Virus record (IMG/VR): IMGVR_UViG_3300041407_000075
Coordinates: 26,163-90,162 of that record
Direction: 5' to 3' (one strand)
DNA length: 64,000 nt
Source: a virus
In this document: positions 1 to 64,000 of the stretch, one piece after another
How the letters are laid out: the number at the start of each line of letters is the position of its first letter
Position numbering within the stretch: the stretch's first letter is position 1
Program-made: the position numbers and the translations under genes
Notes under the pieces: model-generated
What the model was told of the DNA's origin: nothing
Databases searched by the model: none
Seen by the model: only the letters and a program-made list of their open reading frames with translations

Positions 1-3
1 GGA

Positions 4-180
4 CTACTCAACTTGCTTCTCCTTACTATTCAAATACTCTTCAACTTCTTTCCAACTAATGTCTGGAAAGTACACGTACATCATGCCAGATTTAGCTAAG
101 TTTGTATAGTCTTCTTTCGATTTTATAATGTCTTGCCAAACAAGCTTTGGTCGTTGTGTTGGTACAACTGCTGTGATCAT
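4..180 (-). CDS. hypothetical protein (58 aa, MITAVVPTQRPK...)
   Basis: Translated by hand; ATG overlaps the dUTPase stop (ATGA); not in the ORF track. Confidence 0.55.
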   Translation of the reverse strand: MITAVVPTQRPKLVWQDIIKSKEDYTNLAKSGMMYVYFPDISWKEVEEYLNSKEKQVE

Positions 181-608
181 TTACCACTACTCCCAAACCC
201 ACCCTCTCCACGGACAGTCTCACTCAAACTATCCACTTCCTCAAACATCACTTTCTGATAAGGAATCACCATCCCTTGTGCAATTCGATCACCAGCGTTA
301 ACCTCAAGTCCCCAACCTTGTTTATCACAAGACAACTTGACTTTAAGCTCTCCTCGGTAGTCTGAATCAATTACACCAACACAATTGCTTAGACGTACAT
401 CATTCTTGAACCCATGACCACTTCGACTAAAGATTAGCATTACATGATTTTCTGGAATTTCAAATGCAAGGCCAGTTGAATAAGTATGTGGTGCATTATA
501 GTCTGTATCACCATTTAGCATTGTGTAGATATCAAAACAACCGCTGCCATCTGTTGCGTAGGTTGGAAGCTTAGCGGATTCGTACAGACGTTTTACTTTG
601 ACTTTCAA
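177..608 (-). CDS. dut: dUTPase (trimeric)
   Basis: Motifs GCFDI, RSG, GVIDSDYRGE, RIAQG and C-terminal RGEGGFGSSG. Confidence 0.96.
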   Translation of the reverse strand: MKVKVKRLYESAKLPTYATDGSGCFDIYTMLNGDTDYNAPHTYSTGLAFEIPENHVMLIFSRSGHGFKNDVRLSNCVGVIDSDYRGELKVKLSCDKQGWGLEVNAGDRIAQGMVIPYQKVMFEEVDSLSETVRGEGGFGSSGK

Positions 609-759
609 AATTTACTCCTTAATAAGACTTTTAATTACATCAGCAGTTTTGTTTAGCATTTCTTTATCTTCTTCAAACTCATCACCATACATATCTTGGT
701 GAAGTTCTAACTGTTGCTCTAGAAAGTCAACAATAAGATACAAATCATCTTGATCATAT

Positions 760-984
760 TTAATCATAAACAGTCTCTCCTGTAACCTTGTTATTAAAAT
801 GACGCCTTACAACATATCCCCTGCCCAAACTCCAAACAGTACAGAGAATAGTTGTGGAAGTGGCAATCCCAACAGGGGTTGTAAAGAACATCAAACAACC
901 CATCGTAATCAACCAACTCCCTACCATGCCTATTGTAGTGTTTGTGCAGGTTTCAATCAAGGATTGTTTCTTAGTTTGTTTCAT
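760..984 (-). CDS. small membrane protein, conserved in phages
   Basis: Two hydrophobic segments; QTKKQSLIE..TN..IG N-terminus; overlaps upstream gene. Confidence 0.6.
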   Translation of the reverse strand: MKQTKKQSLIETCTNTTIGMVGSWLITMGCLMFFTTPVGIATSTTILCTVWSLGRGYVVRRHFNNKVTGETVYD

Positions 985-1520
985 TTAATCTTACCTGTCA
1001 ACACAAGTTCAAGTTCAGCTAATACGTTGAAAGCGGCGTGTGCCAAATGAACAATATTACTCTCTTCGTCAGTCCTGTTAATAGCTGCAACACCTTCAGC
1101 CTTTTGAATAAATCCTTTCACTCGATGGCGACTAGCAGCGGCAGAGAATTCAGTCTCAGGGTTTGGAAGACCTTTCCAGTCATGAGGCTTGTAGCCTTTG
1201 TTCTCTGCTGCCCATGTCATTACTTTTGCAACTTCATTGATAGCGTTAGGGAAGCCTGAGTCGAATAGGTCCATTTGGACTTTACCAACTTTACGTTCTT
1301 CTAGGATTGGTCGGGCAATAGAGTCTTGACTTACGCTCAATAGCTCAAGTTCATTTTCATAAAATGCTTCTGGCCCTGTCTCACCTTCAGCGCATATCTC
1401 GTAGTCACCGAACAGTGTGTTAGAAACTACATAACCAATCCAACCTTCTGCAATAGAGGGTGTGTCACAGATAGCAATTACTTTGTCCCCGATTTTAAAC
1501 TTCTTACTTACAATCGTCAT
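981..1520 (-). CDS. dATP/dGTP diphosphohydrolase domain protein (DUF5664-like)
   Basis: GK..MDL...FPNA..EVAKVMTW....Y..H.WK and DEES...HLAHAA.N signature. Confidence 0.75.
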   Translation of the reverse strand: MTIVSKKFKIGDKVIAICDTPSIAEGWIGYVVSNTLFGDYEICAEGETGPEAFYENELELLSVSQDSIARPILEERKVGKVQMDLFDSGFPNAINEVAKVMTWAAENKGYKPHDWKGLPNPETEFSAAASRHRVKGFIQKAEGVAAINRTDEESNIVHLAHAAFNVLAELELVLTGKIK

Positions 1521-1766
1521 TCGATACAGCCTCCTTCAATCGTTTAATCTGCTCAAGCATATCCGCTTGATGTTGTTTGAGATTATAGATTTCTTTAGTT
1601 AAGCTGTCAATCGAATTCTCCAAGCGATTGACAGTGTTCTTTAGTTTGTAGTCTTCCACTATTTCGCCACCTGCTGCTTCTCTTCCCACATCTTACGACA
1701 TTGTTCACAATCGGCAGTAGGCTTGCGGATAACTTTATATTGTGGGTGTTTTTTACACTTCATAGT

Positions 1767-2477
1767 TTACGCCTCAATAGTAGCCAATAATTCTTTATTT
1801 GGTTCGTCACCGTAGTATTCCTTAGATAACTTGTCGTAAAGTATGGCAGCTTCTACATCGTCTGTAAAGTTTTTATCTACAATTGTTTTACCTTTAAACA
1901 CAAGCTTCATTCTCCACTTCTGTGAGAACTTGTGCCACACAACCCCAATAAATCTTGAAGGGTTAGTTGTATTTTTATAGGTAAGTTTACGTCTTCCGTG
2001 ACTTTGGACACCATTATCAGACCACCTGCAATTATCTTTACAGTAGTGCCCATTTACATCAACACGGTCAATACTCAATCCATTAGGTGCTTCACCCATA
2101 TCCTCGAAAAACCTCTGAAAGTCTTCCCAACCATCTAAGAGTTGAATACCACGACCTCCATAATTCTCCCACTCTTCATTCTCAGGATTGGTGCATCTTT
2201 GTTTCATATTAGCCCAAGAGCCATATGTAGCAGTTCCTGTCATTCCATGAGTTGTGAATCTTTCCTTAACGCCATCAATCATTGCACAACCACAGGAACT
2301 GCTAGTACCATTAGTTAGTCGTCGGCCATCCACCTCCCTGATAACCCCGCACAAGCATTTACAGACATATTTCTTTCTGTTATCCGAGGATTTTTCATCA
2401 GACCTATAAAGTACAGACCACCTTCCAAACTGTTGCCCTGTTAGATCAGTTTTCTTCCCCATAAGATCCTCACACAA
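1767..2477 (-). CDS. HNH homing endonuclease with AP2-like C-terminus
   Basis: DLTGQQFGRW, CKCLCG, SWANMKQRC, YGGRGI, SIDRVDVNGHYCKDNCRW. Confidence 0.9.
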   Translation of the reverse strand: MCEDLMGKKTDLTGQQFGRWSVLYRSDEKSSDNRKKYVCKCLCGVIREVDGRRLTNGTSSSCGCAMIDGVKERFTTHGMTGTATYGSWANMKQRCTNPENEEWENYGGRGIQLLDGWEDFQRFFEDMGEAPNGLSIDRVDVNGHYCKDNCRWSDNGVQSHGRRKLTYKNTTNPSRFIGVVWHKFSQKWRMKLVFKGKTIVDKNFTDDVEAAILYDKLSKEYYGDEPNKELLATIEA

Positions 2478-3387
2478 TGTTTCTCAACAAACTGTCACGC
2501 TTAACTTTAGAGAGCAGATTCACACTACCTCGACGTTGTTGTCCAGTTACAGTGTTACGATAGCGGTCATACTTCCCAAGATTAGAGTAAACAAAACCTT
2601 CTTTCACCCACTCTTCGTTGTTACTAGGTTCATCGTCGTATACGTCAAAGTTAGGAAGCTTTGCGTCCCATGGACTGATAATCAGGTAGAGTTCTTCTAG
2701 GCTTAAGATGTCTAGAATATTGTAATCTTCCATCTCACAGAAAGCTTCCAAATTACCTTTTAAGCACTCACTCCAAAGCTCGAAACCAGAGAATTTTGCA
2801 TGTCCTGATTTCTTATATTTTGTGCAAAGTGTGTCCGTCATATACTGAAGCTTGTTACTTGTAAAACCAAACTGAGACTTTGCAATCTGTAAGACATCGA
2901 TGTGACGATATGCACTTGGAGGCTTCATTCCATGAATAACAAATCTGGCATTTAGCTTTTTCTGATCGAATTTTTTACCATTCTGAGTGATAACAAAATC
3001 ACACTCATCGAGAAGTTTCCAGATACCTTGTAGAAGTTCTTTATCATCCTCTACATTCTTAGCATCACGCTGATCTTGATAGTAAATATCATCCTCACCA
3101 AGAAACTTCGCAGCCCAGCTCAATACGTGCCAGTCAGAATGAATTTGGTTCAGACCAATATTGTTATCCCAAAGCGACCAACAGTAACCAAGCAATGGGG
3201 CCGTTTCAATATCATAAATGAGAACTCGTGGACCTTTCTTTGCAGTCGCCGGTACCGATTTAAACTCTTTACGCAAGTAATCGGAAACAGTTGACTTACT
3301 TACATCAAGAAGTTCTGCAATCTTCCTCCAACTCTTGCCCGTCTTAGCTAGTTCAATTGCCTGTTGTTTCCATTCTACTTCACTCAA
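2470..3387 (-). CDS. DnaQ/RNase H-like 3'-5' exonuclease with N-terminal HTH
   Basis: YDIETAP (ExoI), QNGKKFD (ExoII), YNILD (ExoIII); HTH SWRKIAELLDVSKSTVSDYL. Confidence 0.85.
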   Translation of the reverse strand: MSEVEWKQQAIELAKTGKSWRKIAELLDVSKSTVSDYLRKEFKSVPATAKKGPRVLIYDIETAPLLGYCWSLWDNNIGLNQIHSDWHVLSWAAKFLGEDDIYYQDQRDAKNVEDDKELLQGIWKLLDECDFVITQNGKKFDQKKLNARFVIHGMKPPSAYRHIDVLQIAKSQFGFTSNKLQYMTDTLCTKYKKSGHAKFSGFELWSECLKGNLEAFCEMEDYNILDILSLEELYLIISPWDAKLPNFDVYDDEPSNNEEWVKEGFVYSNLGKYDRYRNTVTGQQRRGSVNLLSKVKRDSLLRNIV

Positions 3388-3926
3388 TTAAATCTCTCCC
3401 TTCAATTCTAAAATAAGCTGATAAAGCTTGTTATTGATGTCAAGCACAGTGTCCAGCGTCTCTTGCTTCTGGTAAACACTGAAAGTATGAAAGTCCCTAC
3501 TTATGATCTCATTCCGCCCGACCCAGAAGTCTAACTTAGAGATAGTGTGCTCTATCGAGTTACCTGCGTCTGGTTTCTTTGGAAACATCTCTATAACTGA
3601 CATATCTAACCTCCGGTTACACACCCAAGACTGAGCACCACACATTAAAAAAGACACTAAACTGGATAAATTCACACCAGAAGATTGCTGTCCAATAATT
3701 ATTCAGAAGCCAATCTTTGATTTCAGGATCAGACGGATAATCAATCGTATAATATTTCATTTGAATTGTTCACTCCAGTCTTCTTCTGATGGGGGTATGT
3801 TGTCAATAAGATAGGATTCTTGTTTCATGGCTAGTTCAAGCAATTTATCAAGCTTAAGATTAAGCGTAGAAATTTGAATAGTTAATTCCTGATAGGATTC
3901 AAGGTTGGACATCTTAGTTTTGTCAG

Positions 3927-4292
3927 TCATTCTACACTCTCCAAAAATTTAACGATTTCATTATGTACTTGATAATCACAACGACCTAGGACAGATCGAA
4001 GAAGGTTAATAGCCTCATCAAGTTTACTGTGAGCTTCATATTTCAACTCTACAACCTCAAAGATATCTTGCTCTGAGAACAGTGGACTGCGCTTACTTGC
4101 CTGACCACCAACCCAACGAGATGGCTCTTCAATATAATCAAGACCATACTTAGTCATTGTAGTGCCAAACATACTCTGGTTAAAAGCATTCTTAGCATGT
4201 CCCGGTTGTTTCCAAGAGGATTTACCAGACCGTGCAATGAACAACTCTTTTGTTTCTTTGTGTTGGATTATGTAGGTTTTATTTGGATTCAT
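3927..4292 (-). CDS. hypothetical protein
   Basis: In-operon ORF overlapping its neighbour. Confidence 0.65.
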   Translation of the reverse strand: MNPNKTYIIQHKETKELFIARSGKSSWKQPGHAKNAFNQSMFGTTMTKYGLDYIEEPSRWVGGQASKRSPLFSEQDIFEVVELKYEAHSKLDEAINLLRSVLGRCDYQVHNEIVKFLESVE

Positions 4293-4806
4293 TCTTCATT
4301 TCCTCCTCAATTTGCTTACGTCTTTTTTGAGCATTGCTTGCTGGCACTATACCATGTTCTTTAAGCCAAGCAACGTCTTTCTTTGCCTTGCAGAGGGAAA
4401 TAATCTCTTTTTGAATGAGTGCGTCTTCGAAACTAATCCCCATCCGTTCAGCATAAGATTTTACTTTGTGCGCTTCCTTATTGACCAAAGCCATTTCATC
4501 TTTATCACAACACAAGTGAAGAATGAAGGGGAGGACATCTTCCCAATCAGTGAATTTTACATTACCAATCTTATGATCCACTTCCAGCAAAGACTTCCCT
4601 GTCCACTCTCCTGTCAACTCACAGTAAGCTCCAGACTTTGCACGTCCTTTGTAATCGTCTGGTGGCTTGGAACACCCTTCATTCTTGAACTGCATCTTTG
4701 GTGGGTAGAACTGCCAGATAGATTTTCTGAGTGCTCCTCTAAGCCAAGTGAAAAAGCTAGACTTTGTAGGCCAAACATCTGGAGATTGTTTCCAAGGTTC
4801 CTTCAT
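4279..4806 (-). CDS. HNH-type endonuclease (replication module)
   Basis: WLRGALR..W, YCELTG, EVDH, H.VKS motifs; next to the 5'-3' exonuclease. Confidence 0.75.
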   Translation of the reverse strand: MKEPWKQSPDVWPTKSSFFTWLRGALRKSIWQFYPPKMQFKNEGCSKPPDDYKGRAKSGAYCELTGEWTGKSLLEVDHKIGNVKFTDWEDVLPFILHLCCDKDEMALVNKEAHKVKSYAERMGISFEDALIQKEIISLCKAKKDVAWLKEHGIVPASNAQKRRKQIEEEMKNESK

Positions 4807-5756
4807 ACTATACCCATATTCTGCATAACTTCACGGATATTTACAAAGTCACCTTCCCAACGTAGCATGTGAATTCCATCCCAATATATTTGTGCAACAC
4901 CAAGGTAATCTTTTGTAACTTCACGTCCACATTGATCAGTGTAAGTTACTTCTTCTGGATACCACTTCTTGTACATGTCATGCACAGCTTGCCAACATTC
5001 TTGTTCTGTCTCCAAATCTTTGAGTAGCTTGTATCCAGACTTTTCCCCAAACTTAATTTTAGCAAGGTAGCAAGGATTCAATCCGTCAATCGCATCACCA
5101 ACAATCCACTGAAGATACTTCCATTTACTACCGTGGCCCCTTACTTTACCTTTGTCATCTAAAACTAGTTCACCAAGACCTTTAACAAACAAGGGTTCTT
5201 GCATCCGATCCCAATTGTACACCCAGCCATCGGTACCCATACTATCTTTATCTGTGCTACAACCAATGATTTTAGTCTTGGTTTTAATCCCATCATGTTG
5301 ACGAATGGAGATTTTATCATCAGCTTCACCAATAACAACTTCAGCCTTATGAACCCCTTTCAAATACTCCATAACTTCCTTAAGTTGGAGGGGTTTTACT
5401 AGTCCTGAGCGGTTTCCCTTGTAGCGTTGAGGTAGGGGTAGCTCATCACGAAAGTTGTCTTTTCCACTAAGATAAATCTCGTACTTATCTGTTCCACAAG
5501 TTTCACAGATACCTTGGATCATCCGCTTGACTGTGTGTAAAGCATAAGAGATATCTTCAGCGTTTTGTGTATCTGTAATCTCAAAGTCTTCTAGTGGAAA
5601 TTTATCACCGATTGTTTCTTTAAGTTCAGTACGGTGCTTGAATACTTTACTGCGCTGACTAGGTTTGTGTAAAGCAATAATTCCACGAGTTTCATTTGCA
5701 GCAGAGGCTTTAAAAGCCAGCAAATCTCCATCGATGATGCATATTGGTTTACTCAT
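4803..5756 (-). CDS. 5'-3' exonuclease (T7 gp6/FEN-like)
   Basis: IIDGDLLAF, NFR..L....YKGNR, EADD, DKD, GDAID motifs. Confidence 0.9.
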   Translation of the reverse strand: MSKPICIIDGDLLAFKASAANETRGIIALHKPSQRSKVFKHRTELKETIGDKFPLEDFEITDTQNAEDISYALHTVKRMIQGICETCGTDKYEIYLSGKDNFRDELPLPQRYKGNRSGLVKPLQLKEVMEYLKGVHKAEVVIGEADDKISIRQHDGIKTKTKIIGCSTDKDSMGTDGWVYNWDRMQEPLFVKGLGELVLDDKGKVRGHGSKWKYLQWIVGDAIDGLNPCYLAKIKFGEKSGYKLLKDLETEQECWQAVHDMYKKWYPEEVTYTDQCGREVTKDYLGVAQIYWDGIHMLRWEGDFVNIREVMQNMGIV

Positions 5757-6068
5757 TTAAGAACCTTCTGCCATTAGATAAACTTTAGGCGTAACACCAA
5801 ACTGCTTCTCAAGTTTAACGACAGCATTACCAATTTGTTCAGGAAGGTTTGCACTGAGTTCTACGGTTGAATACTCACTACTGGATACAACTACTTCACC
5901 AAAGATACAATCATCTGTATCAGCATCATAATATGGACCAGAACGTTCTAGGCCTTCATCTTCTGACCAATCATAGAAGTCTAATTCTGTATCTGTCGAA
6001 TTCATAATATCTTCAGCTTCGCTGTAAGTGTAACCAACAGCAATAACTCCACGATATGAAATACCCAT
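5757..6068 (-). CDS. hypothetical protein
   Basis: AGGAG RBS; abuts the exonuclease gene. Confidence 0.65.
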   Translation of the reverse strand: MGISYRGVIAVGYTYSEAEDIMNSTDTELDFYDWSEDEGLERSGPYYDADTDDCIFGEVVVSSSEYSTVELSANLPEQIGNAVVKLEKQFGVTPKVYLMAEGS

Positions 6069-6092
6069 AATGTTTTCTCCTTATACAAATAA

Positions 6093-6108
6093 GGGCTCTT
6101 TCGAGCCC
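6093..6108 (-). terminator. hairpin, probable intrinsic terminator
   Basis: GGGCTC-TTTC-GAGCCC (GAAA loop on the minus strand) followed by TTATTT. Confidence 0.55.
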
Positions 6109-6117
6109 AAACAAACC

Positions 6118-6393
6118 TTAGTTATATTCACCACTAATCTCTTTATAAAACTCTACAAAGTCTTTAGCCTTAGCAATCTTATCTTCTTCTTTGTCAATGT
6201 TATTACGAACATAAACTTCAGCGGCTTTCAGCGTTGACTTAACTACAGCCTTCTCAATACCAAGTTCATTCTCGTTCTTCTGATAAGTGTACTCTTCAGC
6301 GAGGGAATTCAAGTCTTGCTCAAGGGTTACGATTTCATTGAACAGCGCTTTTGCTCGTTCGTACAGGGATTCTTTAGATAGGGTGATGCTCAT
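6118..6393 (-). CDS. small helical protein, possible dsDNA-binding protein (T4 DsbA/GapR-like)
   Basis: Coiled-coil pattern and position near SSB; weak resemblance only. Confidence 0.45.
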   Translation of the reverse strand: MSITLSKESLYERAKALFNEIVTLEQDLNSLAEEYTYQKNENELGIEKAVVKSTLKAAEVYVRNNIDKEEDKIAKAKDFVEFYKEISGEYN

Positions 6394-6408
6394 ATATATT
6401 TCTCCTAA

Positions 6409-6927
6409 TTAATAAATTTCAATACCAAAGTTAATCTCACCCATCAGTTCAGTATTACCGCTCTCTGTTTTATAAGCATATAGAAAGGGTTTAACTTCGT
6501 CTACACGTTTTCCAATAGTACAGAAGCGAGCTGGTCCACAAGTATGAATTTTACCAATCTTTGCAACTTTATCTGGGCGCACATTCCAGTCATAAGCTTT
6601 AAGCAAACCATCATCCAATACTGGAACTTGCTGAGGAAGTTTTTGCTCAATGTAGCCAGAAACAGTGCGCCAGAACGCAGCAGAAATTGTTTCAAGTTTC
6701 TTTGCTTGTGCTACGTAGTCTGTTGTCGGATAAACATCATCCAAAGGATAGTGCTTTACAAGTTTACGATCCTCAGACCATTCAATATCAAACTTGGACA
6801 ATAGGGCAAGTGCTTTATCTTTCTCTTTACTACCAATTGCATTTAATTCAGAGGTAATGTCTGTGACATTTGGTGTGAACTCTTTTATTTCTAAAATCAT
6901 AAATCTCTCCTTAAATAAGTGACTCAT
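6409..6927 (-). CDS. hypothetical protein (true start probably the ATG at 6900)
   Basis: AGGAGA RBS just upstream of the ATG at 6900. Confidence 0.6.
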   Translation of the reverse strand: MSHLFKERFMILEIKEFTPNVTDITSELNAIGSKEKDKALALLSKFDIEWSEDRKLVKHYPLDDVYPTTDYVAQAKKLETISAAFWRTVSGYIEQKLPQQVPVLDDGLLKAYDWNVRPDKVAKIGKIHTCGPARFCTIGKRVDEVKPFLYAYKTESGNTELMGEINFGIEIY

Positions 6928-6947
6928 CCTTGAGTCATTGTGTTAGA

Positions 6948-7634
6948 TCAGAAAGGGAGCAAATCTTGCTCTTCTTCGTCCAGTTCTACAGGCGCTGGCT
7001 TAGCCTTCGGTGCTGGGGCTTCCTTTTCAGCAGGCTTAGCCTCAACCTTTTTCATTGCATAAGTGCCAAGTACATCATCCACCACATTACCATCACCACC
7101 TTTACTTTCATAAGGAATGTGCTCAACTACTTGTACAGTATCCAGAGTAACAGTGAGCTGACCTTCAGGGTTACGATAGCCGAACAATTTCAAAGTACAA
7201 ACTGAGCCATTACCAATATCTTGAGTAAAGGCTTGACCTTCTTTGTCAATAACATTGACAGTCATTGGGTTGCCCTTCTTGCTGAACTCAGGCTTAGCCA
7301 AACCAAAGCCGTACATCCCCTCTACAACATCGTAGTTAGTCTTACCTTCCTCGACATCCTTGGACAAAGGATATTTAATACGACGCGGTGGCTTAGTGGT
7401 CTTGTCCTTACCAACCAAGGCAAAACCTTTGTTCAACATCACTTCGTCCAGCAATTTATCCTTAGTTGCCTCATCCACGAACGCTGTCAGACTGAACTCT
7501 TTGTCCGTACTCTGGTACTTGCTTTTGGGAGAATGTACAGCAGCATAGAACACAGGAGCATTCAGTACATATACATTAAAAGTTTCCAAAGTACCGGACT
7601 TAGGGAGTTGCTTGACAATTACAGAAGTAGTCAT
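6948..7634 (-). CDS. single-stranded DNA-binding protein (T7 gp2.5-like)
   Basis: IGNGS motif, beta-rich core, acidic tail ending EEEQDLLPF. Confidence 0.8.
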   Translation of the reverse strand: MTTSVIVKQLPKSGTLETFNVYVLNAPVFYAAVHSPKSKYQSTDKEFSLTAFVDEATKDKLLDEVMLNKGFALVGKDKTTKPPRRIKYPLSKDVEEGKTNYDVVEGMYGFGLAKPEFSKKGNPMTVNVIDKEGQAFTQDIGNGSVCTLKLFGYRNPEGQLTVTLDTVQVVEHIPYESKGGDGNVVDDVLGTYAMKKVEAKPAEKEAPAPKAKPAPVELDEEEQDLLPF

Positions 7635-7709
7635 TTAATTTTCTCTATTAAGTTGTGTATAGTTTTGTTCACATTATTGTGAGGGTATATCTGCCTTTCG
7701 ACAAATTCT

Positions 7710-8006
7710 TTACATAAAGCCTACAGCAATCCAGCCAAGGAACAGTGCGAATGCTGGCATCAGTACACCCACTGTAACAGATGTTGCCCAATCATCACTG
7801 CTTTTTTCTTTGCCAATTTCAAGCCCGCGAGTATTGAGGAACAAACCGAACAATACACTAAGACCATAAGCATGTGCAAGTTTAATTGGTACTACACCAA
7901 GAGGCACTACGAACCATGCCCACAGAACATGAATTGCATATCCCCACCAAAGACCCAGAAGTGCCAGCCCAACTACAGCGCCTAGAACCAAAAGAATTGC
8001 TTTCAT
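7710..8006 (-). CDS. membrane protein
   Basis: Three hydrophobic segments; AGGAGA RBS. Confidence 0.7.
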   Translation of the reverse strand: MKAILLVLGAVVGLALLGLWWGYAIHVLWAWFVVPLGVVPIKLAHAYGLSVLFGLFLNTRGLEIGKEKSSDDWATSVTVGVLMPAFALFLGWIAVGFM

Positions 8007-8016
8007 TTATTTCTCC

Positions 8017-8283
8017 TTAATGTTTAGTTGGTTCAGTTTTCTTCTTGGCTACTTTAATCTCTGTCACATTCCCAGCTTCTTCATTCTCAAAAGGACTTTC
8101 ACCCGAAAGATGATCACCAAACAACTGACTATCAACAAAGCTCTTTACAGCCTGATTCATAGCATCTCGTTTAGATTGCTCCCACTGAAAGAAATCGGCT
8201 GCATCTGAGAAGACATATTCTACAGTGGAAATTGATGCATCACCAACTTTTTCTACAGAATCTTTTAATGTTACGCTGCCCAT
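8017..8283 (-). CDS. hypothetical protein
   Basis: In-operon ORF. Confidence 0.6.
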   Translation of the reverse strand: MGSVTLKDSVEKVGDASISTVEYVFSDAADFFQWEQSKRDAMNQAVKSFVDSQLFGDHLSGESPFENEEAGNVTEIKVAKKKTEPTKH

Positions 8284-8464
8284 TATCGCACCTGTTTGCT
8301 AGCAATACGGGCGAACTCTTCTTGATAAATTTTCACAGATTTATTCCCGTTAGCTTTCAAGTCACGAAGATATGAGCGGGCCTGTTCGCGTGTTTCTACT
8401 TCTGCATAGATAGTGGTGTCATCTGCTACGGTGTATTGGATCTTGGTTTGCATTTTGTTTCTCC

Positions 8465-8689
8465 TCAGAATGTAGTTGGTTGTGCAACAGAACGAATGGC
8501 AGCCATGAAGCCTTTTTGCAAATCAGTCTTAGCAATTGCTACCCAACGCTGATCCAGTTGACTGTTAGCCTCAAGTTCTTCAATCAGGAACCCAATACGC
8601 TCAGCTTCTTTCTTTACAGCATTCATTGCATTAATTTCTTCTTGACTAAGATCACGATAACCTTTGATCAATGTGTGTTGGTCTTTCAT
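8465..8689 (-). CDS. acb2: Acb2-family cyclic-nucleotide sponge (anti-CBASS)
   Basis: MKDQH..IKGYRDLSQEEI..MN and RWVAIAKTDLQKGFMAAIRSVAQP..F match both conserved halves of Acb2 as I recall them. Confidence 0.9.
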   Translation of the reverse strand: MKDQHTLIKGYRDLSQEEINAMNAVKKEAERIGFLIEELEANSQLDQRWVAIAKTDLQKGFMAAIRSVAQPTTF

Positions 8690-8772
8690 CTCTTCTCTCC
8701 TTTACAATTTAATTTGTACTACCATTCTCGCATGATTTATTGGGTTTGTACAGCGGTATTTTCAGTTTCTTT

Positions 8773-9267
8773 TCAGCCTACAGAATCAATTAAAGCCTTT
8801 GCTTCTTGGACAAAATATCTGTAGTCCAAATCCCAAGAAAAGTCCTTGATGTCGTTACATGGTTTCACATCCCAACTGGTGTCAATACCCATGCGTCTCC
8901 ATTCACCACCTTCAGCCAATGGTGGCATCACCTTGATAAGTTTACCACCTTCTTTCGAAGGATAGTAGCGGCAAATGTTTTGTAGCTCAATTTCTTCGCC
9001 ATCCCCCATAACCATCAAAAGCTTACTACTTCTTGGTACTTTTGTCCTTAAACAAAAGTCATATTTGTCACGGTGTAGTCGAATAAAGTCTTCGTAGTCA
9101 CCCATCTCCAAAAGATGATAGAGTGCAGCCATTGACACAACCATGGATGACTGATTTTTTTGCCAACCGATTTTATCAAATGGCATTACTTCATATGCAC
9201 CTTTTGTTTTTACTTTACCGGATGAAATCAAATCCCGGATGATTTTTACTTCGTCTTCGTGGTCCAC
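8773..9267 (-). CDS. family B DNA polymerase, C-terminal (thumb) fragment
   Basis: GKVKTKGAYE (KxKG motif), W.KN.S; own GGAG RBS and GTG start inside the end of the HNH gene. Confidence 0.8.
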   Translation of the reverse strand: MDHEDEVKIIRDLISSGKVKTKGAYEVMPFDKIGWQKNQSSMVVSMAALYHLLEMGDYEDFIRLHRDKYDFCLRTKVPRSSKLLMVMGDGEEIELQNICRYYPSKEGGKLIKVMPPLAEGGEWRRMGIDTSWDVKPCNDIKDFSWDLDYRYFVQEAKALIDSVG

Positions 9268-9770
9268 GAATCTCTTTCTCCATGGTCGTCGTCAAAATTA
9301 TACTTTTCGTTAGCACTTTTCCTAGCTGCGGCTGCCAATTCTACAGTATCAAAAGTACCAAGTCCAATCAATTTACCATTAATTTTGATTCGTGCTCTGT
9401 ACCTACCACTACTCGACAAGTATACACCGTTGTACCCGGTTGTGTTATTTTCATTCTTCCCTCTATTTCTCATATTCTCTAGTGGTGTGGACAACCTAAG
9501 ATTTTCAATTCTATTGTCTTGTTTATCACCATTAATGTGGTCAATACTTGGATTAGGGTACTCACCATGTGTAATATACCAAGCTAGTTTATGAGCTGAA
9601 TACTTCTCCTCACCTACTGAAATTTCTAGGTAACCCCTTGAACTAGCATTACCTATTGTTTCACCCAATCTCCACATATGTGCAGGATGATCATTGAGAA
9701 TCTTAGTTCTTGTGAATTCACCTGTCAATGGGTCATAACTTACATAATTAATAAATTCTTCTAATTTCAC
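9246..9770 (-). mobile_element. HNH-AP2 homing endonuclease inserted in the DNA polymerase gene
   Basis: YDPLTGEF, AHKLAW, IDHINGDKQDNRIENLR, NTTGYNGV, LGTF. Confidence 0.92.
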
Positions 9771-9772
9771 TT

Positions 9773-11485
9773 CTATTCCTTAATTGCAATATATGAATTG
9801 ACATCGCGTATGAACATTGCTGAATAATCAAGACCTTCCATCTCAAGTTTAGTTTCTGTCTCCCACCAGTTAACCCATTTATCATCCTCCCCAATAAGGT
9901 CAGTATCAATAATATATTCAAAACCGTCTGTATTACACATTACAATCTGCACATTACAGTGATCAATCAACTTCTCCATGAGCATACATAGCGATAACTG
10001 TCCACCGATAGTAATACTCATTGTATACGCTGGGTCATAAAGTGGGCTAAACTCGTTATTCGTTTCCCCGTACGAACCATTCAAAGCTAGTTTGAGTGCA
10101 GCGTTACCCGCTGAACCTTTTGCTGTCTTTGTGCGCTCGTCATATAGTGAAGCATTAACATCACAGAAAGTCGTACCTAAGTGTTTAGGATAAATCTGAT
10201 TTGAAATCCCCATGTTTGGATAAAAAGATTTTACATCGAGCGAACGAATCTTTCTTTTCTCTGTACTTCTAATTGTACCTTGTTTGGCGCCGTGGATACC
10301 CCCCACACCGTAGTCATATCGAAACCCATTGATTACTACGTTGAGAGTTTCTGCTACGTTCCAACACCAGTAATAGCTCTTTGCTCCTTTAGGGCTCTTA
10401 AGCTCTTTCTCTTCAATCCAACCCATCGGTTGCTCTTTCTTCAGTTCAACAAGTTGCTCTTCTTTTGGGTAGAAGGTTTTACTCCGAGTCCCTTTAAAAT
10501 CATCGAAGTCATACTTTGTACAGTCAGCTTGATTACCAAGTTTCTTTTTCTTCACCACCATTTCAGCATACTTAGCAACATCCCCCAACTGATGTTCCAT
10601 CAAATCACTGAACACACCCTTTGTCTCAGTAATAACCTGATCCTGAAACCATTTATGGACAGCTTGAAATTCAGGTCGGTCAAACTTAATGTAAGGAAAT
10701 AGACAATCTTTAATGATGATCTTATCACGCTTCGTCTGCCGGATCTTTCGACCAAACTTAGTCACTTCATAACAACAACCCGGACTCACCTTCTCAAGCG
10801 TGCGAATAAACAATTCTTTACCAATCTTCGTGTCATTAAAATTGGTACAATCAAATCCGAATTGTTTTGTAAGATCACCCCGCAGTTTAAGATTTTCATA
10901 AGAATACCAGTAAAACTTTAGTGTCTCGCTAACGTCGTGTTTGTTGTATTTCAACAATACATCTTTTTCATGATCATTAAGAATCTTTCCAACAGGGAAC
11001 GGTAAATCCTCAATATTAGGGGATCGCATGTTGTACTCAAGCATTTTTAGGGATGTAGCCCGAGCGTGGTTATCAAAATGGTGGATTTTAAACAAATCAA
11101 CCTGTGGGATAATTACATCCTTTTCCTTAATTGCACTACCAAACTTCTCATCTTTGCTTGAGTTGATCAACTTCATTGCTACATCATAAATTTGTTTTGC
11201 TGTTATCTTAAGTTTTTTATCTGTCCCATGAACAGCACGAGCTTTCTCTAGAATGAAATGAAGAACTGGGTAATCGAAGTTCAGGTTGTTAAATCCAACA
11301 AAACGATGTCCAGCACTCTTTACCTTACGGAAGAAATCAAGAAGGTCTTCTACTTCATTTTTACGATCACTAATTTCAAAGGCTCGCATACCTTTGCCGT
11401 TTGAGTAGACAGCAGCGAACGTAAAGGTATTTGGATAAGTTTCGATATCAAAAATCCAGTCCCCCTCAAAGAATTTCTTTTCCAA
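9773..11485 (-). CDS. family B DNA polymerase, N-terminal fragment (exonuclease, palm, fingers)
   Basis: FDIETY, GFNNLNFD, motif A DVKSFYP, motif B KLALNGSYG, motif C NTDG; ends RDVNSYIAIKE. Confidence 0.92.
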   Translation of the reverse strand: MEKKFFEGDWIFDIETYPNTFTFAAVYSNGKGMRAFEISDRKNEVEDLLDFFRKVKSAGHRFVGFNNLNFDYPVLHFILEKARAVHGTDKKLKITAKQIYDVAMKLINSSKDEKFGSAIKEKDVIIPQVDLFKIHHFDNHARATSLKMLEYNMRSPNIEDLPFPVGKILNDHEKDVLLKYNKHDVSETLKFYWYSYENLKLRGDLTKQFGFDCTNFNDTKIGKELFIRTLEKVSPGCCYEVTKFGRKIRQTKRDKIIIKDCLFPYIKFDRPEFQAVHKWFQDQVITETKGVFSDLMEHQLGDVAKYAEMVVKKKKLGNQADCTKYDFDDFKGTRSKTFYPKEEQLVELKKEQPMGWIEEKELKSPKGAKSYYWCWNVAETLNVVINGFRYDYGVGGIHGAKQGTIRSTEKRKIRSLDVKSFYPNMGISNQIYPKHLGTTFCDVNASLYDERTKTAKGSAGNAALKLALNGSYGETNNEFSPLYDPAYTMSITIGGQLSLCMLMEKLIDHCNVQIVMCNTDGFEYIIDTDLIGEDDKWVNWWETETKLEMEGLDYSAMFIRDVNSYIAIKE

Positions 11486-11530
11486 TGCTAAATCTCCTAG
11501 ATTGAACGGAGGATTTTAGCCCTCCTTTTA

Positions 11531-13285
11531 TTAAAAGTCAACCATGTGTGCTGGAATTTCTAGACTTTCCACCGATGGTGGCTCATCCATTAGACTTTCT
11601 TCAATATATGGATCAGAGGTCGCAAACATATGTGTAGTCGCACCATCATAACGCAACCATCCTGCGTCTCCGGTATTCCCTGTCCGACGACATTTGACCA
11701 ATTGCAGCTTAGTGGCTGACTTTTTAATCGGACAAGGGTTCATCTTATCACGGCTGATCAAAATTGTATTGAATGCAATTTGGTTCAGACTTGAGGAACC
11801 CATTAATTGATATTCAGTTACAGCGTGTGGATTCTCTTCAGAAGGCTTGCGCATGTGTGAGATAGCAACTACACAAGTATCCGTCTCCTTTGCAAACTTC
11901 AACAGTGTATCCATAAACTCAATGATTGCACCGTTATCGCTACTGTTCACACCAGCCTGAACTGGATCGATAACAATCACATCACAGTTCTCAGCCTTCG
12001 CCAGATAGTTAAGTTTATCAAAAATCTCAGCAGTTGAAATACTACCTTGATGGTCAACATAAACGAACTGATCTTTCTTTGCAAGGTTCTCAAAGAAACG
12101 ATTCTTCAGAGCTTCAATATCTACGTTCTCACGATTGACAGTCCGCAAGTTCATACCAGCGTCAAGCGACAGCAGATCACGTACAACTTCGCGTTTGGTG
12201 CCTTCCAGATACATCGCACCTACTTTAAACTGTGTGTTCTCAATGAGTGAGTAGACTACGTTGTTTACAATCGAGCTTTTACCGATAGATGTCAATGCAC
12301 CAATGATTGTGATTTCACCCTTTTCCATACCACCATTCATCATTTCATTCAAGTGCGACCAAGACGAAGGAAATGGAATCTTTACGTTATTGTCTTCACT
12401 TTCAAAATCATCCCACATTTGACTCAAGTGTAAAACATCAACCCGGCTAAATGGTGTAGCTTTCCAGAAGAGTTGTTTAAGCTCTGCTGTACGACCAGTT
12501 TTAACCATGTCAGAGGCATCTTTAACGCCTTGTGGAAGCTTTGCAATGAATGCCTTACCCGGAGTAAGGAGTCGTGCAGCTTCTTCTACATACTTCTGTG
12601 CCGATTCATCTTGATCAAACGAAAGGATTACTTTAGAAAAACTGTTAATATATTCAAAGTTAGCCTTGAATTGTTTGATAATACTACCATCACCACACGT
12701 TACGCTAACACATGGCGTCCAGTATTCTACACCATCTTTCTTCGAATAGAGAGCTTGGGCAAATGCCAGAGCATCTTCTTCTCCCGTGGTGATTACCAAA
12801 TACTTTTGACCAGCTTCAAAGACAGACTGACCAAAGAGTTCATTAGTTGCCTTAGTGCTACCAATTCCAACAAAGTCTTTAGGATTCAAACGTTTCTTAA
12901 ATCCTACAATCTTACCATCAGATGTCGATGGATAATAACGAGCTGTCACATCAAAGCCATTTTCAACTTCTGTGTGGACGCCATATTTAGTCGATACCGG
13001 CTGACCAATGCCACGTTCTTTCCAACCACGAAATGGGATTGCTTGAATGTTTGTAAAATCCACTACTTCTGACACTTTATGTTTCCCCTCTTTAATCTTA
13101 ATACCAACCTCTTCAAGTTGGTCATGATTGAAGTAATTTGTGCAAACAAAACAGAACGCATCGTTAACATGCTTTCCATCAATTTCTTTCTGATACACAG
13201 CCATACCATCTGACGACGAACAGTCATCTCCAATACAAGCAGCATGGTACAACAACTCTCCGTCTGGTCGCTCTTGTTTACTCAC
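11531..13285 (-). CDS. primase-helicase (T7 gp4-like)
   Basis: Zn finger (C..SSDG, CFVC), TOPRIM (TGEEDAL, FDQD), DnaB-type P-loop GALTSIGKS, ISHMRK, KCRRTG; GTG start at 13285 follows GGAGGGGAG. Confidence 0.93.
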   Translation of the reverse strand: MSKQERPDGELLYHAACIGDDCSSSDGMAVYQKEIDGKHVNDAFCFVCTNYFNHDQLEEVGIKIKEGKHKVSEVVDFTNIQAIPFRGWKERGIGQPVSTKYGVHTEVENGFDVTARYYPSTSDGKIVGFKKRLNPKDFVGIGSTKATNELFGQSVFEAGQKYLVITTGEEDALAFAQALYSKKDGVEYWTPCVSVTCGDGSIIKQFKANFEYINSFSKVILSFDQDESAQKYVEEAARLLTPGKAFIAKLPQGVKDASDMVKTGRTAELKQLFWKATPFSRVDVLHLSQMWDDFESEDNNVKIPFPSSWSHLNEMMNGGMEKGEITIIGALTSIGKSSIVNNVVYSLIENTQFKVGAMYLEGTKREVVRDLLSLDAGMNLRTVNRENVDIEALKNRFFENLAKKDQFVYVDHQGSISTAEIFDKLNYLAKAENCDVIVIDPVQAGVNSSDNGAIIEFMDTLLKFAKETDTCVVAISHMRKPSEENPHAVTEYQLMGSSSLNQIAFNTILISRDKMNPCPIKKSATKLQLVKCRRTGNTGDAGWLRYDGATTHMFATSDPYIEESLMDEPPSVESLEIPAHMVDF

Positions 13286-13351
13286 GCCCTTCTCCCCTCC
13301 AACACCCTGCAAAGAATATTAATCAAATTGCTTCAAGAATAGCAAGGATGT

Positions 13352-13594
13352 TCAGCCATAGATCTCTTCTTCACATTCTGAACAAATACTAATCTCACTG
13401 TCAAGAGCTTCCTTCTTACCTTCCTCAAAGGCTTCTTTCAAGTCTTGTTCACTATACATATCCTGAAAGATGTATTCAAGGAACGAATCAAGGTCGTACC
13501 CGTTACACTCAAGCAAGCCTGAATACGCGAGTGATCGCAGTTCTTCACTAGAATATTTACGATAGTCTTTAACAATGTTAATCATAGCCATCAA
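13352..13594 (-). CDS. hypothetical protein
   Basis: In-operon ORF. Confidence 0.5.
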   Translation of the reverse strand: MMAMINIVKDYRKYSSEELRSLAYSGLLECNGYDLDSFLEYIFQDMYSEQDLKEAFEEGKKEALDSEISICSECEEEIYG

Positions 13595-14562
13595 TACACC
13601 TCATAATAACTTTTAAGGGTTTCGTAGTCAACCAAGATTTCTTCACTAGCTTTGCTGAACAAGAAATTATAGTTAAACTCACAATCACGAAAGATTCGCC
13701 CATCTTGTTCTTCAGATTCCAAAAGATCCTGAATGCAAGATTCAATTTCTTTGTCTTCTTCTGTCTCAACAGTAAATTTAGAGATAGCCCATTCTACAGG
13801 CCCAAACCCATCATTCCAATCATTACGCACAGCCTCCATCGAACGTGCTAGTGCAAAGTATTTATCCTTGCTATCCAGCACTTCAAGGACATCAGACCAT
13901 TCAAAGTCATCGTCAAGATTATATTTAACCTGCAACCTCGCCTTAGCCAACACTTCTTTCTTAGCTTTCTCGGTCTTTTCTGCCTCTTGCAGCTCTTTAC
14001 GGATCGTACCCTTAAGAGTGTCAGCGTGACGCTTCAACGAGTCTTCAGCACTCTTAATTAGCGTTAACATACGGTCTTTCTCATCACTCACAGGAACATT
14101 GCGCTGCAAGTCCCCAAGGTATCCAGCAGAATGAGTTGTTGTAGTCTTTGTACGTGAACGCTGAGTCTTAAATTCTGATGTACTGTAGTTATTCGGAATC
14201 CCAATGTCCTTCATAATCTGTGTGATCTTCTCACGTACTTTCAGATTGTTTTCAATAGCTGGGATGTTGGCTTGGTGTTCTTCCAAGACTTTAGCTCGTT
14301 CTTGCTCAGCTTTGGTTAGCAAGGAAGAAAGCTTGCTTTCAACTTCCTCAATAGTTTTAGGGTCACGTTCATAATAGCTGCTGCCATATTTGAAAGCATT
14401 GCCAGCGTATGTATTAGCTACAGAAGGTGTTGTGATTTTATTCAACTTCATCACTGAAGGAATATTGCTTTCAGCTTTCTTTTCGAGGTCAGACACAAGA
14501 CCTTTCACGAATGAGAATGCTTCATCAATGTTCTTTACGTATTTCATCACTATTCCTCCCAC
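13591..14562 (-). CDS. hypothetical protein (helical, 323 aa)
   Basis: Long ORF on the operon strand. Confidence 0.75.
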   Translation of the reverse strand: MGGIVMKYVKNIDEAFSFVKGLVSDLEKKAESNIPSVMKLNKITTPSVANTYAGNAFKYGSSYYERDPKTIEEVESKLSSLLTKAEQERAKVLEEHQANIPAIENNLKVREKITQIMKDIGIPNNYSTSEFKTQRSRTKTTTTHSAGYLGDLQRNVPVSDEKDRMLTLIKSAEDSLKRHADTLKGTIRKELQEAEKTEKAKKEVLAKARLQVKYNLDDDFEWSDVLEVLDSKDKYFALARSMEAVRNDWNDGFGPVEWAISKFTVETEEDKEIESCIQDLLESEEQDGRIFRDCEFNYNFLFSKASEEILVDYETLKSYYEVY

Positions 14563-14607
14563 CCATTCAATTTATTTTCAATCTCACTTACCTGCTGCAT
14601 ATGTTTA

Positions 14608-14802
14608 TCAATCACTGTAAGTAATCACTTCTTTCCCACAATTACCACAGTTGAAACCTTTAGTGGTGCACATGCAGCCAGAAATATCACGTCCTTTGTA
14701 TAGTTCCCGTTCCTCATTGGGAAGGTACTCGTTGATGCTACCACATGCACGACAGGTTGCACGCTTATAAACTGTCTGATCTTGACCTACTACTTTAGGC
14801 AT
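14608..14802 (-). CDS. zinc-ribbon protein
   Basis: CRACG ... CGNCG. Confidence 0.7.
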   Translation of the reverse strand: MPKVVGQDQTVYKRATCRACGSINEYLPNEERELYKGRDISGCMCTTKGFNCGNCGKEVITYSD

Positions 14803-15014
14803 TATTTAACCTCCAACGTAGCATTCACTGGTGTAAAGACGTCACCTTTGTGCTCATCTTCATCATAAACTTCTCCACTGTCAAGGCATACTGTTTTATA
14901 GTCTTGTGTGAAGATCATATATTTTTGAAATCGACTAGAAATGTATACTTGACCAAATACTAAAAGCTCCCAACCAAGCTCTTTAAATTCACGACTTCTA
15001 TCATTGATATTCAT
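14802..15014 (-). CDS. hypothetical protein
   Basis: GGAG RBS; coupled to the next gene. Confidence 0.6.
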   Translation of the reverse strand: MNINDRSREFKELGWELLVFGQVYISSRFQKYMIFTQDYKTVCLDSGEVYDEDEHKGDVFTPVNATLEVK

Positions 15015-15172
15015 CCCATCTCTCCCACAGCCGCCATTCTTCGAATAACCTTTCGCTGCATAGCATTACATTAATAATTCATTCAAATTTATTTGCTTAC
15101 ATTTCTAAGCCTTTCAGTAGAGACTTTAGTCTCGTCGCATCTTGTCACATCGTTTGTGAGGGGTCAAGAGGT

Positions 15173-15523
15173 TTATTGAATCTGAGTGCTACGACCATCA
15201 TAACGAATCACTTCACCGTATTCGCCGATGCCAACATTTGCATCCGAAGGTTGACGAAGAGCTTTCTTGACAGCATTCTCAGCATTACCTACGTATTTGT
15301 CAAATTCTTTACGCAGCGCATCATACTTTTGTTTCCACTCTCTGTCAATTTCTGCATAACGGTCAGATGCTGGTGGTGTGTAGAATGCTTGACTTTCACA
15401 GTCAATTGAGATAAGCAGACCTTCTGCTATTTCATGTAATTGTTCATTTGTGACTTCAATTTTAAAGTCAGTAAAACAGTCGGACAAGTACTCTGCGTAG
15501 TAGTCAGCTTTGGAATAGCTCAT
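15173..15523 (-). CDS. hypothetical protein, first gene after the leftward promoter
   Basis: GGAG RBS; follows the promoter at 15570-15598. Confidence 0.7.
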   Translation of the reverse strand: MSYSKADYYAEYLSDCFTDFKIEVTNEQLHEIAEGLLISIDCESQAFYTPPASDRYAEIDREWKQKYDALRKEFDKYVGNAENAVKKALRQPSDANVGIGEYGEVIRYDGRSTQIQ

Positions 15524-15569
15524 TTTATTTCTCCGTTTTGTTTAGGTTGTGTCTTGCTCGATTGGCCTC

Positions 15570-15598
15570 AGTTTACACGCTCCACTCCCTGTGTCAAG
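15570..15598 (-). promoter_or_regulatory. sigma70 promoter (leftward)
   Basis: TTGACA-~17 nt-TAAACT on the minus strand. Confidence 0.75.
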
Positions 15599-15718
15599 CG
15601 ATGATTTAAAAATATTCTTCAAGGCATCTATTCAGGGAAACCTCCATGGGCAAATTCCTTTGGTAAATTCATTCAGTAGATTTGTCTACACTCTGTCAGA
15701 AGATTTTTCGAAATGTAG

Positions 15719-15747
15719 TTGACAGGGGTTGGTGATGGAGGTAAGCT
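15719..15747 (+). promoter_or_regulatory. sigma70 promoter (rightward, divergent pair)
   Basis: TTGACA-17-TAAGCT. Confidence 0.75.
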
Positions 15748-15775
15748 GTGTGGAAATCAATAGGAGGAAGGCACC

Positions 15776-15970
15776 ATGAACATTAAATTCAGAAGTAACC
15801 ACTTTCAACTGCATGGTAAACACTGGACTGACTTTGATTCTCGTTCCTTTATGGAAACCAACAAAGGCTCTGTACACGAAGCCGTCCAGCACAACATGAA
15901 TTTCTATAAACTAACTGAGAACGGTATGCTTGTACACGTTTATGATGCTTATGAGGCTGATGCCAAATGA
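15776..15970 (+). CDS. hypothetical early protein
   Basis: AGGAGG RBS after the promoter. Confidence 0.7.
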   Translation: MNIKFRSNHFQLHGKHWTDFDSRSFMETNKGSVHEAVQHNMNFYKLTENGMLVHVYDAYEADAK

Positions 15971-16149
15971 ATTATGAAGAGTTTAGAGGGTATTGTATAG
16001 GCCTTCTCTGCTGGAAAATGTCTAGGAGTACAGCAGAAAATTTGGTTGACTGGATCTTCCCAGAAGAGTATGCAGAGCTGTATGAGAAGAGGCTAACTGA
16101 TTCTGATGAATTCCTCAATTATGCCACCAAAGTATTAGGAGAATATTAA
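15967..16149 (+). CDS. hypothetical protein
   Basis: ATGA overlap. Confidence 0.6.
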   Translation: MNYEEFRGYCIGLLCWKMSRSTAENLVDWIFPEEYAELYEKRLTDSDEFLNYATKVLGEY

Positions 16150-16392
16150 ATGGCTAAGGCACTCGCAACATTAACCAGTAACGACCACAAATTTCAGGCA
16201 GGAACCGTGCTTGTATTGGAAGAAAAGACTACAGAAAAAGGCGTTACGTGGTGGTCCTTCCGTTACCCTGATGGTACGCTTGTCCATCTTAAATATCACG
16301 AATTTTCATGGGGAATTTGACAAAATGAAAAAGAAATTCAAAATAATCGACACATCTACGGGACAGAAGATTAAGCTAAAAGAGGGAGAAGA

Positions 16393-16605
16393 ATGATGAA
16401 CAACAGAATCAGTGTAGATGCCAGTACAGACAAACACTTGGCAACGTACGTATTTTACCTTGATGACGCCAACAAGCTTACAGATGTATACCTGAGTAGC
16501 ATATCGGGAAAAGGCACAAGTGGGTTTGGAGATTTTATTGATGTAAAATATGTCCCAGAAGATGTGATTAAGGAGTTCAACATTAAAGTGGATGCTCTGA
16601 AATGA
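16393..16605 (+). CDS. hypothetical protein
   Basis: GGAG RBS; ATGA overlap. Confidence 0.6.
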   Translation: MMNNRISVDASTDKHLATYVFYLDDANKLTDVYLSSISGKGTSGFGDFIDVKYVPEDVIKEFNIKVDALK

Positions 16606-16886
16606 ACAATCTTAAAGCTTGGTACGTTACACATTTACACTCAGGAAAGAAATATTCTTCTGTAGTCCTCAGTAAATCACGCTACCTTGCATCTACATAT
16701 GTTGAAGGTGAAGTTCTGAATGTGGATGAGTCTTGGGGTAAACCTATCCGAGAAGGTGGTATCATTAGTAGCAGTGGTTGGGCTATGTATTTCTTTGACA
16801 ACCACACGAAGAAGGATTATGAAGTTAGTGAAGAATGGCGACAGTATTTGATTCGTAGACATTTTGATGATGGGATTGAGGATTAA
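16602..16886 (+). CDS. hypothetical protein
   Basis: Coupled ORF. Confidence 0.6.
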   Translation: MNNLKAWYVTHLHSGKKYSSVVLSKSRYLASTYVEGEVLNVDESWGKPIREGGIISSSGWAMYFFDNHTKKDYEVSEEWRQYLIRRHFDDGIED

Positions 16887-17276
16887 ATGATGATCGAAGC
16901 AATCGTAGAAGTGTGGTGTTCACCTCTTCGCAGGGAAGATTATTCTGTAAAAATAATTCCTCTGTTCGCCGGGGAAATGTTCAACGTAGAGGATGACATT
17001 AGAGACTACATCAAGTGGGATTTCTATCTGAATACCTTTGGTGTTGACTATGCAGAAGTCAAGGGTCTGTGGAAGGTTGTGTTCAAGATTTCTGTATCAT
17101 ATAGCACCTATTATACTTATGCCGGACCAGACGATGACGTAGATATTGGGCAAGAAGTGCTGTTCAAAGGTCAGTGTCAAGAATGGGCTGAGATGAAATA
17201 CACTTGGCTTGAGTTGAATGGGAAGATTGATGAGTATTTTAGTAAGCCTTGGAAGAGGCATGTGATTGGTTTGTAG
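16887..17276 (+). CDS. hypothetical protein
   Basis: GAGG RBS; coupled ORF. Confidence 0.65.
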   Translation: MMIEAIVEVWCSPLRREDYSVKIIPLFAGEMFNVEDDIRDYIKWDFYLNTFGVDYAEVKGLWKVVFKISVSYSTYYTYAGPDDDVDIGQEVLFKGQCQEWAEMKYTWLELNGKIDEYFSKPWKRHVIGL

Positions 17277-17458
17277 GTAAATCTCCTGAAACCACCCAAT
17301 AAACAGTGAATTCAACCTTGTGTTTGGAAGGGTGGATGTGAGATTATGGTTGTCTGGATTTGAGTGCTTATTCAGATTGATCATTTTTTAACCAAAGCGT
17401 TTCCCATATAGTGTTATTGAATAGGAGATGTGTATGTGTGTAGGAGATTAGATGTAAT

Positions 17459-18799
17459 ATGACAAGAATGGAAGAGAAAGTAAGAGATTTAGAAGGAAGA
17501 GAGTTATATTCTGTTCTTATCTCTACAGCTAGAGGTAAGCCCTTTAGATCGCCTAGTGTGGTCTATAACCATTTGGTATCTCTAATAAATAAAGAATTAA
17601 AATACAAGAAGTTTGAAGCTGTAGAATGGTTCTTCACTAACACAGCAAGAGCCTTACGTGATAATTACATGGGTTTCTCTGTAAAGCTACAAGCTGTCTA
17701 TTGGACAGGGAACGATTGTGGGATCAGTATTCGTGCTATCCATTCAGTATTGGATTACATGAAAGAGAATGATTACATTTATGTACTAAAAGGCAGTCAT
17801 GATTACAGAAATGAAGACCTTTCTTACATGAGTGTAGTGAGATTTACTGAAAAACTGGTTGACCTATTCGACAAAAAGGAGCTACTATTGCACATTCCTA
17901 GCGTGTCTATGGATTACCCTATTATTTTGAAAGATAGGAAGACAAAAGAAATGATTGAAGTACAGAAAACAGGCATGGTTGAACAGATGGCAGAGGAAAT
18001 GCAGCGTTACAATCAGAGTTTGTCTGGTGTTGACGTTCGTTTTGATGGGAAATCTATCCCTTTGTTGGAATATAAGCGTAGTTTTAGTGGTGATTTCAAC
18101 AGTGGTGGGAGGTTGTTCGCTCATGGCGGCAGTATTCAGCTTGTCCCACAGGAATTACGTTTAGCTGCTATTACTATTGATGGTGAGTCTGTAGTAGAGT
18201 TAGACTATAGTGCAAATCATCCACGGATTCTGCTAGAATTTCTCTGTCAGCGTGATCAAAGTGTATTGGAGTTTGTAGGAAAGGACGTTGATCCATATGC
18301 AGCAGACAGTTCGTGCCTGAAAGTTGACACTTTGGCGATTGAAGATCATAAATTGCGTTATGGTATTACTAAATATAACCCATCTCGCTCGTTTATGAAA
18401 CATGCAGTCATGCGTGCATTAAATTGTGATAGCTTTGATAAGGCGTTTTCTAGTTTGTCGCATGAATTCTTCACAGATAGTAAGAAGAACATTGCAGATC
18501 GTGACTATGTGGGGTTGATTAAACCTGATTGTCGTCTTGTATTATCTGCAATTTGTGAGCACAACCGACTGATTGCAAATGATTTCTTTCAGGATAAAGG
18601 TATTTGGTTACAAAATCTCGACAGTGAAATTGCTTTACGTGTAATTGATTTGATGCTACAGTCTGGAGAAGTTGTACTCTGCTGGCATGATAGCTTTCAA
18701 TGTCGAGCAAGTGCTAAAGAACTATTGCATTCTGCAATGATCGAAGCTTGGAACGATGTTCTAGGCTCTAATATTTTCGTAAAGGTGGATCAAAAATGA
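17459..18799 (+). CDS. orphan polymerase of the Pol-A/T7 RNAP superfamily (TV-Pol-like)
   Basis: GGRLF...Q....R, motif A VVELDYSANHPRIL, motif B-like RSFMK, LQNLDS, motif C WHDSF. Confidence 0.7.
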   Translation: MTRMEEKVRDLEGRELYSVLISTARGKPFRSPSVVYNHLVSLINKELKYKKFEAVEWFFTNTARALRDNYMGFSVKLQAVYWTGNDCGISIRAIHSVLDYMKENDYIYVLKGSHDYRNEDLSYMSVVRFTEKLVDLFDKKELLLHIPSVSMDYPIILKDRKTKEMIEVQKTGMVEQMAEEMQRYNQSLSGVDVRFDGKSIPLLEYKRSFSGDFNSGGRLFAHGGSIQLVPQELRLAAITIDGESVVELDYSANHPRILLEFLCQRDQSVLEFVGKDVDPYAADSSCLKVDTLAIEDHKLRYGITKYNPSRSFMKHAVMRALNCDSFDKAFSSLSHEFFTDSKKNIADRDYVGLIKPDCRLVLSAICEHNRLIANDFFQDKGIWLQNLDSEIALRVIDLMLQSGEVVLCWHDSFQCRASAKELLHSAMIEAWNDVLGSNIFVKVDQK

Positions 18800-19371
18800 C
18801 TATCGAAACTCAGAAACAACTAGCTGACAAAGTGTATGAAGCACTCACTCTCATTGACCCTTCGTGCGTCCTTGCTGGTGGTGCTCCCCGAGATTGGTAT
18901 TTGGGAACAGAGGCTAATGATCTTGATTTCTACTTCTGCTCTACCGGATCAACTGTAGACCGTGTAAAGAAACAACTCAATCGTGTTGGTTTTGAAGTGG
19001 AAGCTTCAGTTTGTCCTGTGCAATCAGAGCTTTATCAATCCATGCCCGGTTTGACACGTATCTGGAATTGTGAATCTGAGACTATGAAGATTCAATTTAT
19101 TCAAATGGCTGAACCTAAATTCAGATGGGGTGTTGTTAATAATATGGATGTCAGTATCTGCAAAGCGTGGTATTCTCAGGTTGGACATATTCATTTGCAT
19201 CAAGACTTTAAACTGACCATTGCAAGTAAAATTATGTTTCTGAAAGAAAGTTATTGCTGGGCTAACAAGCATGGTCAGAAAATGAAAGAACGCTTTGAAG
19301 GTAAGTTTCACGCTGGTACGAAGGATCAAGCTACACGTTCTTTGGTGTCCAAAGTGTTGATGGAGATTTAA
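18796..19371 (+). CDS. nucleotidyltransferase (CCA-adding/poly(A) polymerase head domain)
   Basis: LAGGAPRD and DLDF motifs. Confidence 0.8.
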   Translation: MTIETQKQLADKVYEALTLIDPSCVLAGGAPRDWYLGTEANDLDFYFCSTGSTVDRVKKQLNRVGFEVEASVCPVQSELYQSMPGLTRIWNCESETMKIQFIQMAEPKFRWGVVNNMDVSICKAWYSQVGHIHLHQDFKLTIASKIMFLKESYCWANKHGQKMKERFEGKFHAGTKDQATRSLVSKVLMEI

Positions 19372-19372
19372 A

Positions 19373-19603
19373 ATGAACTGGATCAGCGTAAAAGATTCAC
19401 TCCCTGCACTAAACGTAGACGGCTCTAAAGTATTTGACAGTATTGATGTAATCGCTACAGATGGTATTCATGTCTGCACTTGTGAGTTTCAGTCTGGATG
19501 GTATTGTCAGGAGCAATGGTTTGCTTGGGGAAATTATAATCAAATCCCTAAGAGCCAGATTACACATTGGCAGTATTTGCCTAAACCACCTGTGGAGGGT
19601 TGA
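19373..19603 (+). CDS. DUF551-like protein
   Basis: MNWISVKDSLP ... ITHWQYLPKPP. Confidence 0.85.
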   Translation: MNWISVKDSLPALNVDGSKVFDSIDVIATDGIHVCTCEFQSGWYCQEQWFAWGNYNQIPKSQITHWQYLPKPPVEG

Positions 19604-19762
19604 CTGATGACTGATTCATACAGTTTTAAACTAAACCCTAACAACTTCACTCAAGTAGGAGAGACAAGATTCTTTGAAATTCAGGCAGATAAAGAATCTG
19701 TTGAGCGGTTTATAAAGGATCTTGAATTGTTTGAAAAGAAGCGTGCTGAGGAGAACGAATAA

Positions 19763-19957
19763 ATGAATTGGAAAAACATTGAAACAGATGGCATTCCTGA
19801 TTGGTGCGGTGAGTACCTTGTCCGCCACATCAAAGATGGCTGGCCTTTGTATCTGGTTGCACGTATTGAAAATGAACATTTCTTTGATGAGATGGATGAG
19901 ATGACAAAGCTAGATGTTACTCATTGGGCAGTTATTGAACCTCCTCTAAAAGATTAA
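19763..19957 (+). CDS. DUF551-like protein
   Basis: MNWK ... VTHWAVIEPP. Confidence 0.75.
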   Translation: MNWKNIETDGIPDWCGEYLVRHIKDGWPLYLVARIENEHFFDEMDEMTKLDVTHWAVIEPPLKD

Positions 19958-19971
19958 AGAAATAACCACCC

Positions 19972-19996
19972 AGGCCGCTTGACGGCCTTTTCTTTT
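19972..19996 (+). terminator. intrinsic terminator
   Basis: AGGCCG-CTTGA-CGGCCT then TTTCTTTT. Confidence 0.85.
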
Positions 19997-20046
19997 GTCT
20001 GTATGATTCTCACATAAGCCGTTCACACAGAAGATGCAATCGGAGA

Positions 20047-20277
20047 TTGTTCCTCATGAACCTACTGAATGTATTAGATAAGCTTCCCTGCAATATCAAG
20101 AAAGCTGAGCTTGAGCCATTTGCTATGTGTATGGATGATGAGTATAAGCGGTTGGGGATTTTTGATCAGACGGTTGCTTACCAACACTACCTTCGTGCCA
20201 AATTTGTAAGTTGGGCTTGCAGAGAGAAGCCTATTAAGGTATGCTGGGGATCTAGAAATAAACCAGAATGGGTGTAA
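20047..20277 (+). pseudogene. probable C-terminal remnant of a pyrimidine-dimer DNA glycosylase-family gene
   Basis: PFAMCMDDEYK..., VAYQHY...K, W..RNKPEW resemble the family C-terminus; N-terminal half absent. Confidence 0.5.
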
Positions 20278-20400
20278 TATGAATATCATCTATGCTAAAC
20301 AAAAAGCTTTAGAATCTCTTATTCAGCGTGTTGCGGACGGCACAGCTTCAGAGTACGACCTCAAGAATTATAGTAAACTTAAAAAGTTAGGAGTTGTCAA

Positions 20401-20576
20401 ATGATAAACAAAGCTGATTGTTGGACTGTAGGCGATGGGTACGGAACCTACGTGGAACCTACGTGGACAATGAAAATGGGTGGTGGTATGAACGAGATGA
20501 TTATAATCAATTGTTTGAAGCTTACGAACTTCAAATGAAGGGTTGTTTGACATCACTTTTGAGAAAGAAGGCTTGA
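20401..20576 (+). pseudogene. small ORF frameshifted by an 11-bp tandem duplication
   Basis: GGAACCTACGT x2 at 20443-20464; removing one copy gives a 54-aa ORF. Confidence 0.45.
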
Positions 20577-20831
20577 CACGTAAAGTCACCCAAGTGATGA
20601 CAGAAAAAGTGGAGTATGTCTGATGACAACCTTAGAGGAATCCTTGCGAGAAAACAAAGAGTGGTGTAAAGAATTCCAGTCACAAACAAATGTGATGCAG
20701 GTTGTGGGAAAGAGGCTACAACATGGTTTGGTAATACTTCTTGTGCAACATGCGGTGATAGACGTTGTGTAGGAATTATGCAGGCTGATTACGATAAACA
20801 TCGTTATGAATCTGAAGATGAGGGTTATTAA

Positions 20832-21110
20832 ATGATCGTACATAAAAACATCACGCTCGTTAAGTGCAGCTCTGGTGATTGGGAGGGTTTGTATCTTGAC
20901 AATGAATTGTATCGTGAAGCTCACAGCATTCCTACACACGACATCTTCTACTTGATCAACAATCACCACATCCAAGAGGCTAAATCCTTTGAAGTGAATG
21001 AAGATTATACAGAGAATGTGGTAGAGTTGGTAGAGTTGGTTGAGTTGGTTGAGTATCATGGAGGTTATCCGCACTATCTTAGTGAAATTCCTGAAGAGGT
21101 TAGAGTGTGA
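20832..21110 (+). CDS. hypothetical protein with in-frame VEL repeat
   Basis: GDWEGLYLD motif; 9-bp tandem repeat at 21021-21053. Confidence 0.65.
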   Translation: MIVHKNITLVKCSSGDWEGLYLDNELYREAHSIPTHDIFYLINNHHIQEAKSFEVNEDYTENVVELVELVELVEYHGGYPHYLSEIPEEVRV

Positions 21111-21564
21111 CAAACCTAGTAAAATGTCACGGCACGGATTGTGACAGACGCCTATCCTGCACAAGATTCACCCAGGAATCTCTGCCGAAGTACCAAGCGT
21201 ATTTGGTAATGTGTGTGGCATGCAAGAATCCTAATGACGGGTGTAAATGGTTTGTTGATAATGAGGAGAAAACAAATGCTTGATGAAGAGAAAGTATTCA
21301 AACGTTTGTGTCGCGATATGCACATTGGAAATGACCATTCAAAGGTTGAAGATGCTAGGATCATTTGGGAAGCTGCAATCGCTTGGAAGGTTCAATACGA
21401 TGAATCTGTAACGGCAGCTAGAGAAGAAGCTTTGAGCAGGTATGAATAAAACAGCTTGATAGATTCTTTTCAATCCACCATAATCAACACACAAGACATG
21501 GCGTTAAGAGCGCTGAGATGAATGAAATAGATAAGTTATGTAGGATAAATAGGAGAGAAGGGTT

Positions 21565-21771
21565 ATGCCAAAACTAAAATGTATAGAGGTGTTTGAAATG
21601 GGAACAGGTGAGCCTGCATACTTCACAAAAGATAAAACTTATCTGCTTTACAGTTTAGATAACATAGTGTTCTTTTGTGTTGATGATCAGGAACAACTTC
21701 ACATTCTACCTTGGCCAGAAGTTGACGAAGATGGGTTTAATACTAAAGACTATTTTGAGGTGGTGAAATGA
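21565..21771 (+). CDS. hypothetical protein
   Basis: AGGAGA RBS. Confidence 0.6.
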   Translation: MPKLKCIEVFEMGTGEPAYFTKDKTYLLYSLDNIVFFCVDDQEQLHILPWPEVDEDGFNTKDYFEVVK

Positions 21772-21980
21772 AAACTCCACGTAAAGCTGTAGTAAGTAAA
21801 CGTGTATCTGAAGATGAGAAACTTAATAGCGCCCGTTGGACCTTCTTCCTCTCTCAGTGTAAGATTGATTGGGAATCTTTGAGCGAAGAATCTCGTGATT
21901 TCTTCGCAAGTATGGGCTCAACAGGATCCAGTGAAGAAGATATTAATAATGCAATCGACCTTGCCAGAGGTTTTAAATGA
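21768..21980 (+). CDS. hypothetical protein
   Basis: GAGG RBS; ATGA overlap. Confidence 0.6.
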   Translation: MKTPRKAVVSKRVSEDEKLNSARWTFFLSQCKIDWESLSEESRDFFASMGSTGSSEEDINNAIDLARGFK

Positions 21981-22177
21981 ATATTGATTTCGGTTGGATG
22001 GGTAAGGTTGTTCTGCAAGATTGGGAAGATCCTTTTACTCCTGAAGGTGAAGGATTTGCAATAGTGTCTGATGGTTACACAGAATCTGGTATTCGTGTTC
22101 ACGGTGTACTGGATCAACGTGAGTATGCTACTTACCCAAGTGTTTGGCGTAATGCCATTATGATTAAGGTGAATTGA
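21977..22177 (+). CDS. hypothetical protein
   Basis: ATGA overlap. Confidence 0.6.
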   Translation: MNIDFGWMGKVVLQDWEDPFTPEGEGFAIVSDGYTESGIRVHGVLDQREYATYPSVWRNAIMIKVN

Positions 22178-22879
22178 GATGATTTTTAAAACAAAGAAAG
22201 AGTGGTCATCTTTAGGCTTCTTCATTAAATCATTCGCACATCCTATTGGAAACATGTACGGATATAAAGATGTTCATGTAAAACTTTGTGGTCCAACTAG
22301 AAGAACTTATGAATTTTGGGAGAGTGTGGAATGAACACCTCACACGAACTAGCTCTTATGAACGCAATCGGTGTCCTCCCATTCAAACGCACTGGCTCTT
22401 CCCAATGGACTGTGTGTTTTAAGGATGCAACTGGTCAAGTTAAAACTGGTAACAACATTGCTAAGACATTTGGAAATGTTAGTGATGCGATGGTTTATGC
22501 AAAGGGATTGGTGAAATGAGCGCTCATCTTACATTTAAAGAGATTCCTAGAGTAAACGACTGTAAGTCTTGTCACGGTACGGGTGTTATGCGCTGGTATG
22601 ATCTAGATGGAGGTCCATATTATTCTTGGATGAAGCCTAAAGAATCACTCTGTAAAGAGTGCAGAGGACAAACCTTATGAACCACCTTAAGGAACTCCTA
22701 GAACAGCTCCAGTGTGCAGAAAGTGCCTATACAACCTCGAAAAGTTCCCTAGATAATAGTCTTGAATACATACTTTGCCGTGAAGAACTTAAGCAATGTC
22801 GTTTTAGGTTTGATAAGGCATGTCGTGAGTATGTTTTGGCTAATGTGTTTGGACAAGTTATTGAAGAGGAGATTGAGGC

Positions 22880-23077
22880 GTGAATATCAAATACATTTCT
22901 AGGAAGTTTCTATTATCTGCTGTTGTGCAGATGCTCTTGTTTGTGTTTCTCTACATCGGTAAGCTTCCGGTTGAGAATTTCCAGATTCTTACTATGACAA
23001 TCCTAACTTGCTACTTGGCGAGTAATGTTATCCAGAAAAGTGTTACGAAGGAGGCTAGTGATGAATCCAAAGTATAG
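22880..23077 (+). CDS. small two-TM membrane protein (holin-like)
   Basis: SRKF followed by two hydrophobic helices. Confidence 0.55.
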   Translation: MNIKYISRKFLLSAVVQMLLFVFLYIGKLPVENFQILTMTILTCYLASNVIQKSVTKEASDESKV

Positions 23078-23372
23078 CGAAGGCGAGATTGTCATTCTAC
23101 AAAGTGTTAATCATCCAGAGTACAGCGGAGAATATGAAGTATTCAAAATCCTATTCTACGGAGATAAATTTCCAGACCGACTGGATGAAACTACTATGTT
23201 AGTTTGTGATGGGCCAATTGGTTATATGTTCACAGAAGCTCTTGCAGATAAACCAAGCACAACAGAATGTATTTGGGCAGAGCATTCTTTGTGTAAACGA
23301 CAAGAGCCCGGTGAGATGGACTATAAAAAGTTGATGCAGACATTGAAGAATAGTGTTTTGGAGTGGAATTGA
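23061..23372 (+). CDS. hypothetical protein
   Basis: GGAGG RBS before the ATG at 23061. Confidence 0.65.
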   Translation: MNPKYSEGEIVILQSVNHPEYSGEYEVFKILFYGDKFPDRLDETTMLVCDGPIGYMFTEALADKPSTTECIWAEHSLCKRQEPGEMDYKKLMQTLKNSVLEWN

Positions 23373-23765
23373 TGAATTGGTACAATGAACTGTGTGGAAA
23401 TGGTTGTAAAGAAACTACTTTACCAGATGAAGTGAAGCCTTCGTGGGCAACACATTCATTCAGGCGAATGGGACAAACTTTGTACGGGCAACTCGTCACA
23501 GACAATTGGTTCTGGATGAATGAGGAACACAGCTTGTATTATACGTCTGAAGATATTGATACAGGATCGGTTGTTAAGCTATAAATAAGGTTGAATATTC
23601 CTAGCCTACTCCTTGTATCAACTAAGCCCTAACGTGGCTTAAACATACGAAAAAGCCGCATGAAAGGGTTGTTTTGCGGGGAGTTTGTGTAAATTAAAGG
23701 TTGCATGACATTCTCAGGAATGGTACAGTGATGGCATATAAACACTACAGATGGGGAAATAGAAT

Positions 23766-24005
23766 ATGAAACGGTCAAAACGTGTACAAGAGATTGAAGT
23801 GACAGCAACCGTCCATTTGGATACCTTGTATCTCCAAGAAGATCAGGCTTTTGCACTGATTGAAGCTGTTGACTTGCAGCAAGCTGAGTCTGGATTTACC
23901 ACAGAGGTTATCCTGCGGTTGATTAAATCTATGAAAGCTGAGTTTAAAGATGCTCCTGATGAGCTTGAAGATTTCATCACAACAGTCGGGGACGCTCTTA
24001 AATGA
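23766..24005 (+). CDS. hypothetical protein
   Basis: Follows a promoter-like TTGCAT-17-TACAGT at 23701-23729. Confidence 0.6.
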   Translation: MKRSKRVQEIEVTATVHLDTLYLQEDQAFALIEAVDLQQAESGFTTEVILRLIKSMKAEFKDAPDELEDFITTVGDALK

Positions 24006-24256
24006 ATTCCCTAGTTCTCCTAAAAGAACGCTTGCAAACTGTCTTAAATGGATCGACAGAGTCAGAAAGCTTTAAAGATGCAATCAGCGAAGGCTTGTAT
24101 GCATGTGATTTGAGTGTCATTGGTTTGGAACAGTGGATTGCACATTGGATTGAGTGGAAATCTGAGGATGTGGTTAATCGAAATGATGATCACGATTATT
24201 TAGAAGGTGTCAAGTTTGTAGAAGAACAATGGCATAAAATAACTGGGATGTTTTAA
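24002..24256 (+). CDS. hypothetical protein
   Basis: ATGA overlap. Confidence 0.6.
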   Translation: MNSLVLLKERLQTVLNGSTESESFKDAISEGLYACDLSVIGLEQWIAHWIEWKSEDVVNRNDDHDYLEGVKFVEEQWHKITGMF

Positions 24257-24574
24257 AGAGATGGTGTTTTGATAATTTAAATTAATGTTTTAGGAGAGAA
24301 AGATGATTGGAGACAAAGCTGTACTCGTGAGACTTACAGAAAAACAGCTTTGGTTGATCCTCAATCAATTGGAAGCATCCTCTGAGCCTGCACACCGTAC
24401 AAAAGAGGAAGATGAGACGCTACAAATTCTTAATGCTGCATGGAAACGGGCTCGAAAATAAATGTGATAATTTCGTGAAACACCCCTTGCTATCGGATCC
24501 AAAGGCTGTAAACTCACCTTTACAGAGTCTCTCACCAACTTTACACAGGCTCTGAATTTGTAACACAACACACA

Positions 24575-24841
24575 TTGGAGCTTAAAATGATCGTAGAAAT
24601 CAAAGCTGTATTGGAATCTCTGAAAGTAGAAGGTGTACACAATGAAGCACTGATGGATTGTCTAGCTTATTCAAACCTGCCTGTCAGCACATTGGAAGGG
24701 TTCCTAGACAGCCACCTGTGGTTTGCTGAGGATGCTGATTTCGATACAGCTTATCCTACAGATGAGGCTAAATCTTATGTTATCAGCCTTGGAAGTATTG
24801 AGCAAGTGCTTGTAAATCAAGGGCTTATCTATAACGATTGA
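24575..24841 (+). CDS. hypothetical protein
   Basis: ORF on the early strand; GGAG RBS before an internal ATG. Confidence 0.6.
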   Translation: MELKMIVEIKAVLESLKVEGVHNEALMDCLAYSNLPVSTLEGFLDSHLWFAEDADFDTAYPTDEAKSYVISLGSIEQVLVNQGLIYND

Positions 24842-24880
24842 TAGGTTTGAAATAATTTGATTTATTTTGACTCAGAGAGC

Positions 24881-24909
24881 TTGACACCATGATCAGGCTC
24901 GCTTACTAT
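24881..24909 (+). promoter_or_regulatory. sigma70 early promoter
   Basis: TTGACA-17-TACTAT. Confidence 0.8.
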
Positions 24910-25019
24910 TAAGTCACAGAAGGGAGATGTTGAAGAAGGCAAACAAGCAGTAGCCATCTTGAAGAGCATGGAGACAAGCACACAGGAACAATCCTTTGTG
25001 TTCTTTCTAAATTCTTAGG

Positions 25020-25235
25020 GTGATTATCATGGCAGTCACACAGATCAAAAGCACTTTCAGCACAATCAATCCAGGCAAAGTCCGCCGTGTGTTTAACGAT
25101 AGTGGGTTGTTCCTTGGGACGATTACTAAACTTGACAACAATCAAGGCTACTCAGTGTTCCGTCTCAAAGATGGAAAGCGCAGAATCAAACGGTATTTGG
25201 CCGATGCATTCAAGACTATCCGGCGCGAAAATTGA
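25020..25235 (+). CDS. hypothetical protein
   Basis: First ORF after the promoter. Confidence 0.6.
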   Translation: MIIMAVTQIKSTFSTINPGKVRRVFNDSGLFLGTITKLDNNQGYSVFRLKDGKRRIKRYLADAFKTIRREN

Positions 25236-25245
25236 GGGTGAGACT

Positions 25246-25656
25246 ATGATTAATGTCAAAGGCTACTTAGTGGAAAGAGATAATCGTTCACTATTCATCC
25301 GGGATATTAACGAGGCTTCATGGGCGTTGGAGGATAGTGAATACACAGTAACACCGTTGGTTGCAATGAAGTCAGCAGATGTATATGAACAGTTTATAGT
25401 GGCAGATCCGAAGGAAGAATCCCCCAGCCTTCCAAGTACAGATGATACAGCGGAGCGTATTGAGTTAATGAATGAGCTGTTTGATTTGCAACAGGCTGAA
25501 ATTGACTTCCTCAAGAATAGGTTAGAGGAGTTTGTTGAGGTGGTGGAAGGGATCGTTGAGCTAACAGAAGTGATTAGTCAAAGTAGCATAGAGAATCGGA
25601 GCAAACTCATCGTTATAGGTGATAGCTGCAAAGCTGTCCTAAATCCTAGTGAATAG
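25246..25656 (+). CDS. hypothetical protein (MINVKGY...)
   Basis: GAGG RBS before an internal ATG of the 189-aa track ORF. Confidence 0.6.
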   Translation: MINVKGYLVERDNRSLFIRDINEASWALEDSEYTVTPLVAMKSADVYEQFIVADPKEESPSLPSTDDTAERIELMNELFDLQQAEIDFLKNRLEEFVEVVEGIVELTEVISQSSIENRSKLIVIGDSCKAVLNPSE

Positions 25657-25672
25657 CTGAAAGTACTACCTC

Positions 25673-25701
25673 AATCCCTCCTAACCCGAGGGATTTTTCT
25701 T
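25673..25701 (+). terminator. intrinsic terminator
   Basis: AATCCCTC-loop-GAGGGATT then TTTCTT. Confidence 0.75.
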
Positions 25702-25731
25702 GTCTATCTGAAAATAAATTGAAAATTCTTG

Positions 25732-25760
25732 TTGACATGATTGTGCTGTGGGCCTAGTAT
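25732..25760 (+). promoter_or_regulatory. sigma70 early promoter with AT-rich UP element
   Basis: TTGACA-17-TAGTAT. Confidence 0.8.
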
Positions 25761-26096
25761 GCAGGTATAGAAACCAAACACAGCAAAAGGTGATCGAGAT
25801 GAACATCCAACAAAAGCAACTCACCCCAGAATTTTCAGAAGGCTGGACTACTCGTGTTGAGCATAAAATGTTGTCGGTTTGCCCTTATGCTAAAGATACT
25901 TTAGAAGCCAGGCTCTGGTGCTATGGCTGGTATGAAGCTTCTCGTGATCCAGCTTTAATTTCTGAAGAGATGGGAGAGAGGGAATGAACATTACTGACTT
26001 TATATGTGAAGTGATTTTCTGGATGATCGTGACTACGCTGACATCTGTGCTGGTTGCCTCAGTGCTCACAGGAGTTAAATAAAATGAAAATAGGTA

Positions 26097-26125
26097 TTGA
26101 CAGGACTTTCTGACTACCTTAGAAT
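26097..26125 (+). promoter_or_regulatory. sigma70 early promoter
   Basis: TTGACA-17-TAGAAT. Confidence 0.85.
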
Positions 26126-26339
26126 ATCTACATAGGAAGCAGAAAGCTTCTAAACGAACAGGAGCGACAACCATGAACATGTCCCAACTCAAAGCCCGTG
26201 TAGAAGCAGCCCTCAAAGCTGGCATCCTTTCTAACGAACAAGCTGTAGCCGCCTATGCAGCTTTGTCTTCCAAGACTCACTACGGTGCTTCGGCAAGCAA
26301 TGCCACTCGTGATCGTATGTTGACTAATCGGTTTGGGGT

Positions 26340-26552
26340 GTGACCATCAAAAAGCTTATAGGCCAACTCATACCCGGTGACAAGGTATTCGTTCGAGTAG
26401 GTGGCAGCAAATTCAAATCAGCTTGCGAAGTTAGGGAGATGACCTTTAACAACATAGGCGAGGAGAATGAAACAGCCACTATACTTTTTGATGATGGGAC
26501 TGAGCAGTGGCTACAGAATTGGTATACAACTGAATTGATTGAGGTGATATAG
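26340..26552 (+). CDS. hypothetical protein
   Basis: Coupled ORF. Confidence 0.55.
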   Translation: MTIKKLIGQLIPGDKVFVRVGGSKFKSACEVREMTFNNIGEENETATILFDDGTEQWLQNWYTTELIEVI

Positions 26553-26953
26553 TGAGTAATTTTAAAGGTTCGGTAAGTATAAGTCGTAACAGTAACGATC
26601 AAGTGAACATCCGAATTCACGATAGTGCATCTGGTGCTGAATTTGTAGACATACAGATTACACTTGAAAACTACGCGCTGCTAATTACTGGCCTTAGTCG
26701 TGTAGAGGCTACAGGTGATGTTCGTGGTCTTGATAAGGTAGGCAAGCAAAAAGTAATTGAACAACGTTCTGTAGTTTGCCCACTAGACGGCTGGGATAAG
26801 AAGGTCTTTAGACACTGGCTTATCGAAAACTGTCAGGAAGAAGGTTGGGAGTTGAACAGCTACCTTGACAGTCAAACGAGTGTCAGTAATAATAAAGATG
26901 GGACCAAGACTCTGAACTATTCAGTCGTTAGATATGTGGAGGATGCATCATGA
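26552..26953 (+). CDS. hypothetical protein
   Basis: GAGGTG RBS. Confidence 0.7.
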   Translation: MSNFKGSVSISRNSNDQVNIRIHDSASGAEFVDIQITLENYALLITGLSRVEATGDVRGLDKVGKQKVIEQRSVVCPLDGWDKKVFRHWLIENCQEEGWELNSYLDSQTSVSNNKDGTKTLNYSVVRYVEDAS

Positions 26954-27150
26954 GTACCGTAATGTGTATGTGTAAGACTTGCGGAGTGAAACCCGGTATT
27001 CGTACTGGCCTAGGTGGGCTAGGACACTTCTTTAACTGCATTCTGTGTATCTTGACAGGAATTCTGTGGTTGCCAGTGTATCTGCTGATATGGGCAGTAT
27101 CCTATAAAACACAGTGTATGAATTGTGGTCGTCTCGCTAAGAAGATGTAA
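26950..27150 (+). CDS. zinc-ribbon membrane protein (LITAF-like layout)
   Basis: CKTCG - hydrophobic segment - CMNCG. Confidence 0.65.
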   Translation: MSTVMCMCKTCGVKPGIRTGLGGLGHFFNCILCILTGILWLPVYLLIWAVSYKTQCMNCGRLAKKM

Positions 27151-27171
27151 AAACATAGAAATAAACACTAC

Positions 27172-27194
27172 GCCCCGCTTGACGGGGCTTCTTC
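27172..27194 (+). terminator. intrinsic terminator
   Basis: GCCCCG-CTTGA-CGGGGC then TTCTT; same loop as the terminator at 19972. Confidence 0.75.
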
Positions 27195-27234
27195 ATGCCT
27201 ATAGAATTACCCTAACGAAACGAACAAAGCTTAG

Positions 27235-27957
27235 GTGAACATCATGTGGAAAGGTCAAGGTAGGTCAGGTTACGGTGAATCCTCAACAGGTGGTGATTAC
27301 GACGATTGGTCTTGCCTTTCCCGTAATGGTCGCCAGTGGAAGAACCCAGCCACCATGCTCACTCGTGACCTTTCCGGTGCTGACTACTGGCATATCCGTA
27401 AACAAATGACAGACAGCTATGATGTTCCATTAGAAGTGTATGCTGAGAACGACACTGTGAACTTGGCTCATACACTGCCGAACGGAAAAGCTAACTTATT
27501 GGCTTATGCTGATAAGGCACCAGTTGTCAAGCCTAAAGTCAGTATCAAAGATAAGATCTTACCACAAGCCAAACGCTTGACAATTCTTCGTGAACAGATG
27601 GTGGAACTGGAAAAATCCTATCGTAATGATGAGATGTCAATCTCTGAGTATAGTCTTCTTCGTGATGTGATTGTGGCTAAGATCGAACGTCAGGAAGTGT
27701 TGCTGAAGAAGGCTGTAAGTGTCCGTCCAATTCGTACAGAAACAGAGGAAGTTGGCGTAGAAACTGCCTATGAAACGTGTGATGTAGACTACAGCCACAC
27801 AGAGGTAGCCACTAGCTGTGGAGTGAGCTGGATCGATGAATTATCCCCAAGCAATTCCTTTAAAAAGATTTTGCAAATCACTTGCACGGTAGCCGTAAAG
27901 CTTGTACACTTTAGTCAAAGGGCAAAAGCCTACTACCAAACGTTGAAAGAGGTGTGA
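27235..27957 (+). CDS. hypothetical protein (240 aa)
   Basis: Long ORF on the early strand. Confidence 0.75.
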   Translation: MNIMWKGQGRSGYGESSTGGDYDDWSCLSRNGRQWKNPATMLTRDLSGADYWHIRKQMTDSYDVPLEVYAENDTVNLAHTLPNGKANLLAYADKAPVVKPKVSIKDKILPQAKRLTILREQMVELEKSYRNDEMSISEYSLLRDVIVAKIERQEVLLKKAVSVRPIRTETEEVGVETAYETCDVDYSHTEVATSCGVSWIDELSPSNSFKKILQITCTVAVKLVHFSQRAKAYYQTLKEV

Positions 27958-27958
27958 C

Positions 27959-28168
27959 ATGGATATCTTCGAACAGTACGAAAGAGAGTTGTCGGAAAAG
28001 GCACGCAAGGAGATTGCTGAAGAAGACGCCAAGTGGACTGCTTTGACCCAGGAGGAGAAAGACAAGATCAACAAAGCCCGTGAAGACAAGTACGCAAATG
28101 TACCTGACGAAGAGCCTGACCTTGATAGTGATGACTACGAAGAAGACGATGAGGAGGAAGATGAATGA
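27959..28168 (+). CDS. highly acidic small protein
   Basis: C-terminus DEEPDLDSDDYEEDDEEEDE; GAGGTG RBS. Confidence 0.7.
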   Translation: MDIFEQYERELSEKARKEIAEEDAKWTALTQEEKDKINKAREDKYANVPDEEPDLDSDDYEEDDEEEDE

Positions 28169-28331
28169 CGACTCAACAATCAGCATTCCAACAAGCCTAC
28201 ACCTTTATTTCCCAAGGTGTAGCTGCTAAACTTTATCGTGAGCAAGGGCAATGGGTCTGTCTTCCTACGTCAGACACTCCATGTGTTCCAATGTATAATA
28301 CAAAACAGATGATTGAATTGGAGATGTTGAA

Positions 28332-28571
28332 ATGAAATATAATCCTATTGTAACAATGACGAAACGTGATGCTAAAATTGCTGTTTGGGTGAACATGCCT
28401 TCTGGTGATAAATACAACATATGGGATCTGGAAGATAAGGAATGTTCTGTTACCGTTATAAATGCAATAGCCTCCGCTTTTGAGCGTGGAATGCTCGCTC
28501 AAAAACAAATGATCAATCAAGCTATGCAAACATCCTTTCCTTCTGTAAATACTAAAGTAGAAACCAAATGA
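28332..28571 (+). CDS. hypothetical protein
   Basis: GGAG RBS. Confidence 0.6.
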   Translation: MKYNPIVTMTKRDAKIAVWVNMPSGDKYNIWDLEDKECSVTVINAIASAFERGMLAQKQMINQAMQTSFPSVNTKVETK

Positions 28572-28716
28572 ACACTTACACACAAGAATCATTCCAGAAA
28601 TATGAACGCAAATCTTCTAAGCGTAAGTGTGCAGACCACTATGACACAGGTGGTAAAGACAAGAAGCGAGGCTATAGCACTGAGAGAAATCTTAAACGGA
28701 ATTGGGAGCAAGAAAC

Positions 28717-29049
28717 ATGAAGATTAATATGTCAAGTGGTGGTACTGCTAAATGGTTTGCTGTGACTGTAGCTTCTAGTGATAAGAGTCAGTTGAGCGAC
28801 AAAGGCTCAAAGTTCAATCAGCTTGTAGATCATCCAGATTGGAATCCCGATAACATCGACTTCAAGATTGTTATGAACGGTATTGAGTTTGAGAACCTAG
28901 ACGATATCTTTCGTCGTCTGGATGAACACATTGAAAAGGAAGCACAAGAGAAGGCTGAACAGAATCCATTACTTCTTGCAAAGCTCTATGCAATCCAAGG
29001 TATTATTAATGCACAGTCTGTTGAAGAAATCACAGGTGAATGGGAATGA
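28717..29049 (+). CDS. hypothetical protein
   Basis: GGAG RBS before the ATG at 28717. Confidence 0.6.
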   Translation: MKINMSSGGTAKWFAVTVASSDKSQLSDKGSKFNQLVDHPDWNPDNIDFKIVMNGIEFENLDDIFRRLDEHIEKEAQEKAEQNPLLLAKLYAIQGIINAQSVEEITGEWE

Positions 29050-29354
29050 GCTATCTTGAGGGCACCAAATACAAGCTCCAAGCCGATTACTACGAACACA
29101 TCACTCTTACTTGCACATGGGTGACGTACACAACAGCTTACTTCAAGCTAGACAGTGATGATATGAGCCTAGGAAGTGACTATAGGTTAGACATCAAGGC
29201 TAAGCGCTTACACAAATGGAATAGTAAGTGTATGACTTGGGATTTGATCGAAAACACCCTCTCCGAACACACTGCTGACGACGTATGGAGCAGACGGATA
29301 GGGAATGGTGGTGGGGATGATTATTATAGTGGATGTGGGCAGGACCAGCTATAA
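29040..29354 (+). CDS. hypothetical protein
   Basis: Coupled ORF. Confidence 0.55.
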   Translation: MGMSYLEGTKYKLQADYYEHITLTCTWVTYTTAYFKLDSDDMSLGSDYRLDIKAKRLHKWNSKCMTWDLIENTLSEHTADDVWSRRIGNGGGDDYYSGCGQDQL

Positions 29355-29416
29355 ACAGAATACGAACTAAACAATAAGCCCATTAACTTGGGCTTTAATC
29401 TATTGAGGAGAAATTA

Positions 29417-30097
29417 ATGAAACAACTTAAATTTATTCACGGTGTTGGTATCAACGATGCAGACTACCCTGTAACACAAAACAAAGTCGTTGATGGAAAA
29501 CAAGTTCAGATTTGGATTTGTCCGTTTTATGCAAGGTGGCGGGCTATGTTCAAAAGGGCTTATTCCGAAGCTTACCAGTCTCTGTACACCACATATGTGG
29601 GTTGTTCGGTTTGTCCTGAATGGATTTACTTTACTAATTTCAAAAGCTGGATGGAGACACAAGATTGGGAAGGTAAACAACTTGATAAAGATTTGTTGGT
29701 TAAAAGCAACAAGATTTATAGTCCTGAGACTTGCGTGTTTATTGAGCAGAAGATCAACAAATTCATGTCAGAAAAACCTAATAAGGTTCGAGAACTGCCT
29801 ACAGGTGTTTCTTGGGATAAAAAGGCCAGCGCATATAGGGCTCAGTGTATCTCAGTCGAAACGGGCAAACAGACCAATCTAGGATGGTTTGATTCCCCCG
29901 ATACGGCACACAAAGCATGGCTGGCTTTCAAGCTAGAGCAAGCACATGCACTGGCATTCACCCAATCAGATAAGCGTATCGCAAAAGCTTTGATTGAACG
30001 ATACGAAAATTATTCAAAAATAGATGAGATAATTGTTGACCATAGCCCTGAATTAACCTATTATTCACTTACTAAAGAGAATCAACAGAAGGAATAA
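29417..30097 (+). mobile_element. HNH homing endonuclease
   Basis: GVGINDADY, W..M.KR, YVGCSVCPEW..F.NF, QLDKDLL...NKIYSPETC, LPTGV. Confidence 0.88.
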
Positions 30098-30234
30098 AGA
30101 GATGAATTATTGCGAACGCTACACAGAATCCCAAGCAATCGAATTGGTAGCAGAGTTGAAAGGTGAAGGCTACAAAGCCTACTTCACTAAGAACAATTCC
30201 GACTCTTTCACTGTTCAATATTGGAGCTAAGACT

Positions 30235-30446
30235 ATGTTTACCACTATCTTGTACGTATCGCTTTGCTTCTCTAACGTTGACTGTGTAGCCTACGAACCA
30301 CAAACGTGGAAAACTAATTCTTTAGCTGAACTGAACTGAACAAAGATATTGAAGCTTGTGCTAAAGAAGAACGTAAATACCTGTCTAATGTTATTGGAAC
30401 GTATAAAGAATCTGACTGCTACGTAGTAGAAAATAAATCAAAATAA
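30235..30446 (+). pseudogene. small ORF frameshifted by a CTGAA x3 repeat
   Basis: Removing one 5-bp unit at 30326-30340 gives an uninterrupted 68-aa ORF. Confidence 0.55.
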
Positions 30447-30449
30447 TGT

Positions 30450-30478
30450 TTGCAAAAGCTTTGTACAAGGTCTAGAAT
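30450..30478 (+). promoter_or_regulatory. sigma70 early promoter
   Basis: TTGCAA-17-TAGAAT. Confidence 0.65.
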
Positions 30479-30513
30479 TACCTTAATGAAACAAACATAC
30501 AGGGGCTCAGAAA

Positions 30514-30762
30514 ATGACCATTCAAACCAAAGACTTCTCCTACTTCGATCAAGGTCTGTTCACTATGTTCATTCCTAACACTAAAGAGGCTGAACAGGCT
30601 TGGAATGAAATGGCTTCGACCACTGATGGTACTGGCAAGGTGCCAACTGTACAGGCTAAGCAGTTTATTTATCAACTGAAGAAAGCAGGTTATACAGTAT
30701 CAAAAGGTAAGAAGCCTTCTATCTCGATTGATGACATTCTTCTTGACGAACTGTTCAACTAA
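30514..30762 (+). CDS. hypothetical early protein
   Basis: Follows the promoter. Confidence 0.7.
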   Translation: MTIQTKDFSYFDQGLFTMFIPNTKEAEQAWNEMASTTDGTGKVPTVQAKQFIYQLKKAGYTVSKGKKPSISIDDILLDELFN

Positions 30763-30944
30763 GGAATACAGCCATGATCATCTCCCTGATAGCTTTCTAC
30801 AAAATCTTCCTTCAAGACAGCCAACCAACTAAAAATAAGCCTATATACCACAAGACGTGGAAAGACGAAGTGGAAGGCTATCCAGCGTCTAGCTATGCTA
30901 AGAGCTTGGAGATGGTTGTTCATTAATTTATTGCAGCCCATTCT

Positions 30945-30998
30945 TACCCTGGTTGCCTGGATAAGAAGATGAACCAGGATGCCTAGGCAACCAGGGTA
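30945..30998. repeat. perfect 14-bp inverted repeat containing CCWGG sites
   Basis: TACCCTGGTTGCCT (30945-58) / AGGCAACCAGGGTA (30985-98). Confidence 0.9.
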
Positions 30999-31043
30999 CA
31001 CCTACCAGGGTGAAAATATCTTTATTTTCTTTTGAAAATTCTC

Positions 31044-31071
31044 TTGACCTGTCCCACCAGGGTGCTACACT
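31044..31071 (+). promoter_or_regulatory. sigma70 early promoter
   Basis: TTGACC-16-TACACT with extended -10 TG and AT-rich UP element. Confidence 0.7.
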
Positions 31072-31126
31072 ACAGACATGAAAGGGAAGAAGTGGAATCC
31101 TCCACACCCTCTCCAGGAGATTCAAA

Positions 31127-31675
31127 ATGTCGAATGTAGCCGTTTCTTTCGCCTCCCTGGTTAAATCCAACAACGGTATGTTCAAGTCTGAAGCTCAGGC
31201 TAAATTCCTTCTGTCTCAATGCCAGGAAGAAAACACCTTTGTTTGCGGCGGCAACGTCTACAACAACTCTTTCACAATTTTCTACATCTGTGACTCCCTG
31301 GGTGTTGTTAAGGTTGAAAAATACCTTCCTAAATCCGGTAAAACTACCACTACCTGGGAACGTCTGACTGCTGATCAATTCCAAGCAAGCCAGGAAGCTA
31401 AAGCGACCTCTAAAGCTCGTGACATCGCTTTGCAAGAAGCCTCGGTTGCTAAGTGGCAAGTCCGCCAGGACGCATTCAACAATGCGCTGGCAGTGGCAAA
31501 GTCTTACATTAAACAAGTTATGATTGAAACTGGTTGCCCTGAAGCAACTGCTCAACGTGCTGTTGATAGCATCATGAACAACCAGGACGACATTAACAAC
31601 AGCATGGAAACCCTGGTTAAATCTTCTGAGTTTGTTAAAGCCTGGGAGGTATACAACAACGAACCAGGAGTGTAA
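31127..31675 (+). CDS. hypothetical early protein (182 aa) with high-expression codon style
   Basis: AGGAGA RBS; own promoter and terminator; rich in AAC/TTC/CTG/TCC codons. Confidence 0.85.
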   Translation: MSNVAVSFASLVKSNNGMFKSEAQAKFLLSQCQEENTFVCGGNVYNNSFTIFYICDSLGVVKVEKYLPKSGKTTTTWERLTADQFQASQEAKATSKARDIALQEASVAKWQVRQDAFNNALAVAKSYIKQVMIETGCPEATAQRAVDSIMNNQDDINNSMETLVKSSEFVKAWEVYNNEPGV

Positions 31676-31696
31676 AAGCTTCCTGAAGAGTCCTAG

Positions 31697-31715
31697 AAGC
31701 CCCGTGAGGGGCTTT
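31697..31715 (+). terminator. intrinsic terminator
   Basis: AAGCCCC-GTGA-GGGGCTT-T. Confidence 0.7.
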
Positions 31716-31804
31716 AATTGTTTATAGGGTATGAGAATGTCTATTCCAGGTAAATTAACCTTCCAGGGGCTACCAGGGACAGTGAACAATTTAAAAGAAA
31801 TACC

Positions 31805-31833
31805 TTTACCTGGTAATTTTCAAAGTCTATAAT
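31805..31833 (+). promoter_or_regulatory. sigma70 early promoter
   Basis: TTTACC-17-TATAAT. Confidence 0.65.
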
Positions 31834-32105
31834 CTATAAACAAACCAGGAGCAGACACCATGAATTATGAAGAAAAGCCCATCATCATCCCTTTCCTTAA
31901 AGTGATCAATGGTATTCAATTAGTGATGTGGGACTACTCAGAGCGTGCTGAGATCTATGAGCAGTTTATTATGATGAGCGAGGACTATGCTGAGTACACG
32001 CCAGTCCGATTCGAAGCTTTGTGAGAATGGATGGATACAGGCAAAGCCTGAATATCCTGTTAGGTTTGAGAAGCTTTAATTAATTACGCTCGGAGTATAA
32101 TAGAG

Positions 32106-32294
32106 ATGACTAATAAAGAATTTGACACTTGGTTTTCTTCATTGACTGACACAGATAAACTGAAGATACTCAGTGAGCAGTGTCAAAGTATCACTTCGAT
32201 GAAAGGAGACACTTATGTGACTTTCGGTTGCAAATGGAACTTAGATTCATTCATTTATCAAGTGATGTATGAGGAGAAAACAGGAAGAGAGTAA
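32106..32294 (+). CDS. hypothetical protein
   Basis: GGAG RBS; last ORF of the plus-strand block. Confidence 0.55.
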   Translation: MTNKEFDTWFSSLTDTDKLKILSEQCQSITSMKGDTYVTFGCKWNLDSFIYQVMYEEKTGRE

Positions 32295-32336
32295 GATATG
32301 CACTAATGCATAAATAATCAATCTAGCAGGGAATTA

Positions 32337-32361
32337 TAAGCCACTCAAATGAGTGGCTTAA
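32337..32361. terminator. palindromic hairpin, possible terminator
   Basis: TAAGCCACTC-AAAT-GAGTGGCTTA. Confidence 0.6.
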
Positions 32362-32993
32362 TGTTATCAAGAGTATTAATACAACACCTTCCAAGTATCC
32401 TTTCTGTTGATACTAACAAATCCCCTCAAAGCCTTGTCCAATCTAGTCTTAATGACTACACAAACTACACTCATTAGTCTACTTTCTAGGCATGTACAGT
32501 ATTATCTAAGTAGTCTCATATGTTAAGCCTGATACCATTTCCCTCCAACTTTCCTCCTGCACCAATTCCTTTCCACCCATCCTAACCACCATCTCTTAGC
32601 AATTTATTGCGTATCCTTTCACACAATCCTCATAATACATTGACATAAGCTAGTGAAGTGTGCTAGTTGTGCAACATAGATTATTATGGTTGACATATGT
32701 GGTCTGTTCAGGGTGACTAGGTGTTTAGAGTAGTTGCTCCATTGAACATAACGTTAAAATCTATGCACACCAAGCAAGCTATCTTGTTACATCCACCTGT
32801 CAGAGTTTATGTCAAGGGTAATATCTTCAGAGGTATTGACCAGATGATTGGGCAGGTAGTTGGCATGATCTTTGTTGCAATATTTTGTTATTTAAGAATG
32901 ATTCGTATTGGGTGAGTCCTTAAGGCGTTAAGCTAATCTGATACCGCGCCAGTGTTTTCAAGGCTTTCAGACCTATTCCATATTTTCTTACAG

Positions 32994-33018
32994 ACAAAAG
33001 AAACCCTCCGAAGAGGGC
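32994..33018 (-). terminator. intrinsic terminator ending the minus-strand block
   Basis: Minus strand CCCTC-TTCG-GAGGG-TTTCTTTTG (cUUCGg loop). Confidence 0.8.
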
Positions 33019-33039
33019 TGTAGTTAATTTTACAGGGGA

Positions 33040-34038
33040 TTAGATATTTCTCACACCACCATGTTCTTCAAAGATATGAATCACAGGTTCTAAATTTGAG
33101 GGGAAGGTAGTCTCAGTATACCCATCAGGCATTTCCTCTTTAGTGATTACCTTTGTAGTTAGGTTATTCAGACAATACCTTTCAGCATCTCTACAGTCTT
33201 TAACTGTTGGATAAGTCCAGACACCATAATTTATAACATCATAAATTGATAGCTGGTTCTGACGTTTAATCCTTTCAGTTGATAGATTTGCAATACCAAA
33301 CTTAATAGCAACTACATCTTCTTTATCCATTAGAAGATTAATATAGGTTTCTTGTTGTCTATTACCACTACAAGCACAAGACCTAACACCCTTATACAAA
33401 CCCACTAAATGTCCTTCACCTAATTCACCACAGTCAGGACAATCCATGTACCAGTATTTCTTATGTCCGTGTTTATCAACTCTTTCACTTCTGGTAAATA
33501 CTGTACCATCAGCATAACATCCAGTGTCCATAAACATTTTAATCATTACAGAGTCATCTTTTCTTTTGTAGTCTCCCATCCTCAAAGCAAAGCATCCCGC
33601 ACAACCTTTGTATCCACCTTTGATAAGAAAGAAACTGATTGTCATAGAAAAGAAATCTCCGTGGTCTGGACACTCCGCTACCACTTTAGTTTTGTTGGCT
33701 GTAGTGAAATCACCATGCCAACCTTTAAAGATTAAACCTCTTTCCACACAAGCTCTATTAACCCTTACTACATACTGCTCTTTAGACCAATTGCACTTAT
33801 CTGTACATCCGCATGGAATACAACCTCTGTTTAGATGGCCTTTACTCATTGCAAACAACCCCTCACCAAATAGTTCAGGGTCTTCTTTGCATACAGAGCA
33901 CTCTACAATATACTTCTTATCGTTAGCATACTTACCATTCCAGCCTACAACCGTTAAGTTTCCAAATACTGTTCCTTCAAACCCATCATATTTCATTACC
34001 CCATCTTCAATCAAGTCTTTCAAACTAGCCATACGCAC
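33040..34038 (-). mobile_element. putative homing endonuclease (Cys-rich repeats plus C-terminal GIY-YIG-like domain)
   Basis: FGNLTV, several CxxC, CPDHG; C-terminal YINL...KFGI...R...E. Confidence 0.7.
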
Positions 34039-34074
34039 TCAACTTAAATTATCTCTATTATACTCCGACCGTAA

Positions 34075-34608
34075 TTACTTACTTCGAAACGCCTGTACAG
34101 CCAACCCATACTCCAGATATTTCCCCTCATCTCTCAGTGCTAATATTTCAGATGGTAGTTCTGTCATTGGTGGGGAATGTAACTTACTCTGTCGTCCTTG
34201 GTAGTAGTCCCTAATAAACTCTCTTTCCACTTCTGTGTTCTCCTTCTCTTCATCAGATATTTTACTTTCATATTCTTGTATTCGATGTCTGATTCCATCA
34301 AGTGCAAATCTAACAGTTTGGGCTAATCGCCTAGCTTGTCTGTCACTCATCTCATATGCAACTTCTCTTGTCTTTACAAGCTCAGAAGTAATTGAATTCA
34401 ACATGAGGCACTTAAACACCAACTTAGGGCTGATATTAACTTGCCCATTGGAAGTACCTGCAACAATGTATACGGCAGCCATAACGGCATCCTCTACAAA
34501 GGCAGGCATCTTTTGTTTGGTTCCCGTATTGAGGGATTCTTTCCAACGGTGTTCTATCAGCCATTCAGCTACAATTACGTTATCCGTTACCTTTGGTAGT
34601 CGTGCCAT
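34075..34608 (-). CDS. hypothetical protein
   Basis: 177-aa ORF on the operon strand. Confidence 0.7.
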   Translation of the reverse strand: MARLPKVTDNVIVAEWLIEHRWKESLNTGTKQKMPAFVEDAVMAAVYIVAGTSNGQVNISPKLVFKCLMLNSITSELVKTREVAYEMSDRQARRLAQTVRFALDGIRHRIQEYESKISDEEKENTEVEREFIRDYYQGRQSKLHSPPMTELPSEILALRDEGKYLEYGLAVQAFRSK

Positions 34609-34771
34609 TAGTTTCCTGTTCTAGTTTAAGTTTATCCAACACTCTGTCTAATCCATCATAATCTTTTTCCAAACCTCTGAACTGTTGATCTAGGAAGTCT
34701 TCGAACAAAGCAATTTCTTTTGTATTACACTCATTAGACGTAATCTCTCCCTCAGAAGTCACATTTTATTC

Positions 34772-34972
34772 CTATTTATTTTCATTAGCCGACGAACGGG
34801 CAATCTTCAAGCTAATAATCTCCGCTCTCATTTCCTTAATCATCTTACTCTGATATTCAGAAAGCTTTAGAGCATCCTGTAGCATCAGTCCGAGTTGTCT
34901 TTGTTCTCCACGTCCTAAATTCTTACGACCAATTGCTTTATTGATTAGGGCTGTTGTTTCTAATGTAATCAT
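34772..34972 (-). CDS. hypothetical protein
   Basis: GGAG RBS. Confidence 0.55.
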   Translation of the reverse strand: MITLETTALINKAIGRKNLGRGEQRQLGLMLQDALKLSEYQSKMIKEMRAEIISLKIARSSANENK

Positions 34973-35322
34973 TTACTCCACCCCACATCAATAAACAGAA
35001 ACCCCTCTTCAACAGAGTGCTCTTCGTGATACTTTATAGCATCTTCCACGTTATCAAATACCTTCACCACATCCCAACGTTCATCATCGTAATCTTTTCT
35101 ATAACAATGTGTCACCATATATCGAACGTCCATCACACCTTATCCTCCCAATTTTGACTCATAGTCAAGCACCCAACTATCATAAGCCTCTACAGGACTT
35201 GTCCCCACTCCACATGCAAGCCACACAGCAGGCCTCATCAGATACCCAGTCCTCTGGTTCATTCTCAATAGGAATTTCACAGACATAAAGTCCTTCTGGT
35301 GTTTTAAGGATTAATGGTTTCA

Positions 35323-35823
35323 CTATACAACCTCCTTCACAGGAACACCATCATAAATCTCCTTGAAATGCCCCCGTATAACCATACGCCTACAAGCTGA
35401 ATACATATAATCACACTCAGCTTGTTTGTTACCAGTAAAAGGTTTATCACCAAACCAACCCGTGTTAGTTGGGAATCCAAACACTTTACTCACCCTCTTT
35501 CCATCAGTCTCTAACAATCCCCATCCAGCAGGAAGCTCTTCAACCCGAATAAGCCCTGTAGGTGTTAGAAAGAATCTCCAATCACCCATACCTAATAGTG
35601 GATCAACTCTAAACTTCTTACGCTTGTCTACTAAGAAGTCTGAACGAGATGTCTTACACTCAATAAGGCAGGACACTCCACTTCTAAATCCAAGACAATC
35701 AGGTTGTTCACCAGTGTTAGTGTAGGCTTTGAATTTATCATGGAACACAACACCGAATGCATTCTTAACTAAGAATTTCTCAGCTAACAGACACAGGTTG
35801 TCGTGTGTAAGGAGTTCGGTCAT
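35323..35823 (-). CDS. PD-(D/E)XK nuclease-like protein (MmcB-related)
   Basis: GEQPD...IECKTSRSDF..D..K, GDWRFF, ELPAGWGL. Confidence 0.7.
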   Translation of the reverse strand: MTELLTHDNLCLLAEKFLVKNAFGVVFHDKFKAYTNTGEQPDCLGFRSGVSCLIECKTSRSDFLVDKRKKFRVDPLLGMGDWRFFLTPTGLIRVEELPAGWGLLETDGKRVSKVFGFPTNTGWFGDKPFTGNKQAECDYMYSACRRMVIRGHFKEIYDGVPVKEVV

Positions 35824-35970
35824 TCCTCTTCTTCCTTATCATCAATATCTTCCATAAACGCCCTCAACACTCTCTTTTGATGTTCTGGTGAAAGATATTT
35901 AGGCAATAGTTCTACTTTTAGTTCTTCCTTGAGTGCTTTCAATTCCTTATCAATATTCTTCATACGATCT

Positions 35971-36285
35971 TCAATTGTTTGGTTCATATTTAACTTCCCC
36001 CAGAATTCTATCATATTTGTCCACAATATTAGGGTCATACCAATCTATGCTATTTGGATCACTTTGCGTACAGGATTTACATTTAAGAATCTTATCTCCA
36101 AACCTCACAACACTGCCTTCAGGGTATACTGTCATAGCATCCCAGTAAGGATATTTGGCTTTCTGATTCTCTTTCAATTCCTTCAGGCACATCTTACCAT
36201 ACCTTACACTGTCGATAGGTGTGGATTCTTTATTACACTTATTCTTCTCCCTAGCCCCACATGAGCAGCGTTCAGGGTTTGTCAT
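35971..36285 (-). CDS. hypothetical Cys-rich protein
   Basis: ERCSCGAREKNKC N-terminus. Confidence 0.6.
   Translation of the reverse strand: MTNPERCSCGAREKNKCNKESTPIDSVRYGKMCLKELKENQKAKYPYWDAMTVYPEGSVVRFGDKILKCKSCTQSDPNSIDWYDPNIVDKYDRILGEVKYEPNN
36234..36273. repeat. 40-bp direct repeat, copy 1
   Basis: TACACTTATTCTTCTCCCTAGCCCCACATGAGCAGCGTTC, identical at 37196-37235. Confidence 0.9.
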
Positions 36286-36595
36286 GATTTGATCACATCC
36301 TTCTTAAGTTTCATACATTTAGTGCAACGATGTACAGATGTCATATAAATAATATACTTACCACGACTGTCCATAGTGTCAAACTTAGTAAGAAACTGAT
36401 ACTCGTGTTCACAACCGTAGAACCAGCGCTTTAACCAAAGATACATTTAATCTTCCTCCAAGTTAATCCATTCACACCAACCACCCGTCTTAATATCCGT
36501 AAGTCTATACCAAATACTGCCATCATCAAGGATTGTGGTCTGGATGTCAATGGTAATAGTTGAGATATTTCGTTTAGGGAATTGCAGAATGTTAG

Positions 36596-36820
36596 TCATC
36601 TAGGCCACTCCGTACACATCATTCGATTCTTCATAAGACTCTTCTCCAACAGCTTCTGATCTTCACTCATAAACAACTCATCAAACCAATTAAGTTTCTT
36701 CTGTGGGTGTGGGTAAGGGATTGACATACTTGTGTACCAATCCACAAGCTCCCATTCGTTCACCCGTGTGTAACCTCTCAGTGCCCTCCTGGGCGGTGGT
36801 TTAGGTGGTTCTAGTTTCAT
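36596..36820 (-). CDS. hypothetical protein
   Basis: Coupled ORF. Confidence 0.55.
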   Translation of the reverse strand: MKLEPPKPPPRRALRGYTRVNEWELVDWYTSMSIPYPHPQKKLNWFDELFMSEDQKLLEKSLMKNRMMCTEWPR

Positions 36821-37101
36821 TAAGGTTTCCTCGGTGGTGCAGGAGGCGCTTTAGGACGACTCTTGACAAACCACTCTTTAACTTTAGTGTTAACATCCCC
36901 TTTAGAAGAGCAGCAATCCCCACAAGAATACATCCAAGGACGATCTACTTGCATCTGAAACCTAAATCCATTTTCGCGTCTAAAGTCTTTCTTACAAAAG
37001 AAGCATTCTTTCCAGAAGAACAGTCCGTAGTGATTGTAGATGTCATTACCAACTACATTTGAATAACCATAGTTAGTATTAGGGTCTTTTTCACGTTTCA
37101 T
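36820..37101 (-). CDS. hypothetical Zn-binding protein
   Basis: CFFC ... CGDC. Confidence 0.65.
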   Translation of the reverse strand: MKREKDPNTNYGYSNVVGNDIYNHYGLFFWKECFFCKKDFRRENGFRFQMQVDRPWMYSCGDCCSSKGDVNTKVKEWFVKSRPKAPPAPPRKP

Positions 37102-37247
37102 CTCTTCTCTCCATTAACAACACCGTTGCGTATCCCAATATCTTCCATACCTCCCTTCAAACACATCTTCCCCGTATTGTGTTCGCTCTCCTTGCTACAC
37201 TTATTCTTCTCCCTAGCCCCACATGAGCAGCGTTCTTCTATATTCAT
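37098..37247 (-). CDS. 49-aa paralogue of the 35971-36285 N-terminus
   Basis: Translated by hand: MNIEERCSCGAREKNKCSKE...GKMCLK; ATGA overlaps on both sides. Confidence 0.55.
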   Translation of the reverse strand: MNIEERCSCGAREKNKCSKESEHNTGKMCLKGGMEDIGIRNGVVNGEKR

Positions 37248-37648
37248 CGTTTCCCCACCTCATGTAGTCCATCACACATATACTGAATAGAGGCTAGAGT
37301 TTCTACCACAGAGTTATAATCTTCCTTACATTGACAATCATCATAACAGCAACTGTGAGTTTCTGAATACCAGAATACACCACCAACATCCACTGCATTG
37401 TATTTATCAGCTTGTAAATATGCAGCCACTTCCTCCCAACTTTTGAAATCACTCCTATTAATCTTCTCCATCGTCTTCGTTATACCAATCTTTTTGAACA
37501 TCTCGGAGTCACATGAATTTATGATGTTGTATTCTTGGGTTGAGTGTTGAAGACCAATCGCATTAACTTCATCTGGTGTCATATCCCGAAATTTTTCAAA
37601 AGTTTTATCAATAGCCCTACTGAGTTTATCAGAAATGTTGAACAACAT
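37244..37648 (-). CDS. hypothetical protein
   Basis: GGAGG RBS. Confidence 0.65.
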   Translation of the reverse strand: MLFNISDKLSRAIDKTFEKFRDMTPDEVNAIGLQHSTQEYNIINSCDSEMFKKIGITKTMEKINRSDFKSWEEVAAYLQADKYNAVDVGGVFWYSETHSCCYDDCQCKEDYNSVVETLASIQYMCDGLHEVGKR

Positions 37649-37649
37649 T

Positions 37650-37880
37650 TTATTCCTCCAATATAAGTTCTACAATTGCCGTGGCTTCAGATAGTGTGTC
37701 CATGGCAACCCAATCTTCTTTGTCTCCAGCACCCATCTTATAACACATCCACAGATATTCAACCCTGTACAGTGCATCTTTAACACCTGCATTATATTCT
37801 TCTGTGTCCTTGTATGGGCTAGGTTCTTTATCCGTAGAGAATTGCCACAAATCCTTAACTCTCTGCTTTACCTCATCCAT
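37650..37880 (-). CDS. hypothetical protein
   Basis: Coupled ORF. Confidence 0.55.
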   Translation of the reverse strand: MDEVKQRVKDLWQFSTDKEPSPYKDTEEYNAGVKDALYRVEYLWMCYKMGAGDKEDWVAMDTLSEATAIVELILEE

Positions 37881-38266
37881 ACCTTCTCTCCATTAACTAT
37901 ACCAAAATGTTCCCACAGAATACCACACATCATCTCATAAGCAACAGGAGATTTCTCTTTCATCTTAGCCCTTCCTGTTCCAATGCCGTCTTCAGGGAAT
38001 ACAATCACTTTGTCCTGACCAAGCTTCCACAGTTCACGTAGAGATACCTTTACAGCTTCAAGTTCATCTGGTTTGTCACTAAAGAATGCCCAATCATCCC
38101 AAGAGGGATATCGTTTAGTTGGAATACCAAAGGCGTTAGGCTCATCTCTGATGATTGCTTGACCACCTTTGCCGAAGTGCTTTAGGTTATCTCCGTAGAC
38201 CCATATCTTTTCTGGATAACGTCTACACATTGGAGGTGAAAGTATTTTAGCGTATTCAATTATCAT
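37868..38266 (-). CDS. conserved phage protein (VYGDNL..G.GGQA family)
   Basis: IWVYGDN, GGQAIIR.EPNAFGIPTK, FPEDGIGTGRA. Confidence 0.7.
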   Translation of the reverse strand: MIIEYAKILSPPMCRRYPEKIWVYGDNLKHFGKGGQAIIRDEPNAFGIPTKRYPSWDDWAFFSDKPDELEAVKVSLRELWKLGQDKVIVFPEDGIGTGRAKMKEKSPVAYEMMCGILWEHFGIVNGEKVWMR

Positions 38267-39106
38267 TTAACCCTCCAAAAACTTAGTAACAATTGGAACA
38301 ACCCCCTCCAAACTCGTAAGAAGGAAGAGATGACCTTCGCCCTCAAACACATACATCTCAGAATTAGGGATTAGCTTCGCTAATATTTTCATATTCCGCA
38401 AGTCTATCAGAGGATCATCATCACCAGCAAGGACTAATGTTGGTTGTTTAATACTGTGCAAATACCACAACGATGACCACCACATCAAAGCTCCTTGCTG
38501 ATAGGCATAACCCAACTGACTGTGTTTAAACTCTCCCTTACTCTGTGACATACGCGAAGCATGCTCAACAGCCAGTTCTTTGTTTCCCCTAAAATGGCCC
38601 CCATAGATATCTGCTGCAATCGAAGCTGCGTAGTTGCTATCTGTATAGCGTTTAGGCGAGGACATCAAACTAAGCACTTTCATACTTGGTGGTATGGCTG
38701 TAACACCGGCACAAGTCGCTGCAAGGATTAGTTTCTTACAACGATTTGGATACCGGTAAGCAAATTCCTGACTGGTGAATCCTCCCCACGATAGTCCTAG
38801 TACAAATACTTGCCCGTAGTTCAAAAAGTCCAGCATTTCTGAGATTGTTCTACACAGGCCACTAAAACGATATGGGAACAGAGGTGTAGAACTGCCAGCA
38901 ACTCCCGGGTAATCGAATGTAATGATTTCTAAGTCTGGTTGTGCAAGGTGCATAGCCTCAACAAAGGGAAATAACAGTTCTAGCGATGCACCTATGCCTG
39001 TACAAAGCAGAAGAGGAACACTGTTCGCTTTTCCCAGCTTAATAGATACACGAAGGGTCTGATTGCCGTTCATTGTTATTGTTCTAGTATTCATTTGAAT
39101 GGCCAT
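38267..39106 (-). CDS. phaZ: intracellular mcl-poly(3-hydroxyalkanoate) depolymerase
   Basis: PLLL.TGIGASLEL.FPF, FD.PGV.GSSTP..PYRF.GL, lipase box GLSWGG, CKKLILAAT, LVLAGDDDPLI, GHLFL: colinear with Pseudomonas PhaZ as I recall it. Confidence 0.92.
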   Translation of the reverse strand: MAIQMNTRTITMNGNQTLRVSIKLGKANSVPLLLCTGIGASLELLFPFVEAMHLAQPDLEIITFDYPGVAGSSTPLFPYRFSGLCRTISEMLDFLNYGQVFVLGLSWGGFTSQEFAYRYPNRCKKLILAATCAGVTAIPPSMKVLSLMSSPKRYTDSNYAASIAADIYGGHFRGNKELAVEHASRMSQSKGEFKHSQLGYAYQQGALMWWSSLWYLHSIKQPTLVLAGDDDPLIDLRNMKILAKLIPNSEMYVFEGEGHLFLLTSLEGVVPIVTKFLEG

Positions 39107-39282
39107 TTATAAACAATCCTCTCTAAGTCAATAATCCTATTATCCAAATATTCAATCATCTGCTGTTGGTCGTAAATACTGCCAACCAAAGATTTAATTA
39201 TATCATCACCATTTCTCTTATCTGTCCATATACATCCATTAGTTGCACATATGTAGTTGTGTATAAACTCTTCTCTAGTCAT
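39091..39282 (-). CDS. hypothetical protein
   Basis: Coupled ORF. Confidence 0.5.
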   Translation of the reverse strand: MTREEFIHNYICATNGCIWTDKRNGDDIIKSLVGSIYDQQQMIEYLDNRIIDLERIVYKWPFK

Positions 39283-39626
39283 GCATTCTCCCCTCTAAAA
39301 ACTCTTCCAATATCTCACTAACATTCACAAACCGATAGTTTACATACTGACTAGCAGCAAATTCATCTGGAAAGCACACCACACAAGATTTGTGCTCATC
39401 TGACAAGAACCGGATGAAGTCTTTGATCACTTCTCTGTCATGGGAGTATTCTTTGGTCATTTCAGTTCCTTCCACATCAAATAAGAGGAGAAAGGTATAC
39501 TCACAATCCACAAAAGAGAGAATGATATGCTCCTTACAAAGTCAACCTTAACTTTACATCTGTATGAATCTAATACTTCGTGGTAAAACATCACCAAACT
39601 AATGGCTAAATAAACTATAAGAATTG

Positions 39627-39932
39627 TCATGATTTAAATTCTCCGGTAGCAACAAGTATTTTAGCAACTGCTTCAGCATCTAACCAAATCTCTGTGTCTT
39701 CAGGAAGAGTTTCAATCTGAATGTTTGCACCAAGTAGCTTGTTCCAAGGATAATACATACACATGTGCACCCAATAATCGTTATTACTAGACCAAGGTGT
39801 ATTGGTAGTTTTCTTATTGAAGAATCCACCAGTTGTCTCTTGTACTGAAGAGTAAGTCATTTTCAAACGGTGATAATTGACCACTAAAGGCAGACGTTGC
39901 TTAAGCCAACCTATTGTAAGTTTAGTTTTCAT
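39627..39932 (-). CDS. hypothetical protein
   Basis: AGGAG RBS. Confidence 0.65.
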   Translation of the reverse strand: MKTKLTIGWLKQRLPLVVNYHRLKMTYSSVQETTGGFFNKKTTNTPWSSNNDYWVHMCMYYPWNKLLGANIQIETLPEDTEIWLDAEAVAKILVATGEFKS

Positions 39933-39941
39933 TCGTTTCTC

Positions 39942-40253
39942 CTATTGAGTAATATACTTACCACAGCGGATAGAGTACAAATCATCCCTACTAATTTTCC
40001 GTGGTGTCAACCCTGCAACCTTTTCACGCAACACTTGAAAACCACAACCCCACCCCTCTTCTGACATGCCACAGTCTAGACATACACGCATTGGTGCAAG
40101 AGCATTGAAGAATTCACTTGGTTGGTAGTCACATTCAGCTATGTTTGTGTGACTACATTTATTTTGTACATAATTAATAACAGCAGACAACTCACTTTGA
40201 GCTACTTTCAGGTTTTCAATGGAACTATTGATGTCTTCATTTGTCAGTTTCAA
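39942..40253 (-). CDS. hypothetical Zn-binding protein
   Basis: CSH ... RVCLDCG. Confidence 0.65.
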   Translation of the reverse strand: MKLTNEDINSSIENLKVAQSELSAVINYVQNKCSHTNIAECDYQPSEFFNALAPMRVCLDCGMSEEGWGCGFQVLREKVAGLTPRKISRDDLYSIRCGKYITQ

Positions 40254-40255
40254 TT

Positions 40256-40732
40256 TTATTTCTCCTCAAAATATTTGTTATATTTAACAACTGTTGAAAT
40301 ATATTTATTTAAATTACATGTCTTTGTATGTTTGGCTGCATAGCCCGTGTATGAATACCAGCATTCCTTTAAGAATTGGTTATCCTTGCCTCTCCCCATC
40401 CTGTTTGAGAACTTAGAAGCTGTAGCCTCCTCTGCTAACAAAGTATACAACTCCGTAGTACCCCACTTATAATCTTGTCCAAGTGCTATACAATGTTTGT
40501 TCTGATATTGCAGTGTTCGTTTTGCTACAAAATGTCCAACCTCATGAAACAAGATTGCCCAGAAGTGTTTGGATAAAATAGAGATCTCAATCCACTCATA
40601 TCTGAACTCATTCCCTGTAATTCTCCAGCAGATAGCTCCGTGCTCTCCTGTCCATTTTATCTTGTAATCGAGTCCGTATTTTTTGCATACATACCTGAGA
40701 GCTAGAATTCTTTTAATCATGATAACCTCCAT
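40256..40732 (-). CDS. HExxH metallopeptidase-like protein
   Basis: LFHEVGH and downstream EEATA. Confidence 0.6.
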   Translation of the reverse strand: MEVIMIKRILALRYVCKKYGLDYKIKWTGEHGAICWRITGNEFRYEWIEISILSKHFWAILFHEVGHFVAKRTLQYQNKHCIALGQDYKWGTTELYTLLAEEATASKFSNRMGRGKDNQFLKECWYSYTGYAAKHTKTCNLNKYISTVVKYNKYFEEK

Positions 40733-40841
40733 AAATGTTTGTAGGGAGTTTTATACCCTGAAAGAGAGTCTAGCAACCTCAGACATACTACGCAAGCTCT
40801 TTTCAGTTAATTCGTCTCCAGATGCATAAAACTACGCCAAC

Positions 40842-41201
40842 TTAGCCCCTTTCCATCGCAAATTCGATGCACAAACCAACCATACCAAGAGCAGTCCACT
40901 TGGAATTGGCCTTTACAAGTTGATTTAGGTTAGAAAAGCCTGTACTTGAGATGAAATCATTGATATCAATACCAAGTTTCTTGCAAGCACGTCGTACATA
41001 TTTGGTATCTGAAGCTGGCTTCCACCACATTGGCAGGCGGATACTAAAGTCTGAAGCCTTCTCACGCCAGAATTGCTCATCTGCATAGGAGACATTTAGG
41101 TGCTCCTTTGCGTATTCTTGGTCAGCAATCCTTTTAAGGCGTACTTCCTCTCGTTGACTGTCCGACATCGGTTTGAAGTCTGGATTTCCTTTCTTAATCA
41201 T
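40842..41201 (-). CDS. hypothetical protein
   Basis: ATGA overlap. Confidence 0.65.
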   Translation of the reverse strand: MIKKGNPDFKPMSDSQREEVRLKRIADQEYAKEHLNVSYADEQFWREKASDFSIRLPMWWKPASDTKYVRRACKKLGIDINDFISSTGFSNLNQLVKANSKWTALGMVGLCIEFAMERG

Positions 41202-41395
41202 TTTAATTTTCCCTCTAAGTGAGCAAGCTTCTCTTCAAGTACGATAGTGTAACAGAAAAACTCTTCCAATGCCGCATTCAATCTGAAAGATTCCGAATCC
41301 TTATTCTTCTTGTAATCTAAGAATGCCGGAAACCAAGGTTCTTTTCCAAAGTGGTATTCATACTCCCACTTGATTCTCTGTTTTACTAAGTTCAC
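41198..41395 (-). CDS. hypothetical protein
   Basis: Coupled ORF. Confidence 0.55.
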   Translation of the reverse strand: MNLVKQRIKWEYEYHFGKEPWFPAFLDYKKNKDSESFRLNAALEEFFCYTIVLEEKLAHLEGKLK

Positions 41396-41802
41396 TCAAA
41401 TTCCTCAATGATCATCTTCTTACGTTGTACGAATTGATTAAAAATGATTTCTTCCAATTCTGCATTGCCCCAATCAAATTCATCAGGAACATTCAACACA
41501 GAGATAGTTTTGTCGAGACAAGAAATCAAAGTTTTCTCTTCTGCATCCAAATCAAGCACATTATCCGAGTTTACAAACACAATCTCTTCCGCCCAATGAA
41601 TCAAAGCTTCTGTGATTGGAATCAGGGCGAAGTCTTTACAGCTACCACATGCCCGTGTGTTTAGACCGAGACGTTTGTGGATAGTGTTAGCCGCTGTTGG
41701 GCTTCTCAATAATCCAGCACTACACACGAACAAGACTTTCTTTGCCGTCCCTTGGAACTGATTATGTACGTTAGCCAACTGATTACGATTACCCCTGATC
41801 AT
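41392..41802 (-). CDS. low-molecular-weight protein tyrosine phosphatase-like
   Basis: KVLFVCSAGLLRSPTA (CX5RS), LIHWAEEI, LNVPD. Confidence 0.85.
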   Translation of the reverse strand: MIRGNRNQLANVHNQFQGTAKKVLFVCSAGLLRSPTAANTIHKRLGLNTRACGSCKDFALIPITEALIHWAEEIVFVNSDNVLDLDAEEKTLISCLDKTISVLNVPDEFDWGNAELEEIIFNQFVQRKKMIIEEFE

Positions 41803-41983
41803 TTTCTTTCCCCTTCAACATTTTAATATAATCTAGAACAGCTTGTGTCTCGTCCATAGCGTATTGAATTAATAGATTCTGTTCAATACCAATTGCTTTA
41901 GAAATACGGTTGCATCTGTTATGGCAGCGCTTCAAGTCTGAATGAAGTAGTTCCAGTTGATGTGTCAATTTCTCTTTATTCAA
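41789..41983 (-). CDS. hypothetical protein
   Basis: Coupled ORF. Confidence 0.5.
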   Translation of the reverse strand: MNKEKLTHQLELLHSDLKRCHNRCNRISKAIGIEQNLLIQYAMDETQAVLDYIKMLKGKENDQG

Positions 41984-42503
41984 TTCCCAACTCCTTCTTA
42001 GCTTTCTCTACAATATCCTTAGCCTGTGCATACAGCGTAGGATCACCTTCAGTCAGCACTTCTAGCAACAACTCCTTCTCTTTAATGTAAACCTTTGCAA
42101 AATTTTTATCGTGCTCAAGAATTGATTTACTGTTTGAGATAAGGTCTGCAAGTTTAATTGTTTTACACTCAGGGGACTGCATAGCTGTGTGGTAGCGGTC
42201 AATCTCCTTACGCTTTGCACGATTACCATCTTCAGGTTTAGATACATCTGTCAACCCTGAGACTAAATCCCCAATGTAATGACCAAACATGCGATCAATT
42301 GTCCACATATCTACTTGTGTATCTTCCACGCAGTCGTGCAGGTATGCCGCTGCAATCATGCCGGGGGTTCCGCCAACACTCTTCACAATAGCAGCCACCT
42401 CGGCTGGGTGAAAGAAATAAGGCTCATTAGTATATTTCCTACGTTGTCCTACAGCTTGATGTGCCCCTACAGAAAAATAATAAGCTAGTTGTTCGATGTC
42501 CAT
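41976..42503 (-). CDS. HD-domain (p)ppGpp hydrolase (small alarmone hydrolase, Mesh1/SpoT-like)
   Basis: AH....Q.RK...EPY..HP..VA, AAYLHDCVED, IKLADLISN. Confidence 0.88.
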   Translation of the reverse strand: MDIEQLAYYFSVGAHQAVGQRRKYTNEPYFFHPAEVAAIVKSVGGTPGMIAAAYLHDCVEDTQVDMWTIDRMFGHYIGDLVSGLTDVSKPEDGNRAKRKEIDRYHTAMQSPECKTIKLADLISNSKSILEHDKNFAKVYIKEKELLLEVLTEGDPTLYAQAKDIVEKAKKELGIE

Positions 42504-42580
42504 AAAACCTCCTATTTAATTTGTAAATCATTATGGCAAAAGAAAAGCCCCAGTACAAGAGTACCAGAGCTTATAAATTT

Positions 42581-42772
42581 CTATTGATCAAAGATTGTTG
42601 ATGCATTTTCTTCATGGTATGGTTTAATCATTTCATCAACCTCACGACTACTCCAACCACGACCAATGATGATTTCGTGATACTTACCTTTCTCAGAATG
42701 AAACTTTGGATTGAACTCGCACGCGTACATCCATGAAGAATCGGAGAACATATAGATAATTGCTCTGTCCAT
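42581..42772 (-). CDS. hypothetical protein
   Basis: In-operon ORF. Confidence 0.5.
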   Translation of the reverse strand: MDRAIIYMFSDSSWMYACEFNPKFHSEKGKYHEIIIGRGWSSREVDEMIKPYHEENASTIFDQ

Positions 42773-42775
42773 AAG

Positions 42776-43204
42776 TCACCCCAAATACTTGTTCGAAAGA
42801 AATAGTTTAGAATAACTCTTCAGTGTAAATTCCACACGATGGTCTTGAACCAGAATAGTCTTCGTAGACTTACACAGTTGCAGCTTCAACCGGACAAGGA
42901 TACGTGCTGCCTTAGCTTTAGCAATTTGATAATCATTAAATGACCACAAGCTGAGCTTTTCTGGTGGTTTACCAAATACACACTTCACACTGTTTCCGTT
43001 ATAAAGCTTTAGGGCGCTAACAAAACCAATAATGTTACGACCTTTATTTGAATGATGGGATGAGTGAAAGAATGGGTTGGACCATAATGTTCCTTCAACA
43101 AATTCATAGTTAAGACACTTCATAAACTCACGAAGGGTGAATAGTTGTAAAGATTTAGTGTCTACGATTTCGTCTGCTAACCATTGAGACTGATTACTGT
43201 GCAT
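42776..43204 (-). CDS. hypothetical protein (start probably MHSNQ at 43204)
   Basis: AGGAG RBS before the ATG at 43204. Confidence 0.6.
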   Translation of the reverse strand: MHSNQSQWLADEIVDTKSLQLFTLREFMKCLNYEFVEGTLWSNPFFHSSHHSNKGRNIIGFVSALKLYNGNSVKCVFGKPPEKLSLWSFNDYQIAKAKAARILVRLKLQLCKSTKTILVQDHRVEFTLKSYSKLFLSNKYLG

Positions 43205-43700
43205 TTTCTTCTCCTTTATATTGTACAACTTCAACACCAAAGTCTTCCAGCATCTCAATACCCTTGGTATCCCTATATTCCTCTAAGTATACAACCTTTT
43301 TAATCCCACTGGAAGCAATAATTGAACTACAAGTCGCACAGGGTGACAACGTTACAAAAATTGTAGCCCCTTCTGCACTAACACCTTCCTTTAGCATCTT
43401 ACATAGCGAGTTAATTTCCGAGTGGACAACTCCTTCCAAAGTTTTAAGTTTGTAATACCCAAGCCCATCTTGGTAAGGATAAGTTTCATGGAATGTTTCA
43501 ACATCCAACCAAGCCCCTGCACCTTCGCTGTAAATCTTCTCTTCACAAGTGTTGCTCATTCCGGGAAGCGTACCGTTGTATCCTACATAAAGACCACGAC
43601 TTTTAGTTAGAATGCATGAACCCACTTTCTTTCGGATTGCGTGACTATCTTGTGCAGCTCGTTTAGCAATGTCCATGTAAAGGGAGTATTCTTTAGTCAT
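43194..43700 (-). CDS. dCMP deaminase
   Basis: KVGSCI, GYNG, HSEIN, TLSPCATC. Confidence 0.9.
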   Translation of the reverse strand: MTKEYSLYMDIAKRAAQDSHAIRKKVGSCILTKSRGLYVGYNGTLPGMSNTCEEKIYSEGAGAWLDVETFHETYPYQDGLGYYKLKTLEGVVHSEINSLCKMLKEGVSAEGATIFVTLSPCATCSSIIASSGIKKVVYLEEYRDTKGIEMLEDFGVEVVQYKGEENAQ

Positions 43701-44011
43701 TTCTTCCTAGTCTCTGTGCCAGTTACCGAATATCCACCACCTTCAAGTTTGCTGACTGTCTTTTGTAACTTACTCGCGATGACGGAATATTTACCCTTGA
43801 TTCCAGTCAAATCATCCACATAATCTTGTGCCACTTGACGGCTTGAGGTATGAATGAATGCAAAATCTCCCATTGCATTCTTATAGAAAAAGGTGCTTGG
43901 TGGTAAAAAGTCGATATCGCTGAATTCTTTAAAGCTTACCATTGTTATTTTGAGTTCTTTCTTCTTCTCACTCGTAGTCATAATCATATCCATCTTCAGG
44001 GTAAGGGCCAT
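43697..44011 (-). CDS. hypothetical protein
   Basis: ATGA overlap. Confidence 0.6.
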   Translation of the reverse strand: MALTLKMDMIMTTSEKKKELKITMVSFKEFSDIDFLPPSTFFYKNAMGDFAFIHTSSRQVAQDYVDDLTGIKGKYSVIASKLQKTVSKLEGGGYSVTGTETRKK

Positions 44012-44425
44012 CCCATTCTTCCGTTTCTAAGTCTTCAGATTCTAATTCTTCATAAAACCTTTCAAGTTCTGTATCCAAGAAAGAATCATAAGCTGAATAT
44101 GCACTACTCATAATCCAATACCTCAGCTACAGCACTTACTAAGTCCTCCCCAAGTGCGTGGCTAGCTCCTTCTAAATCATGTTGCAACCAGCTTGAAATA
44201 GTAGACTCTTCGAGTTCATCATTAGCGTATTCTACAAACTGATTCATACTACTCGGTGCTCCTCAATAAAGTAACTAATTCCAGCAAGACTACCTGAGTC
44301 AAACAACTCTAGCTCAAGAGATGTCTGCAAAGCCATTGCCTTAGCTTGTGTGTCAAACAATCCCATATTCTCACGGTGTCCGAAGTCAACTTTAACTAGC
44401 ATGTATAATGCCATTACATTTCTCC

Positions 44426-45142
44426 TTAATTTAAAGTAAACAACTTTTCAATACCTTTCTTTGAACCTGTATCTTTTGTCAAAGAATTATTAACTTCTTT
44501 TGACCAGACACAAACAAAGTCATCTGGCATCCAATACTCAGAAATAAATACTTTATGACCTTCTTTATGTCGATCACGACACCAAGTATAAAACTTATCA
44601 TGATCAAAGTCATCTTTATACTTGGTAGTTCCGACATACGGTGGATCGCAGTAAATTGTACAAGGCTTTGTGAAGCTAAAATAAGCAAGATCTAGATCAA
44701 ATACAGATGTATTTACAAAGTGTACGCCTTCTAGGTTTTTAATTTGTTTTATCATACCTCTATAGGATTCCATTGCATAATCTCGCTTACCAATGGAATC
44801 TCGTCGGTATCCACCAAACCACTTACCACCAAAAGACATTGAAAATCCAATATATCCTGTGAGAGCTTTATTGAAGTCTTTGTTATCTTTAACAAAGTTA
44901 TAGTCTGCCTCCGTTACCTTCTCAGGTGGAGTCCAGCCTTTACGTATAGCTTGCCACATTGCTATGAGATATTCATGTACATCGCAACCTGTGCGCTTCG
45001 GTGCAATAATTGGATCAACTTTATCAATCATATTAGCCCCACCAACAAAAGGTTCAACATACCACATATCTGGCGTGTGATCTTTCAAGATAATTGGTAG
45101 TAGTTCTTTTGCGTGACGTGCTTTAGATCCCATGTATTTCAT
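44426..45142 (-). CDS. DNA adenine methyltransferase (D12/Dam-like class)
   Basis: MKYMGSK, YVEPFVGG, YCDPPY, FISEY. Confidence 0.9.
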   Translation of the reverse strand: MKYMGSKARHAKELLPIILKDHTPDMWYVEPFVGGANMIDKVDPIIAPKRTGCDVHEYLIAMWQAIRKGWTPPEKVTEADYNFVKDNKDFNKALTGYIGFSMSFGGKWFGGYRRDSIGKRDYAMESYRGMIKQIKNLEGVHFVNTSVFDLDLAYFSFTKPCTIYCDPPYVGTTKYKDDFDHDKFYTWCRDRHKEGHKVFISEYWMPDDFVCVWSKEVNNSLTKDTGSKKGIEKLFTLN

Positions 45143-45571
45143 ATTAATACTCTACCTTAAATTCATAATTTAAAGATTGTAGAAATCGTTTCTCAGGTCC
45201 ATCCATCCATCCCCAGTAAATCGATTGCTCACCAATAACCCATTGTTTATCTAGGTATCTGTTGATGTAAGCTTCTAAATCTTGTACAAGCTCTGATTTA
45301 CGCTCATAACTCAGAGCTTTTGTAGCTACTTCTTCTTTCAGAATCATACTATTCCCCTTGTGCGTATTCCAAATCGTACTCTAAGTGCCATTGAGGGTCC
45401 ACATCGAAACAGTGTTCAACGATTGCCAGATAATCTTCATATCGTTCATCGTAATCTAGCTCCTTCATTCTTCCTCCTCAGAATTCTCTGCCTTTTCCTG
45501 TGCAGCAAGGTCAGCTTGTTGTTCTGCGAGTAGTTCTTCGATTTCCTGTGCGCTAATCATAGTGTTTCTCC

Positions 45572-45781
45572 TTAACGTTTAACAGTAAATTTAGCAGTAT
45601 CTTTGCAAGTAAACATCCAGTTGTCAATGTCTACTTTAGAATATTCGATACCTCCATTCTTGGAACATACTTCATTTAGTATTTTAACTGTTTCGTTTGC
45701 ATCGAAACGAAATGTTGTGCAGTTCACACTGACAAATGCAACAAAGATCATGCAAACAAACCACGCTGTAATTTCACCCAT
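45572..45781 (-). CDS. small membrane-anchored protein
   Basis: N-terminal hydrophobic segment; AGGAG RBS. Confidence 0.55.
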   Translation of the reverse strand: MGEITAWFVCMIFVAFVSVNCTTFRFDANETVKILNEVCSKNGGIEYSKVDIDNWMFTCKDTAKFTVKR

Positions 45782-45847
45782 TTAATTCTCCTTTGTTTGG
45801 TTTTGGTGTACCCATTGTAAGCAGTACACCACATCTGTGCAAGCTCT

Positions 45848-46624
45848 TTATTCAGTTCTCTCGATTACTTTTGCAGCTTTAGTGCGATTTGCTTTCTTTT
45901 CAGCAGCATCTCGAGCAGCGAGAGCCTTCTTTACACCCAATTCTACAGCATCTGCAATGATTTCAGCAAGACTTGGCATTTCATCAAAGTCTTCGTCATC
46001 TTCCAGCTCAGAAAGAGCTTCAAGTTGGGCATTTTTAGGGCAATCTGCTTGGCCACAATTACAAGGTTGTGCTGCTCGATATTCTTTGAAACTTTGCAGA
46101 CGTTCCATAAGTTCATCACCATCAAACAGCAGGTCTACGCCTTTTAGAGCCTCAAGAATTTCTTGCTCGTTCAAAAACCCACTGTACGTGTTCCGCAAAG
46201 AGCGTTCATTCAGTTTCTTATTGAAAGCAGCAGTATTGTAAACTTGAGCCTCGTGCCCGTATGTACCATAAGAAAATCCGTGTACAAGGAAAGTAGACAT
46301 TTCATCAACTTCCCAGTCATCAGCCGCCAAGCAGATAGCTGTACCTTCGCTCGCCGTCCCCATACCAATTACAGCTACAATAGTTGCACCACAACGATTC
46401 ATATGCTGGATGTATTGATGGCCTACTGATACAGATCCACCCGGTGACTGAATCCATAAGCGGATTAGGTCTTCTGGACCAGCTTGGTGGTATACAGCAA
46501 AGTGTTCCAAGTATTCATCAGCATCGTGTGAGATTTCACCGTGAAGGTATAGGTTATATTCATTACTTACGAATGTTTTACTAATAAGCTGGCTTGGTTT
46601 GTTAACCATTGAAATATCGGACAT
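45848..46624 (-). CDS. ClpP-like serine protease
   Basis: IQSPGGSV, TASEG (catalytic Ser), FLVH. Confidence 0.8.
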   Translation of the reverse strand: MSDISMVNKPSQLISKTFVSNEYNLYLHGEISHDADEYLEHFAVYHQAGPEDLIRLWIQSPGGSVSVGHQYIQHMNRCGATIVAVIGMGTASEGTAICLAADDWEVDEMSTFLVHGFSYGTYGHEAQVYNTAAFNKKLNERSLRNTYSGFLNEQEILEALKGVDLLFDGDELMERLQSFKEYRAAQPCNCGQADCPKNAQLEALSELEDDEDFDEMPSLAEIIADAVELGVKKALAARDAAEKKANRTKAAKVIERTE

Positions 46625-46627
46625 TAT

Positions 46628-47263
46628 TTACTCCTTATTAAAACCATAGTATTTAAGTTCAGCTTCAGAACGTATAAAACATGCTAGTTCAAAATCATCA
46701 TACCTGCCTAATCGAATAGTTTTACCATTTTGATTAATTCGAACTTCCCACTTACCTTTCTCCTTATTCCAGTTTACGCCCGTACGACCAGAAGTGTTTG
46801 TCTTCTTCATCTTTTGATCATAAGCCTGTAAACTCAGGTCAGCCCATTCACAAGTTTCTTTGGAGTAAATTTTAGCTCCATTTATGCGATTGATTGTTTT
46901 ACCTTCTGGCCGCGCACCCATATCTCCAAAGAAGTTTTCAAAAGATCCACCCTTTGTAGTATCCCATCTGTCGCAAATCTCAACATCTCCGTGCCACTCT
47001 GCGTATTCTTCACTTCTTGTCCTTGAACACAACTTTGCCCAAGAAGTGTAGGTTGAAGTTTTATACATTCCGTGACTAATTGGTTTTCTAGGTTGACACC
47101 CACAATGTGTAGTTCTGTTGTGAAGAAGTCTTGGTGAAAGCAATTCTAAATGATTACCGCAATCACACACGCAGTTCCAACTAATGCTTTTACTCTTATG
47201 TTTGGCATCCGACTGACCTACCACCAATAGCAGGCCAAATCTCTGATTAGTTAAATCTCTCAA
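46628..47263 (-). mobile_element. HNH-AP2 homing endonuclease
   Basis: DLTNQRFG, CVCDCG, TINRING...YSKETCEW, NTSGRTGV, LGRY. Confidence 0.88.
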
Positions 47264-47275
47264 ATTATCTCCTAT

Positions 47276-48055
47276 TTATTTTCTTTTATCAAATTTCTCG
47301 AAAGCCATACCCCACATTTTAGCCTCTTCTGAACGAACACAGTAGTCCCAAGAATCGAAGTTGATAAGTGTGATTGGAAGACTCGAATATTCTGCAACAT
47401 CTAGCAAATACTGAAGTCCAGAATTCTTTTTCAAGTCTTGTTGTGCAATATCCCCCGTAACGATGCACTTACTATTAATGCCTTGGCGACCAACCAGACT
47501 TTTAGCTACTTCTGGTTCCAAATCCTCACTTTCGTCAACGAGAATACAACTGTAATCCCATGACCGCCCTTTCACATGCTCCAAGGCGAGCATTTCAATC
47601 TTACCGTTAGCAAGAAAAGCTTCGTAGTTACCTTGACCAAGACGCATTTTAAGAGTGTCTGTGATTGGAGCACACCAAGGCTCCAGTTTCTCTTCTTTTC
47701 CACCTTTTAGAAAACCGATTGACTTACCTTTACCCTCAGCAGGGCGCGCAATGATGATACGCTCAATCTGTTTATCCAACAGCATATCTGCTGCAATAAT
47801 AGAGGGGATATACGTTTTTGAGCTGCCCCAAACTCCAATACACATCACAAAGTTATTATTTTTAATAGCATCAATGTATTCTTGCTGACGGTCATTCATA
47901 GCAACAAGAGGATCACGCTTAGAAGCGAACTGTGTAAATTTCTCCTTGATTTCTGGCTTTACACCACCGTTTCTTGTAGATTTTGTGCGCTTCCGAGGCA
48001 CTGCCACTTCTACGCCTTCGATCTCAACCAAAAAGTTTCTCTTTGCTGCGCCCAT
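47276..48055 (-). CDS. phoH: PhoH-family ATPase
   Basis: Q..Y, GVWGSSKT P-loop, RP, GFL.G...EK..PW, KGRSW, DESE, GD..Q.D. Confidence 0.9.
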   Translation of the reverse strand: MGAAKRNFLVEIEGVEVAVPRKRTKSTRNGGVKPEIKEKFTQFASKRDPLVAMNDRQQEYIDAIKNNNFVMCIGVWGSSKTYIPSIIAADMLLDKQIERIIIARPAEGKGKSIGFLKGGKEEKLEPWCAPITDTLKMRLGQGNYEAFLANGKIEMLALEHVKGRSWDYSCILVDESEDLEPEVAKSLVGRQGINSKCIVTGDIAQQDLKKNSGLQYLLDVAEYSSLPITLINFDSWDYCVRSEEAKMWGMAFEKFDKRK

Positions 48056-48156
48056 ACTAGTATTTCCTTCAATTAATTAAATTTCCACACCTTTTCTTTG
48101 CTTCACCACTTTCCCAACATCTCTAGCTTCCCACACTTCAATCACGTTTGCAAGCT

Positions 48157-48366
48157 TTATTTCACAATATACACAGGATTGGCAGATCCTGCCACAATCT
48201 CTTTCCAGCTACTCCGCTCCACCACCTTCTCAGTAATCTCCAGCACTTTATAAACCAACTCTTCAGCCGTAATACTACTCTTATCCTCAAGATCGTCAAA
48301 TAGCTTATTAGCCCATTTCATATAAGCTGTGTATATAGCTTTCTTGTCTTCATCTGTGATTGTCAT
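48157..48366 (-). CDS. hypothetical protein
   Basis: In-operon ORF. Confidence 0.55.
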   Translation of the reverse strand: MTITDEDKKAIYTAYMKWANKLFDDLEDKSSITAEELVYKVLEITEKVVERSSWKEIVAGSANPVYIVK

Positions 48367-48550
48367 TGTATATCCTTCATATCTTTTATTCTTTCCCTAA
48401 GATGTGCATCATTCTCAACCCAAGCCGTCAGAGACTTACTATAACCAATATCTGTCCATACACAATAGTCATTTGGTTTATCTTCTTCACAATACCCATA
48501 AATTTCCCTGTGTACTTGTGGAAGACTCATTAAGTAATCTAAATGAGAAA

Positions 48551-48811
48551 TCATTTCTTCACCACACACTTGAAAGGACTTTCTACAGTTGGTTTCATAG
48601 GCTTAATATGATTTTCATACCCAAGCTCATTGAAGGGAATCTCTACTACTGTCCAATCCTCACACGTAGCCAGTACAGTGAACGGCTTACCTTTAATATC
48701 TTTATACCACAACCGTTCACGAGTTGCATAGATAGTCTCATCCATCACATAACCTATAACTTCAATTTTACCAAAACATACTTTAACATCTTCTGCTGTA
48801 TATTTGTTCAC
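48551..48811 (-). CDS. hypothetical protein
   Basis: Coupled ORF. Confidence 0.55.
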   Translation of the reverse strand: MNKYTAEDVKVCFGKIEVIGYVMDETIYATRERLWYKDIKGKPFTVLATCEDWTVVEIPFNELGYENHIKPMKPTVESPFKCVVKK

Positions 48812-49137
48812 AATTTACCCTCTTTGACAATTTTCAAAGCATTCTCAGCAGCCTTCAGGGCTTCCTTAGCTTTAGCTACAGATTCTTCTGCTGCGATTTC
48901 TTCTTTACAGGGCTGTTTATGTTTAACCAAGATAACTTCCTGAAGTGTTGTTTTCCATATCACTTCTGGCTCAGAGAATCCCCACCAGGAAGGGTCACCA
49001 CGCATCCCGTGCTCCTCAGCAATAATAGCATACAACTCTTCTTTTCCTGTGAGGTTTAACTTTACCATGCCAAGACTGTCTCGGTCTTTAGTAAGTCGCT
49101 CACGAGTTTCAATTTGCTGTGTTAGTCCAGTTCTCAT
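48808..49137 (-). CDS. hypothetical protein
   Basis: Coupled ORF. Confidence 0.6.
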   Translation of the reverse strand: MRTGLTQQIETRERLTKDRDSLGMVKLNLTGKEELYAIIAEEHGMRGDPSWWGFSEPEVIWKTTLQEVILVKHKQPCKEEIAAEESVAKAKEALKAAENALKIVKEGKL

Positions 49138-49388
49138 ACCTTCCCCTCCAATTCAAGCAATTCATTAGTCATCAACCCAGCCGATGTAATCACATTAAAG
49201 AATTTCTGATACATATTCTCATAATATGCACGTTCGTCAAGTGTTTTGTGCAGCAGATAGTAGATAGCGTCAGTATAAGGCATTTGATTAAGGTTAGGAT
49301 TCATCAACAGATGTTGAATAGTTCCGTTCATGCCATTGACGTCCAACTGCTTTAATTTCTCAATCTCTTGTGGCTTCATCTTTACCAT
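49134..49388 (-). CDS. hypothetical protein
   Basis: Coupled ORF. Confidence 0.55.
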   Translation of the reverse strand: MVKMKPQEIEKLKQLDVNGMNGTIQHLLMNPNLNQMPYTDAIYYLLHKTLDERAYYENMYQKFFNVITSAGLMTNELLELEGKV

Positions 49389-49650
49389 CCTTCACTTTAA
49401 ATAAATGTCGCATGTCTTCGTGACTAATGCAATCGTTTGTATCGAAAATTATTGTCTGCTGGGTGCTACCCGTCAGCACCCACTTCCGATCTTGCTGTGG
49501 AAGATCCTGATCGTAGCAATTCTTACTGATATAGTTATAAGAATCCATCTTGAAATGAAAGACCCCCCGACTTGTGCTGACTGTAAATACTTCGAACTCA
49601 TTCGTGTTAAATGGGGCGTGTTCATTCCGACCTTCTAAAGTGATCTTCAC
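49360..49650 (-). CDS. hypothetical protein
   Basis: Shares FDTNDCIS with 50023-50241. Confidence 0.6.
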   Translation of the reverse strand: MKITLEGRNEHAPFNTNEFEVFTVSTSRGVFHFKMDSYNYISKNCYDQDLPQQDRKWVLTGSTQQTIIFDTNDCISHEDMRHLFKVKDGKDEATRD

Positions 49651-49828
49651 AATTTATCCTCTTCTAATTTCTTCAGACACATATCAACAAGTTCTTTATG
49701 ATTCTTACAACCATACAATCTGTACAATAGTTTGCCGCTATCTCTACTCCAACCGCCTGACCATGGATTTCCCTCAGTGCCCACTACATCACAAAAAGAA
49801 CACCTTATGCAAAATACCTGTTCATCAT

Positions 49829-50023
49829 TCATACCATCTTCCTGTATTCAATACAAGGGTAAGTTTTATTGTATATCCCTGAATTATCACAATTCGTACA
49901 CATATGAGGGTATTTTGGAGGGTGGCTCGGGAAAACTCGATCTGTAGGCTTCATAACACCATCTTTACACACATCACACGACATAGATACTACAACACAT
50001 TGTACTTCTGTAATCTTTTCCAT
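49829..50023 (-). CDS. zinc-ribbon protein
   Basis: CDVC...GVM...PPKYPH.CTNC...YP. Confidence 0.7.
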   Translation of the reverse strand: MEKITEVQCVVVSMSCDVCKDGVMKPTDRVFPSHPPKYPHMCTNCDNSGIYNKTYPCIEYRKMV

Positions 50024-50241
50024 TATTTATTTCCTTTCTCTAGTAGTTTAATTATGCCTTCATAGCTAATGCAATCGTTTGTGTCGAATGTTCCAAGACC
50101 TGTTAGCAATAAATCAAAGTCTTCGACCTCTATTGGTCCTACACAATGATCATTTCCACAGCCACCTAGCCGTTCAAAGTCTGTCAATGTGTCATAAGGT
50201 TTACCATTTGAGCAGCATACTTTCATGTTCAACACTCCCAA
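50023..50241 (-). CDS. hypothetical Cys-rich protein, chimeric paralogue
   Basis: VCCSN.KP...DHCVGPIEVED.DLLL shared with 50529-50903. Confidence 0.65.
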   Translation of the reverse strand: MGVLNMKVCCSNGKPYDTLTDFERLGGCGNDHCVGPIEVEDFDLLLTGLGTFDTNDCISYEGIIKLLEKGNK

Positions 50242-50313
50242 ACAAGTGGTTCAACTGGATACTCTGAAAAATAGTATCCTGTGTTTTCAGCCACTCTATA
50301 AAGTCTTTAACTT

Positions 50314-50532
50314 TCATTCTTGTTCCCCACTCATAAAGTCTTGTGTAGTTCTACCAATACGGTATCTTACATGATCAATGCTGCAATATGTACTTGTAAT
50401 TGATGCCCCTACCGTTCCTGTGCTAAACCTACCATTAGCACTAGCACAGGCTGCTTTAGCTGCGTTAAGTTCAGACAAGTCATAACCACACCCTGCAAGC
50501 ATTAGAAACCCAACCAAACAGATGTATTTCAT
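50314..50532 (-). CDS. putative lipoprotein
   Basis: Signal peptide with lipobox LAGC. Confidence 0.7.
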   Translation of the reverse strand: MKYICLVGFLMLAGCGYDLSELNAAKAACASANGRFSTGTVGASITSTYCSIDHVRYRIGRTTQDFMSGEQE

Positions 50533-50903
50533 TTCCGCATCACTCCCTCTTCCTTTCCATCAATAATATCAAGCAATCTCACTAGATCAACCCTTGTGTA
50601 AAACGTCTCCTCTGTTGGGCCTAAGTAGCTTATGTGGAGGAGGGTGTTGTTTGGTGGATCAGTGATGACGAAGATTTCGTCTATGTCTTTGTGACGAAAT
50701 GTGTGGGTCATTTGTTGGTAATCCTTTTCTAAACCACCATTAAGTATTGGCACATCTTCTGGGTTAAAGGTCTTAAAACCTACCAAGAGAAGGTCGTAGT
50801 CTTCCACTTCAATCGGCCCGACACAATGGTCGTGATTACAAGCCAGTCTGTGTAGTTCAGACATTTCTAATATTGGCTTACGGTTACTACAACACACCCT
50901 CAT
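50529..50903 (-). CDS. hypothetical Cys-rich protein
   Basis: VCCSNRKP...HDHCVGPIEVEDYDLLL. Confidence 0.65.
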   Translation of the reverse strand: MRVCCSNRKPILEMSELHRLACNHDHCVGPIEVEDYDLLLVGFKTFNPEDVPILNGGLEKDYQQMTHTFRHKDIDEIFVITDPPNNTLLHISYLGPTEETFYTRVDLVRLLDIIDGKEEGVMRK

Positions 50904-51160
50904 TACCCTTCATCCCCAACCTGATACATGGAATACTCCGTATCAATCCAGTCGCGAATCACTTCAATCCACATAGCTTGCTCAATCTTTTTATCATCCT
51001 TCATGTCTTGAATCAATTCTTTGCTCAGTTGTAAAGCTTTCTCCAAACCTTCCCGATAACCTTGACGGAACTCGAAACTTTCATTCTCATGTGTATACAT
51101 TTCTTCAGTCATTTTAAACTTCCTCGTTGTATTTAGATACATATAGGTATTCTTTGTCAA
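50903..51160 (-). CDS. hypothetical protein
   Basis: In-operon ORF. Confidence 0.5.
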   Translation of the reverse strand: MTKNTYMYLNTTRKFKMTEEMYTHENESFEFRQGYREGLEKALQLSKELIQDMKDDKKIEQAMWIEVIRDWIDTEYSMYQVGDEG

Positions 51161-51544
51161 CTACTTTATTTTCTTCAATCATTTTCCATATTCTCCTTTT
51201 TGAGCTGTAAGCCAACACAGTAATATAGGAAATGTTGAAAAATCTCATGACCCTCTAGAGGTATGCCTGCCAATTTTATTAACGTACTAAATTCTTTATA
51301 TGTCATCTCTTCTCTCCTTTCTGTATTTGATGAACCAATCTTACACCCATCATTCAAGGAAAGCAAGCTCCTTGGTGAAGAATTTAGATTAGTTTGGAAT
51401 AAGGAGAATTTCTGATTGGGGGTTGATAGAGAACGACGAACGGTTAATTATTTTCTACGAAAGCTTGACAATGAGTCATCAATAGTGAGAAGATGAATAT
51501 GGATGAGGAAATGATATGCGAGTCTACTTAATTTATCCTATACC

Positions 51545-51800
51545 TATAGGACAAAAGATCCCACATGTATAGGATAAAATGTCTCTTTATATAGAATGAT
51601 TAAGATAGAAAGAAAAATATAGATTTTAAAGCTTTATAAGACAAAAGATCCTATACTACCCAAACAGCTTGAAAAGCGAAAAGCATGATTTTGATTTGTG
51701 GTATTTAGGTTTGTATCGTGCAAGGCTCTTGCTCCTCCGTTGTTTGGTGCAAGAACGAAGTGATAGAGAAAGAAACGAGTATAGGATAAAATGTCCTATA
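51545..51800. repeat. four iteron/operator-like repeats TATAGGA-N7-TCCTATA in an AT-rich strand-switch region
   Basis: Copies start at 51545, 51568, 51635 and 51780; the last has perfectly matched arms. Confidence 0.8.
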
Positions 51801-51831
51801 CATATGAGATAAATAAAGTAGGAGATACAAA

Positions 51832-51957
51832 ATGAGCTTGATTATCCCTCGACCACTGCTTTCTTGGATTGATGAGAATCGTGGTGATATGAGTAGACAA
51901 TCTTTTATTCTTAAATGCATGTTCAAGCTAAAGGAGATTCAAGATATGAGTAAATAA
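51832..51957 (+). CDS. ribbon-helix-helix (CopG-like) protein, 41 aa
   Basis: MSLIIPRPLLSWIDENRGDMSRQSFILKCM...; AGGAG RBS; RHH pattern; not in the ORF track. Confidence 0.65.
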   Translation: MSLIIPRPLLSWIDENRGDMSRQSFILKCMFKLKEIQDMSK

Positions 51958-52015
51958 AATAAATGCTTCATAAAAACTATAGATTTACAGATCCAATAAC
52001 TAAAGGTACACAAAT

Positions 52016-52498
52016 GTGAATACAGATGAGTTTTATAAATTACCTAAAAGCCTAGCAATGGCAGATGGGTATATCAGTAAGAAGACAGGCGAAGCTGTAA
52101 AGCTTTCAGCCAGTGGAAAGATTATTTATGCGTACATGCTGAGTAAGAATGAGTTCTTTACTGAAACTCTGAAAGGTCAGCATTATGAAGCTCAAGCTAC
52201 AATCGCTAAATGTTGTGGTGTTGAGTATAAAGCAGCAGGAACAATCCTAAGATCATTTCTTTACCATGAGGTTATGGAAGGTAAGAAACTTAAACCTGAT
52301 GCGGGGCAGTGGCGATGGTTTTACTATAAGGTTCATTCTGATTTGATATTGTGGGAAGGTAGTATTCAAGACTTCCGATTAATCGAAGAAGAAAAGCCTA
52401 AGTATGCGGAGAAAGTGGTGTCTAAACCGACGATAGCGAAGAAACCATACCAACACCAACCTGAGCCCGAATGGGACGATAGTCAATTACCTTTTTAG
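52016..52498 (+). CDS. winged-helix replication-initiator-like protein
   Basis: FYKLPKSL, LS.SGKIIY..ML, Q..IA..CG HTH; acidic tail WDDSQLPF. Confidence 0.6.
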   Translation: MNTDEFYKLPKSLAMADGYISKKTGEAVKLSASGKIIYAYMLSKNEFFTETLKGQHYEAQATIAKCCGVEYKAAGTILRSFLYHEVMEGKKLKPDAGQWRWFYYKVHSDLILWEGSIQDFRLIEEEKPKYAEKVVSKPTIAKKPYQHQPEPEWDDSQLPF

Positions 52499-52504
52499 GA
52501 GTAA

Positions 52505-53272
52505 ATGAGAATGACCAAACTAGAGAAAAAGAATATGAAACGTGGGGATATCTACAACACAAAAAATGGCGATTTGGAAATTCGAGTGGTCATCAGTGCT
52601 AATGAGGTTGTGGTCAGGTTTGTAGATACAGACTATTTTACAATTACCACTAAATCTAATATTTGCAGCGGTAAGATTAAAGATCTGATGAAACCAAGTG
52701 TTTTTGGTATTGGTTTTATGGGTGCAGGTAAATATAATATAAATAATGCACCGACAGCCTACCAAAAGTGGACATCCATGCTTCAGAGGTGCTATCGGGA
52801 GAATTCCATTAGCTGGGAACGGTATGGAGGTAATGGGGTTACTGTTGCGGAAGAGTGGCATAACTTCCAAAACTTTGCAGAGTGGTACGAGAGTTACAAA
52901 TATAAGGAGGATGGGTGGCACCTAGATAAAGACATCCTCATAAAAGGTAATAAACTGTATTGCAAAGAATCCTGCTGTATTGTACCTAGAATTATAAACC
53001 AATCTCTCGTCTCTAGAGTTGGACTGAGGGGTGAGTATGCAATTGGAGTTACGTGGGATGAAAAAGCTAGCAGATACTCTGTAATGCTAAATGCTCACCA
53101 TACACACTACAAAGCATTTCGACAGATGTACAGGAGCGAGCGTGAAGCATTTATGGAGTACAAAGCCGCAAAAGAAAGTTATCTTGTTGCATTAGCATAT
53201 GAATGGAGGGGGCGTGTAGCCCCTAAAGTATTGAAAGCCTTAGTAGAGTATGAAGTTGAATGGAACGATTAA
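52505..53272 (+). mobile_element. HNH homing endonuclease
   Basis: GKIKD...PSVFGIG, W..MLQRCY, WHNFQNFAEW, HLDKDIL.KGNKLY. Confidence 0.88.
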
Positions 53273-53454
53273 TTGAAGATTTGTGTGAACATTGCGGCGA
53301 GTTAGAAGACTTATGCCCATGTTATTTTTCTGATTATGTATTTGAAGAGTTTGAATTTAAACCCCGATTTGAATACGCATTCGAACATTTAACCAATGAA
53401 AACAGCATATTTAAAAAGAATTTGCCAATAAAGTAACTAAAATAACTTACCCTA

Positions 53455-53483
53455 TTGCTTTTTACTAGAATAGGGTATATAAT
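53455..53483 (+). promoter_or_regulatory. sigma70 promoter
   Basis: TTGCTT-17-TATAAT. Confidence 0.65.
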
Positions 53484-53921
53484 TTCTCTTATGAACTGAG
53501 GAAATCTCAATGAACGAAGAATACGATGGTTTGATTGATAGTTGGAAAGATTATATTTCCGGTGTTGGTGAAGGTTGTACAAATGAATGGGTATGACTCC
53601 TGAATCCTTTACATACTGGCCCCAAGGCTTCGTAGAACTCTCTGAGTCTGATGCAGTCCCTAATGAAAAACAATGGTTGATGATTAAAGATCATTTGAAA
53701 CTTGTGTTTGATAAAAAGACGCCTGAGCGTGCTTTTGAAATTAAACCTTAAATTAATCTAGGTGACGGTGTTGATTACAAAAGGTTGTCTGACTTGATTG
53801 GTAAGAAAGCTGATCCTAGCTATTGGCAATTTGATCCTTATCAAGTGACTTGTTAAAAGTTTAACAAACTGACCACACTTATCCATCAACGGTGGATGCT
53901 AATGTGCAAAAGGTCAGTATT

Positions 53922-54004
53922 GCGGGTAAACATGCTGTCTTAACTATTTGTGAAGCGCTTCACGGTAGAAAGGTCGAGGGTTGGATTCCCTAATAACCGC
54001 TCCA
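53922..54004 (+). ncRNA. tRNA-like RNA lacking a canonical anticodon loop
   Basis: Acceptor GCGGGTA/TAACCGC + TCCA; T arm AGGG-TTGGATT-CCCT; central stem GTGAA/TTCAC with a 4-nt loop. Confidence 0.5.
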
Positions 54005-54006
54005 AT

Positions 54007-54091
54007 TTTGAAGTGTAGGCGAAAGCCCCGAAGTCGATACCGGGTCAGAGAATGATTACTGGCAGCTCCATGAAAAGAGTGACACTTCAAA
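54007..54091 (+). ncRNA. multi-branch structured RNA
   Basis: 10-bp closing stem TTTGAAGTGT/ACACTTCAAA around about four short hairpins including GGC-GAAA-GCC. Confidence 0.6.
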
Positions 54092-54141
54092 TTAGTTTCA
54101 CCCCAACACGAAGATCAAATTCTAGAAAGTTGGGTTTCTCC

Positions 54142-54308
54142 GTCGCTATCCTCTCTCTTATGGCGACTCTTAAAGATTAGGGTTTCTCTCCTCCCCAAAG
54201 TCTTTACTCATTGGTGCTGCCTCTCCTCAGCTATCAGTGAGCTTTCTAAATAATCTTGTTGTTCTATAACGATAATACCAGTGATCTGGTCAGGGTTATT
54301 TAGAAAGT
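54142..54308 (+). ncRNA. tandem-hairpin RNA with CU-rich (anti-SD) loops
   Basis: Hairpins 54142-67, 54171-206, 54207-41 and 54242-308; G-U pairs indicate the plus strand. Confidence 0.65.
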
Positions 54309-54345
54309 ATTATTCCTCATGTGTTTTGTATATACCTAGTCGGGT

Positions 54346-54417
54346 TCCAGTTAGTTCAGAGGTAGAACACTCTTGATGAAAAGAGAGGATAGTCGGCGAG
54401 TCAGATAAGCCACTGGA
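54346..54417 (+). ncRNA. degenerate tRNA-like RNA
   Basis: Acceptor TCCAGT/ACTGGA; canonical D arm AGTTCAGAGGTAGAAC; stem CTCTT/AAGAG with a 6-nt loop; no TTC T-loop. Confidence 0.45.
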
Positions 54418-54455
54418 CAGAACACAGCAGAAATATTATTTATAGGTAAAGTATA

Positions 54456-54857
54456 ATGGCTAATAAAAAAGAACAAACTGAAGCTCAGAAGAAGACTAGG
54501 TTTGATGGTGAGAAATCTAACCGGAATGTCCGGGGCAACAGTAAAATTCGAATCCAGAAGTCCAAGTTGCGTGATACTGCCTCCAAACTTCGTGAAATTG
54601 AACCAACTGCACTTGAGAATATTAAGAATAGTGTAGAAGGTAAAGATGTTGAAGCTAAGATGCTTTCTACTTCACAATGGGTGATTACGTCAATCATCGC
54701 GCTGGACCGTGCAGCAGCAGGTGAGGAAGCTTCTCTAACTAAGCTTCGTATGGAAGGTAAGCGAGACGATTCCGATGATGAACAAGAAGTTGCAGAGATT
54801 GTAAAACTTGTTCCTCGTTTGAAGCTTACATTTGATGAGCCTAAAGTAACAGAATAA
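54456..54857 (+). CDS. possible terminase small subunit
   Basis: KTRF..E.S.RN..G N-terminus, helical core, upstream of terL; mainly a positional inference. Confidence 0.45.
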   Translation: MANKKEQTEAQKKTRFDGEKSNRNVRGNSKIRIQKSKLRDTASKLREIEPTALENIKNSVEGKDVEAKMLSTSQWVITSIIALDRAAAGEEASLTKLRMEGKRDDSDDEQEVAEIVKLVPRLKLTFDEPKVTE

Positions 54858-54866
54858 AAGAATTAC

Positions 54867-54940
54867 GCGATTAAGCTCAAGGTGAGTCGTCACCCTTCCA
54901 AGGTGTACAGAGTAGATTTCGATTATCTCTAGTCGCTCCA
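54867..54940 (+). tRNA. tRNA-Gly (TCC)
   Basis: Acceptor GCGATTA/TAGTCGC, U discriminator + CCA, anticodon loop CT-TCC-AA, T-loop TTCGATT. Confidence 0.78.
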
Positions 54941-55166
54941 AACACAGCTTCGGCTTGTGTATCTGAGAACTTGCCTAGTTCATTCAGAAAGCTAATCTGG
55001 CGGTTAGCTAAAAATCTTAGCCAGCTTAAGAACTGGACGGTTGACCCTCGTTACTGTGTCGTGTGGAGAAGGTAGGTTTACTTTTAGAACCTAAGAGTCT
55101 GGTTTCCGGGTAGGTGGGAGAATCAGCACTTATTATTCAATCAGCAGCTAATCTCAAGGTATTAAT

Positions 55167-55469
55167 ATGGCACAAAGTACAATTTTAGCTGCTGGTATTA
55201 CAGAAGCGACTTCAACAGATATCGTTATTGCAGCAGGTGCTTCAGTGGTGGTTGGTGTATTCTTTCTAGACGCTGATAAGCCTCTATCTTACCAAGAGCA
55301 AAACGCACCTAAGTTTAAGATCCTTCAAGACACTCCCGGAGCTGACAATGCTGTATTCGTCGCATTGAGCTATAGCAACCCCTCCACTGTCTTGTCTGGT
55401 CCCGGCACTTATCGTGTGAAGCGTTATGCTTATGTTGGCAAACCTTTTGGTGTATTTCTAGAGACTTAA
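55167..55469 (+). CDS. hypothetical protein, probably virion-associated
   Basis: Beta-rich; LSGPGTYRV.R; AAGG RBS. Confidence 0.6.
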   Translation: MAQSTILAAGITEATSTDIVIAAGASVVVGVFFLDADKPLSYQEQNAPKFKILQDTPGADNAVFVALSYSNPSTVLSGPGTYRVKRYAYVGKPFGVFLET

Positions 55470-55473
55470 TTTT

Positions 55474-56862
55474 ATGATGACTCATGATATTACATCTTCA
55501 GTTATCAGTTCTATTTCAAGACCTCCTCATATCTTCAAACTAAAGCATTCTGTCTTAACTCCTGATCCCACAACTACACCCTTCACATCATCTCAGTTCG
55601 TTCCAGGCTTTGCAGGCTCTCTTAATACAACTAAGAATACTGCTCGTGTATACGCCTACGGTGCTTTGACATTGTGGTGTGGATGGATTACAGGGACGCA
55701 AGCGTTGCTTACATCTCCATCAGATTATGGTGACAACGCCGGGTCTATGCAAGTGAGTGTAGATGGTGGCGACTTCATCAGCGCTCCTAATTCTGCATCT
55801 GTATACACTCTCTTCACAGGTCTTCCTCACGCTACCTACTTTGTTCAAGTCAGGTGGGTAGTGCAGATGGGTGATGCTCCTTATGTAGCATCCTCGGGAA
55901 ATGTCTTGAGTGTTACAGGTCAACCTCCAGCACTTGTTGCAGCATCTAATTGGATTCAGGCAGGCAGTGATTCAGCTACAGGATTGTACTCTGCGGGGAC
56001 CATACCGAACGTTGCAGGATATTCCCCGCTTCTACAAGCACCAAGTAATGTAACCAGTGGTTCTAACGTGGGCTCTGTGAAGATACGTGGTGCATTCACT
56101 AAGATTGTAGCTACATCCTCTAGAGTTGGTGTGAGTAAGAATGGTGGTACACCCACTTATTACACAGCTGCTCCTGAAGCTGATGGTGTTCCTCGTGCTA
56201 TTGTTATTCCTTGTGATGGCTCTGTAGCCACATATAACGTGTGGGATGGTGGTGCATTCAGAGAGCTTGGTGGACATTTTGCTGTAAGTGGCAATAGTAC
56301 ACTGCTTGATATTGGTGTCCGAAGAAAGCTTGACCAGTTTGGTGACAGCATCACTTACGGATCTGGTCCGGGAGCTACCTCAGTCAACACTGAGACAATG
56401 CACGTAGCAGCAGCACTTGGGTTTGTTGGTAGCACGAATGGTGTTAGTGGACAAACAGTAGGTGGTGGTAAGGCAATGATTGATGCCGCCTTGGCTATGA
56501 AGACTGTAACAGCCAATGATGTAGCAATTCTAGCACTAGGTGGTAACAGCGGGTCTGGTGGCATTGATAGCACAGAACAAGCTGATTATGGATTGTGTAT
56601 TGATAAGCTGCTGGCTAAAGGATATGGCAAAGTATTGTGTCGTGGGATTCTGCCAAACATTGGTGCTCCAGAACTGGTTAATGCTGCAAACGTCACATTG
56701 AAAGCTGTGATGGATGCTAAAGCTAATCCTAAGCTTATCTGGATTGATACCCTCACATGGACAGACTTTGAGACATTGGATAATACGCATCCTACGGCTA
56801 ATGGTTATCTTACATTGGCAGGTTATGCTATCCCGGCTTATACGGCTGTCTTGGGGTTGTAA
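55474..56862 (+). CDS. SGNH/GDSL esterase with N-terminal beta domains
   Basis: FGDSIT (Ser), GVSG, LGGN, DNTHP (DxxH). Confidence 0.8.
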   Translation: MMTHDITSSVISSISRPPHIFKLKHSVLTPDPTTTPFTSSQFVPGFAGSLNTTKNTARVYAYGALTLWCGWITGTQALLTSPSDYGDNAGSMQVSVDGGDFISAPNSASVYTLFTGLPHATYFVQVRWVVQMGDAPYVASSGNVLSVTGQPPALVAASNWIQAGSDSATGLYSAGTIPNVAGYSPLLQAPSNVTSGSNVGSVKIRGAFTKIVATSSRVGVSKNGGTPTYYTAAPEADGVPRAIVIPCDGSVATYNVWDGGAFRELGGHFAVSGNSTLLDIGVRRKLDQFGDSITYGSGPGATSVNTETMHVAAALGFVGSTNGVSGQTVGGGKAMIDAALAMKTVTANDVAILALGGNSGSGGIDSTEQADYGLCIDKLLAKGYGKVLCRGILPNIGAPELVNAANVTLKAVMDAKANPKLIWIDTLTWTDFETLDNTHPTANGYLTLAGYAIPAYTAVLGL

Positions 56863-56923
56863 GTGAAATTACTAGACAAGTTTATAAATATTCATTCCAA
56901 ATCAAAATAATAAAAGGAATGCT

Positions 56924-57766
56924 ATGAGTGTACATAGGCTACAAACAACTGGTTGGATTAACTTATCCACCCTCACATCTCTAGACTTTACACTCAATAC
57001 CATAAAGCTTACAAACCTAAGTAACGGTGCGTTATACGTCACACGTTCAGCCACTACTCCAGCAGACTCCTTTGCAGGAGCTGAAATCTTTCCAAAAGAA
57101 ACCTACTCCCTCACAAAGAATGCTTTGCAGACGTGGATTAGGGCACCCTTCCTTGGTGTGATTGATGTTGACCTACTTCTGGATAGTTCTATTGAACCAT
57201 TCACCTCTGTAGATCTTCCTTCTGATGTATGGACCACAAAGACAGAGGAATATAGGCGCCTTAGGGTGGATGTTGGTCAGACAGGTTTCTTCGAAGGTAG
57301 GGAGTTTCGTACATTCAAGGAGCTAAGTATTGCTTCTAGCGCTACATTGGTAATGAGAATTATAGTTCCTGTGAATACAATACTTCAGAACGTTAGACTT
57401 TCCCTAGACGCAGGGTCTGTCAAACTACGTACTGTAGTTGGTGGTACACCGACGGGCACATTCTCAGAAGCTCTCCCAATCATCCCCAAGAATACTATGA
57501 CTGGCAGTGTATTTCCAGCTCCTCCACTACCCTTGTACACAGCTCAGAATACTGTCGGGTCGGGCGCAACAGCCCTGACAGGTGGTGTTGACATTGATGT
57601 CATCCGTATTGTTGTGGCTAACGCAAGTGGTCAAGCACAGTCTGTCGGTGCTTCTGTAGATGATTCTCGTGGAGTAGGTCCGGGAACTTACTATTGGATT
57701 TTCAATAACTTTGGCAGTGGTACGGCTACAGGTGTGTTCTCAAGTTTTTGGGAAGAGCGTCCTTAA
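56924..57766 (+). CDS. hypothetical protein, probably virion-associated
   Basis: Beta-rich 280-aa ORF; AAGGA RBS. Confidence 0.65.
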   Translation: MSVHRLQTTGWINLSTLTSLDFTLNTIKLTNLSNGALYVTRSATTPADSFAGAEIFPKETYSLTKNALQTWIRAPFLGVIDVDLLLDSSIEPFTSVDLPSDVWTTKTEEYRRLRVDVGQTGFFEGREFRTFKELSIASSATLVMRIIVPVNTILQNVRLSLDAGSVKLRTVVGGTPTGTFSEALPIIPKNTMTGSVFPAPPLPLYTAQNTVGSGATALTGGVDIDVIRIVVANASGQAQSVGASVDDSRGVGPGTYYWIFNNFGSGTATGVFSSFWEERP

Positions 57767-57834
57767 GTTGTTTTATAGATAACTCTTGAAATATAGAGTT
57801 ATTTGTTAAAATAGCTAAATATATTTGCAATAAG

Positions 57835-57864
57835 CTTGACAAACGACTGTTGTGTAGCGTAATA
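57835..57864 (+). promoter_or_regulatory. sigma70-like promoter
   Basis: TTGACA-~18-TAATAT. Confidence 0.5.
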
Positions 57865-57900
57865 TCTCTTTTATGAATTGAACACAACAGGAGAGATTAA

Positions 57901-58245
57901 ATGAACGAATATAAAGTACTAGTTACAGGCAACGACGGCATTGGTTATAACTTTATTCAAAACGTTGTTGAGCTAGCAAACATGGGTGCTGTGATGGAAG
58001 CTGGTAAAGTTCCAACAATGCGTTTCCCTTTCTCAGCTTGGATGTACCTCAAGACTGATGAATTGATGGTTAGCAAGCCCGGTTTCCAGTTCCAGATTAT
58101 GCAAGAGGTCTTTACAAAAGATCAACTTGATGATATGGATTGGGATACGTTGAAGGCAACTGTTAAGAAGAAGTATGGTATTAGTGGTCGGGATCGAAAT
58201 TTGCTTATTACTCAGTATTTGAAAGCAAGTGGTCAAGTAGAATAA
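57901..58245 (+). CDS. hypothetical protein
   Basis: AGGAGA RBS; followed by hairpin GTAGCC-TGCG-GGCTAC. Confidence 0.7.
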   Translation: MNEYKVLVTGNDGIGYNFIQNVVELANMGAVMEAGKVPTMRFPFSAWMYLKTDELMVSKPGFQFQIMQEVFTKDQLDDMDWDTLKATVKKKYGISGRDRNLLITQYLKASGQVE

Positions 58246-58286
58246 AACAAAACGTAGCCTGCGGGCTACTCCTTAACTGAAGGTTC

Positions 58287-58598
58287 ATGAGAACCGGAGA
58301 ATATAAAATGCATAAAGTAGAATTTAAAGTCCGTCCTGTAACTCGATATATTGTTAGTGAATACCATAGCTACTCTGATGATCCTAAATACGGATCTTCT
58401 CAAGTATGTGGCGAGTTTCAGAACGTACAGTTGGCTAACCAAGCTTGTGATGCTCTTGCACACAATTATGTTGGTGGCCCTGAGAATACACAACTTGAAA
58501 TCTTCTATAAGTTGTTCAGTCATGATTATGATTCTGATGAGCTTATTTGGGTACAAGTTGCAAACCCTCGCTACCATAGTGTAGTAAAAGAGGGTTAA
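58287..58598 (+). CDS. hypothetical protein
   Basis: GGAG RBS before an internal ATG (MHKVEF). Confidence 0.6.
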   Translation: MRTGEYKMHKVEFKVRPVTRYIVSEYHSYSDDPKYGSSQVCGEFQNVQLANQACDALAHNYVGGPENTQLEIFYKLFSHDYDSDELIWVQVANPRYHSVVKEG

Positions 58599-58601
58599 GT
58601 T

Positions 58602-59519
58602 TTGAATTACACTAAAATCTATAATGCTCTTGTTGAAAAAGCTAAACTTCGCGGCCTCGATAAAAGCCAGCATGAGGGTTACTTTGAAATTCATCATATT
58701 CTCCCTAAGTGTTTGGGAGGGGCTGATGATGATTCAAATTTAGTAATGTTTACTGGTCGTGAACACTTTATTGCACACATGTTAATGTGGAAAGCTAATC
58801 CCAACGATGTGAGTCTTCAACGTGCTGCTTGGATGATGAGTGCTCGTAATGTCTGCAAAGTAAATTCTAGACTTTATTCAGCCATCCAAGAAGTAAAGAG
58901 AAAAGAAGCTTCTGAACAGATGAAAGGTCGATACTTTAAAGACCTTACAGGTAATCGTTACGAACGACTTGTTGTAGTTAGTCAAGGTGATCATTATTAT
59001 ACTCCGAGTGTACTTCGGTACACTCGCTGGAATTGCGTATGTGATTGTGGGAATGAAAAGCTTATTAATGCAGGTTCTTTAACCAGTGGAAACACCCGTA
59101 GTTGTGGTTGCTTAGCTTATGAAGTTAGGAAATCCTATGCGGGTAAAACATATGATGAAGAAACGAAAAAGAAGTTTAGATACCTCACAGGTGAAGATCA
59201 CCCGTCATACGGCACAAAGTACAGTGAAGAACGAAGAGCTAAAGCCGCCGCTGCTCGCAGGGCTTTAGACCTGAAAGCTTGGGAAATCTCTTCTAAGGTA
59301 AGTTCAACCGGTCATGATCGTTGGTTAATTGCAGACTACTACCATGAACTCTGGCTATATTTTGAAAAGCCCGGAATTAAGAAATTTGCAAAGTGTTTTA
59401 ATGAAACACATAACGACGAAACAAAACACACAAGTTATACCACTCTAATCAATATGTTTAATACAGGTTGGATTCCTTTAGAAGATGAGGAATGGATTAA
59501 ATTTTCTAAAGGTAATTAA
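58602..59519 (+). mobile_element. HNH homing endonuclease with NUMOD-like repeats, directly upstream of terL
   Basis: NY..IY..L, EIHHILPKCLGG, NLV..T.REHFIAH, DLTGNRY, CVCDCG, GEDHPSYG. Confidence 0.88.
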
Positions 59520-61028
59520 ATGATAGAAGAACAGGAAATTATTGGGCCTAGTAGCGCTAAACAATCCCTAATGTTGAATCAGCAAGCTGATACGGCTATT
59601 CTAGGGGGCGCTATGGGCTCAGGAAAATCATTTATTTCATTGCTTTATCCATTGAAATTTGCTGATGATCCTCACCTTCGTGGAATTATCTTCCGTAAGA
59701 CTACTGGTGAAATCACCGCTCAAGGCGGTCTTTGGGAGAATGCTTGTGAAATCTATTCTAAAGTTTATGGTAATGCTGAAGAACTAAGAAAACAAGGTAA
59801 GAAAGGTGGTATTAAGATTCATATTAAAGATCTTAAAATTACCTTTCCTTCTGGTGGTTCTATTAAGTTCTCCTACCTAGAAAACTCCCGAGATTTGCTC
59901 CGTCACCAAGGGGCAGCCTACACTTTTGTGTTATTTGACGAAGCCACGCACTTCACTCAAGAAATGATTGAGTATCTTATTAAGCGTATGCGATCGGCTC
60001 GTGCAAAACACAAAAAACAAATGGTTCTAACTTGCAACCCAGATCCAGACTGGTTCGGTCTTGAGTGGATTAAGCCATACCTAACAGAAGACGGCACACC
60101 TAATACCGATAATGACGGAAAGATGCGTTATTATGCTGTAGATAATGGTGACTATGTTTGGTCAGATAGTCGTGAAGAATTAGAAGCTATTTACGGTGAA
60201 GGAACAGATTCCGGTATTCGTAGTTTCACCTTTGTGAGCGCGAATTGCATGGACAATATTCCCCTTATGACCGCCGACCCAAGTTATCTCTCGAACTTGA
60301 AAGCGCAGAGCGCCGTAGATGTGCAGAGATATCTTTACGGGAACTGGTTTTGCCGCCCAAGCAATTCGACCATGATACGCCGGGAATGGTTCATCGAGAA
60401 AGATGAAGAGCCGCCTTGGACAGAGATAGTTAAAACAGTTAGGGCATACGACTTTGCTTTTGTTTTACGCTCAGATAAGAACAGCAGCCCCGATTACACT
60501 GTATCAGTTAAGATGAGTAAACTTAAAGACGGTAATTACTTTATTCATGACATCCGGAGAACTCGTATTCTTCCCGGCGATTGGATGAAGTTTATTTTAG
60601 ACGCAGCTTTAGCTGACGGACCTAAAGTAGAAATTGTATTACCTCTTGATCCTCAAACTCGCTACAGCAATACATTCATATCTAAAGACCTATCCTCTAA
60701 AGGTTTTCATGTACGTCAGTTCAAAACTACGGGCCACAAAGAGGATCGCTTTAAACCATTCACATCTATTGTTATGAATGGTGGAATGCAGATTCTCAAG
60801 GATTGCGGTGCTGACTATGAAAACGGAGTTTATGATGATCTTAACTTCTTCTATAAAGAGTTAGAGTCTTATGAAGGTGGTAAAAGATCCTCTGGCAGTC
60901 GCCACGATGATCTTTGTGATGCTTGCAGCGATTCATTTGCAGCTGTTGCGTCAAGTAAAACAATACCAAACTTCCTAGCTGGTTTAAAAGGTGCAAACCT
61001 TTCATATAATAACCCCTTCAATCAATAG
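59520..61028 (+). CDS. terL: terminase large subunit
   Basis: Walker A GGAMGSGKS, Walker B FDEATHF, coupling motif TCNP, nuclease AYDFA ... HDDLCDA. Confidence 0.95.
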   Translation: MIEEQEIIGPSSAKQSLMLNQQADTAILGGAMGSGKSFISLLYPLKFADDPHLRGIIFRKTTGEITAQGGLWENACEIYSKVYGNAEELRKQGKKGGIKIHIKDLKITFPSGGSIKFSYLENSRDLLRHQGAAYTFVLFDEATHFTQEMIEYLIKRMRSARAKHKKQMVLTCNPDPDWFGLEWIKPYLTEDGTPNTDNDGKMRYYAVDNGDYVWSDSREELEAIYGEGTDSGIRSFTFVSANCMDNIPLMTADPSYLSNLKAQSAVDVQRYLYGNWFCRPSNSTMIRREWFIEKDEEPPWTEIVKTVRAYDFAFVLRSDKNSSPDYTVSVKMSKLKDGNYFIHDIRRTRILPGDWMKFILDAALADGPKVEIVLPLDPQTRYSNTFISKDLSSKGFHVRQFKTTGHKEDRFKPFTSIVMNGGMQILKDCGADYENGVYDDLNFFYKELESYEGGKRSSGSRHDDLCDACSDSFAAVASSKTIPNFLAGLKGANLSYNNPFNQ

Positions 61029-61036
61029 GAGATACA

Positions 61037-62560
61037 ATGGCTGATGAAGAAGATGTCTCCTTAGATGTCGGGAACTTGCAAGCCGGTACTAATAATATTC
61101 CACCACTTGCTCTTGGTGAACAAGGTTTTGCTGGCCTAAATATTTTGGGCGGCAGGGTATTCGAAGAATGCAACCACGAGCTCCGCTGGCCTGAGTGTAT
61201 TCAGACTTATAAGCGAATGGCTAAAGATGGTGCAATTGCCCCCGCTCTCGACCTAGTTGAAATGATGATAGCCCGCGTACCTTGGACTGTCAAGGTTCCT
61301 GAAGGCTACGAAGAAAAACTTAAATTCCAAGCTAACTATCTGCGTCAAGTGAAAGATGACATGGACCACTCTTGGGACTCTGCAATCAAGCAAATCGTAA
61401 GCTTCAATCGCTACGGTTTTGCCTGTGTAGAAAAGGTTTATGGTTACAGGGAAAAGGCTAAAGGTAGTAAGTATGATGACGGTTTGGTTCGTGTTAAAAA
61501 ACTAGCCCTTCGTCCACAAGACACTATTGAAAGCTGGGTATATAAGAACAAAGGCCGTGATCTTGCTGGTTTAAATCAGTGTGTTGTGCTTCCAACTAAC
61601 TCTACTATTAACGGTAGGGATTTTGTAAACAATCCCGGTCTTGTGGATTCAGGTTGGAACACAGCAACTAAGTTCCTTAAACGAGCTAAGTTCATGCTGT
61701 TCCGCCAAGGCTCTTTGAAAGACTCTCCTGAAGGTACAAGTCCGCTGAATGGTGCTTGGCAAGCTTGGAAGTATAAACAAGCTTATCAAGAGTCGGAAGC
61801 TATTGCTGTAGCACAAGATAGTAATGGATTTAAAGTGCTTTATCTCCCTCCTCAGTACATGGCAGCTGATGCCTCTGAAGAGGACAAAGCAGTATTTGAA
61901 GAATACAAAAAGATCTTGGCTAACATGCACCAAGCTAAGCAGTCAGGCATGATCCTCCCACTTATCCTAGATGAATCTGGGAATAAGATGTTTGAATTTG
62001 ATATCAAAAGTATCACAGGTCAAAAGTCGTATGACACTAATGCAATCATTGGCCGATATACTTCTGAGATTCTAACTGCACTGTTTGCTGACTTCCTTGC
62101 ACTTGGTTCTAATGGTTCTGGTTCGTTTAGTCTTGCTGAAACTAAAGTTAGCATCATTGAGATGACACTTGAGTCCAAGTTGAATGAGATTAAAGATCAG
62201 TTGAACAACGACTTGGTTCGCCAATTGTGGGAACTAAATGCGTGGGATACTGATGTAATGCCTTACTTCGACTACGGTAATATCTCTCGCGAATCGCTGG
62301 ATGAAATCGGTAAGTTCGTGCAACGAGTTGCAGCAGTTGCGATGCTTCCTAAGTCTCCAAAAGTTGTTAACTGGCTGATGAAGCAAGCGGATATTCCTTA
62401 CCATGTTGATGAGTCCTTGAGTCCAGAGGAACTTTCTGAACAGCTGACACCAATGACAAGTGGAGCCGCCCAAGGCATGACTGAAGGTCTTCCATCGGGA
62501 ACTGGTAACAATTCTGGTAGCTCAGGTGACTCTTCCACATCTAACACAGAAAATACTTAG
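61037..62560 (+). CDS. portal protein
   Basis: Follows terL; YGF...EKVY, PEGTSPL, GSFSLAE; 507 aa. Confidence 0.9.
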   Translation: MADEEDVSLDVGNLQAGTNNIPPLALGEQGFAGLNILGGRVFEECNHELRWPECIQTYKRMAKDGAIAPALDLVEMMIARVPWTVKVPEGYEEKLKFQANYLRQVKDDMDHSWDSAIKQIVSFNRYGFACVEKVYGYREKAKGSKYDDGLVRVKKLALRPQDTIESWVYKNKGRDLAGLNQCVVLPTNSTINGRDFVNNPGLVDSGWNTATKFLKRAKFMLFRQGSLKDSPEGTSPLNGAWQAWKYKQAYQESEAIAVAQDSNGFKVLYLPPQYMAADASEEDKAVFEEYKKILANMHQAKQSGMILPLILDESGNKMFEFDIKSITGQKSYDTNAIIGRYTSEILTALFADFLALGSNGSGSFSLAETKVSIIEMTLESKLNEIKDQLNNDLVRQLWELNAWDTDVMPYFDYGNISRESLDEIGKFVQRVAAVAMLPKSPKVVNWLMKQADIPYHVDESLSPEELSEQLTPMTSGAAQGMTEGLPSGTGNNSGSSGDSSTSNTENT

Positions 62561-62568
62561 GAGGCTGT

Positions 62569-63933
62569 ATGGCCCACAGTCTTCTCAGACTGAAAGAAAA
62601 GATTTGCAATACTCCTCACTTGATGCACCCAGCATCGTTTGAAATTGTTATTCAATATCTTAACGAACGAAACAACGAAGACTTCAAACTGGATACAGCA
62701 GTTGAGGATACTCGTGAAAGTAATTCCCGATACTCTTTTAACAAAGATATCGGGGTTGCTGTTCTCAACATTGATGGCCCTCTCAGCTATAAGCCTGTAA
62801 CAATTATGGGCTTTGATTGTGGTGGTGCATCCTACCAGCAGATTAAAGAAGACTTTACCTACCTTGTTGATAGTGGTGCAAAGACTATTGCATTCAGTGT
62901 TTCCAGTGGTGGTGGTGAAGCTTTCCAGATGATGCCAACTGCTAATTACATGCGTAAATTGGCTACTGAAAACGACGTTCGTATCATCACCTATGTAGAT
63001 GGTCTGTCCGCTTCAGCAGCCTATGGTTTGTCTGTAATTGCCGATGAACTGATCATGGCCCCAAGCTCAGAAGTTGGTAGCGTTGGTGTTCTGGTTCGTT
63101 TGATGAATGACTCCAAAGCACTTGAGAAAGAAGGCTATGAACGTACCTTTATCTCTGCTGGCGATGACAAGATTCCATTTGACGCTGACGGTAGTTTCCG
63201 TAAAGAGTTCTTGGAAGATATTCAAGGTAAAGTTGACACACTTTACGAAGAGTTTACTGGGTTCGTTGCAGAACATCGCAACTTGTCAGTAGAAGCAGTG
63301 AAGTCCACACAGGCGCGTACCTTCTTGCCAAAAGAAGCTATTGAGCTTGGACTAGCTGACCGTGTTATGACTCTTGAAGAGTTTTACACACATTTGGCTG
63401 ATACAGCTCAAAAACAAGAAGGTGGTATGTTAAAAACCAAACTGTTTGCCCAATTTAATAAAACCGAGGAAACTCTAGAAATGACTCAACTTGCCGAACT
63501 GCAAGAACAACTTCAGGGCGCTCAATTGAGTGTTTCTGACCTTACCTCTAAATTCGAAGCTGCTTCTTTGCTGCTTGCTGAAAAAGATACCCTTCTGGCT
63601 ACCGCTCTCCAAGAAGTTGCACAGATGAAAGAAGCTGTAGCCTCTGCTGAAGCTGCTGCTGTAGCCGTAAAAATGACCAGTCGCAAGACTGCTCTTGCCG
63701 CTGTAATGTCCGCTGACAAAGTTGAAGCTGTTTCGACCTCCTTGTCCAGCCTTGACGACTCGGCATTTGAAACTGTTCTGAGTGGTTTTGCTGCACAGAA
63801 ACAAGCTCTTGAAGCATCCGATATGTTTACAGAACTTGGCGACCAAGGTACAGAAGTAGTTCCTGAAGCTAATGCTTCTAAGTCTAAAGATGTTACCGAA
63901 GACCTTATCAAACAAAAACTAGGTTTGAAATAA
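62569..63933 (+). CDS. prohead protease (S49 family) with C-terminal scaffold domain
   Basis: SSGGG, SASAAY, VGSVGV, AIELGLAD; coiled-coil Ala-rich C-terminus. Confidence 0.9.
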   Translation: MAHSLLRLKEKICNTPHLMHPASFEIVIQYLNERNNEDFKLDTAVEDTRESNSRYSFNKDIGVAVLNIDGPLSYKPVTIMGFDCGGASYQQIKEDFTYLVDSGAKTIAFSVSSGGGEAFQMMPTANYMRKLATENDVRIITYVDGLSASAAYGLSVIADELIMAPSSEVGSVGVLVRLMNDSKALEKEGYERTFISAGDDKIPFDADGSFRKEFLEDIQGKVDTLYEEFTGFVAEHRNLSVEAVKSTQARTFLPKEAIELGLADRVMTLEEFYTHLADTAQKQEGGMLKTKLFAQFNKTEETLEMTQLAELQEQLQGAQLSVSDLTSKFEAASLLLAEKDTLLATALQEVAQMKEAVASAEAAAVAVKMTSRKTALAAVMSADKVEAVSTSLSSLDDSAFETVLSGFAAQKQALEASDMFTELGDQGTEVVPEANASKSKDVTEDLIKQKLGLK

Positions 63934-63972
63934 TTAGCCTTAGCTAATCTCTCTATTTTTAAAGGAATCAAA

Positions 63973-64000
63973 TATGCCTTTCGTTGCTGAAACTTTCACC
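63973..64000 (+). CDS. start of the next head gene (partial)
   Basis: AAGGA RBS then ATG CCT TTC GTT...; runs off the window. Confidence 0.6.

Follow-up and report, generated by a model that had tools for sequence, protein, structure and literature searches.

The locus described here raises the question of why a phage genome that otherwise holds almost no copies of CCWGG, a word that bacterial nucleases and methylases often target, carries 22 of them within less than one kilobase. The genome in question (G000) is a 90,162-bp single-contig phage record from a rhizosphere metagenome; the window, i.e., the whole stretch of DNA that was analysed, is 64 kb long and corresponds to bases 26163–90162 of that record.

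CCWGG avoidance and the layout of the island

The window contains 30 CC[AT]GG sites, 22 in the island and eight elsewhere, and the whole genome contains 31. All of the island sites listed in an earlier note on this DNA start at the coordinates given there (30948, 30956, 30974, 30991, 31005, 31057, 31113, 31156, 31222, 31297, 31353, 31390, 31465, 31582, 31612, 31641, 31664, 31746, 31763, 31773, 31809 and 31845), and its by-eye list of sites elsewhere (19970, 21172, 25071, 25908, 28048, 36788, 48985 and 55603) turned out to comprise exactly the other eight. The depletion that the note claimed for the rest of the genome holds when compared with Markov expectations: outside the island, G000 contains nine sites versus 92, 114, 117 and 79 expected under orders 0, 1, 2 and 3, respectively (ratio 0.08–0.11), which is the strongest depletion among all 4–6-mers there (z −7.9). 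The density is 23.4 per kb in the island and 0.1 per kb elsewhere, and no other 4–6-mer of the genome is nearly as clustered as CCWGG (Poisson 4e-32; 2e-11 for the runner-up word). The Pro-Gly coding that was said to dodge the site is also evident; in ORFs of at least 100 aa outside the island, CCC or CCG is used in 34 of the 36 Pro codons that precede Gly, whereas CCA or CCT is used in 587 of the 714 Pro codons without a following Gly. This sequence pattern most likely reflects purging by a CCWGG-specific nuclease, blocked by cytosine methylation, in the hosts; the esterase gene, examined for clues to the host, gave a single match with 25% identity.

The island coincides with an exchangeable early-gene cassette at 30927–31865 (no strand assigned), delimited by site counts and contig joints; it is 939 bp long, has a GC content of 0.442 and holds all 22 sites, where its own base composition predicts 1.24 (Poisson 3e-20). 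Seven of them precede a 549-bp gene in a 5′ non-coding stretch of 200 bp, ten are within the gene and five follow it in a 184-bp 3′ non-coding stretch. The left border is the stop codon of an upstream 50-aa ORF (30774–30926, plus strand), which has no CCWGG and no PHROG match. A perfect inverted repeat follows (30945–30960 and 30983–30998, plus strand; 22-nt loop), encompassing the sites 30948, 30956, 30974 and 30991; a site-containing repeat had been reported previously and is indeed present, but its length is 16 bp and not 14 bp. Folding of the RNA of 30936–31040 gave −37.5 kcal/mol (z −4.5), a value equalled by none of 200 shuffles, and the repeat (30945–30998) may be the terminator of the upstream ORF.

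Further downstream, a sigma-70-type promoter-like site (31044–31071, plus strand; TTGACC, a 16-nt spacer and TGc TACACT; consensus match only) has CCAGG 31057 in its spacer, and the ribosome-binding site CCAGGAG (31113–31119, plus strand), where CCWGG overlaps AGGAG with the ATG 7 nt on, is identical in the related genome G001. The gene itself (31127–31675, plus strand) encodes a 182-aa NrdC.8-like protein, assigned by a profile match to phrog_2274, and contains ten sites. Behind it lie an intrinsic-terminator-like hairpin with a T-rich tail (31696–31715, plus strand; pattern match only), a sigma-70-type promoter-like site of the next gene (31805–31833, plus strand; TTTACC-17-TATAAT, likewise a consensus match only), whose −35 element is overlapped by CCTGG 31809, and the ribosome-binding site of that gene, CCAGGAG (31845–31851, plus strand), with the last island site, which is lost in G001 (CCAAGAG). 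The placement of sites in promoters and ribosome-binding sites, pointed out in the earlier note, is thus seen in a spacer, on a −35 element and in both AGGAG boxes. Taken together, these elements would make 30927–31865 a self-contained unit in which a hairpin and a sigma-70-type promoter precede an NrdC.8-like gene, followed in turn by a terminator and by the next gene's promoter and ribosome site; the putative “early” and “highly expressed” status of the cassette gene is derived from consensus matches to promoter, ribosome site and terminator only. The 54-aa ORF downstream (31860–32024, plus strand) contains no CCWGG, has no PHROG or Pfam match and is shared with G001 (83% aa identity) and with contigs without the island. 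The island is surrounded by a run of small genes served by host-type promoters, and a 750-bp non-coding gap, the meeting point of two converging gene blocks, is 1 kb away.

The assignment to exchangeable early-gene cassettes is based on a small gene flanked by its own promoter and terminator (pattern matches) and on replacement at the same locus in relatives. Metagenome contigs (Logan), where joints were seen at 80% likeness, include one from run X2 in which 30926 is joined to 31866 with 436 other letters between and one from run X3 in which 30926 is joined to 32322 with 834 other letters between. DNA homology between G000 and G001 is confined to 30989–32021 (84%).

The island in related genomes

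G000 was compared with the genomes of five phage relatives sampled elsewhere (G001–G005), and the same pattern was found in three of them: G001 and G002 are purged and carry the island, and G003 is not purged, but its densest kilobase is located at this gene. The number of CCWGG sites, compared with Markov-1/Markov-3 expectations, is 31 versus 116/87 in the whole G000 genome (22 in the island), 23 versus 105/79 in G001 (18 within 850 bp), 21 versus 112/78 in G002 (16 within 1.6 kb) and 133 versus 147/137 in G003 (O/E 0.97; eight sites in the gene and four upstream); G004 and G005 contain one (versus 112/106) and none (versus 82/64), with no cluster anywhere. CCWGG is the most clustered 4–6-mer in G001 (Poisson 2e-27) and G002 (1e-13) as well. 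The idea that relatives keep the density of sites despite divergence is supported by three of the five genomes, G004 and G005 being without the island. The upstream DNA of G001 that is non-homologous to G000 also carries sites, and a second, unrelated 120-aa gene in G002 and G003 is filled with them (five of eight and four of seven possible positions used). The G001 promoter has the same hexamers with CCAGG kept in the spacer though the surrounding bases differ, and its next-gene promoter shows the same arrangement as in G000, with CCTGG on the −35 element; the gene promoters of G002 and G003 contain no CCWGG, and a role at the promoter is hence not a general one. A further cluster of 10 CCWGG sites within 824 bp, at locus L023, was set aside as compositional, being at a GC-rich contig end; the table of CCWGG by locus omits L014 and L015, whose contigs are those of L003 and L004, as well as nine short loci (L020, L022, L025, L027–L029, L031, L032 and L035).

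A profile search of the six genomes revealed a C5-methylase (PF00145) in G003 only, with no matches in G000, G001, G002, G004 and G005; the sole carrier is the sole CCWGG non-avoider, a correspondence seen in one genome and with the methylase target deduced from genome composition. Only the catalytic core of the G003 methylase aligns with Escherichia coli Dcm, and the variable region is unlike. All six genomes alike avoid CTGCAG, GGATCC, GTCGAC, GAGCTC, GGTACC, CTCGAG and CCCGGG, and G003 is relieved for CCWGG only; in its Pro-Gly codon pairs, G003 likewise differs from the others. Searches of five genomes gave no matches for Vsr (PF03852) or for EcoRII-C (PF09019), the latter model having matched no control genome either. 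No gene common to the island-bearing genomes and missing from the island-free ones was found (tblastn, E 1e-5, crude ORF list). The candidates considered comprised genes for an ssDNA-binding protein, a ClpP-like protease, PhoH and homing endonucleases.

The match of the 182-aa protein to phrog_2274 has an E-value of 3.3e-13, and T4-type nrdC.8 genes show 31–33% identity over 71% of the protein; PF26901 is a precomputed label on 27 of 27 homologues, and a local Pfam search gave no match at E 0.01. We know of no function for the NrdC.8-like family. The recent literature examined mentions nrdC.8 once, in a remark at the transcript level (PMC13275509). The structure model (pLDDT 89.7) predicts an N-terminal alpha/beta domain, a 53-residue helix, which could be a dimerisation element, and a small helical domain. 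Fold searches (Foldseek PDB, VIA-align wide, ESM Atlas) returned nothing informative, with best Z-scores of 5.8 for the whole model and 4.2 for the N-terminal domain, which was also folded by itself; no recognisable DNA-binding fold was found among the fold matches, and the BFVD matches were uncharacterised NrdC.8-like proteins only. A comparison with DNA mimics found neither Ocr nor ArdA among the fold matches listed, and a uracil-glycosylase inhibitor appeared at a Z of only 3.9; the protein is near-neutral (pI 5.29, 18 K+R and 20 D+E). Only the four closest NrdC.8-like members (G000–G003) bear the array; G004 and G005 retain the protein with the invariant N-terminal motif intact.

Selection on the DNA word

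Eight codon positions carry CCWGG in at least three of G000–G003. Sites occur at the same position across amino acid changes, e.g., tcC CTG Ggt (S-L-G) versus atC CAG Ggt (I-Q-G), or S-Q-E and N-Q-E versus N-L-A, and T/F/A/V-Leu-Val is always encoded as NNC CTG G; the centre of the word swaps between A and T at kept positions (CCA GG versus CCT GG). For these residues, G004 and G005 use synonymous codons that do not create the site (tcg ctt gtc, tgt caa gaa, gct tgg). Synonymous-codon shuffling of the G000 gene yielded 3.99 ± 1.36 sites versus ten observed, and none of 3000 shuffles reached ten. The genes use 10 of 15 possible positions in G000, 10 of 17 in G001, 8 of 19 in G002 and 8 of 14 in G003, compared with 100 of 1147 (8.7%) in G003 ORFs of at least 100 aa, as counted on a crude list of such ORFs that, for G000–G002, includes an antisense ORF over the island. 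From G000 to G001, 16 of 22 CCWGG sites are retained versus 547 of 1217 other 5-mers (p 0.008), and from G000 to G002, 8 of 21 versus 125 of 1049 (p 0.002), in tests that involve three to four related sequences and to whose counts phylogenetic inertia adds.

No motif beyond CCWGG was found in 56 island sites, 27 of which are preceded by A. An RNA-level word was considered and rejected: the transcript folds of G000, G001 and G002 contain only 1, 2 and 1 site-to-site pairs among 11, 11 and 9 sites, and their z-scores are −1.7, −3.3 and −0.8, compared with −3.9 for the site-free G004 homologue; a word read in RNA is also hard to reconcile with the A/T swaps seen at fixed positions. The earlier suggestion of a DNA-level signal thus gains weight from sites kept across amino acid changes and A/T swaps, and 12 of the 22 sites are non-coding. 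As judged from the aligned sequences, double-stranded CCWGG is under positive selection in the island, considering the same-codon sites despite residue changes, the site-free synonymous codons of the island-free relatives and the use of 10 of 15 possible positions versus 8.7%.

Possible roles of the array

The favoured reading, to which we assign a probability of about 0.4, is that an exchangeable cassette keeps CCWGG by DNA-level selection as a cis-acting array for a CCWGG enzyme, and that the rest of the genome has been purged via a host nuclease. Selection on the DNA would keep and renew double-stranded CCWGG inside the cassette, and the reader of the sites would be a symmetric CCWGG-specific enzyme of the Dcm/EcoRII kind belonging to the host, or G003's own methylase; host CCWGG-specific enzymes as the putative readers are our best guess. 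The array would then be an accessory cis-acting element that engages such an enzyme on one small cassette, possibly as a sink or lure sited where an abundant early protein is produced, through titration of an autoregulated methylase such as M.EcoRII, or by sensing the host methylation state. A narrower version, which we regard as doubtful, is that of a counter-defence lure, where the array, perhaps together with the early protein, draws a CCWGG defence enzyme or its autoregulated methylase onto the accessory cassette; trapping, titration or reprogramming of the enzyme there would come before the site-free genome is affected. Against the favoured reading, a dense island should burden the phage if the host nuclease cuts unmethylated sites. 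It is also observed, on the same side, that G004 and G005 thrive with the gene kept and the island absent.

An unlikely alternative, raised for the 182-aa protein in the earlier note, makes the array an operator or binding array, where CCWGG is bound by the cassette's 182-aa product or by some other protein of the phage; the array would shut off the cassette at a sufficient level of that protein or nucleate a protein–DNA structure. The gene and the sites move together in one cassette, sites lie in the promoter spacer and on the next promoter's −35 element in G000 and G001 and in both ribosome sites of G000 and the first of G001, and the modelled helix, if it dimerised, would suit a palindromic word. 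However, G004 and G005 keep the protein with 0–1 CCWGG per genome, the loci of 20 distant homologues have 0–2 sites per gene in surrounding DNA of ordinary CCWGG density, the gene promoter is site-free in G002 and G003, where a second, unrelated gene is also site-filled, and the protein has a pI of 5.3 and no informative fold match. It is less probable still that the array acts as 5-methylcytosine, put in place by a Dcm-type methylase of the host or by the phage methylase in G003, and marks parental versus new DNA or sets cassette expression; the earlier note had likewise suggested a methylation passport. Clusters of GATC, the Dam target, have such methylation roles as cis-regulatory elements in oriC (with SeqA), P1 pac, Mu mom and IS10; the island shares with them a short methylase target word that is locally far above chance, the methylase-bearing G003 retains the island, and promoter elements are overlapped by sites in G000 and G001. 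But a C5-methylase is encoded in only one of the six genomes, and the positions conserved in all four island genomes are in the gene body and not in the promoter; the GATC clusters lie in origins, pac sites and promoters of unpurged genomes, whereas here most conserved sites are coding and the element is dispensable in relatives. We know of no example of a CCWGG cis-regulatory cluster.

The two remaining alternatives deny the sites a function of this kind or tie them to the genome architecture. The sites may have been gained elsewhere, through life in methylase-protected phages, the codon bias of a highly expressed gene or repair-driven biased gene conversion, in a cassette imported too recently for cleaning; such an origin would fit a cassette-exchange hot spot, the presence of the cassette in the methylase-bearing relative, the stray sites (5–9 in the island-bearing avoiders versus 0–1 in the island-free ones) and the coding register, where seven of the ten gene sites read NNC-CWG-GNN (two others read NCC-TGG and one CCA-GGN), i.e., CTG or CAG next to a C-ending codon, as a biased gene would favour. 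A by-product is nevertheless rather improbable: the island is about 17 times denser than the unconstrained G003 genome (23.4 versus 1.38 per kb), possible positions are used at 5–8 times the G003 baseline, shuffling the gene's own codons gives about four sites and not ten, 12 sites are non-coding, the sites outlast amino acid changes, A/T swaps and a DNA identity of 57% between G000 and G002, and the cassette is present in three separate avoider genomes. A very-short-patch-repair drive in particular gains no support from a weak test, since CTWGG/CCWAG is not depleted in the islands (4.4, 2.3 and 5.7 versus 3.7, 3.4 and 3.8 per kb elsewhere). The earlier note's expendable decoy at a first-injected or terminally redundant end, like a packaging start or a replication origin, is very unlikely. 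The setting (a small-gene block with host-type promoters near the gap between converging gene blocks) and the clusters of methylase sites that mark P1 pac and oriC speak for such a structural element; against it, the other DNA found between the same flanks in X2 and X3 argues against an indispensable genome end, pac site or origin, the terminase gene is 28 kb away, the distance from the island to the contig end differs in every assembly, and the 77- and 127-bp end repeats resemble assembler overlaps. The indispensability of a cluster of the oriC/P1 pac type is not borne out in G004 and G005, which have no CCWGG cluster, and the terminal decoy found no support in this analysis.

Comparison with other known systems places the favoured reading, that of a cis-acting array, further. 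The purge of CCWGG in five of the six genomes, along with the avoidance of seven 6-bp palindromes, resembles restriction-site avoidance in virulent phages, where phage-encoded methylases relieve it (the one genome with a C5-methylase, G003, does not avoid CCWGG); avoidance explains the background only; the conserved concentration of an avoided word is the opposite of its prediction. EcoRII refractory sites were reportedly described by Kruger et al. in 1988. A small early gene with a promoter, a hairpin and a terminator, swapped between the same flanks, is also the plan of the promoter-early stem-loop cassettes of T4-type and Felix O1-type phages, which, to our knowledge, are not known to hold a restriction-site array. 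For T5 and BF23, where a regional contrast in restriction sites within one phage genome is likewise linked to early genes, early-entering DNA (the first-step-transfer repeat) must be site-free and the remainder may carry sites (PMC10644984); compared with those phages, the arrangement is reversed here, the early cassette being saturated (23 per kb) and the rest purged (0.1 per kb). Literature searches on site islands, decoys and NrdC.8, mostly at the level of abstracts, yielded no account of a restriction-site-dense island in a site-avoiding phage.

Within one genome, strong negative selection thus acts on a word across about 89 kb and strong positive selection acts on that same word across about 0.9 kb, a pattern that recurs in relatives and is accompanied by natural controls, namely one methylase-bearing relative without avoidance and two relatives without either sites or island. 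As a sequence signature it is of a new kind, implying that the phage itself uses restriction or methylation sites; it suggests a genome-wide screen for words that are rare overall and locally saturated, which may uncover similar elements for other defence systems. The responses of phages to restriction enzymes are presumed to be site loss, base modification and inhibitor proteins. If the array is a lure or a sensor, a DNA-based class would join phage counter-defence, and the widespread NrdC.8-like early gene family, or its cassette, would acquire a function; if the lure reading is true, a phage element would for the first time be seen to counter restriction via DNA sites and not via a protein or base modification.

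Purge and local clustering of CCWGG

Direct word counting places all 22 CCWGG sites of the island exactly where the earlier note had put them, from 30948 to 31845, and its eight further sites, found by eye, match exactly as well; the window, which covers bases 26163-90162 of a single-contig phage record of 90,162 bp, holds 30 sites and the whole record 31. The claimed avoidance is borne out: nine sites lie outside the island, against 92, 114, 117 and 79 expected under Markov models of orders 0, 1, 2 and 3. When all 4-6-mers were compared, CCWGG was the most depleted word outside the island (z -7.9), followed by CTGCAG (0 vs 21 expected) and GATC, and by far the most clustered word of the genome. 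The remark on Pro-Gly codons also held, with CCC or CCG in 34 of the 36 Pro-Gly pairs versus CCA or CCT in 82% of the proline codons that do not precede glycine. Five of the nine stray sites are located at 19970-28048, within 11 kb of small plus-strand genes directly upstream of the island, most of which have no homologue in the relatives; these sites may belong to recently acquired cassettes.

The island begins after the stop codon (30924-30926) of a 50-aa ORF and contains a perfect 16-bp inverted repeat (30945-30998), a promoter-like site, TTGACC-16-TGcTACACT, with CCAGG in its spacer (31044-71), the 182-aa gene (31127-31675, plus strand) with CCAGGAG as its ribosome site, a terminator-like hairpin (31696-31715) and a second promoter-like site, TTTACC-17-TATAAT, with CCTGG on the -35 (31805-33); both promoter-like sites and the hairpin are consensus matches. 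Another CCAGGAG precedes a 54-aa ORF starting at 31860. Of the 22 sites, seven fall in the 200 bp of non-coding DNA 5' of the gene, ten within it and five in the 184 bp of non-coding DNA 3' of it. An open frame of 239 aa antisense to the gene (31070-31789, minus strand), without its own start context or homologue, is taken by a crude ORF filter instead of the real gene; it probably arises from the codon pattern of the plus-strand gene.

The 182-aa protein (pI 5.3) has 26 homologues in a large protein collection and matches phrog_2274 and the T4-type nrdC.8 genes. Confident structure models (pLDDT 89.7 and 90.7) predict an N-terminal domain of two helices and four strands bearing the invariant NNGxFKSExQ motif, followed by a helix of 53 residues and a small helical domain of acidic character; structure searches with the models found no informative neighbour.

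Among the genes of the window are those for a split family-B DNA polymerase, primase-helicase, terminase, portal, head protease and many HNH homing endonucleases; no tRNA was found in it. Judged by its terminase, the phage is closest among cultured phages to Pseudomonas phage phiPMW (42% identity). The island DNA has no match among phage records, and the sole sequencing run in which the stretch occurs is a rhizosphere metagenome. The 64 kb contain at least seven genes of homing-endonuclease type, HNH and related (1767-2477, 9246-9770, 29417-30097, 33040-34038, 46628-47263, 52505-53272 and 58602-59519). One of them lies 0.9 kb upstream and another 1.2 kb downstream of the island, and the island of the related phage G001 also adjoins one; given their number per genome, this proximity may be due to chance.

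Avoidance in related phages and its relief in one of them

Five related phage records, complete or near-complete (G001-G005), were compared whole. G001 contains 23 CCWGG against 105 and 79 expected (Markov orders 1 and 3), 18 of them within the 850 bp that surround the gene; G002 contains 21 against 112 and 78, 16 of them in 1.6 kb; G004 and G005, which have no island, contain one (112 and 106 expected) and none (82 and 64 expected). G003, with 133 against 147 and 137 expected, is the sole non-avoider, and it alone of the six genomes encodes a C5 cytosine methylase (301 aa; L036:1474-2379 = G003:30469-31374), whose core is of Dnmt3/HhaI type and whose variable region is short, its likeness to Dcm, HhaI or Dnmt3 being limited to the catalytic core.

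The observed/expected ratio of CCWGG in G003 is 0.97, while 6-bp palindromes stay avoided. Seven palindromes are avoided alike in all six genomes, CCWGG alone being relieved in G003, and a broad restriction-avoidance profile is common to these very mosaic genomes; CTGCAG, GGATCC, GTCGAC, GAGCTC, GGTACC, CTCGAG and CCCGGG each occur in 0-2 copies per genome (4-30 expected). Pro-Gly pairs are written with CCT or CCA in 28 of 38 cases in G003 and with CCC or CCG in 28 of 28 in G004. Since the relief accompanies the methylase, concerns CCWGG only and is reflected in the Pro-Gly contrast, the purge is probably due to a methylation-sensitive, CCWGG-specific agent, for which a host nuclease is the default candidate. 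Genome composition predicts a CCWGG-type target for the G003 methylase.

Selection for sites within the island

Codon alignment indicates that the sites of this phage and of G001-G003 share codon positions, although the proteins of the relatives are only 66-76% identical to the 182-aa protein. Sites outlast residue changes (tcC CTG Ggt, S-L-G, vs atC CAG Ggt, I-Q-G; agC CAG Gaa or aaC CAG Gaa vs aaC CTG Gct); Thr/Phe/Ala/Val-Leu-Val is written NNC CTG G in every case, and CCA GG and CCT GG are swapped with the site kept. G004 and G005 specify the same residues by codons that create no site. When the gene's synonymous codons were shuffled, 4.0 +/- 1.4 sites resulted versus 10 observed, a number reached in none of 3000 shuffles. 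Where the amino-acid sequence permits a site, one is present in 10/15 cases here, 10/17 in G001, 8/19 in G002 and 8/14 in G003, against 0/12 in G004, 0/8 in G005 and a baseline of 8.7% in the whole unconstrained G003 genome; CCWGG was retained between genomes more often than other 5-mers (Fisher p 0.008, 0.002, 0.001 and 0.04). Twenty distant homologues have 0-2 sites each. The end of a distant relative's contig (L023:1-1000) carries ten CCWGG in its first 900 bp; this cluster was rejected as an island of the same kind and read as compositional, the DNA there being GC-rich, coding and of different composition.

CCWGG is also present in G001 upstream DNA non-homologous to that of this phage. 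A second CCWGG-filled ORF, of 120 aa in G002 (L047:3580-3942 = G002:83580-83942) and 109 aa in G003 (66265-66594), belongs to no known family, was found only in these two genomes and is unrelated to the NrdC.8-like gene; it uses 5/8 and 4/7 possible positions. Saturation is therefore a property of the region, not of one protein. The small ORF between the two genes has no CCWGG.

No longer motif surrounds the pentamer in the islands, and its central A/T is interchangeable, which speaks for a symmetric reader of duplex DNA and against an RNA signal; RNA folds gave no support for the latter.

An exchangeable cassette and its possible role

DNA similarity to G001 is limited to 30989-32021 (84%) and, apart from this, to a non-coding piece of 176 bp. 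In contigs of two further runs, which belong to two other studies, the flanks are retained (85-91% identity) with the island DNA replaced; the joints, read from metagenome contigs at 80% likeness, connect 30926 to 31866 through 436 bp of other DNA and 30926 to 32322 through 834 bp. The borders of the exchanged segment therefore coincide with those of the island. A third run contains a 92%-identical copy of the left part, and the locus is polymorphic in nature. The 176-bp piece (32536-32711, 82% identical to G001) lies in an ORF-poor gap (32300-33040) amid unrelated DNA and has a pyrimidine-rich tract at its start and two TTGACA-like boxes; G002 has a comparable CT-rich tract some 400 bp past the gene. 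The piece may serve in regulation, as an origin or as a genome end.

The DNA-level part of the earlier note's interpretation is supported by codon-position conservation, shuffles and A/T swaps; its placement at a genome terminus is disfavoured. Among the rival explanations of the island are a terminal decoy, a pac site and an origin, but relatives with the same flanks carry other DNA in its place, and this dispensability argues against all three and for an accessory role. The sites are perhaps read by a CCWGG-specific enzyme of the Dcm/EcoRII type, for which the array would be an accessory cis-acting element serving as sink, lure, methylase titrator or methylation sensor; unmethylated sites that enter as a block might change the behaviour of a host system. 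The main difficulty for such an array is that dense cuttable sites should be costly, and that G004 and G005 manage without the island. Rival readings are an operator array bound by a phage protein, a switch dependent on 5-methylcytosine and a by-product of cassette history.

No precedent for a restriction-site-dense island in a site-avoiding phage was found in the literature searched. T5/BF23 are a known mirror image: they tolerate restriction sites everywhere except in the first-entering repeat (PMC10644984), whereas here the probably early cassette is site-rich and the rest purged. The observation itself stands, is extreme by statistical measure and has been conserved in evolution: CCWGG is under strong negative selection genome-wide and strong positive selection in one exchangeable, probably early cassette, and both patterns recur in relatives.

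Follow-up and report, generated by a model that had tools for sequence, protein, structure and literature searches.

A phage-encoded PhaZ-family depolymerase gene as a candidate auxiliary metabolic gene for use of host polyhydroxyalkanoate

Can a phage use an enzyme of its own to consume the carbon store of its host? This question is raised by one gene, phaZ, in a 64,000-nucleotide stretch of viral DNA (the window, meaning the whole stretch analysed). An earlier note, made from the sequence of the window, had proposed that the gene encodes a poly(3-hydroxyalkanoate) (PHA) depolymerase, PhaZ. We found the open reading frame where that note had placed it (Table 1), beginning with ATG on the minus strand and encoding an alpha/beta-hydrolase of 279 amino acids with a lid. 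In a profile search, the product matched TIGR02240 (poly(3-hydroxyalkanoate) depolymerase) at 313.3 bits (E = 1.4e-93), above the curated cut-off of 250.6 bits for this NCBIfam equivalog model, which bears out the proposed family identity. When two genomes of Pseudomonas were scored against the same model, their genuine PhaZ proteins reached 610–619 bits and the next-best hydrolase no more than 87 bits; a score of 313 bits therefore lies far above generic alpha/beta-hydrolase likeness. The viral copies scanned in this way, an alignment of 36 of the 58, all matched at E ≤ 1e-74 (36/36). The product also matched Pfam Abhydrolase_1 and the phrog_789 esterase/lipase profile (100.2 bits, E = 2.4e-28). 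Compared with TIGR02240, phrog_789 gives a much weaker match and a less specific one.

Table 1. Features of the phaZ locus, in positions of the window
Feature	Position	Strand	Basis or remark
phaZ	38267..39106	(-)	ORF call, TIGR02240 score, AF2 model, tree placement
63-aa upstream ORF	39091..39282	(-)	stop overlaps phaZ start by 16 nt
DUF7831 gene	37868..38266	(-)	ATG directly after phaZ stop
HD_4 gene	41976..42503	(-)	Pfam HD_4 57.5 bits; 2.9 kb upstream of phaZ, same gene string
Terminator-like hairpin	42545..42572	(-)	just upstream of HD_4 start; pattern match only
Loop CTGIG, residues 35-39, replacing FNGIG	38990..39004	(-)	alignment
Ser106 codon, predicted nucleophile in GLSWGG	38789..38791	(-)	aligns with PhaZKT Ser102
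Lid region, residues ~137-202	38501..38698	(-)	aligns with PhaZKT lid 133-192
Asp231 codon	38414..38416	(-)	aligns with PhaZKT Asp221
His259 codon	38330..38332	(-)	aligns with PhaZKT His248

We compared the protein with PhaZKT, the intracellular mcl-PHA depolymerase of Pseudomonas putida KT2440/KT2442, which belongs to the same TIGR02240 family; identity to a P. putida PhaZ copy is 52%. The catalytic triad of PhaZKT is Ser102/Asp221/His248 (PMC12504323), and these residues align with Ser106, Asp231 and His259 of the window's protein, in agreement with the intact triad noticed earlier. The motifs that had been named are likewise present, GLSWGG at residues 104–109, GDDDP at 228–232 and GHLF at 258–261. 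In our alignment the triad serine was invariant in 53/53 phage rows and 22/22 Pseudomonas rows, the whole triad was invariant in all 53 phage rows, and 66 invariant columns were common to both groups. The window's protein further resembles PhaZKT in its helical-lid alpha/beta fold and in an N-terminus that carries no signal-like sequence. An AF2 model of the product (pLDDT 90.7, pTM 0.91) has an alpha/beta-hydrolase core with a helical insertion, the lid, at about residues 142–207. A structure search with this model returned alpha/beta-hydrolase matches at TM of at least 0.8, the best solved ones being metagenomic esterases at 28–29% identity, and found no solved mcl-PhaZ structure for a comparison of the lids. 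For both of these reasons the structure search does not discriminate between a PhaZ and an esterase.

Unlike PhaZKT, the window's protein has CTGIG in place of FNGIG, YAYQQG in place of the hinge YYWQLF (190–195) and a lid that is six residues longer, and it lacks the C-terminal tail, which spans 16–21 residues in the Pseudomonas rows. Deletion of the FNGIG loop (34–38) abolished PhaZKT activity, as did a point mutation of Asn-35 for which the paper does not specify the replacement residue (PMC12504323). The equivalent of Asn35 is Thr36 in the window's protein, and the GIG that follows is kept. This CTGIG loop was confined to the window and two other copies (L002 and L055), with the asparagine retained in 50 of the 53 phage rows. 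The hydrophobic hinge has been reported as essential in PhaZKT (PMC12504323); it was invariant in 22/22 Pseudomonas rows and variable among the phages. With the PhaZKT lid limits taken as 133–192 (PMC12504323), the lid comprises 66 residues in the window's PhaZ and 60 in PhaZKT, and the six-residue insertion adjoins the position of PhaZKT Ser184. Changing this lid-hinge residue (S184F) lowered the depolymerase activity of PhaZKT 16-fold, nearly abolishing it, and raised its esterase activity (PMC12504323). Identity to Pseudomonas PhaZ was 0.51 in the lid versus 0.66 in the core, and among the phage copies it was 0.61 versus 0.66.

Phylogeny, a check that the earlier note had proposed, placed the window's gene with Pseudomonas PhaZ and not with generic esterases. 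Among bacterial species representatives, the top matches all came from pseudomonads, at 51–55% identity. In a careful tree of 53 hand-chosen rows, the phage copies made up a deep clade whose sister is Pseudomonas PhaZ; support was 100/100 for phage plus Pseudomonas, 100/98 for Pseudomonas and 94/83 for phage monophyly. A quick tree of 108 rows, which included 22 bacterial rows (21 of 80 loci plus L142) and 29 hand-chosen representatives of 255–330 amino acids, agreed on these clades; one partial copy (L056) and four viral copies identical to others had been dropped before the trees were made. PhaZKT thus belongs to the nearest clade, and the window's protein to a separate and much deeper one. 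Summed from their common node in the careful tree, the phage branch measured 1.22 and the P. putida branch 0.31, about a fourfold difference. Generic-esterase ancestry was rejected on the tree placement together with the TIGR02240 scores. The tree also did not support a recent capture from Pseudomonas by high-GC phages, because all viral copies fell on the phage side.

The phage copies are under purifying selection: dS was finite for 15 phage pairs, and their dN/dS values were 0.04–0.14, alongside 0.07–0.16 in two Pseudomonas pairs. For the window and its relative L002, dN/dS was 0.117 at a dS of 0.43; dS to the next relatives was saturated, and the frame is intact. Homology to a cellular metabolic enzyme, with purifying selection acting on the viral copies, is one mark of an auxiliary metabolic gene, and a location among viral genes in a bona fide viral genome is another, which phaZ has as well.

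The window is part of a 90,162-bp IMG/VR virus record with a CheckV completeness estimate of 100%, and the record contains phage hallmark genes for a DNA polymerase, a primase/helicase, TerL, a portal and a head protease. Together with the tight, overlapping neighbours of phaZ (Table 1), this confirms that the gene is embedded in a phage operon, as first described. The Shine–Dalgarno sequence of the DUF7831 gene, GGAGGG, lies inside the 3' end of phaZ, and the two genes also adjoin in three other viral copies (L002, L007 and L008). No structure or paper was found for the DUF7831 neighbour, whose clusters are phage-only, and no family match was found for the 63-residue ORF upstream of phaZ. The HD_4 gene corresponds to the RelA/SpoT N-terminal hydrolase domain alone, covering positions 1–129 of TIGR00691, and is small-alarmone-hydrolase-like; a PhoH-like gene lies in the same non-structural arm as phaZ. 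Of 11 relatives with phaZ, 4 also had HD_4, and none of six without phaZ did (one-sided Fisher p ~0.14). The hairpin upstream of HD_4 possibly bounds the phaZ transcription unit on its 5' side; pattern scans found three such hairpins in the region versus 5.5 expected by chance, and 19 promoter-like sites versus 27.2 expected. Among the phage ORFs scanned, no recognisable gene for activating or oxidising released monomers was found.

The earlier note had named a chimeric, host-derived assembly as one of the findings that would overturn its reading, and the reads and relatives speak against one. Read depth was uniform (18.7–31.8 in 30/30 bins), one contig crosses both phaZ junctions with 0 differences, and the same phaZ slot recurs in about ten related, independently assembled contigs. 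The source run is labelled as a rhizosphere metagenome, and no RNA run was listed as containing the sequence. The GC content of phaZ, 43.5%, is close to the 40.9% of the phage genome and far from the 61–65% of Pseudomonas phaZ at four loci, in keeping with the AT-rich, phage-like character ascribed to it. Chimeric assembly or host contamination was rejected on the basis of this phage-like GC, the synteny, the junction-spanning contig and the absence of phaC.

We found relatives of PhaZ on 57 IMG/VR contigs, in 13 flank contexts; going by the contig names, 25 dataset numbers are represented. None of these 57 viral loci had phaC nearby, whereas phaC adjoined phaZ at all 80 Pseudomonas loci; the missing phaC neighbours and the position of Pseudomonas phaZ between phaC1 and phaC2, both put forward in the earlier note, therefore hold. 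At one Pseudomonas locus the flanking genes were class II synthases (TIGR01839). Placement between phaC1 and phaC2, which the phage gene does not share, defines the bacterial operon rather than the enzyme.

The note had also implied that phaZ is a stable part of the phage, and here the nearest terminase relatives say otherwise. With a positive control that worked, phaZ was found in 0/12 TerL-related records and in 0/6 of those at least 90% complete, and one relative without it has 98% TerL identity to the window's phage. The absence of phaZ from all 12 records led us to reject it as a core gene of the lineage; because even the closest, near-complete TerL relatives do without it, the gene is dispensable, an accessory gene in a swappable early module. 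A search of 50,697 records found phaZ in no cultured Pseudomonas phage and returned no cultured member of the phage PhaZ clade. Judged by TerL, portal, protease and RNR, the cultured phage most closely related is phiPMW, which infects P. putida and has a GC content of only 44.7%. In a search of 401 Pseudomonas-family genomes for a DNA link to the host, 20 had short matches (28–131 nt), none of spacer quality. These matches, at chance level or in phaZ motifs, comprised stretches of phaZ motifs, a single 27-of-28 match, and a 38–48-nt stretch in 11 genomes, which at the one locus read lies in a bacterial frame with the same short helical peptide word.

Phage-borne PHA depolymerases have already been annotated in print. 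The Ralstonia jumbo phage proteins PhiRP12-ORF269 and PhiRP31-ORF266 were listed as 'poly(3-hydroxyalkanoate) depolymerase' in 2017 (PMC5468394). The RP12 protein resembles the window's in being phage-borne, in matching TIGR02240 (291 bits) and in its 45% identity, and no phaC lies near its gene in the annotated stretch. RP12 and RP31 differ in being phiKZ-like jumbo phages of Ralstonia, and the accessible part of that paper merely lists the protein (PMC5468394); its RefSeq record calls it an esterase/lipase. In our tree it fell outside the phage plus Pseudomonas clade, among other representatives, and so is an independent acquisition. A PHB depolymerase has also been published as a candidate auxiliary metabolic gene of a prophage (PMC13317609). 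That proposal has in common with ours the idea of a virus-borne PHA/PHB depolymerase as such a gene, and differs in concerning short-chain PHB, a cyanobacterial prophage and a benefit to the lysogen; we liken the two by description only. By mechanism and not by sequence, a further parallel is the mcl-PHA depolymerase PhaZBd of Bdellovibrio bacteriovorus, which, according to the accessible text, degrades prey PHA and gives the predator carbon and energy (PMC7174725). There too an invader's own depolymerase consumes its victim's PHA store, although PhaZBd is extracellular-like and belongs to a cellular predator, not a virus, as described in the same text (PMC7174725). The earlier statement that no characterised phage example is known stands as far as characterisation goes, since none was found among the titles and abstracts listed on PHA depolymerases and phages, and falls short in that annotated examples are in print (RP12/RP31 and PMC13317609). 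Titles and abstracts on PHA granules and phage infection in Pseudomonas putida yielded nothing on the topic.

We regard phaZ as a well-supported candidate auxiliary metabolic gene, and its intact, selectively maintained copy suggests that the phage taps the host PHA store during infection. The explanation we favour, in line with the earlier note's idea that the gene may fuel infection of starved cells and with somewhat better than an even chance of being right, is a functional, phage-adapted PhaZ that uses host mcl-PHA granules to fuel replication. We infer the substrate, the timing, the host and the benefit as follows. An ancestor of phaZ would have been exchanged between a phage and a cell resembling a pseudomonad, and may then have spread among unrelated phages inside swappable non-structural ('early') modules. 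Translation of phaZ would be coupled to that of the small genes beside it in the non-structural arm, and PhaZ would be made in the host cytoplasm, consistent with its N-terminus. There, Ser106–Asp231–His259 most likely cuts the ester bonds of host mcl-PHA granules. From the 3-hydroxyalkanoic acids released, the host's fatty-acid pathway would produce acetyl-CoA and reducing power, both available for replication of the phage, and the benefit would fall in nutrient-limited, PHA-loaded cells.

One possible objection is that the PhaZ name reflects ancestry and not function, and that the protein, an esterase descended from PhaZ, now acts on another intracellular ester in place of PHA; we think this unlikely. 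Lipids, acylated metabolites and molecules of signalling or defence are examples of such an ester. The lid and hinge are indeed the most diverged regions, the equivalent of Asn35 is threonine in the window's subclade, the S184F change in PhaZKT favoured esterase over depolymerase activity (PMC12504323), and the long phage branch, the best solved structural matches and the esterase/lipase names given to such proteins by phrog_789 and the RP12 RefSeq record all lean the same way. However, every one of the 36 scanned copies stays above TIGR02240-level scores, the full-length lid is conserved among phages nearly as well as the core, Asn35 is kept in almost all phage rows, no neighbouring gene points to another substrate, and the phage clade is nearest to the only characterised intracellular mcl-PHA depolymerases.

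It is also conceivable, and in our judgement improbable, that PHA is hydrolysed for a gain other than fuel: with bulky granules or the proteins bound to them out of the way, replication, assembly or lysis might run more easily, or PhaZ might act with the alarmone-hydrolase-like and PhoH-like genes to reset the host's starvation physiology. The presence of both genes in the arm that holds phaZ, and of HD_4 only in phaZ-carrying relatives, is in line with such a role, although the HD_4 association is weak, most phaZ-carrying phages have no HD_4, and the sequence does not separate this role from fuel supply. A functionless passenger, captured recently from a host and heading for loss, or an assembly chimera, is very improbable. 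Its nearest relatives do lack phaZ, the record comes from a metagenome, and the sole run found is probably the one it was assembled from; yet the GC is fully ameliorated to that of the phage, no phaC or other bacterial gene adjoins phaZ, and the low dN/dS with intact frame, the recurring slot, the uniform depth and the spanned junctions speak against it.

Beyond a functional PhaZ that feeds replication, a bolder version would be a deregulated enzyme, with a remodelled hinge and no tail, that strips granules regardless of host control and forms an early 'starvation-override' module with the alarmone-hydrolase-like gene and PhoH. We consider this version doubtful. If true, it would open dormant pseudomonads of the rhizosphere, loaded with PHA, to replication by lytic phages, and PHA stores would be a major overlooked determinant of soil phage productivity.

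Only Pseudomonas has been described as mobilising mcl-PHA inside the cell (PMC12504323). The same enzyme family appears here as a deep, diverse, phage-only lineage on 57 viral contigs. If these enzymes are active, phages would be drawing on the principal store of carbon and energy that pseudomonads have when starved in soil. Such use would bear on how phages replicate when their hosts are short of nutrients and on how carbon turns over in the rhizosphere, and the phage PhaZ proteins would be a natural source of lid variants for an enzyme relevant to bioplastic recycling.

The phaZ gene lies in a 90,162-bp IMG/VR virus record with a CheckV completeness of 100%, which encodes a DNA polymerase, a primase/helicase, a large terminase (TerL), a portal and a head maturation protease; the window covers bases 26163-90162 of this record. 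We found the ORF where the earlier note had placed it, among small non-structural genes that follow closely on one another in a long run on the minus strand; this arm also encodes a dCMP deaminase, a Dam-type methyltransferase, a ClpP-like protein, PhoH and an HD_4 protein. A 63-aa ORF 5' of phaZ overlaps its start by 16 nt. Downstream, the ATG of a DUF7831 gene immediately follows the phaZ stop, with GGAGGG within the final phaZ codons, and the two genes appear to be translationally coupled.

Features of the window, in order of position
Feature	Position	Strand	Remarks
DUF7831 gene	37868-38266	-	directly downstream of phaZ, also in viral contigs L002, L007 and L008
phaZ	38267..39106	-	279 aa, ATG start
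HD_4 protein	41976-42503	-	175 aa; Pfam HD_4 57.5 bits; TIGR00691 positions 1-129
dCMP deaminase	43194-43700	-	non-structural arm of phaZ
D12-class adenine methyltransferase	44426-45142	-	N-terminal match; non-structural arm of phaZ
ClpP-like protein	45848-46624	-	29.5 bits; non-structural arm of phaZ
PhoH-like protein	47276-48055	-	158.6 bits; non-structural arm of phaZ
GDSL/SGNH lipase-acylhydrolase	55474-56862	+	462 aa, C-terminal domain; 40.2 bits
Homing/HNH endonuclease	58602-59519	+	phrog_655; ends right before the TerL gene

The gene has a GC content of 43.5%, compared with 40.9% for the phage genome and 61–65% for phaZ at four Pseudomonas loci. We found a single public run; it is a DNA run that carries the label rhizosphere metagenome and is possibly the record's own source. 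It covered 30 of 30 bins across 30000-48000 at depths of 18.7–31.8, and one of its contigs (38075-39440) crossed both phaZ junctions with 0 differences. This even depth and junction-spanning contig contradict the chimeric, host-derived assembly that the earlier note had raised; the context is phage, and phaZ belongs to the phage genome.

Phage PhaZ matched Pfam Abhydrolase_1 (106 bits) and the phrog_789 esterase/lipase profile (100 bits). On the TIGR02240 poly(3-hydroxyalkanoate) depolymerase equivalog it scored 313.3 bits, where the curated cut-off is 250.6, whereas the second-best NCBIfam family reached 80 bits. In two Pseudomonas genomes, true PhaZ scored 610–619 bits and all other hydrolases at most 87 bits, a broad gap across which the phage protein falls with PhaZ. 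At the sequence level, the TIGR02240 match is decisive for family membership, with a score well under those of pseudomonad orthologs. An AlphaFold2 model (34 homologs; pLDDT 90.7, pTM 0.91) confidently predicts an alpha/beta core into which a helical segment, about residues 142–207, is inserted. Foldseek returned general alpha/beta hydrolases only, led by the metagenomic esterases 6eb3 and 8v16 (28–29% identity) and then a Bacillus thuringiensis PHB depolymerase; the PDB entries searched included no mcl-PhaZ structure.

Of RelA/SpoT, the HD_4 protein has just the HD hydrolase domain from the N-terminus, and it resembles a small alarmone ((p)ppGpp) hydrolase of phage type. Among the 17 related phage records searched, 4 contain its gene, and each of these carries phaZ. 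The DUF7831 family is almost wholly viral in ESM Atlas clusters, and we found neither a structure nor a paper for it. Two ORFs with no family match contain short motifs seen by eye: the zinc-metallopeptidase-like HEVGH in a 158-aa ORF (40256-40732, minus strand), and VCSAGLLRS (C-x5-R-S), reminiscent of low-molecular-weight phosphatases, in a 136-aa ORF (41392-41802, minus strand). The GDSL/SGNH gene, encoding a second hydrolase of the phage, separates the early arm from the packaging genes, and its product possibly targets surface polysaccharide.

A word-indexed protein search with phage PhaZ returned 2380 proteins at E ≤ 1e-10. The best 120 of these were 54–93% identical to it, many on 80–92 kb contigs; JGI named 10 of the 120 poly(3-hydroxyalkanoate) depolymerase and left the others unnamed. 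A profile-guided IMG/VR scan found relatives on 57 viral contigs (49–91% identity; 25 different dataset numbers in their names, by hand count), and all 36 viral copies scanned individually matched TIGR02240 at E ≤ 1e-74. The lack of phaC neighbours remarked on in the earlier note proved general: phaC was present in the fetched flanks of 0 of 57 viral loci versus 80 of 80 bacterial loci, and at one Pseudomonas phaZ locus the flanking genes were class II PHA synthases (TIGR01839, 1039 and 1050 bits). Clustering the window and the 57 contigs (58 loci) on non-phaZ ORFs gave 13 separate flank contexts, the largest with 29 loci (51–60% GC), that of the window with 13 (40–42% GC), and nine with a single locus, three of them on 228–307 kb contigs. 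Jumbo-sized viral contigs L011 (284 kb), L014 (229 kb) and L048 (307 kb) carry phage-clade PhaZ; they have terminal repeats or 100% completeness estimates, and flanks unrelated to those of the window. The best 80 bacterial matches listed (one genome per species) were all from pseudomonads at 51–55% identity (Pseudomonas, Metapseudomonas, Ectopseudomonas and one 'gamma proteobacterium L18'), and 4 genomes in an even sample of 400 from the same class exceeded the TIGR02240 cut-off. Among 50,697 deposited phage records, close homologs occurred only in the Ralstonia jumbo phages RP12 and RP31 (45%) and in no Pseudomonas phage.

In the phylogeny against Pseudomonas PhaZ that the earlier note had called for, a 108-row tree and a careful 53-row tree agreed in topology. 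IMG/VR viral and Pseudomonas chromosomal copies formed one clade (SH-aLRT 99 in the 108-row tree, 100/100 in the 53-row tree), with the Pseudomonas copies as a shallow subclade (98 and 100/98) and the viral copies on the other side (81 and 94/83, with 95% of bootstrap trees recovering their monophyly). Window PhaZ grouped with the L002 copy (100/98) and then with that of L055 (99/95), within a 40%-GC phage clade (100/99). The RP12 protein fell outside the viral and Pseudomonas clade, among unnamed representatives, and is hence a separate acquisition. Branches summed by hand in the 53-row tree from the phage–Pseudomonas node came to about 1.22 changes per site to the window and 0.31 to P. putida, and mean core identity was 0.66 among phage copies versus 0.91 among Pseudomonas copies. 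The tree gives a sister relation but not which way the gene moved; the economical reading would be that phages acquired it from a pseudomonad ancestor. Nei–Gojobori dN/dS was 0.038–0.143 in the 15 of 18 phage pairs with finite dS, two of which have dS near 3 and hence unreliable ratios; the window–L002 pair gave 0.117 (dS 0.43). Two Pseudomonas phaZ pairs gave 0.074 and 0.156, so the phage copies are constrained as strongly as the bacterial ones.

The phaZ slot is common to L002–L010 and L055, viral contigs of the window's group, with neighbours ranging from absent to 98% identical. TerL of the phaZ carriers in this group is just 36–54% identical to that of the window; in L002, PhaZ is 91% identical and TerL 45%. 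We found phaZ in none of 12 records retrieved through TerL (45–98% identity); six of the 12 are at least 99% complete, and one of these six has 98% TerL identity. In a repeat search that included known carriers as positive controls, the carriers scored 323–331 bits and three of the complete relatives gave nothing. The 98%-TerL relative, G404, keeps the early-arm backbone order at 33–60% protein identity and lacks both phaZ and its neighbours. Between the window (TerL at 59520-61028, plus strand) and G404 (L155, L165), the early arms are barely alignable in DNA. These patterns indicate wholesale exchange of non-structural modules between phages with near-identical packaging genes. Because the TerL and phaZ distributions disagree and TerL relatives lack the gene, phaZ rides an exchangeable early module. 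It is useful enough for conservation where present, yet not required.

A DNA search of 401 genomes sampled from the Pseudomonas family gave no direct host link. A 38–48-nt stretch at 48833-48880 matched 11 of the 401 at 83–87%; at the one locus read, the match lay within a bacterial frame having the same short helical peptide word, EALKAAENAL; most likely the resemblance arose by chance and does not point to a host. The closest cultured phage is the P. putida phage phiPMW (TerL 42%, portal 46%, protease 44%, RNR subunits 57–60%), whose first 50 kb have 44.7% GC. A pseudomonad host is supported indirectly by the sister relation of the PhaZ proteins, by phiPMW, itself low-GC, infecting P. putida, by the rhizosphere label of the run and by the rarity of TIGR02240 outside pseudomonads in the 400-genome sample.

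The earlier note had proposed that phaZ is an auxiliary metabolic gene fuelling infection of starved cells. On homology, this is the best explanation, and we favour it by somewhat better than an even chance. The catalytic triad reported for the P. putida enzyme PhaZKT, Ser102, Asp221 and His248 (PMC12504323), aligns with Ser106, Asp231 and His259 of the phage protein; the triad is present in 53 of 53 phage rows, and phage and Pseudomonas rows share 66 invariant columns. Bdellovibrio PhaZBd, reported to serve an invader that feeds on prey PHA (PMC7174725), offers a functional precedent for use of a victim's PHA.

An esterase with shifted substrate has perhaps one chance in five, and a benefit to the phage other than fuel is a little less probable still; both are in play given the altered lid elements, the dispensable gene and the indirect evidence for the host. 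The parts altered in the phage copies are those that the PhaZKT study singles out: the lid (133–192) is essential, deletion of loop FNGIG (34–38) or hinge YYWQLF (190–195) abolishes activity, as does an Asn-35 point mutation (citing de Eugenio 2008), and S184F raises esterase activity while lowering depolymerase activity 16-fold (PMC12504323). One hinge sequence is shared by 22 of 22 Pseudomonas rows, but phages vary there (the window has YAYQQG); the window lid has 66 residues rather than 60, with an insertion beside the Ser184 position, and 37 of 53 phage rows end in 2–4 residues in place of the 16–21-residue Pseudomonas tail. The Asn35 equivalent is kept in 50 of 53 phage rows, whereas the window, L002 and L055 have CTGIG, with Thr at this position. 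Synonymous sites are saturated between the window and L055, so the Thr common to these three copies has persisted under selection and is compatible with whatever function is selected, PHA hydrolysis or other.

Our literature searches turned up no analysis of a phage mcl-PHA depolymerase and two mentions only: a 'poly(3-hydroxyalkanoate) depolymerase' in the gene inventory of Matsui et al. 2017 (PhiRP12-ORF269 and PhiRP31-ORF266; PMC5468394) and, in a 2026 preprint, a Gloeobacter prophage PHB depolymerase proposed as an auxiliary metabolic gene candidate (PMC13317609). The earlier note was correct in seeing PhaZ here, and phaZ is a true phage-borne member of the PhaZ family that selection maintains. 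The PhaZ family and phage auxiliary metabolic genes are known kinds; the protein of this phage is one of a sizeable, previously undescribed phage clade.

Follow-up and report, generated by a model that had tools for sequence, protein, structure and literature searches.

A conserved tRNA-linked phage RNA with repeated anti-Shine-Dalgarno-like hairpin loops at the head of the structural-gene block

Locus and architecture of the RNA element

The window, i.e. the whole stretch of viral DNA analysed here, comprises 64,000 nucleotides and corresponds to bases 26163-90162 of a 90,162-bp IMG/VR virus record (IMGVR_UViG_3300041407_000075) rated 100% complete. All positions refer to this window. A stretch of approximately 700 nt without convincing ORF is bordered at its 5′ edge by a small ORF assigned to phrog_35763 (53587-53751, + strand) and at its 3′ edge by an ORF of 133 aa (54456-54857, + strand), and the RNA element described here is located within this stretch. 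An HNH endonuclease gene lies upstream of the element, while genes for terminase, portal and head protease follow downstream. According to the terminase, the Pseudomonas phages phiPMW (42% identity) and vB_PsaM_M1 (38%) are the nearest cultured phages. A PHA-depolymerase-like gene used in the search for the host matched metagenome proteins only. Also, HNH-type homing-endonuclease-like ORFs were noticed at 52505-53272 (255 aa), upstream of the RNA cluster, and at 58602-59519 (305 aa). The latter matches HNH and NUMOD3 weakly and immediately precedes the gene for the large terminase. Where the late block starts, a 462-aa ORF (55474-56862) carries a C-terminal GDSL-like lipase/acylhydrolase domain (E 6.5e-10) and had no PHROG match.

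An earlier note on this DNA had described three hairpins with anti-Shine-Dalgarno (anti-SD) loops, and RNAfold reproduced them exactly at 54142-54167, 54171-54206 and 54207-54241. The hairpins themselves were thus confirmed, while the feature proved larger than noted: they form the central part of a five-hairpin RNA of approximately 219 nt (54094-54312, + strand) that also includes a 5′ word, a hairpin on either side and a linker. The element starts with the conserved word AGUUUCACC (54094-54102, +), which is invariant in alignments A1 and A2, followed by HP0 (54102-54134, +), for which folding and homologues gave a covarying 6-bp stem and a conserved 21-nt loop, ACGAAGAUCAAAUUCUAGAAA. The CU-rich linker UUUCUCC (54135-54141, +) is unpaired in both MFE and centroid structures and represents a possible fourth anti-SD-like site; CU-rich linkers recur among homologues. 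RNAfold then placed HP1 at 54142-54167 (+; 8-bp stem; loop CCUCUCUCUU at 54150-54159), HP2 at 54171-54206 (+; 8+3-bp stem; loop UUUCUCUCCU at 54183-54192) and HP3 at 54207-54241 (+; 13-bp stem with one bulge; loop CCUCUCCU at 54220-54227). The fold ends with HP4 (54242-54307, +), a long A/U-rich hairpin consisting of a 17-bp outer stem and an inner hairpin, with no U-tail. HP4 might stabilise the RNA or serve as a site of double-strand-specific processing.

Several further assignments were considered and set aside. HP4 does not qualify as an intrinsic terminator, being A/U-rich and devoid of a U-tail, and a scan of 52500-55500 detected neither a terminator-like nor a promoter-like site on the + strand at the element. 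A likeness of GACUCUUAAAGAUUA to lambda boxA was dropped, since only UUAAAG is conserved in the family and mostly forms the base of HP2. Pairing of the HP0 loop with the 5′ strand of HP4 was dismissed as well, since L003-type members differ in this strand but not in the HP0 loop.

The region of HP1 to HP3 (54142-54241, +) folds with −32.8 kcal/mol (z = −5.71; 0 of 200 shuffles folded as well in RNAfold), compared with −22.1 kcal/mol (z = −1.07) for the opposite strand of this 100-nt segment. The full-length element (219 nt) gives −66.7 kcal/mol (z = −6.38) on the + strand and −51.3 kcal/mol (z = −1.45) on the − strand. Among 955 paired cells of the first, 17-row model alignment, 84 were G-U/U-G and 14 A-C/C-A, a count that favours the + strand, although this alignment was fitted to a + strand model and is biased in that direction. 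The assignment to the plus strand, for which G-U pairs had already been cited, is therefore retained on the basis of both the G-U count and the poor fold of the minus strand.

Homologues, stem covariation and loop motifs

To find homologues, loci were gathered from viral and metagenome contigs via the downstream 133-aa protein and via DNA patterns. A covariance model, R1, with rough E-values, was built from six close sequences. It identified one full copy in each of 31 distinct phage contigs. Every copy lies on the same strand as the late genes, and the bit scores range between 249 and 22. The carriers are a group of uncultured soil phages, and the element was single-copy in all six near-complete genomes searched whole. 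Among 20 more distant loci, 15 were matched by the model; of the five unmatched ones, L065 is without upstream DNA and L061, L080/L081 and L083 have CU-loop hairpins of a different build. A blastn search of 53600-54600 against 50,697 phage records gave no match, and neither the loci nor the whole records of the cultured relatives phiPMW and vB_PsaM_M1 contained a match to the model. A pattern derived from the HP0 word had 0 matches in 185,579 species genomes; thus, no bacterial or prophage copy was found in this set that could give a clue to the host.

In the 31-row model alignment, 94.2% of 1721 cells at paired positions can pair, compared with 65.0% in shuffles, and none of 500 shuffles reached the observed value. 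Double changes occur in 56 of the 60 base pairs, and pairing falls to 39-45% when the partners are slid by 1-3 columns; the alignments behind these counts had been fitted to the model structure, which favours structure. Single-sequence folds of the homologues, which are alignment-free, recovered the same series of hairpins. All parts of the fold contribute double changes: 6/6 pairs in helices 1-2 (HP0; 100% paired), 8/8 in helix 3 (HP1; 89.7% paired), 11/11 in helices 4-5 (HP2), 12/13 in helices 6-7 (HP3) and 19/22 in helices 8-9 (HP4). The earlier observation of similar loops on differing stems, made within one sequence, therefore holds across the 31 homologues. Stems that covary around constant CU-rich loops are the opposite of the pattern that had been named as speaking against a functional RNA, namely loops that are not conserved while stems vary.

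Single-sequence folding of the 31 RNAs yielded 87 hairpins with CU-rich loops, with three such hairpins in 26 RNAs, two in four and one in one. CUCC is present in 86 of these loops, UCUCC in 79, UCUCCU in 73, CUCUCCU in 63 and CCUCC in 15. In the first 16 RNAs, the loops were 7 to 17 nt long, and the motif does not keep a fixed place within the loop, a pattern expected for a base-pairing seed rather than for a shape-specific protein site. GGAG is absent from all 31 RNAs, which leaves the loops without a partner inside the molecule. When the whole genome was scanned crudely for CU-loop hairpins, noise was too high for anything but the known cluster to stand out.

The loops had further been proposed to complement a frequent RBS form of this genome. 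This holds for the class but not for the exact sequence: SD motifs of the GGAG(A/G) class are common, with GGAGA in 42 and GGAGAG in 11 of 161 initiation regions, whereas AGGAGAG, the full complement of CUCUCCU, occurs in only five of the 161.

Hairpins at corresponding places in the loci missed by R1 are recorded here as separate observations. L083 (3150-3500) shows four hairpins with CCUCCUCC(U) loops, close to the motif of the cuckoo RNAs discussed below. L080 (3150-3500; L080/L081) has two hairpins with CCUCC-containing motifs at the same place, and L061 (3260-3420) a two-hairpin version, likewise at the same place.

tRNA linkage and Shine-Dalgarno classes of early and late genes

In eight of the 31 members (L007, L015, L010, L022, L069, L071, L074 and L077), the first base of the element is at the same time the last base, the A of CCA, of a tRNA gene called by ARAGORN. 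The abutting tRNA is specific for Thr in six cases, for Leu in one and for Gly in one. The first A of AGUUUCACC is therefore likely a processing boundary. In six further members, 80-141 nt separate the element from the end of an upstream tRNA, and this gap contains another small structured module. In L076 (3170-3478), a tRNA-Gln starts 6 nt after the 3′ end, so that this copy has tRNA-type processing signals at its 3′ flank. ARAGORN reported 0 tRNA or tmRNA genes in the window itself.

The element is always located at the head of the structural-gene block and is part of a cluster of tRNA-type RNAs at this position. In loci whose downstream region was read, the gap to the first late ORF is 15-150 nt, and this ORF is usually the 133-aa gene; between the element and this usual neighbour, an 842-aa ORF (from 443) is inserted in L010 and four ORFs (the first from 592) in L002. 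These short gaps, the tRNA abutment in 8/31 members and the lack of a promoter or terminator of its own make it likelier that the RNA is cut from, or left on, a long transcript, and it is probably cut from it. Accordingly, the phage sRNA proposed in the earlier note does not look like the product of a stand-alone gene, no promoter or intrinsic terminator having been found at it and the start coinciding with a tRNA end in these eight members. Cleavage would be expected from RNase E, Z or P and from RNase III.

For comparison of SD classes, ORFs of at least 40 aa were taken from a simple, crude caller, and the best SD of at least 4 nt within 20 nt was used. The late class comprised the block from the element on (terminase, portal, protease onward), and the opposite-strand class comprised the polymerase and other early/middle genes. 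In the genome studied here, GGAG is found in the initiation regions of 12/36 late versus 51/90 opposite-strand genes, and GGAGA in 5/36 versus 28/90. Across eight carrier genomes, GGAG[AG] is present in 57/288 (20%) late and 274/626 (44%) opposite-strand genes, with the same direction in 8/8 genomes and p<0.05 in seven; the genomes are related, so the pooled counts are not independent events. Late genes of the eight genomes favour AAGG(A/T)/TAAGG instead (129/288 versus 184/626). The difference persists among genes of at least 100 aa (GGAGA in 37/250 late versus 87/269 opposite-strand genes). Duplexes predicted between the loops and the translation initiation regions (TIRs) of this genome are also more stable for opposite-strand genes, with a mean of −11.2 kcal/mol (n=91) versus −8.9 kcal/mol for late genes (n=35; Mann-Whitney p=7.9e-5). 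G007, in which the two hairpins have CCUCC-containing motifs, carries GGAGG in 27/86 early genes versus 4-12 per 65-90 in the seven others, a co-variation of loop motif and SD that rests on this one complete genome.

Two relatives without a match to the model served as controls. No bias was seen in phiPMW (GGAG[AG] in 14/27 late versus 30/66 early genes), while vB_PsaM_M1 is biased (9/32 versus 45/83; p = 0.028 for late versus all other genes). The split between AAGG(A/T)/TAAGG sites in late genes and GGAG(A/G) sites in early/middle genes is likewise present in vB_PsaM_M1 and absent from phiPMW. Since a phage without a detectable element is also biased, the difference between early and late genes lends weak support to pairing of the loops with SD sequences and could be characteristic of the phage group as such. 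At the gene adjacent to the element, GGAG was found in the region −25..−1 in 0/24 orthologues, which makes masking of this RBS in cis unlikely.

Possible role of the loops and relation to described RNAs

Searches of Rfam (release 15) gave no match in the whole window at gathering score, and at E<=10 only four chance-level matches in 53600-54600 (HOTAIR_2, two snoRNA families and 6A). Literature searches likewise brought up no account of this RNA. RNAs with several anti-SD-loop hairpins are already known; what is new here is that the RNA is phage-borne and tRNA-linked, carries the UCUCCU motif and has two extra conserved hairpins. The nearest described architecture is that of the alphaproteobacterial cuckoo RNAs (RSs0680/CcsR, SmelC397 and relatives), in which 2-4 adjacent hairpins each expose the same anti-SD-like loop motif CCUCCUCCC on stems with almost no sequence conservation and many compensatory changes (PMC4615179). 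Pyrimidine-rich loops on adjacent hairpins with unconserved, covarying stems are found in the phage RNA as well, and with three CU-loop hairpins in 26/31 members, two in 4/31 and one in 1/31 it resembles them in hairpin number and size. However, CCUCCUCCC or CCUCCUCC occurs in 0/87 loops, no Rfam family model matches, and instead of an independent alphaproteobacterial chromosomal gene with its own start and terminator there is an element in phage genomes that abuts a tRNA in 8/31 members. The phage RNA thus differs in being phage-borne, in the addition of HP0 and HP4, in its frequent fusion to a tRNA 3′ end and in the lack of its own promoter and terminator.

The nearest experimentally proven mechanism is that of Listeria LhrC, which blocks translation by binding the SD region of lapB through three redundant CU-rich sites with UCCC (PMC4132741). 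Three redundant CU-rich sites in loops and a single-stranded stretch are common to both RNAs. LhrC is an RNA of about 100 nt from a stand-alone chromosomal gene with terminator in a Gram-positive host, and no homology to the phage RNA was detected. Unpaired UCCC, which characterises LhrC and other UCCC-loop sRNAs (RsaE, RNAIII hairpins), is found in only 5/87 loops here, compared with CUCC in 86/87. The phage RNA is therefore not a member of the cuckoo or LhrC families. Nor does it carry GGA loops on the transcribed strand as in the CsrB/RsmY/RsmZ sponges (0 GGAG in the + strand RNA), an ARAGORN cloverleaf as in tRNA or tmRNA, or the promoter and GC-rich hairpin with U-run of a stand-alone sRNA bounded by an intrinsic terminator.

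C-rich-loop sRNAs such as S. aureus RNAIII and RsaE pair with RBSs. We tentatively prefer a reading in which the element gives rise to a non-coding RNA that base-pairs with GGAG(A/G) RBSs through its redundant loops. Structure, strand, loop conservation, position and the SD bias between gene classes are observed, while we infer transcription, processing, pairing in trans and the regulatory outcome. The RNA of approximately 219 nt would be made within a rightward transcript that carries tRNA-type RNAs and then the structural (late) genes. Processing at the 3′ end of the tRNA would probably define where it begins, and the long HP4 duplex would define its 3′ side. The three hairpins and the CU-rich linker would display redundant unpaired UCUCCU/CUCUCCU motifs that pair with GGAG(A/G)-type SDs on other mRNAs and thereby block 30S binding; this pairing might also make the duplex accessible to nucleases. 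Host mRNAs would be targets, as would the phage's own early/middle mRNAs; late genes would escape through their mostly AAGG(A/U)-type sites. Whether this amounts to an early-to-late translational switch, in which masking of host and early/middle GGAG(A/G) sites makes the RNA an RNA-only counterpart of T4 RegB/RegA, is more doubtful, and we regard it as a speculative extension.

Phage takeover of translation is known mainly from proteins, such as RegB, RegA and ribosome modifiers. If the RNA does act as such a switch, it would belong to an unrecognised class of phage regulators acting on the Shine-Dalgarno interaction itself, and masking of one RBS class would be a simple RNA-only mechanism for temporal control and host shut-off as well as a compact natural part to turn off GGAG-type translation. 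What makes the element worth attention is an RNA with several copies of an anti-SD-like motif at the boundary of early and late genes, under unusually clean selection, i.e. frozen loops on free stems in 31 genomes. The nearest phage logic is that of T4 RegB, which inactivates early mRNAs via GGAG SDs and spares late ones (PMC3014915). Its consensus, GGAGRAYARAA, is similar to the GGAGA(A/G) sites for which early genes are enriched in the phages studied here. RegB is a protein endonuclease and RegA, which also controls early mRNAs (PMC1702504), a protein repressor, while the agent proposed here is an RNA. A RegB homologue (PF10715) had no match in this genome, a weak result because the control genomes were likewise blank.

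Protein sponges, too, are built from copies of one motif carried on variable stems, and the loops might titrate or recruit an RNA-binding protein such as S1, a cold-shock protein, Hfq or a phage regulator. S1, cold-shock proteins and Hfq prefer single-stranded pyrimidines. Retention of UCUCCU in 73/87 loops is stricter than complementarity to the 4-nt GGAG core needs, and pairing of loops with SDs leaves the second, unrelated conserved loop of HP0 unexplained. Furthermore, S1 takes part in the GGAG-directed control of T4 (PMC3014915). On the other hand, such wide variation in loop size (7-17 nt) and motif position is unusual for a structure-specific site, no candidate protein was found, and the neighbouring proteins had no RNA-binding Pfam or PHROG match; we consider a protein platform rather unlikely. 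About the same small chance is given to a role in cis, as a leader of the late operon or as a cassette for its processing. Kept on the late mRNA or cut from it, the hairpins would then affect this transcript alone and serve RNase cleavage or stability or, by analogy, Rho loading or blocking at YC-rich loops, or antitermination. The element does lie 15-150 nt upstream of the first late ORF wherever this was read, even where genes are inserted (L010, L002), the distance from HP4 to the start codon is too short in most members to accommodate a promoter, and HP4 is a long duplex without U-tail. Yet the adjacent RBS carries no GGAG complementary to the loops (0/24), the element of L076 is followed after 6 nt by a tRNA and thus not directly flanked by mRNA, and a mere processing or stability cassette needs no conserved loop sequence in three hairpins.

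Mimicry of the 16S rRNA 3′ end, which the earlier note had offered as one option, fits poorly. A decoy of this tail could absorb a factor or defence nuclease that recognises the anti-SD, and three copies of CUCCU, a sequence common to the loops and the 16S tail, would suit it. However, the canonical CCUCC core is present in only 15/87 loops, CUCUCCU being dominant with 63/87, and the motif sits in closed hairpin loops rather than in a free 3′ tail; for this host group we know of no factor recognising the anti-SD. We judge this reading very improbable. Hardly credible at all is a functional minus strand with AGGAGAG (GGA) loops like those of the CsrB/RsmY/RsmZ sponges, which bind CsrA/RsmA. GGA does fall within a hairpin loop in the complement of every loop, but the minus strand folds no better than shuffles (z = −1.45 and −1.07), G-U cells outnumber A-C cells by 84 to 14, each of the 31 copies has the same orientation as its flanking genes and tRNAs, and Rfam gave no CsrB/Rsm match. 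The related proposal that the loops sequester RsmY/RsmZ gained no support from any test run. Pairing of the loops with GGAG(A/G) RBSs remains the explanation that we tentatively favour.

Stable small RNAs are also present in the tRNA cluster of phage T4 (species 1 and 2, or RNA C and D). These are non-tRNA structured RNAs beside phage tRNA genes with tRNA-type processing, in which respect they resemble the element described here, and they are not known to carry anti-SD loops. The 'tRNA regions' of phages in this clade contain structured RNAs beyond tRNAs.

Other structured RNAs near the element were noted in passing. At 53923-54003, a tRNA-shaped remnant has an acceptor-like stem and a T-arm-like GGGUUGGAUUCCC and ends with ...CCGCUCCA; it received no ARAGORN call, does not exceed shuffled sequences in folding (z = +0.58) and is without relative among the fetched loci. 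Just upstream of the element, 54004-54093 forms a compact 90-nt multi-arm RNA closed by a 10-bp helix (z = −2.76), of which a 94% identical copy is located between tRNA-Met and the element of L003 (L003:2621-2708). Downstream of the element, at 54332-54425, a cloverleaf-like RNA with a D-arm-like GUUCAGAGGUAGAAC and without T-loop likewise had no ARAGORN call. Copies occur in L022 (95%) and L080/L081 (81%), and this, too, may be a conserved RNA derived from a tRNA.
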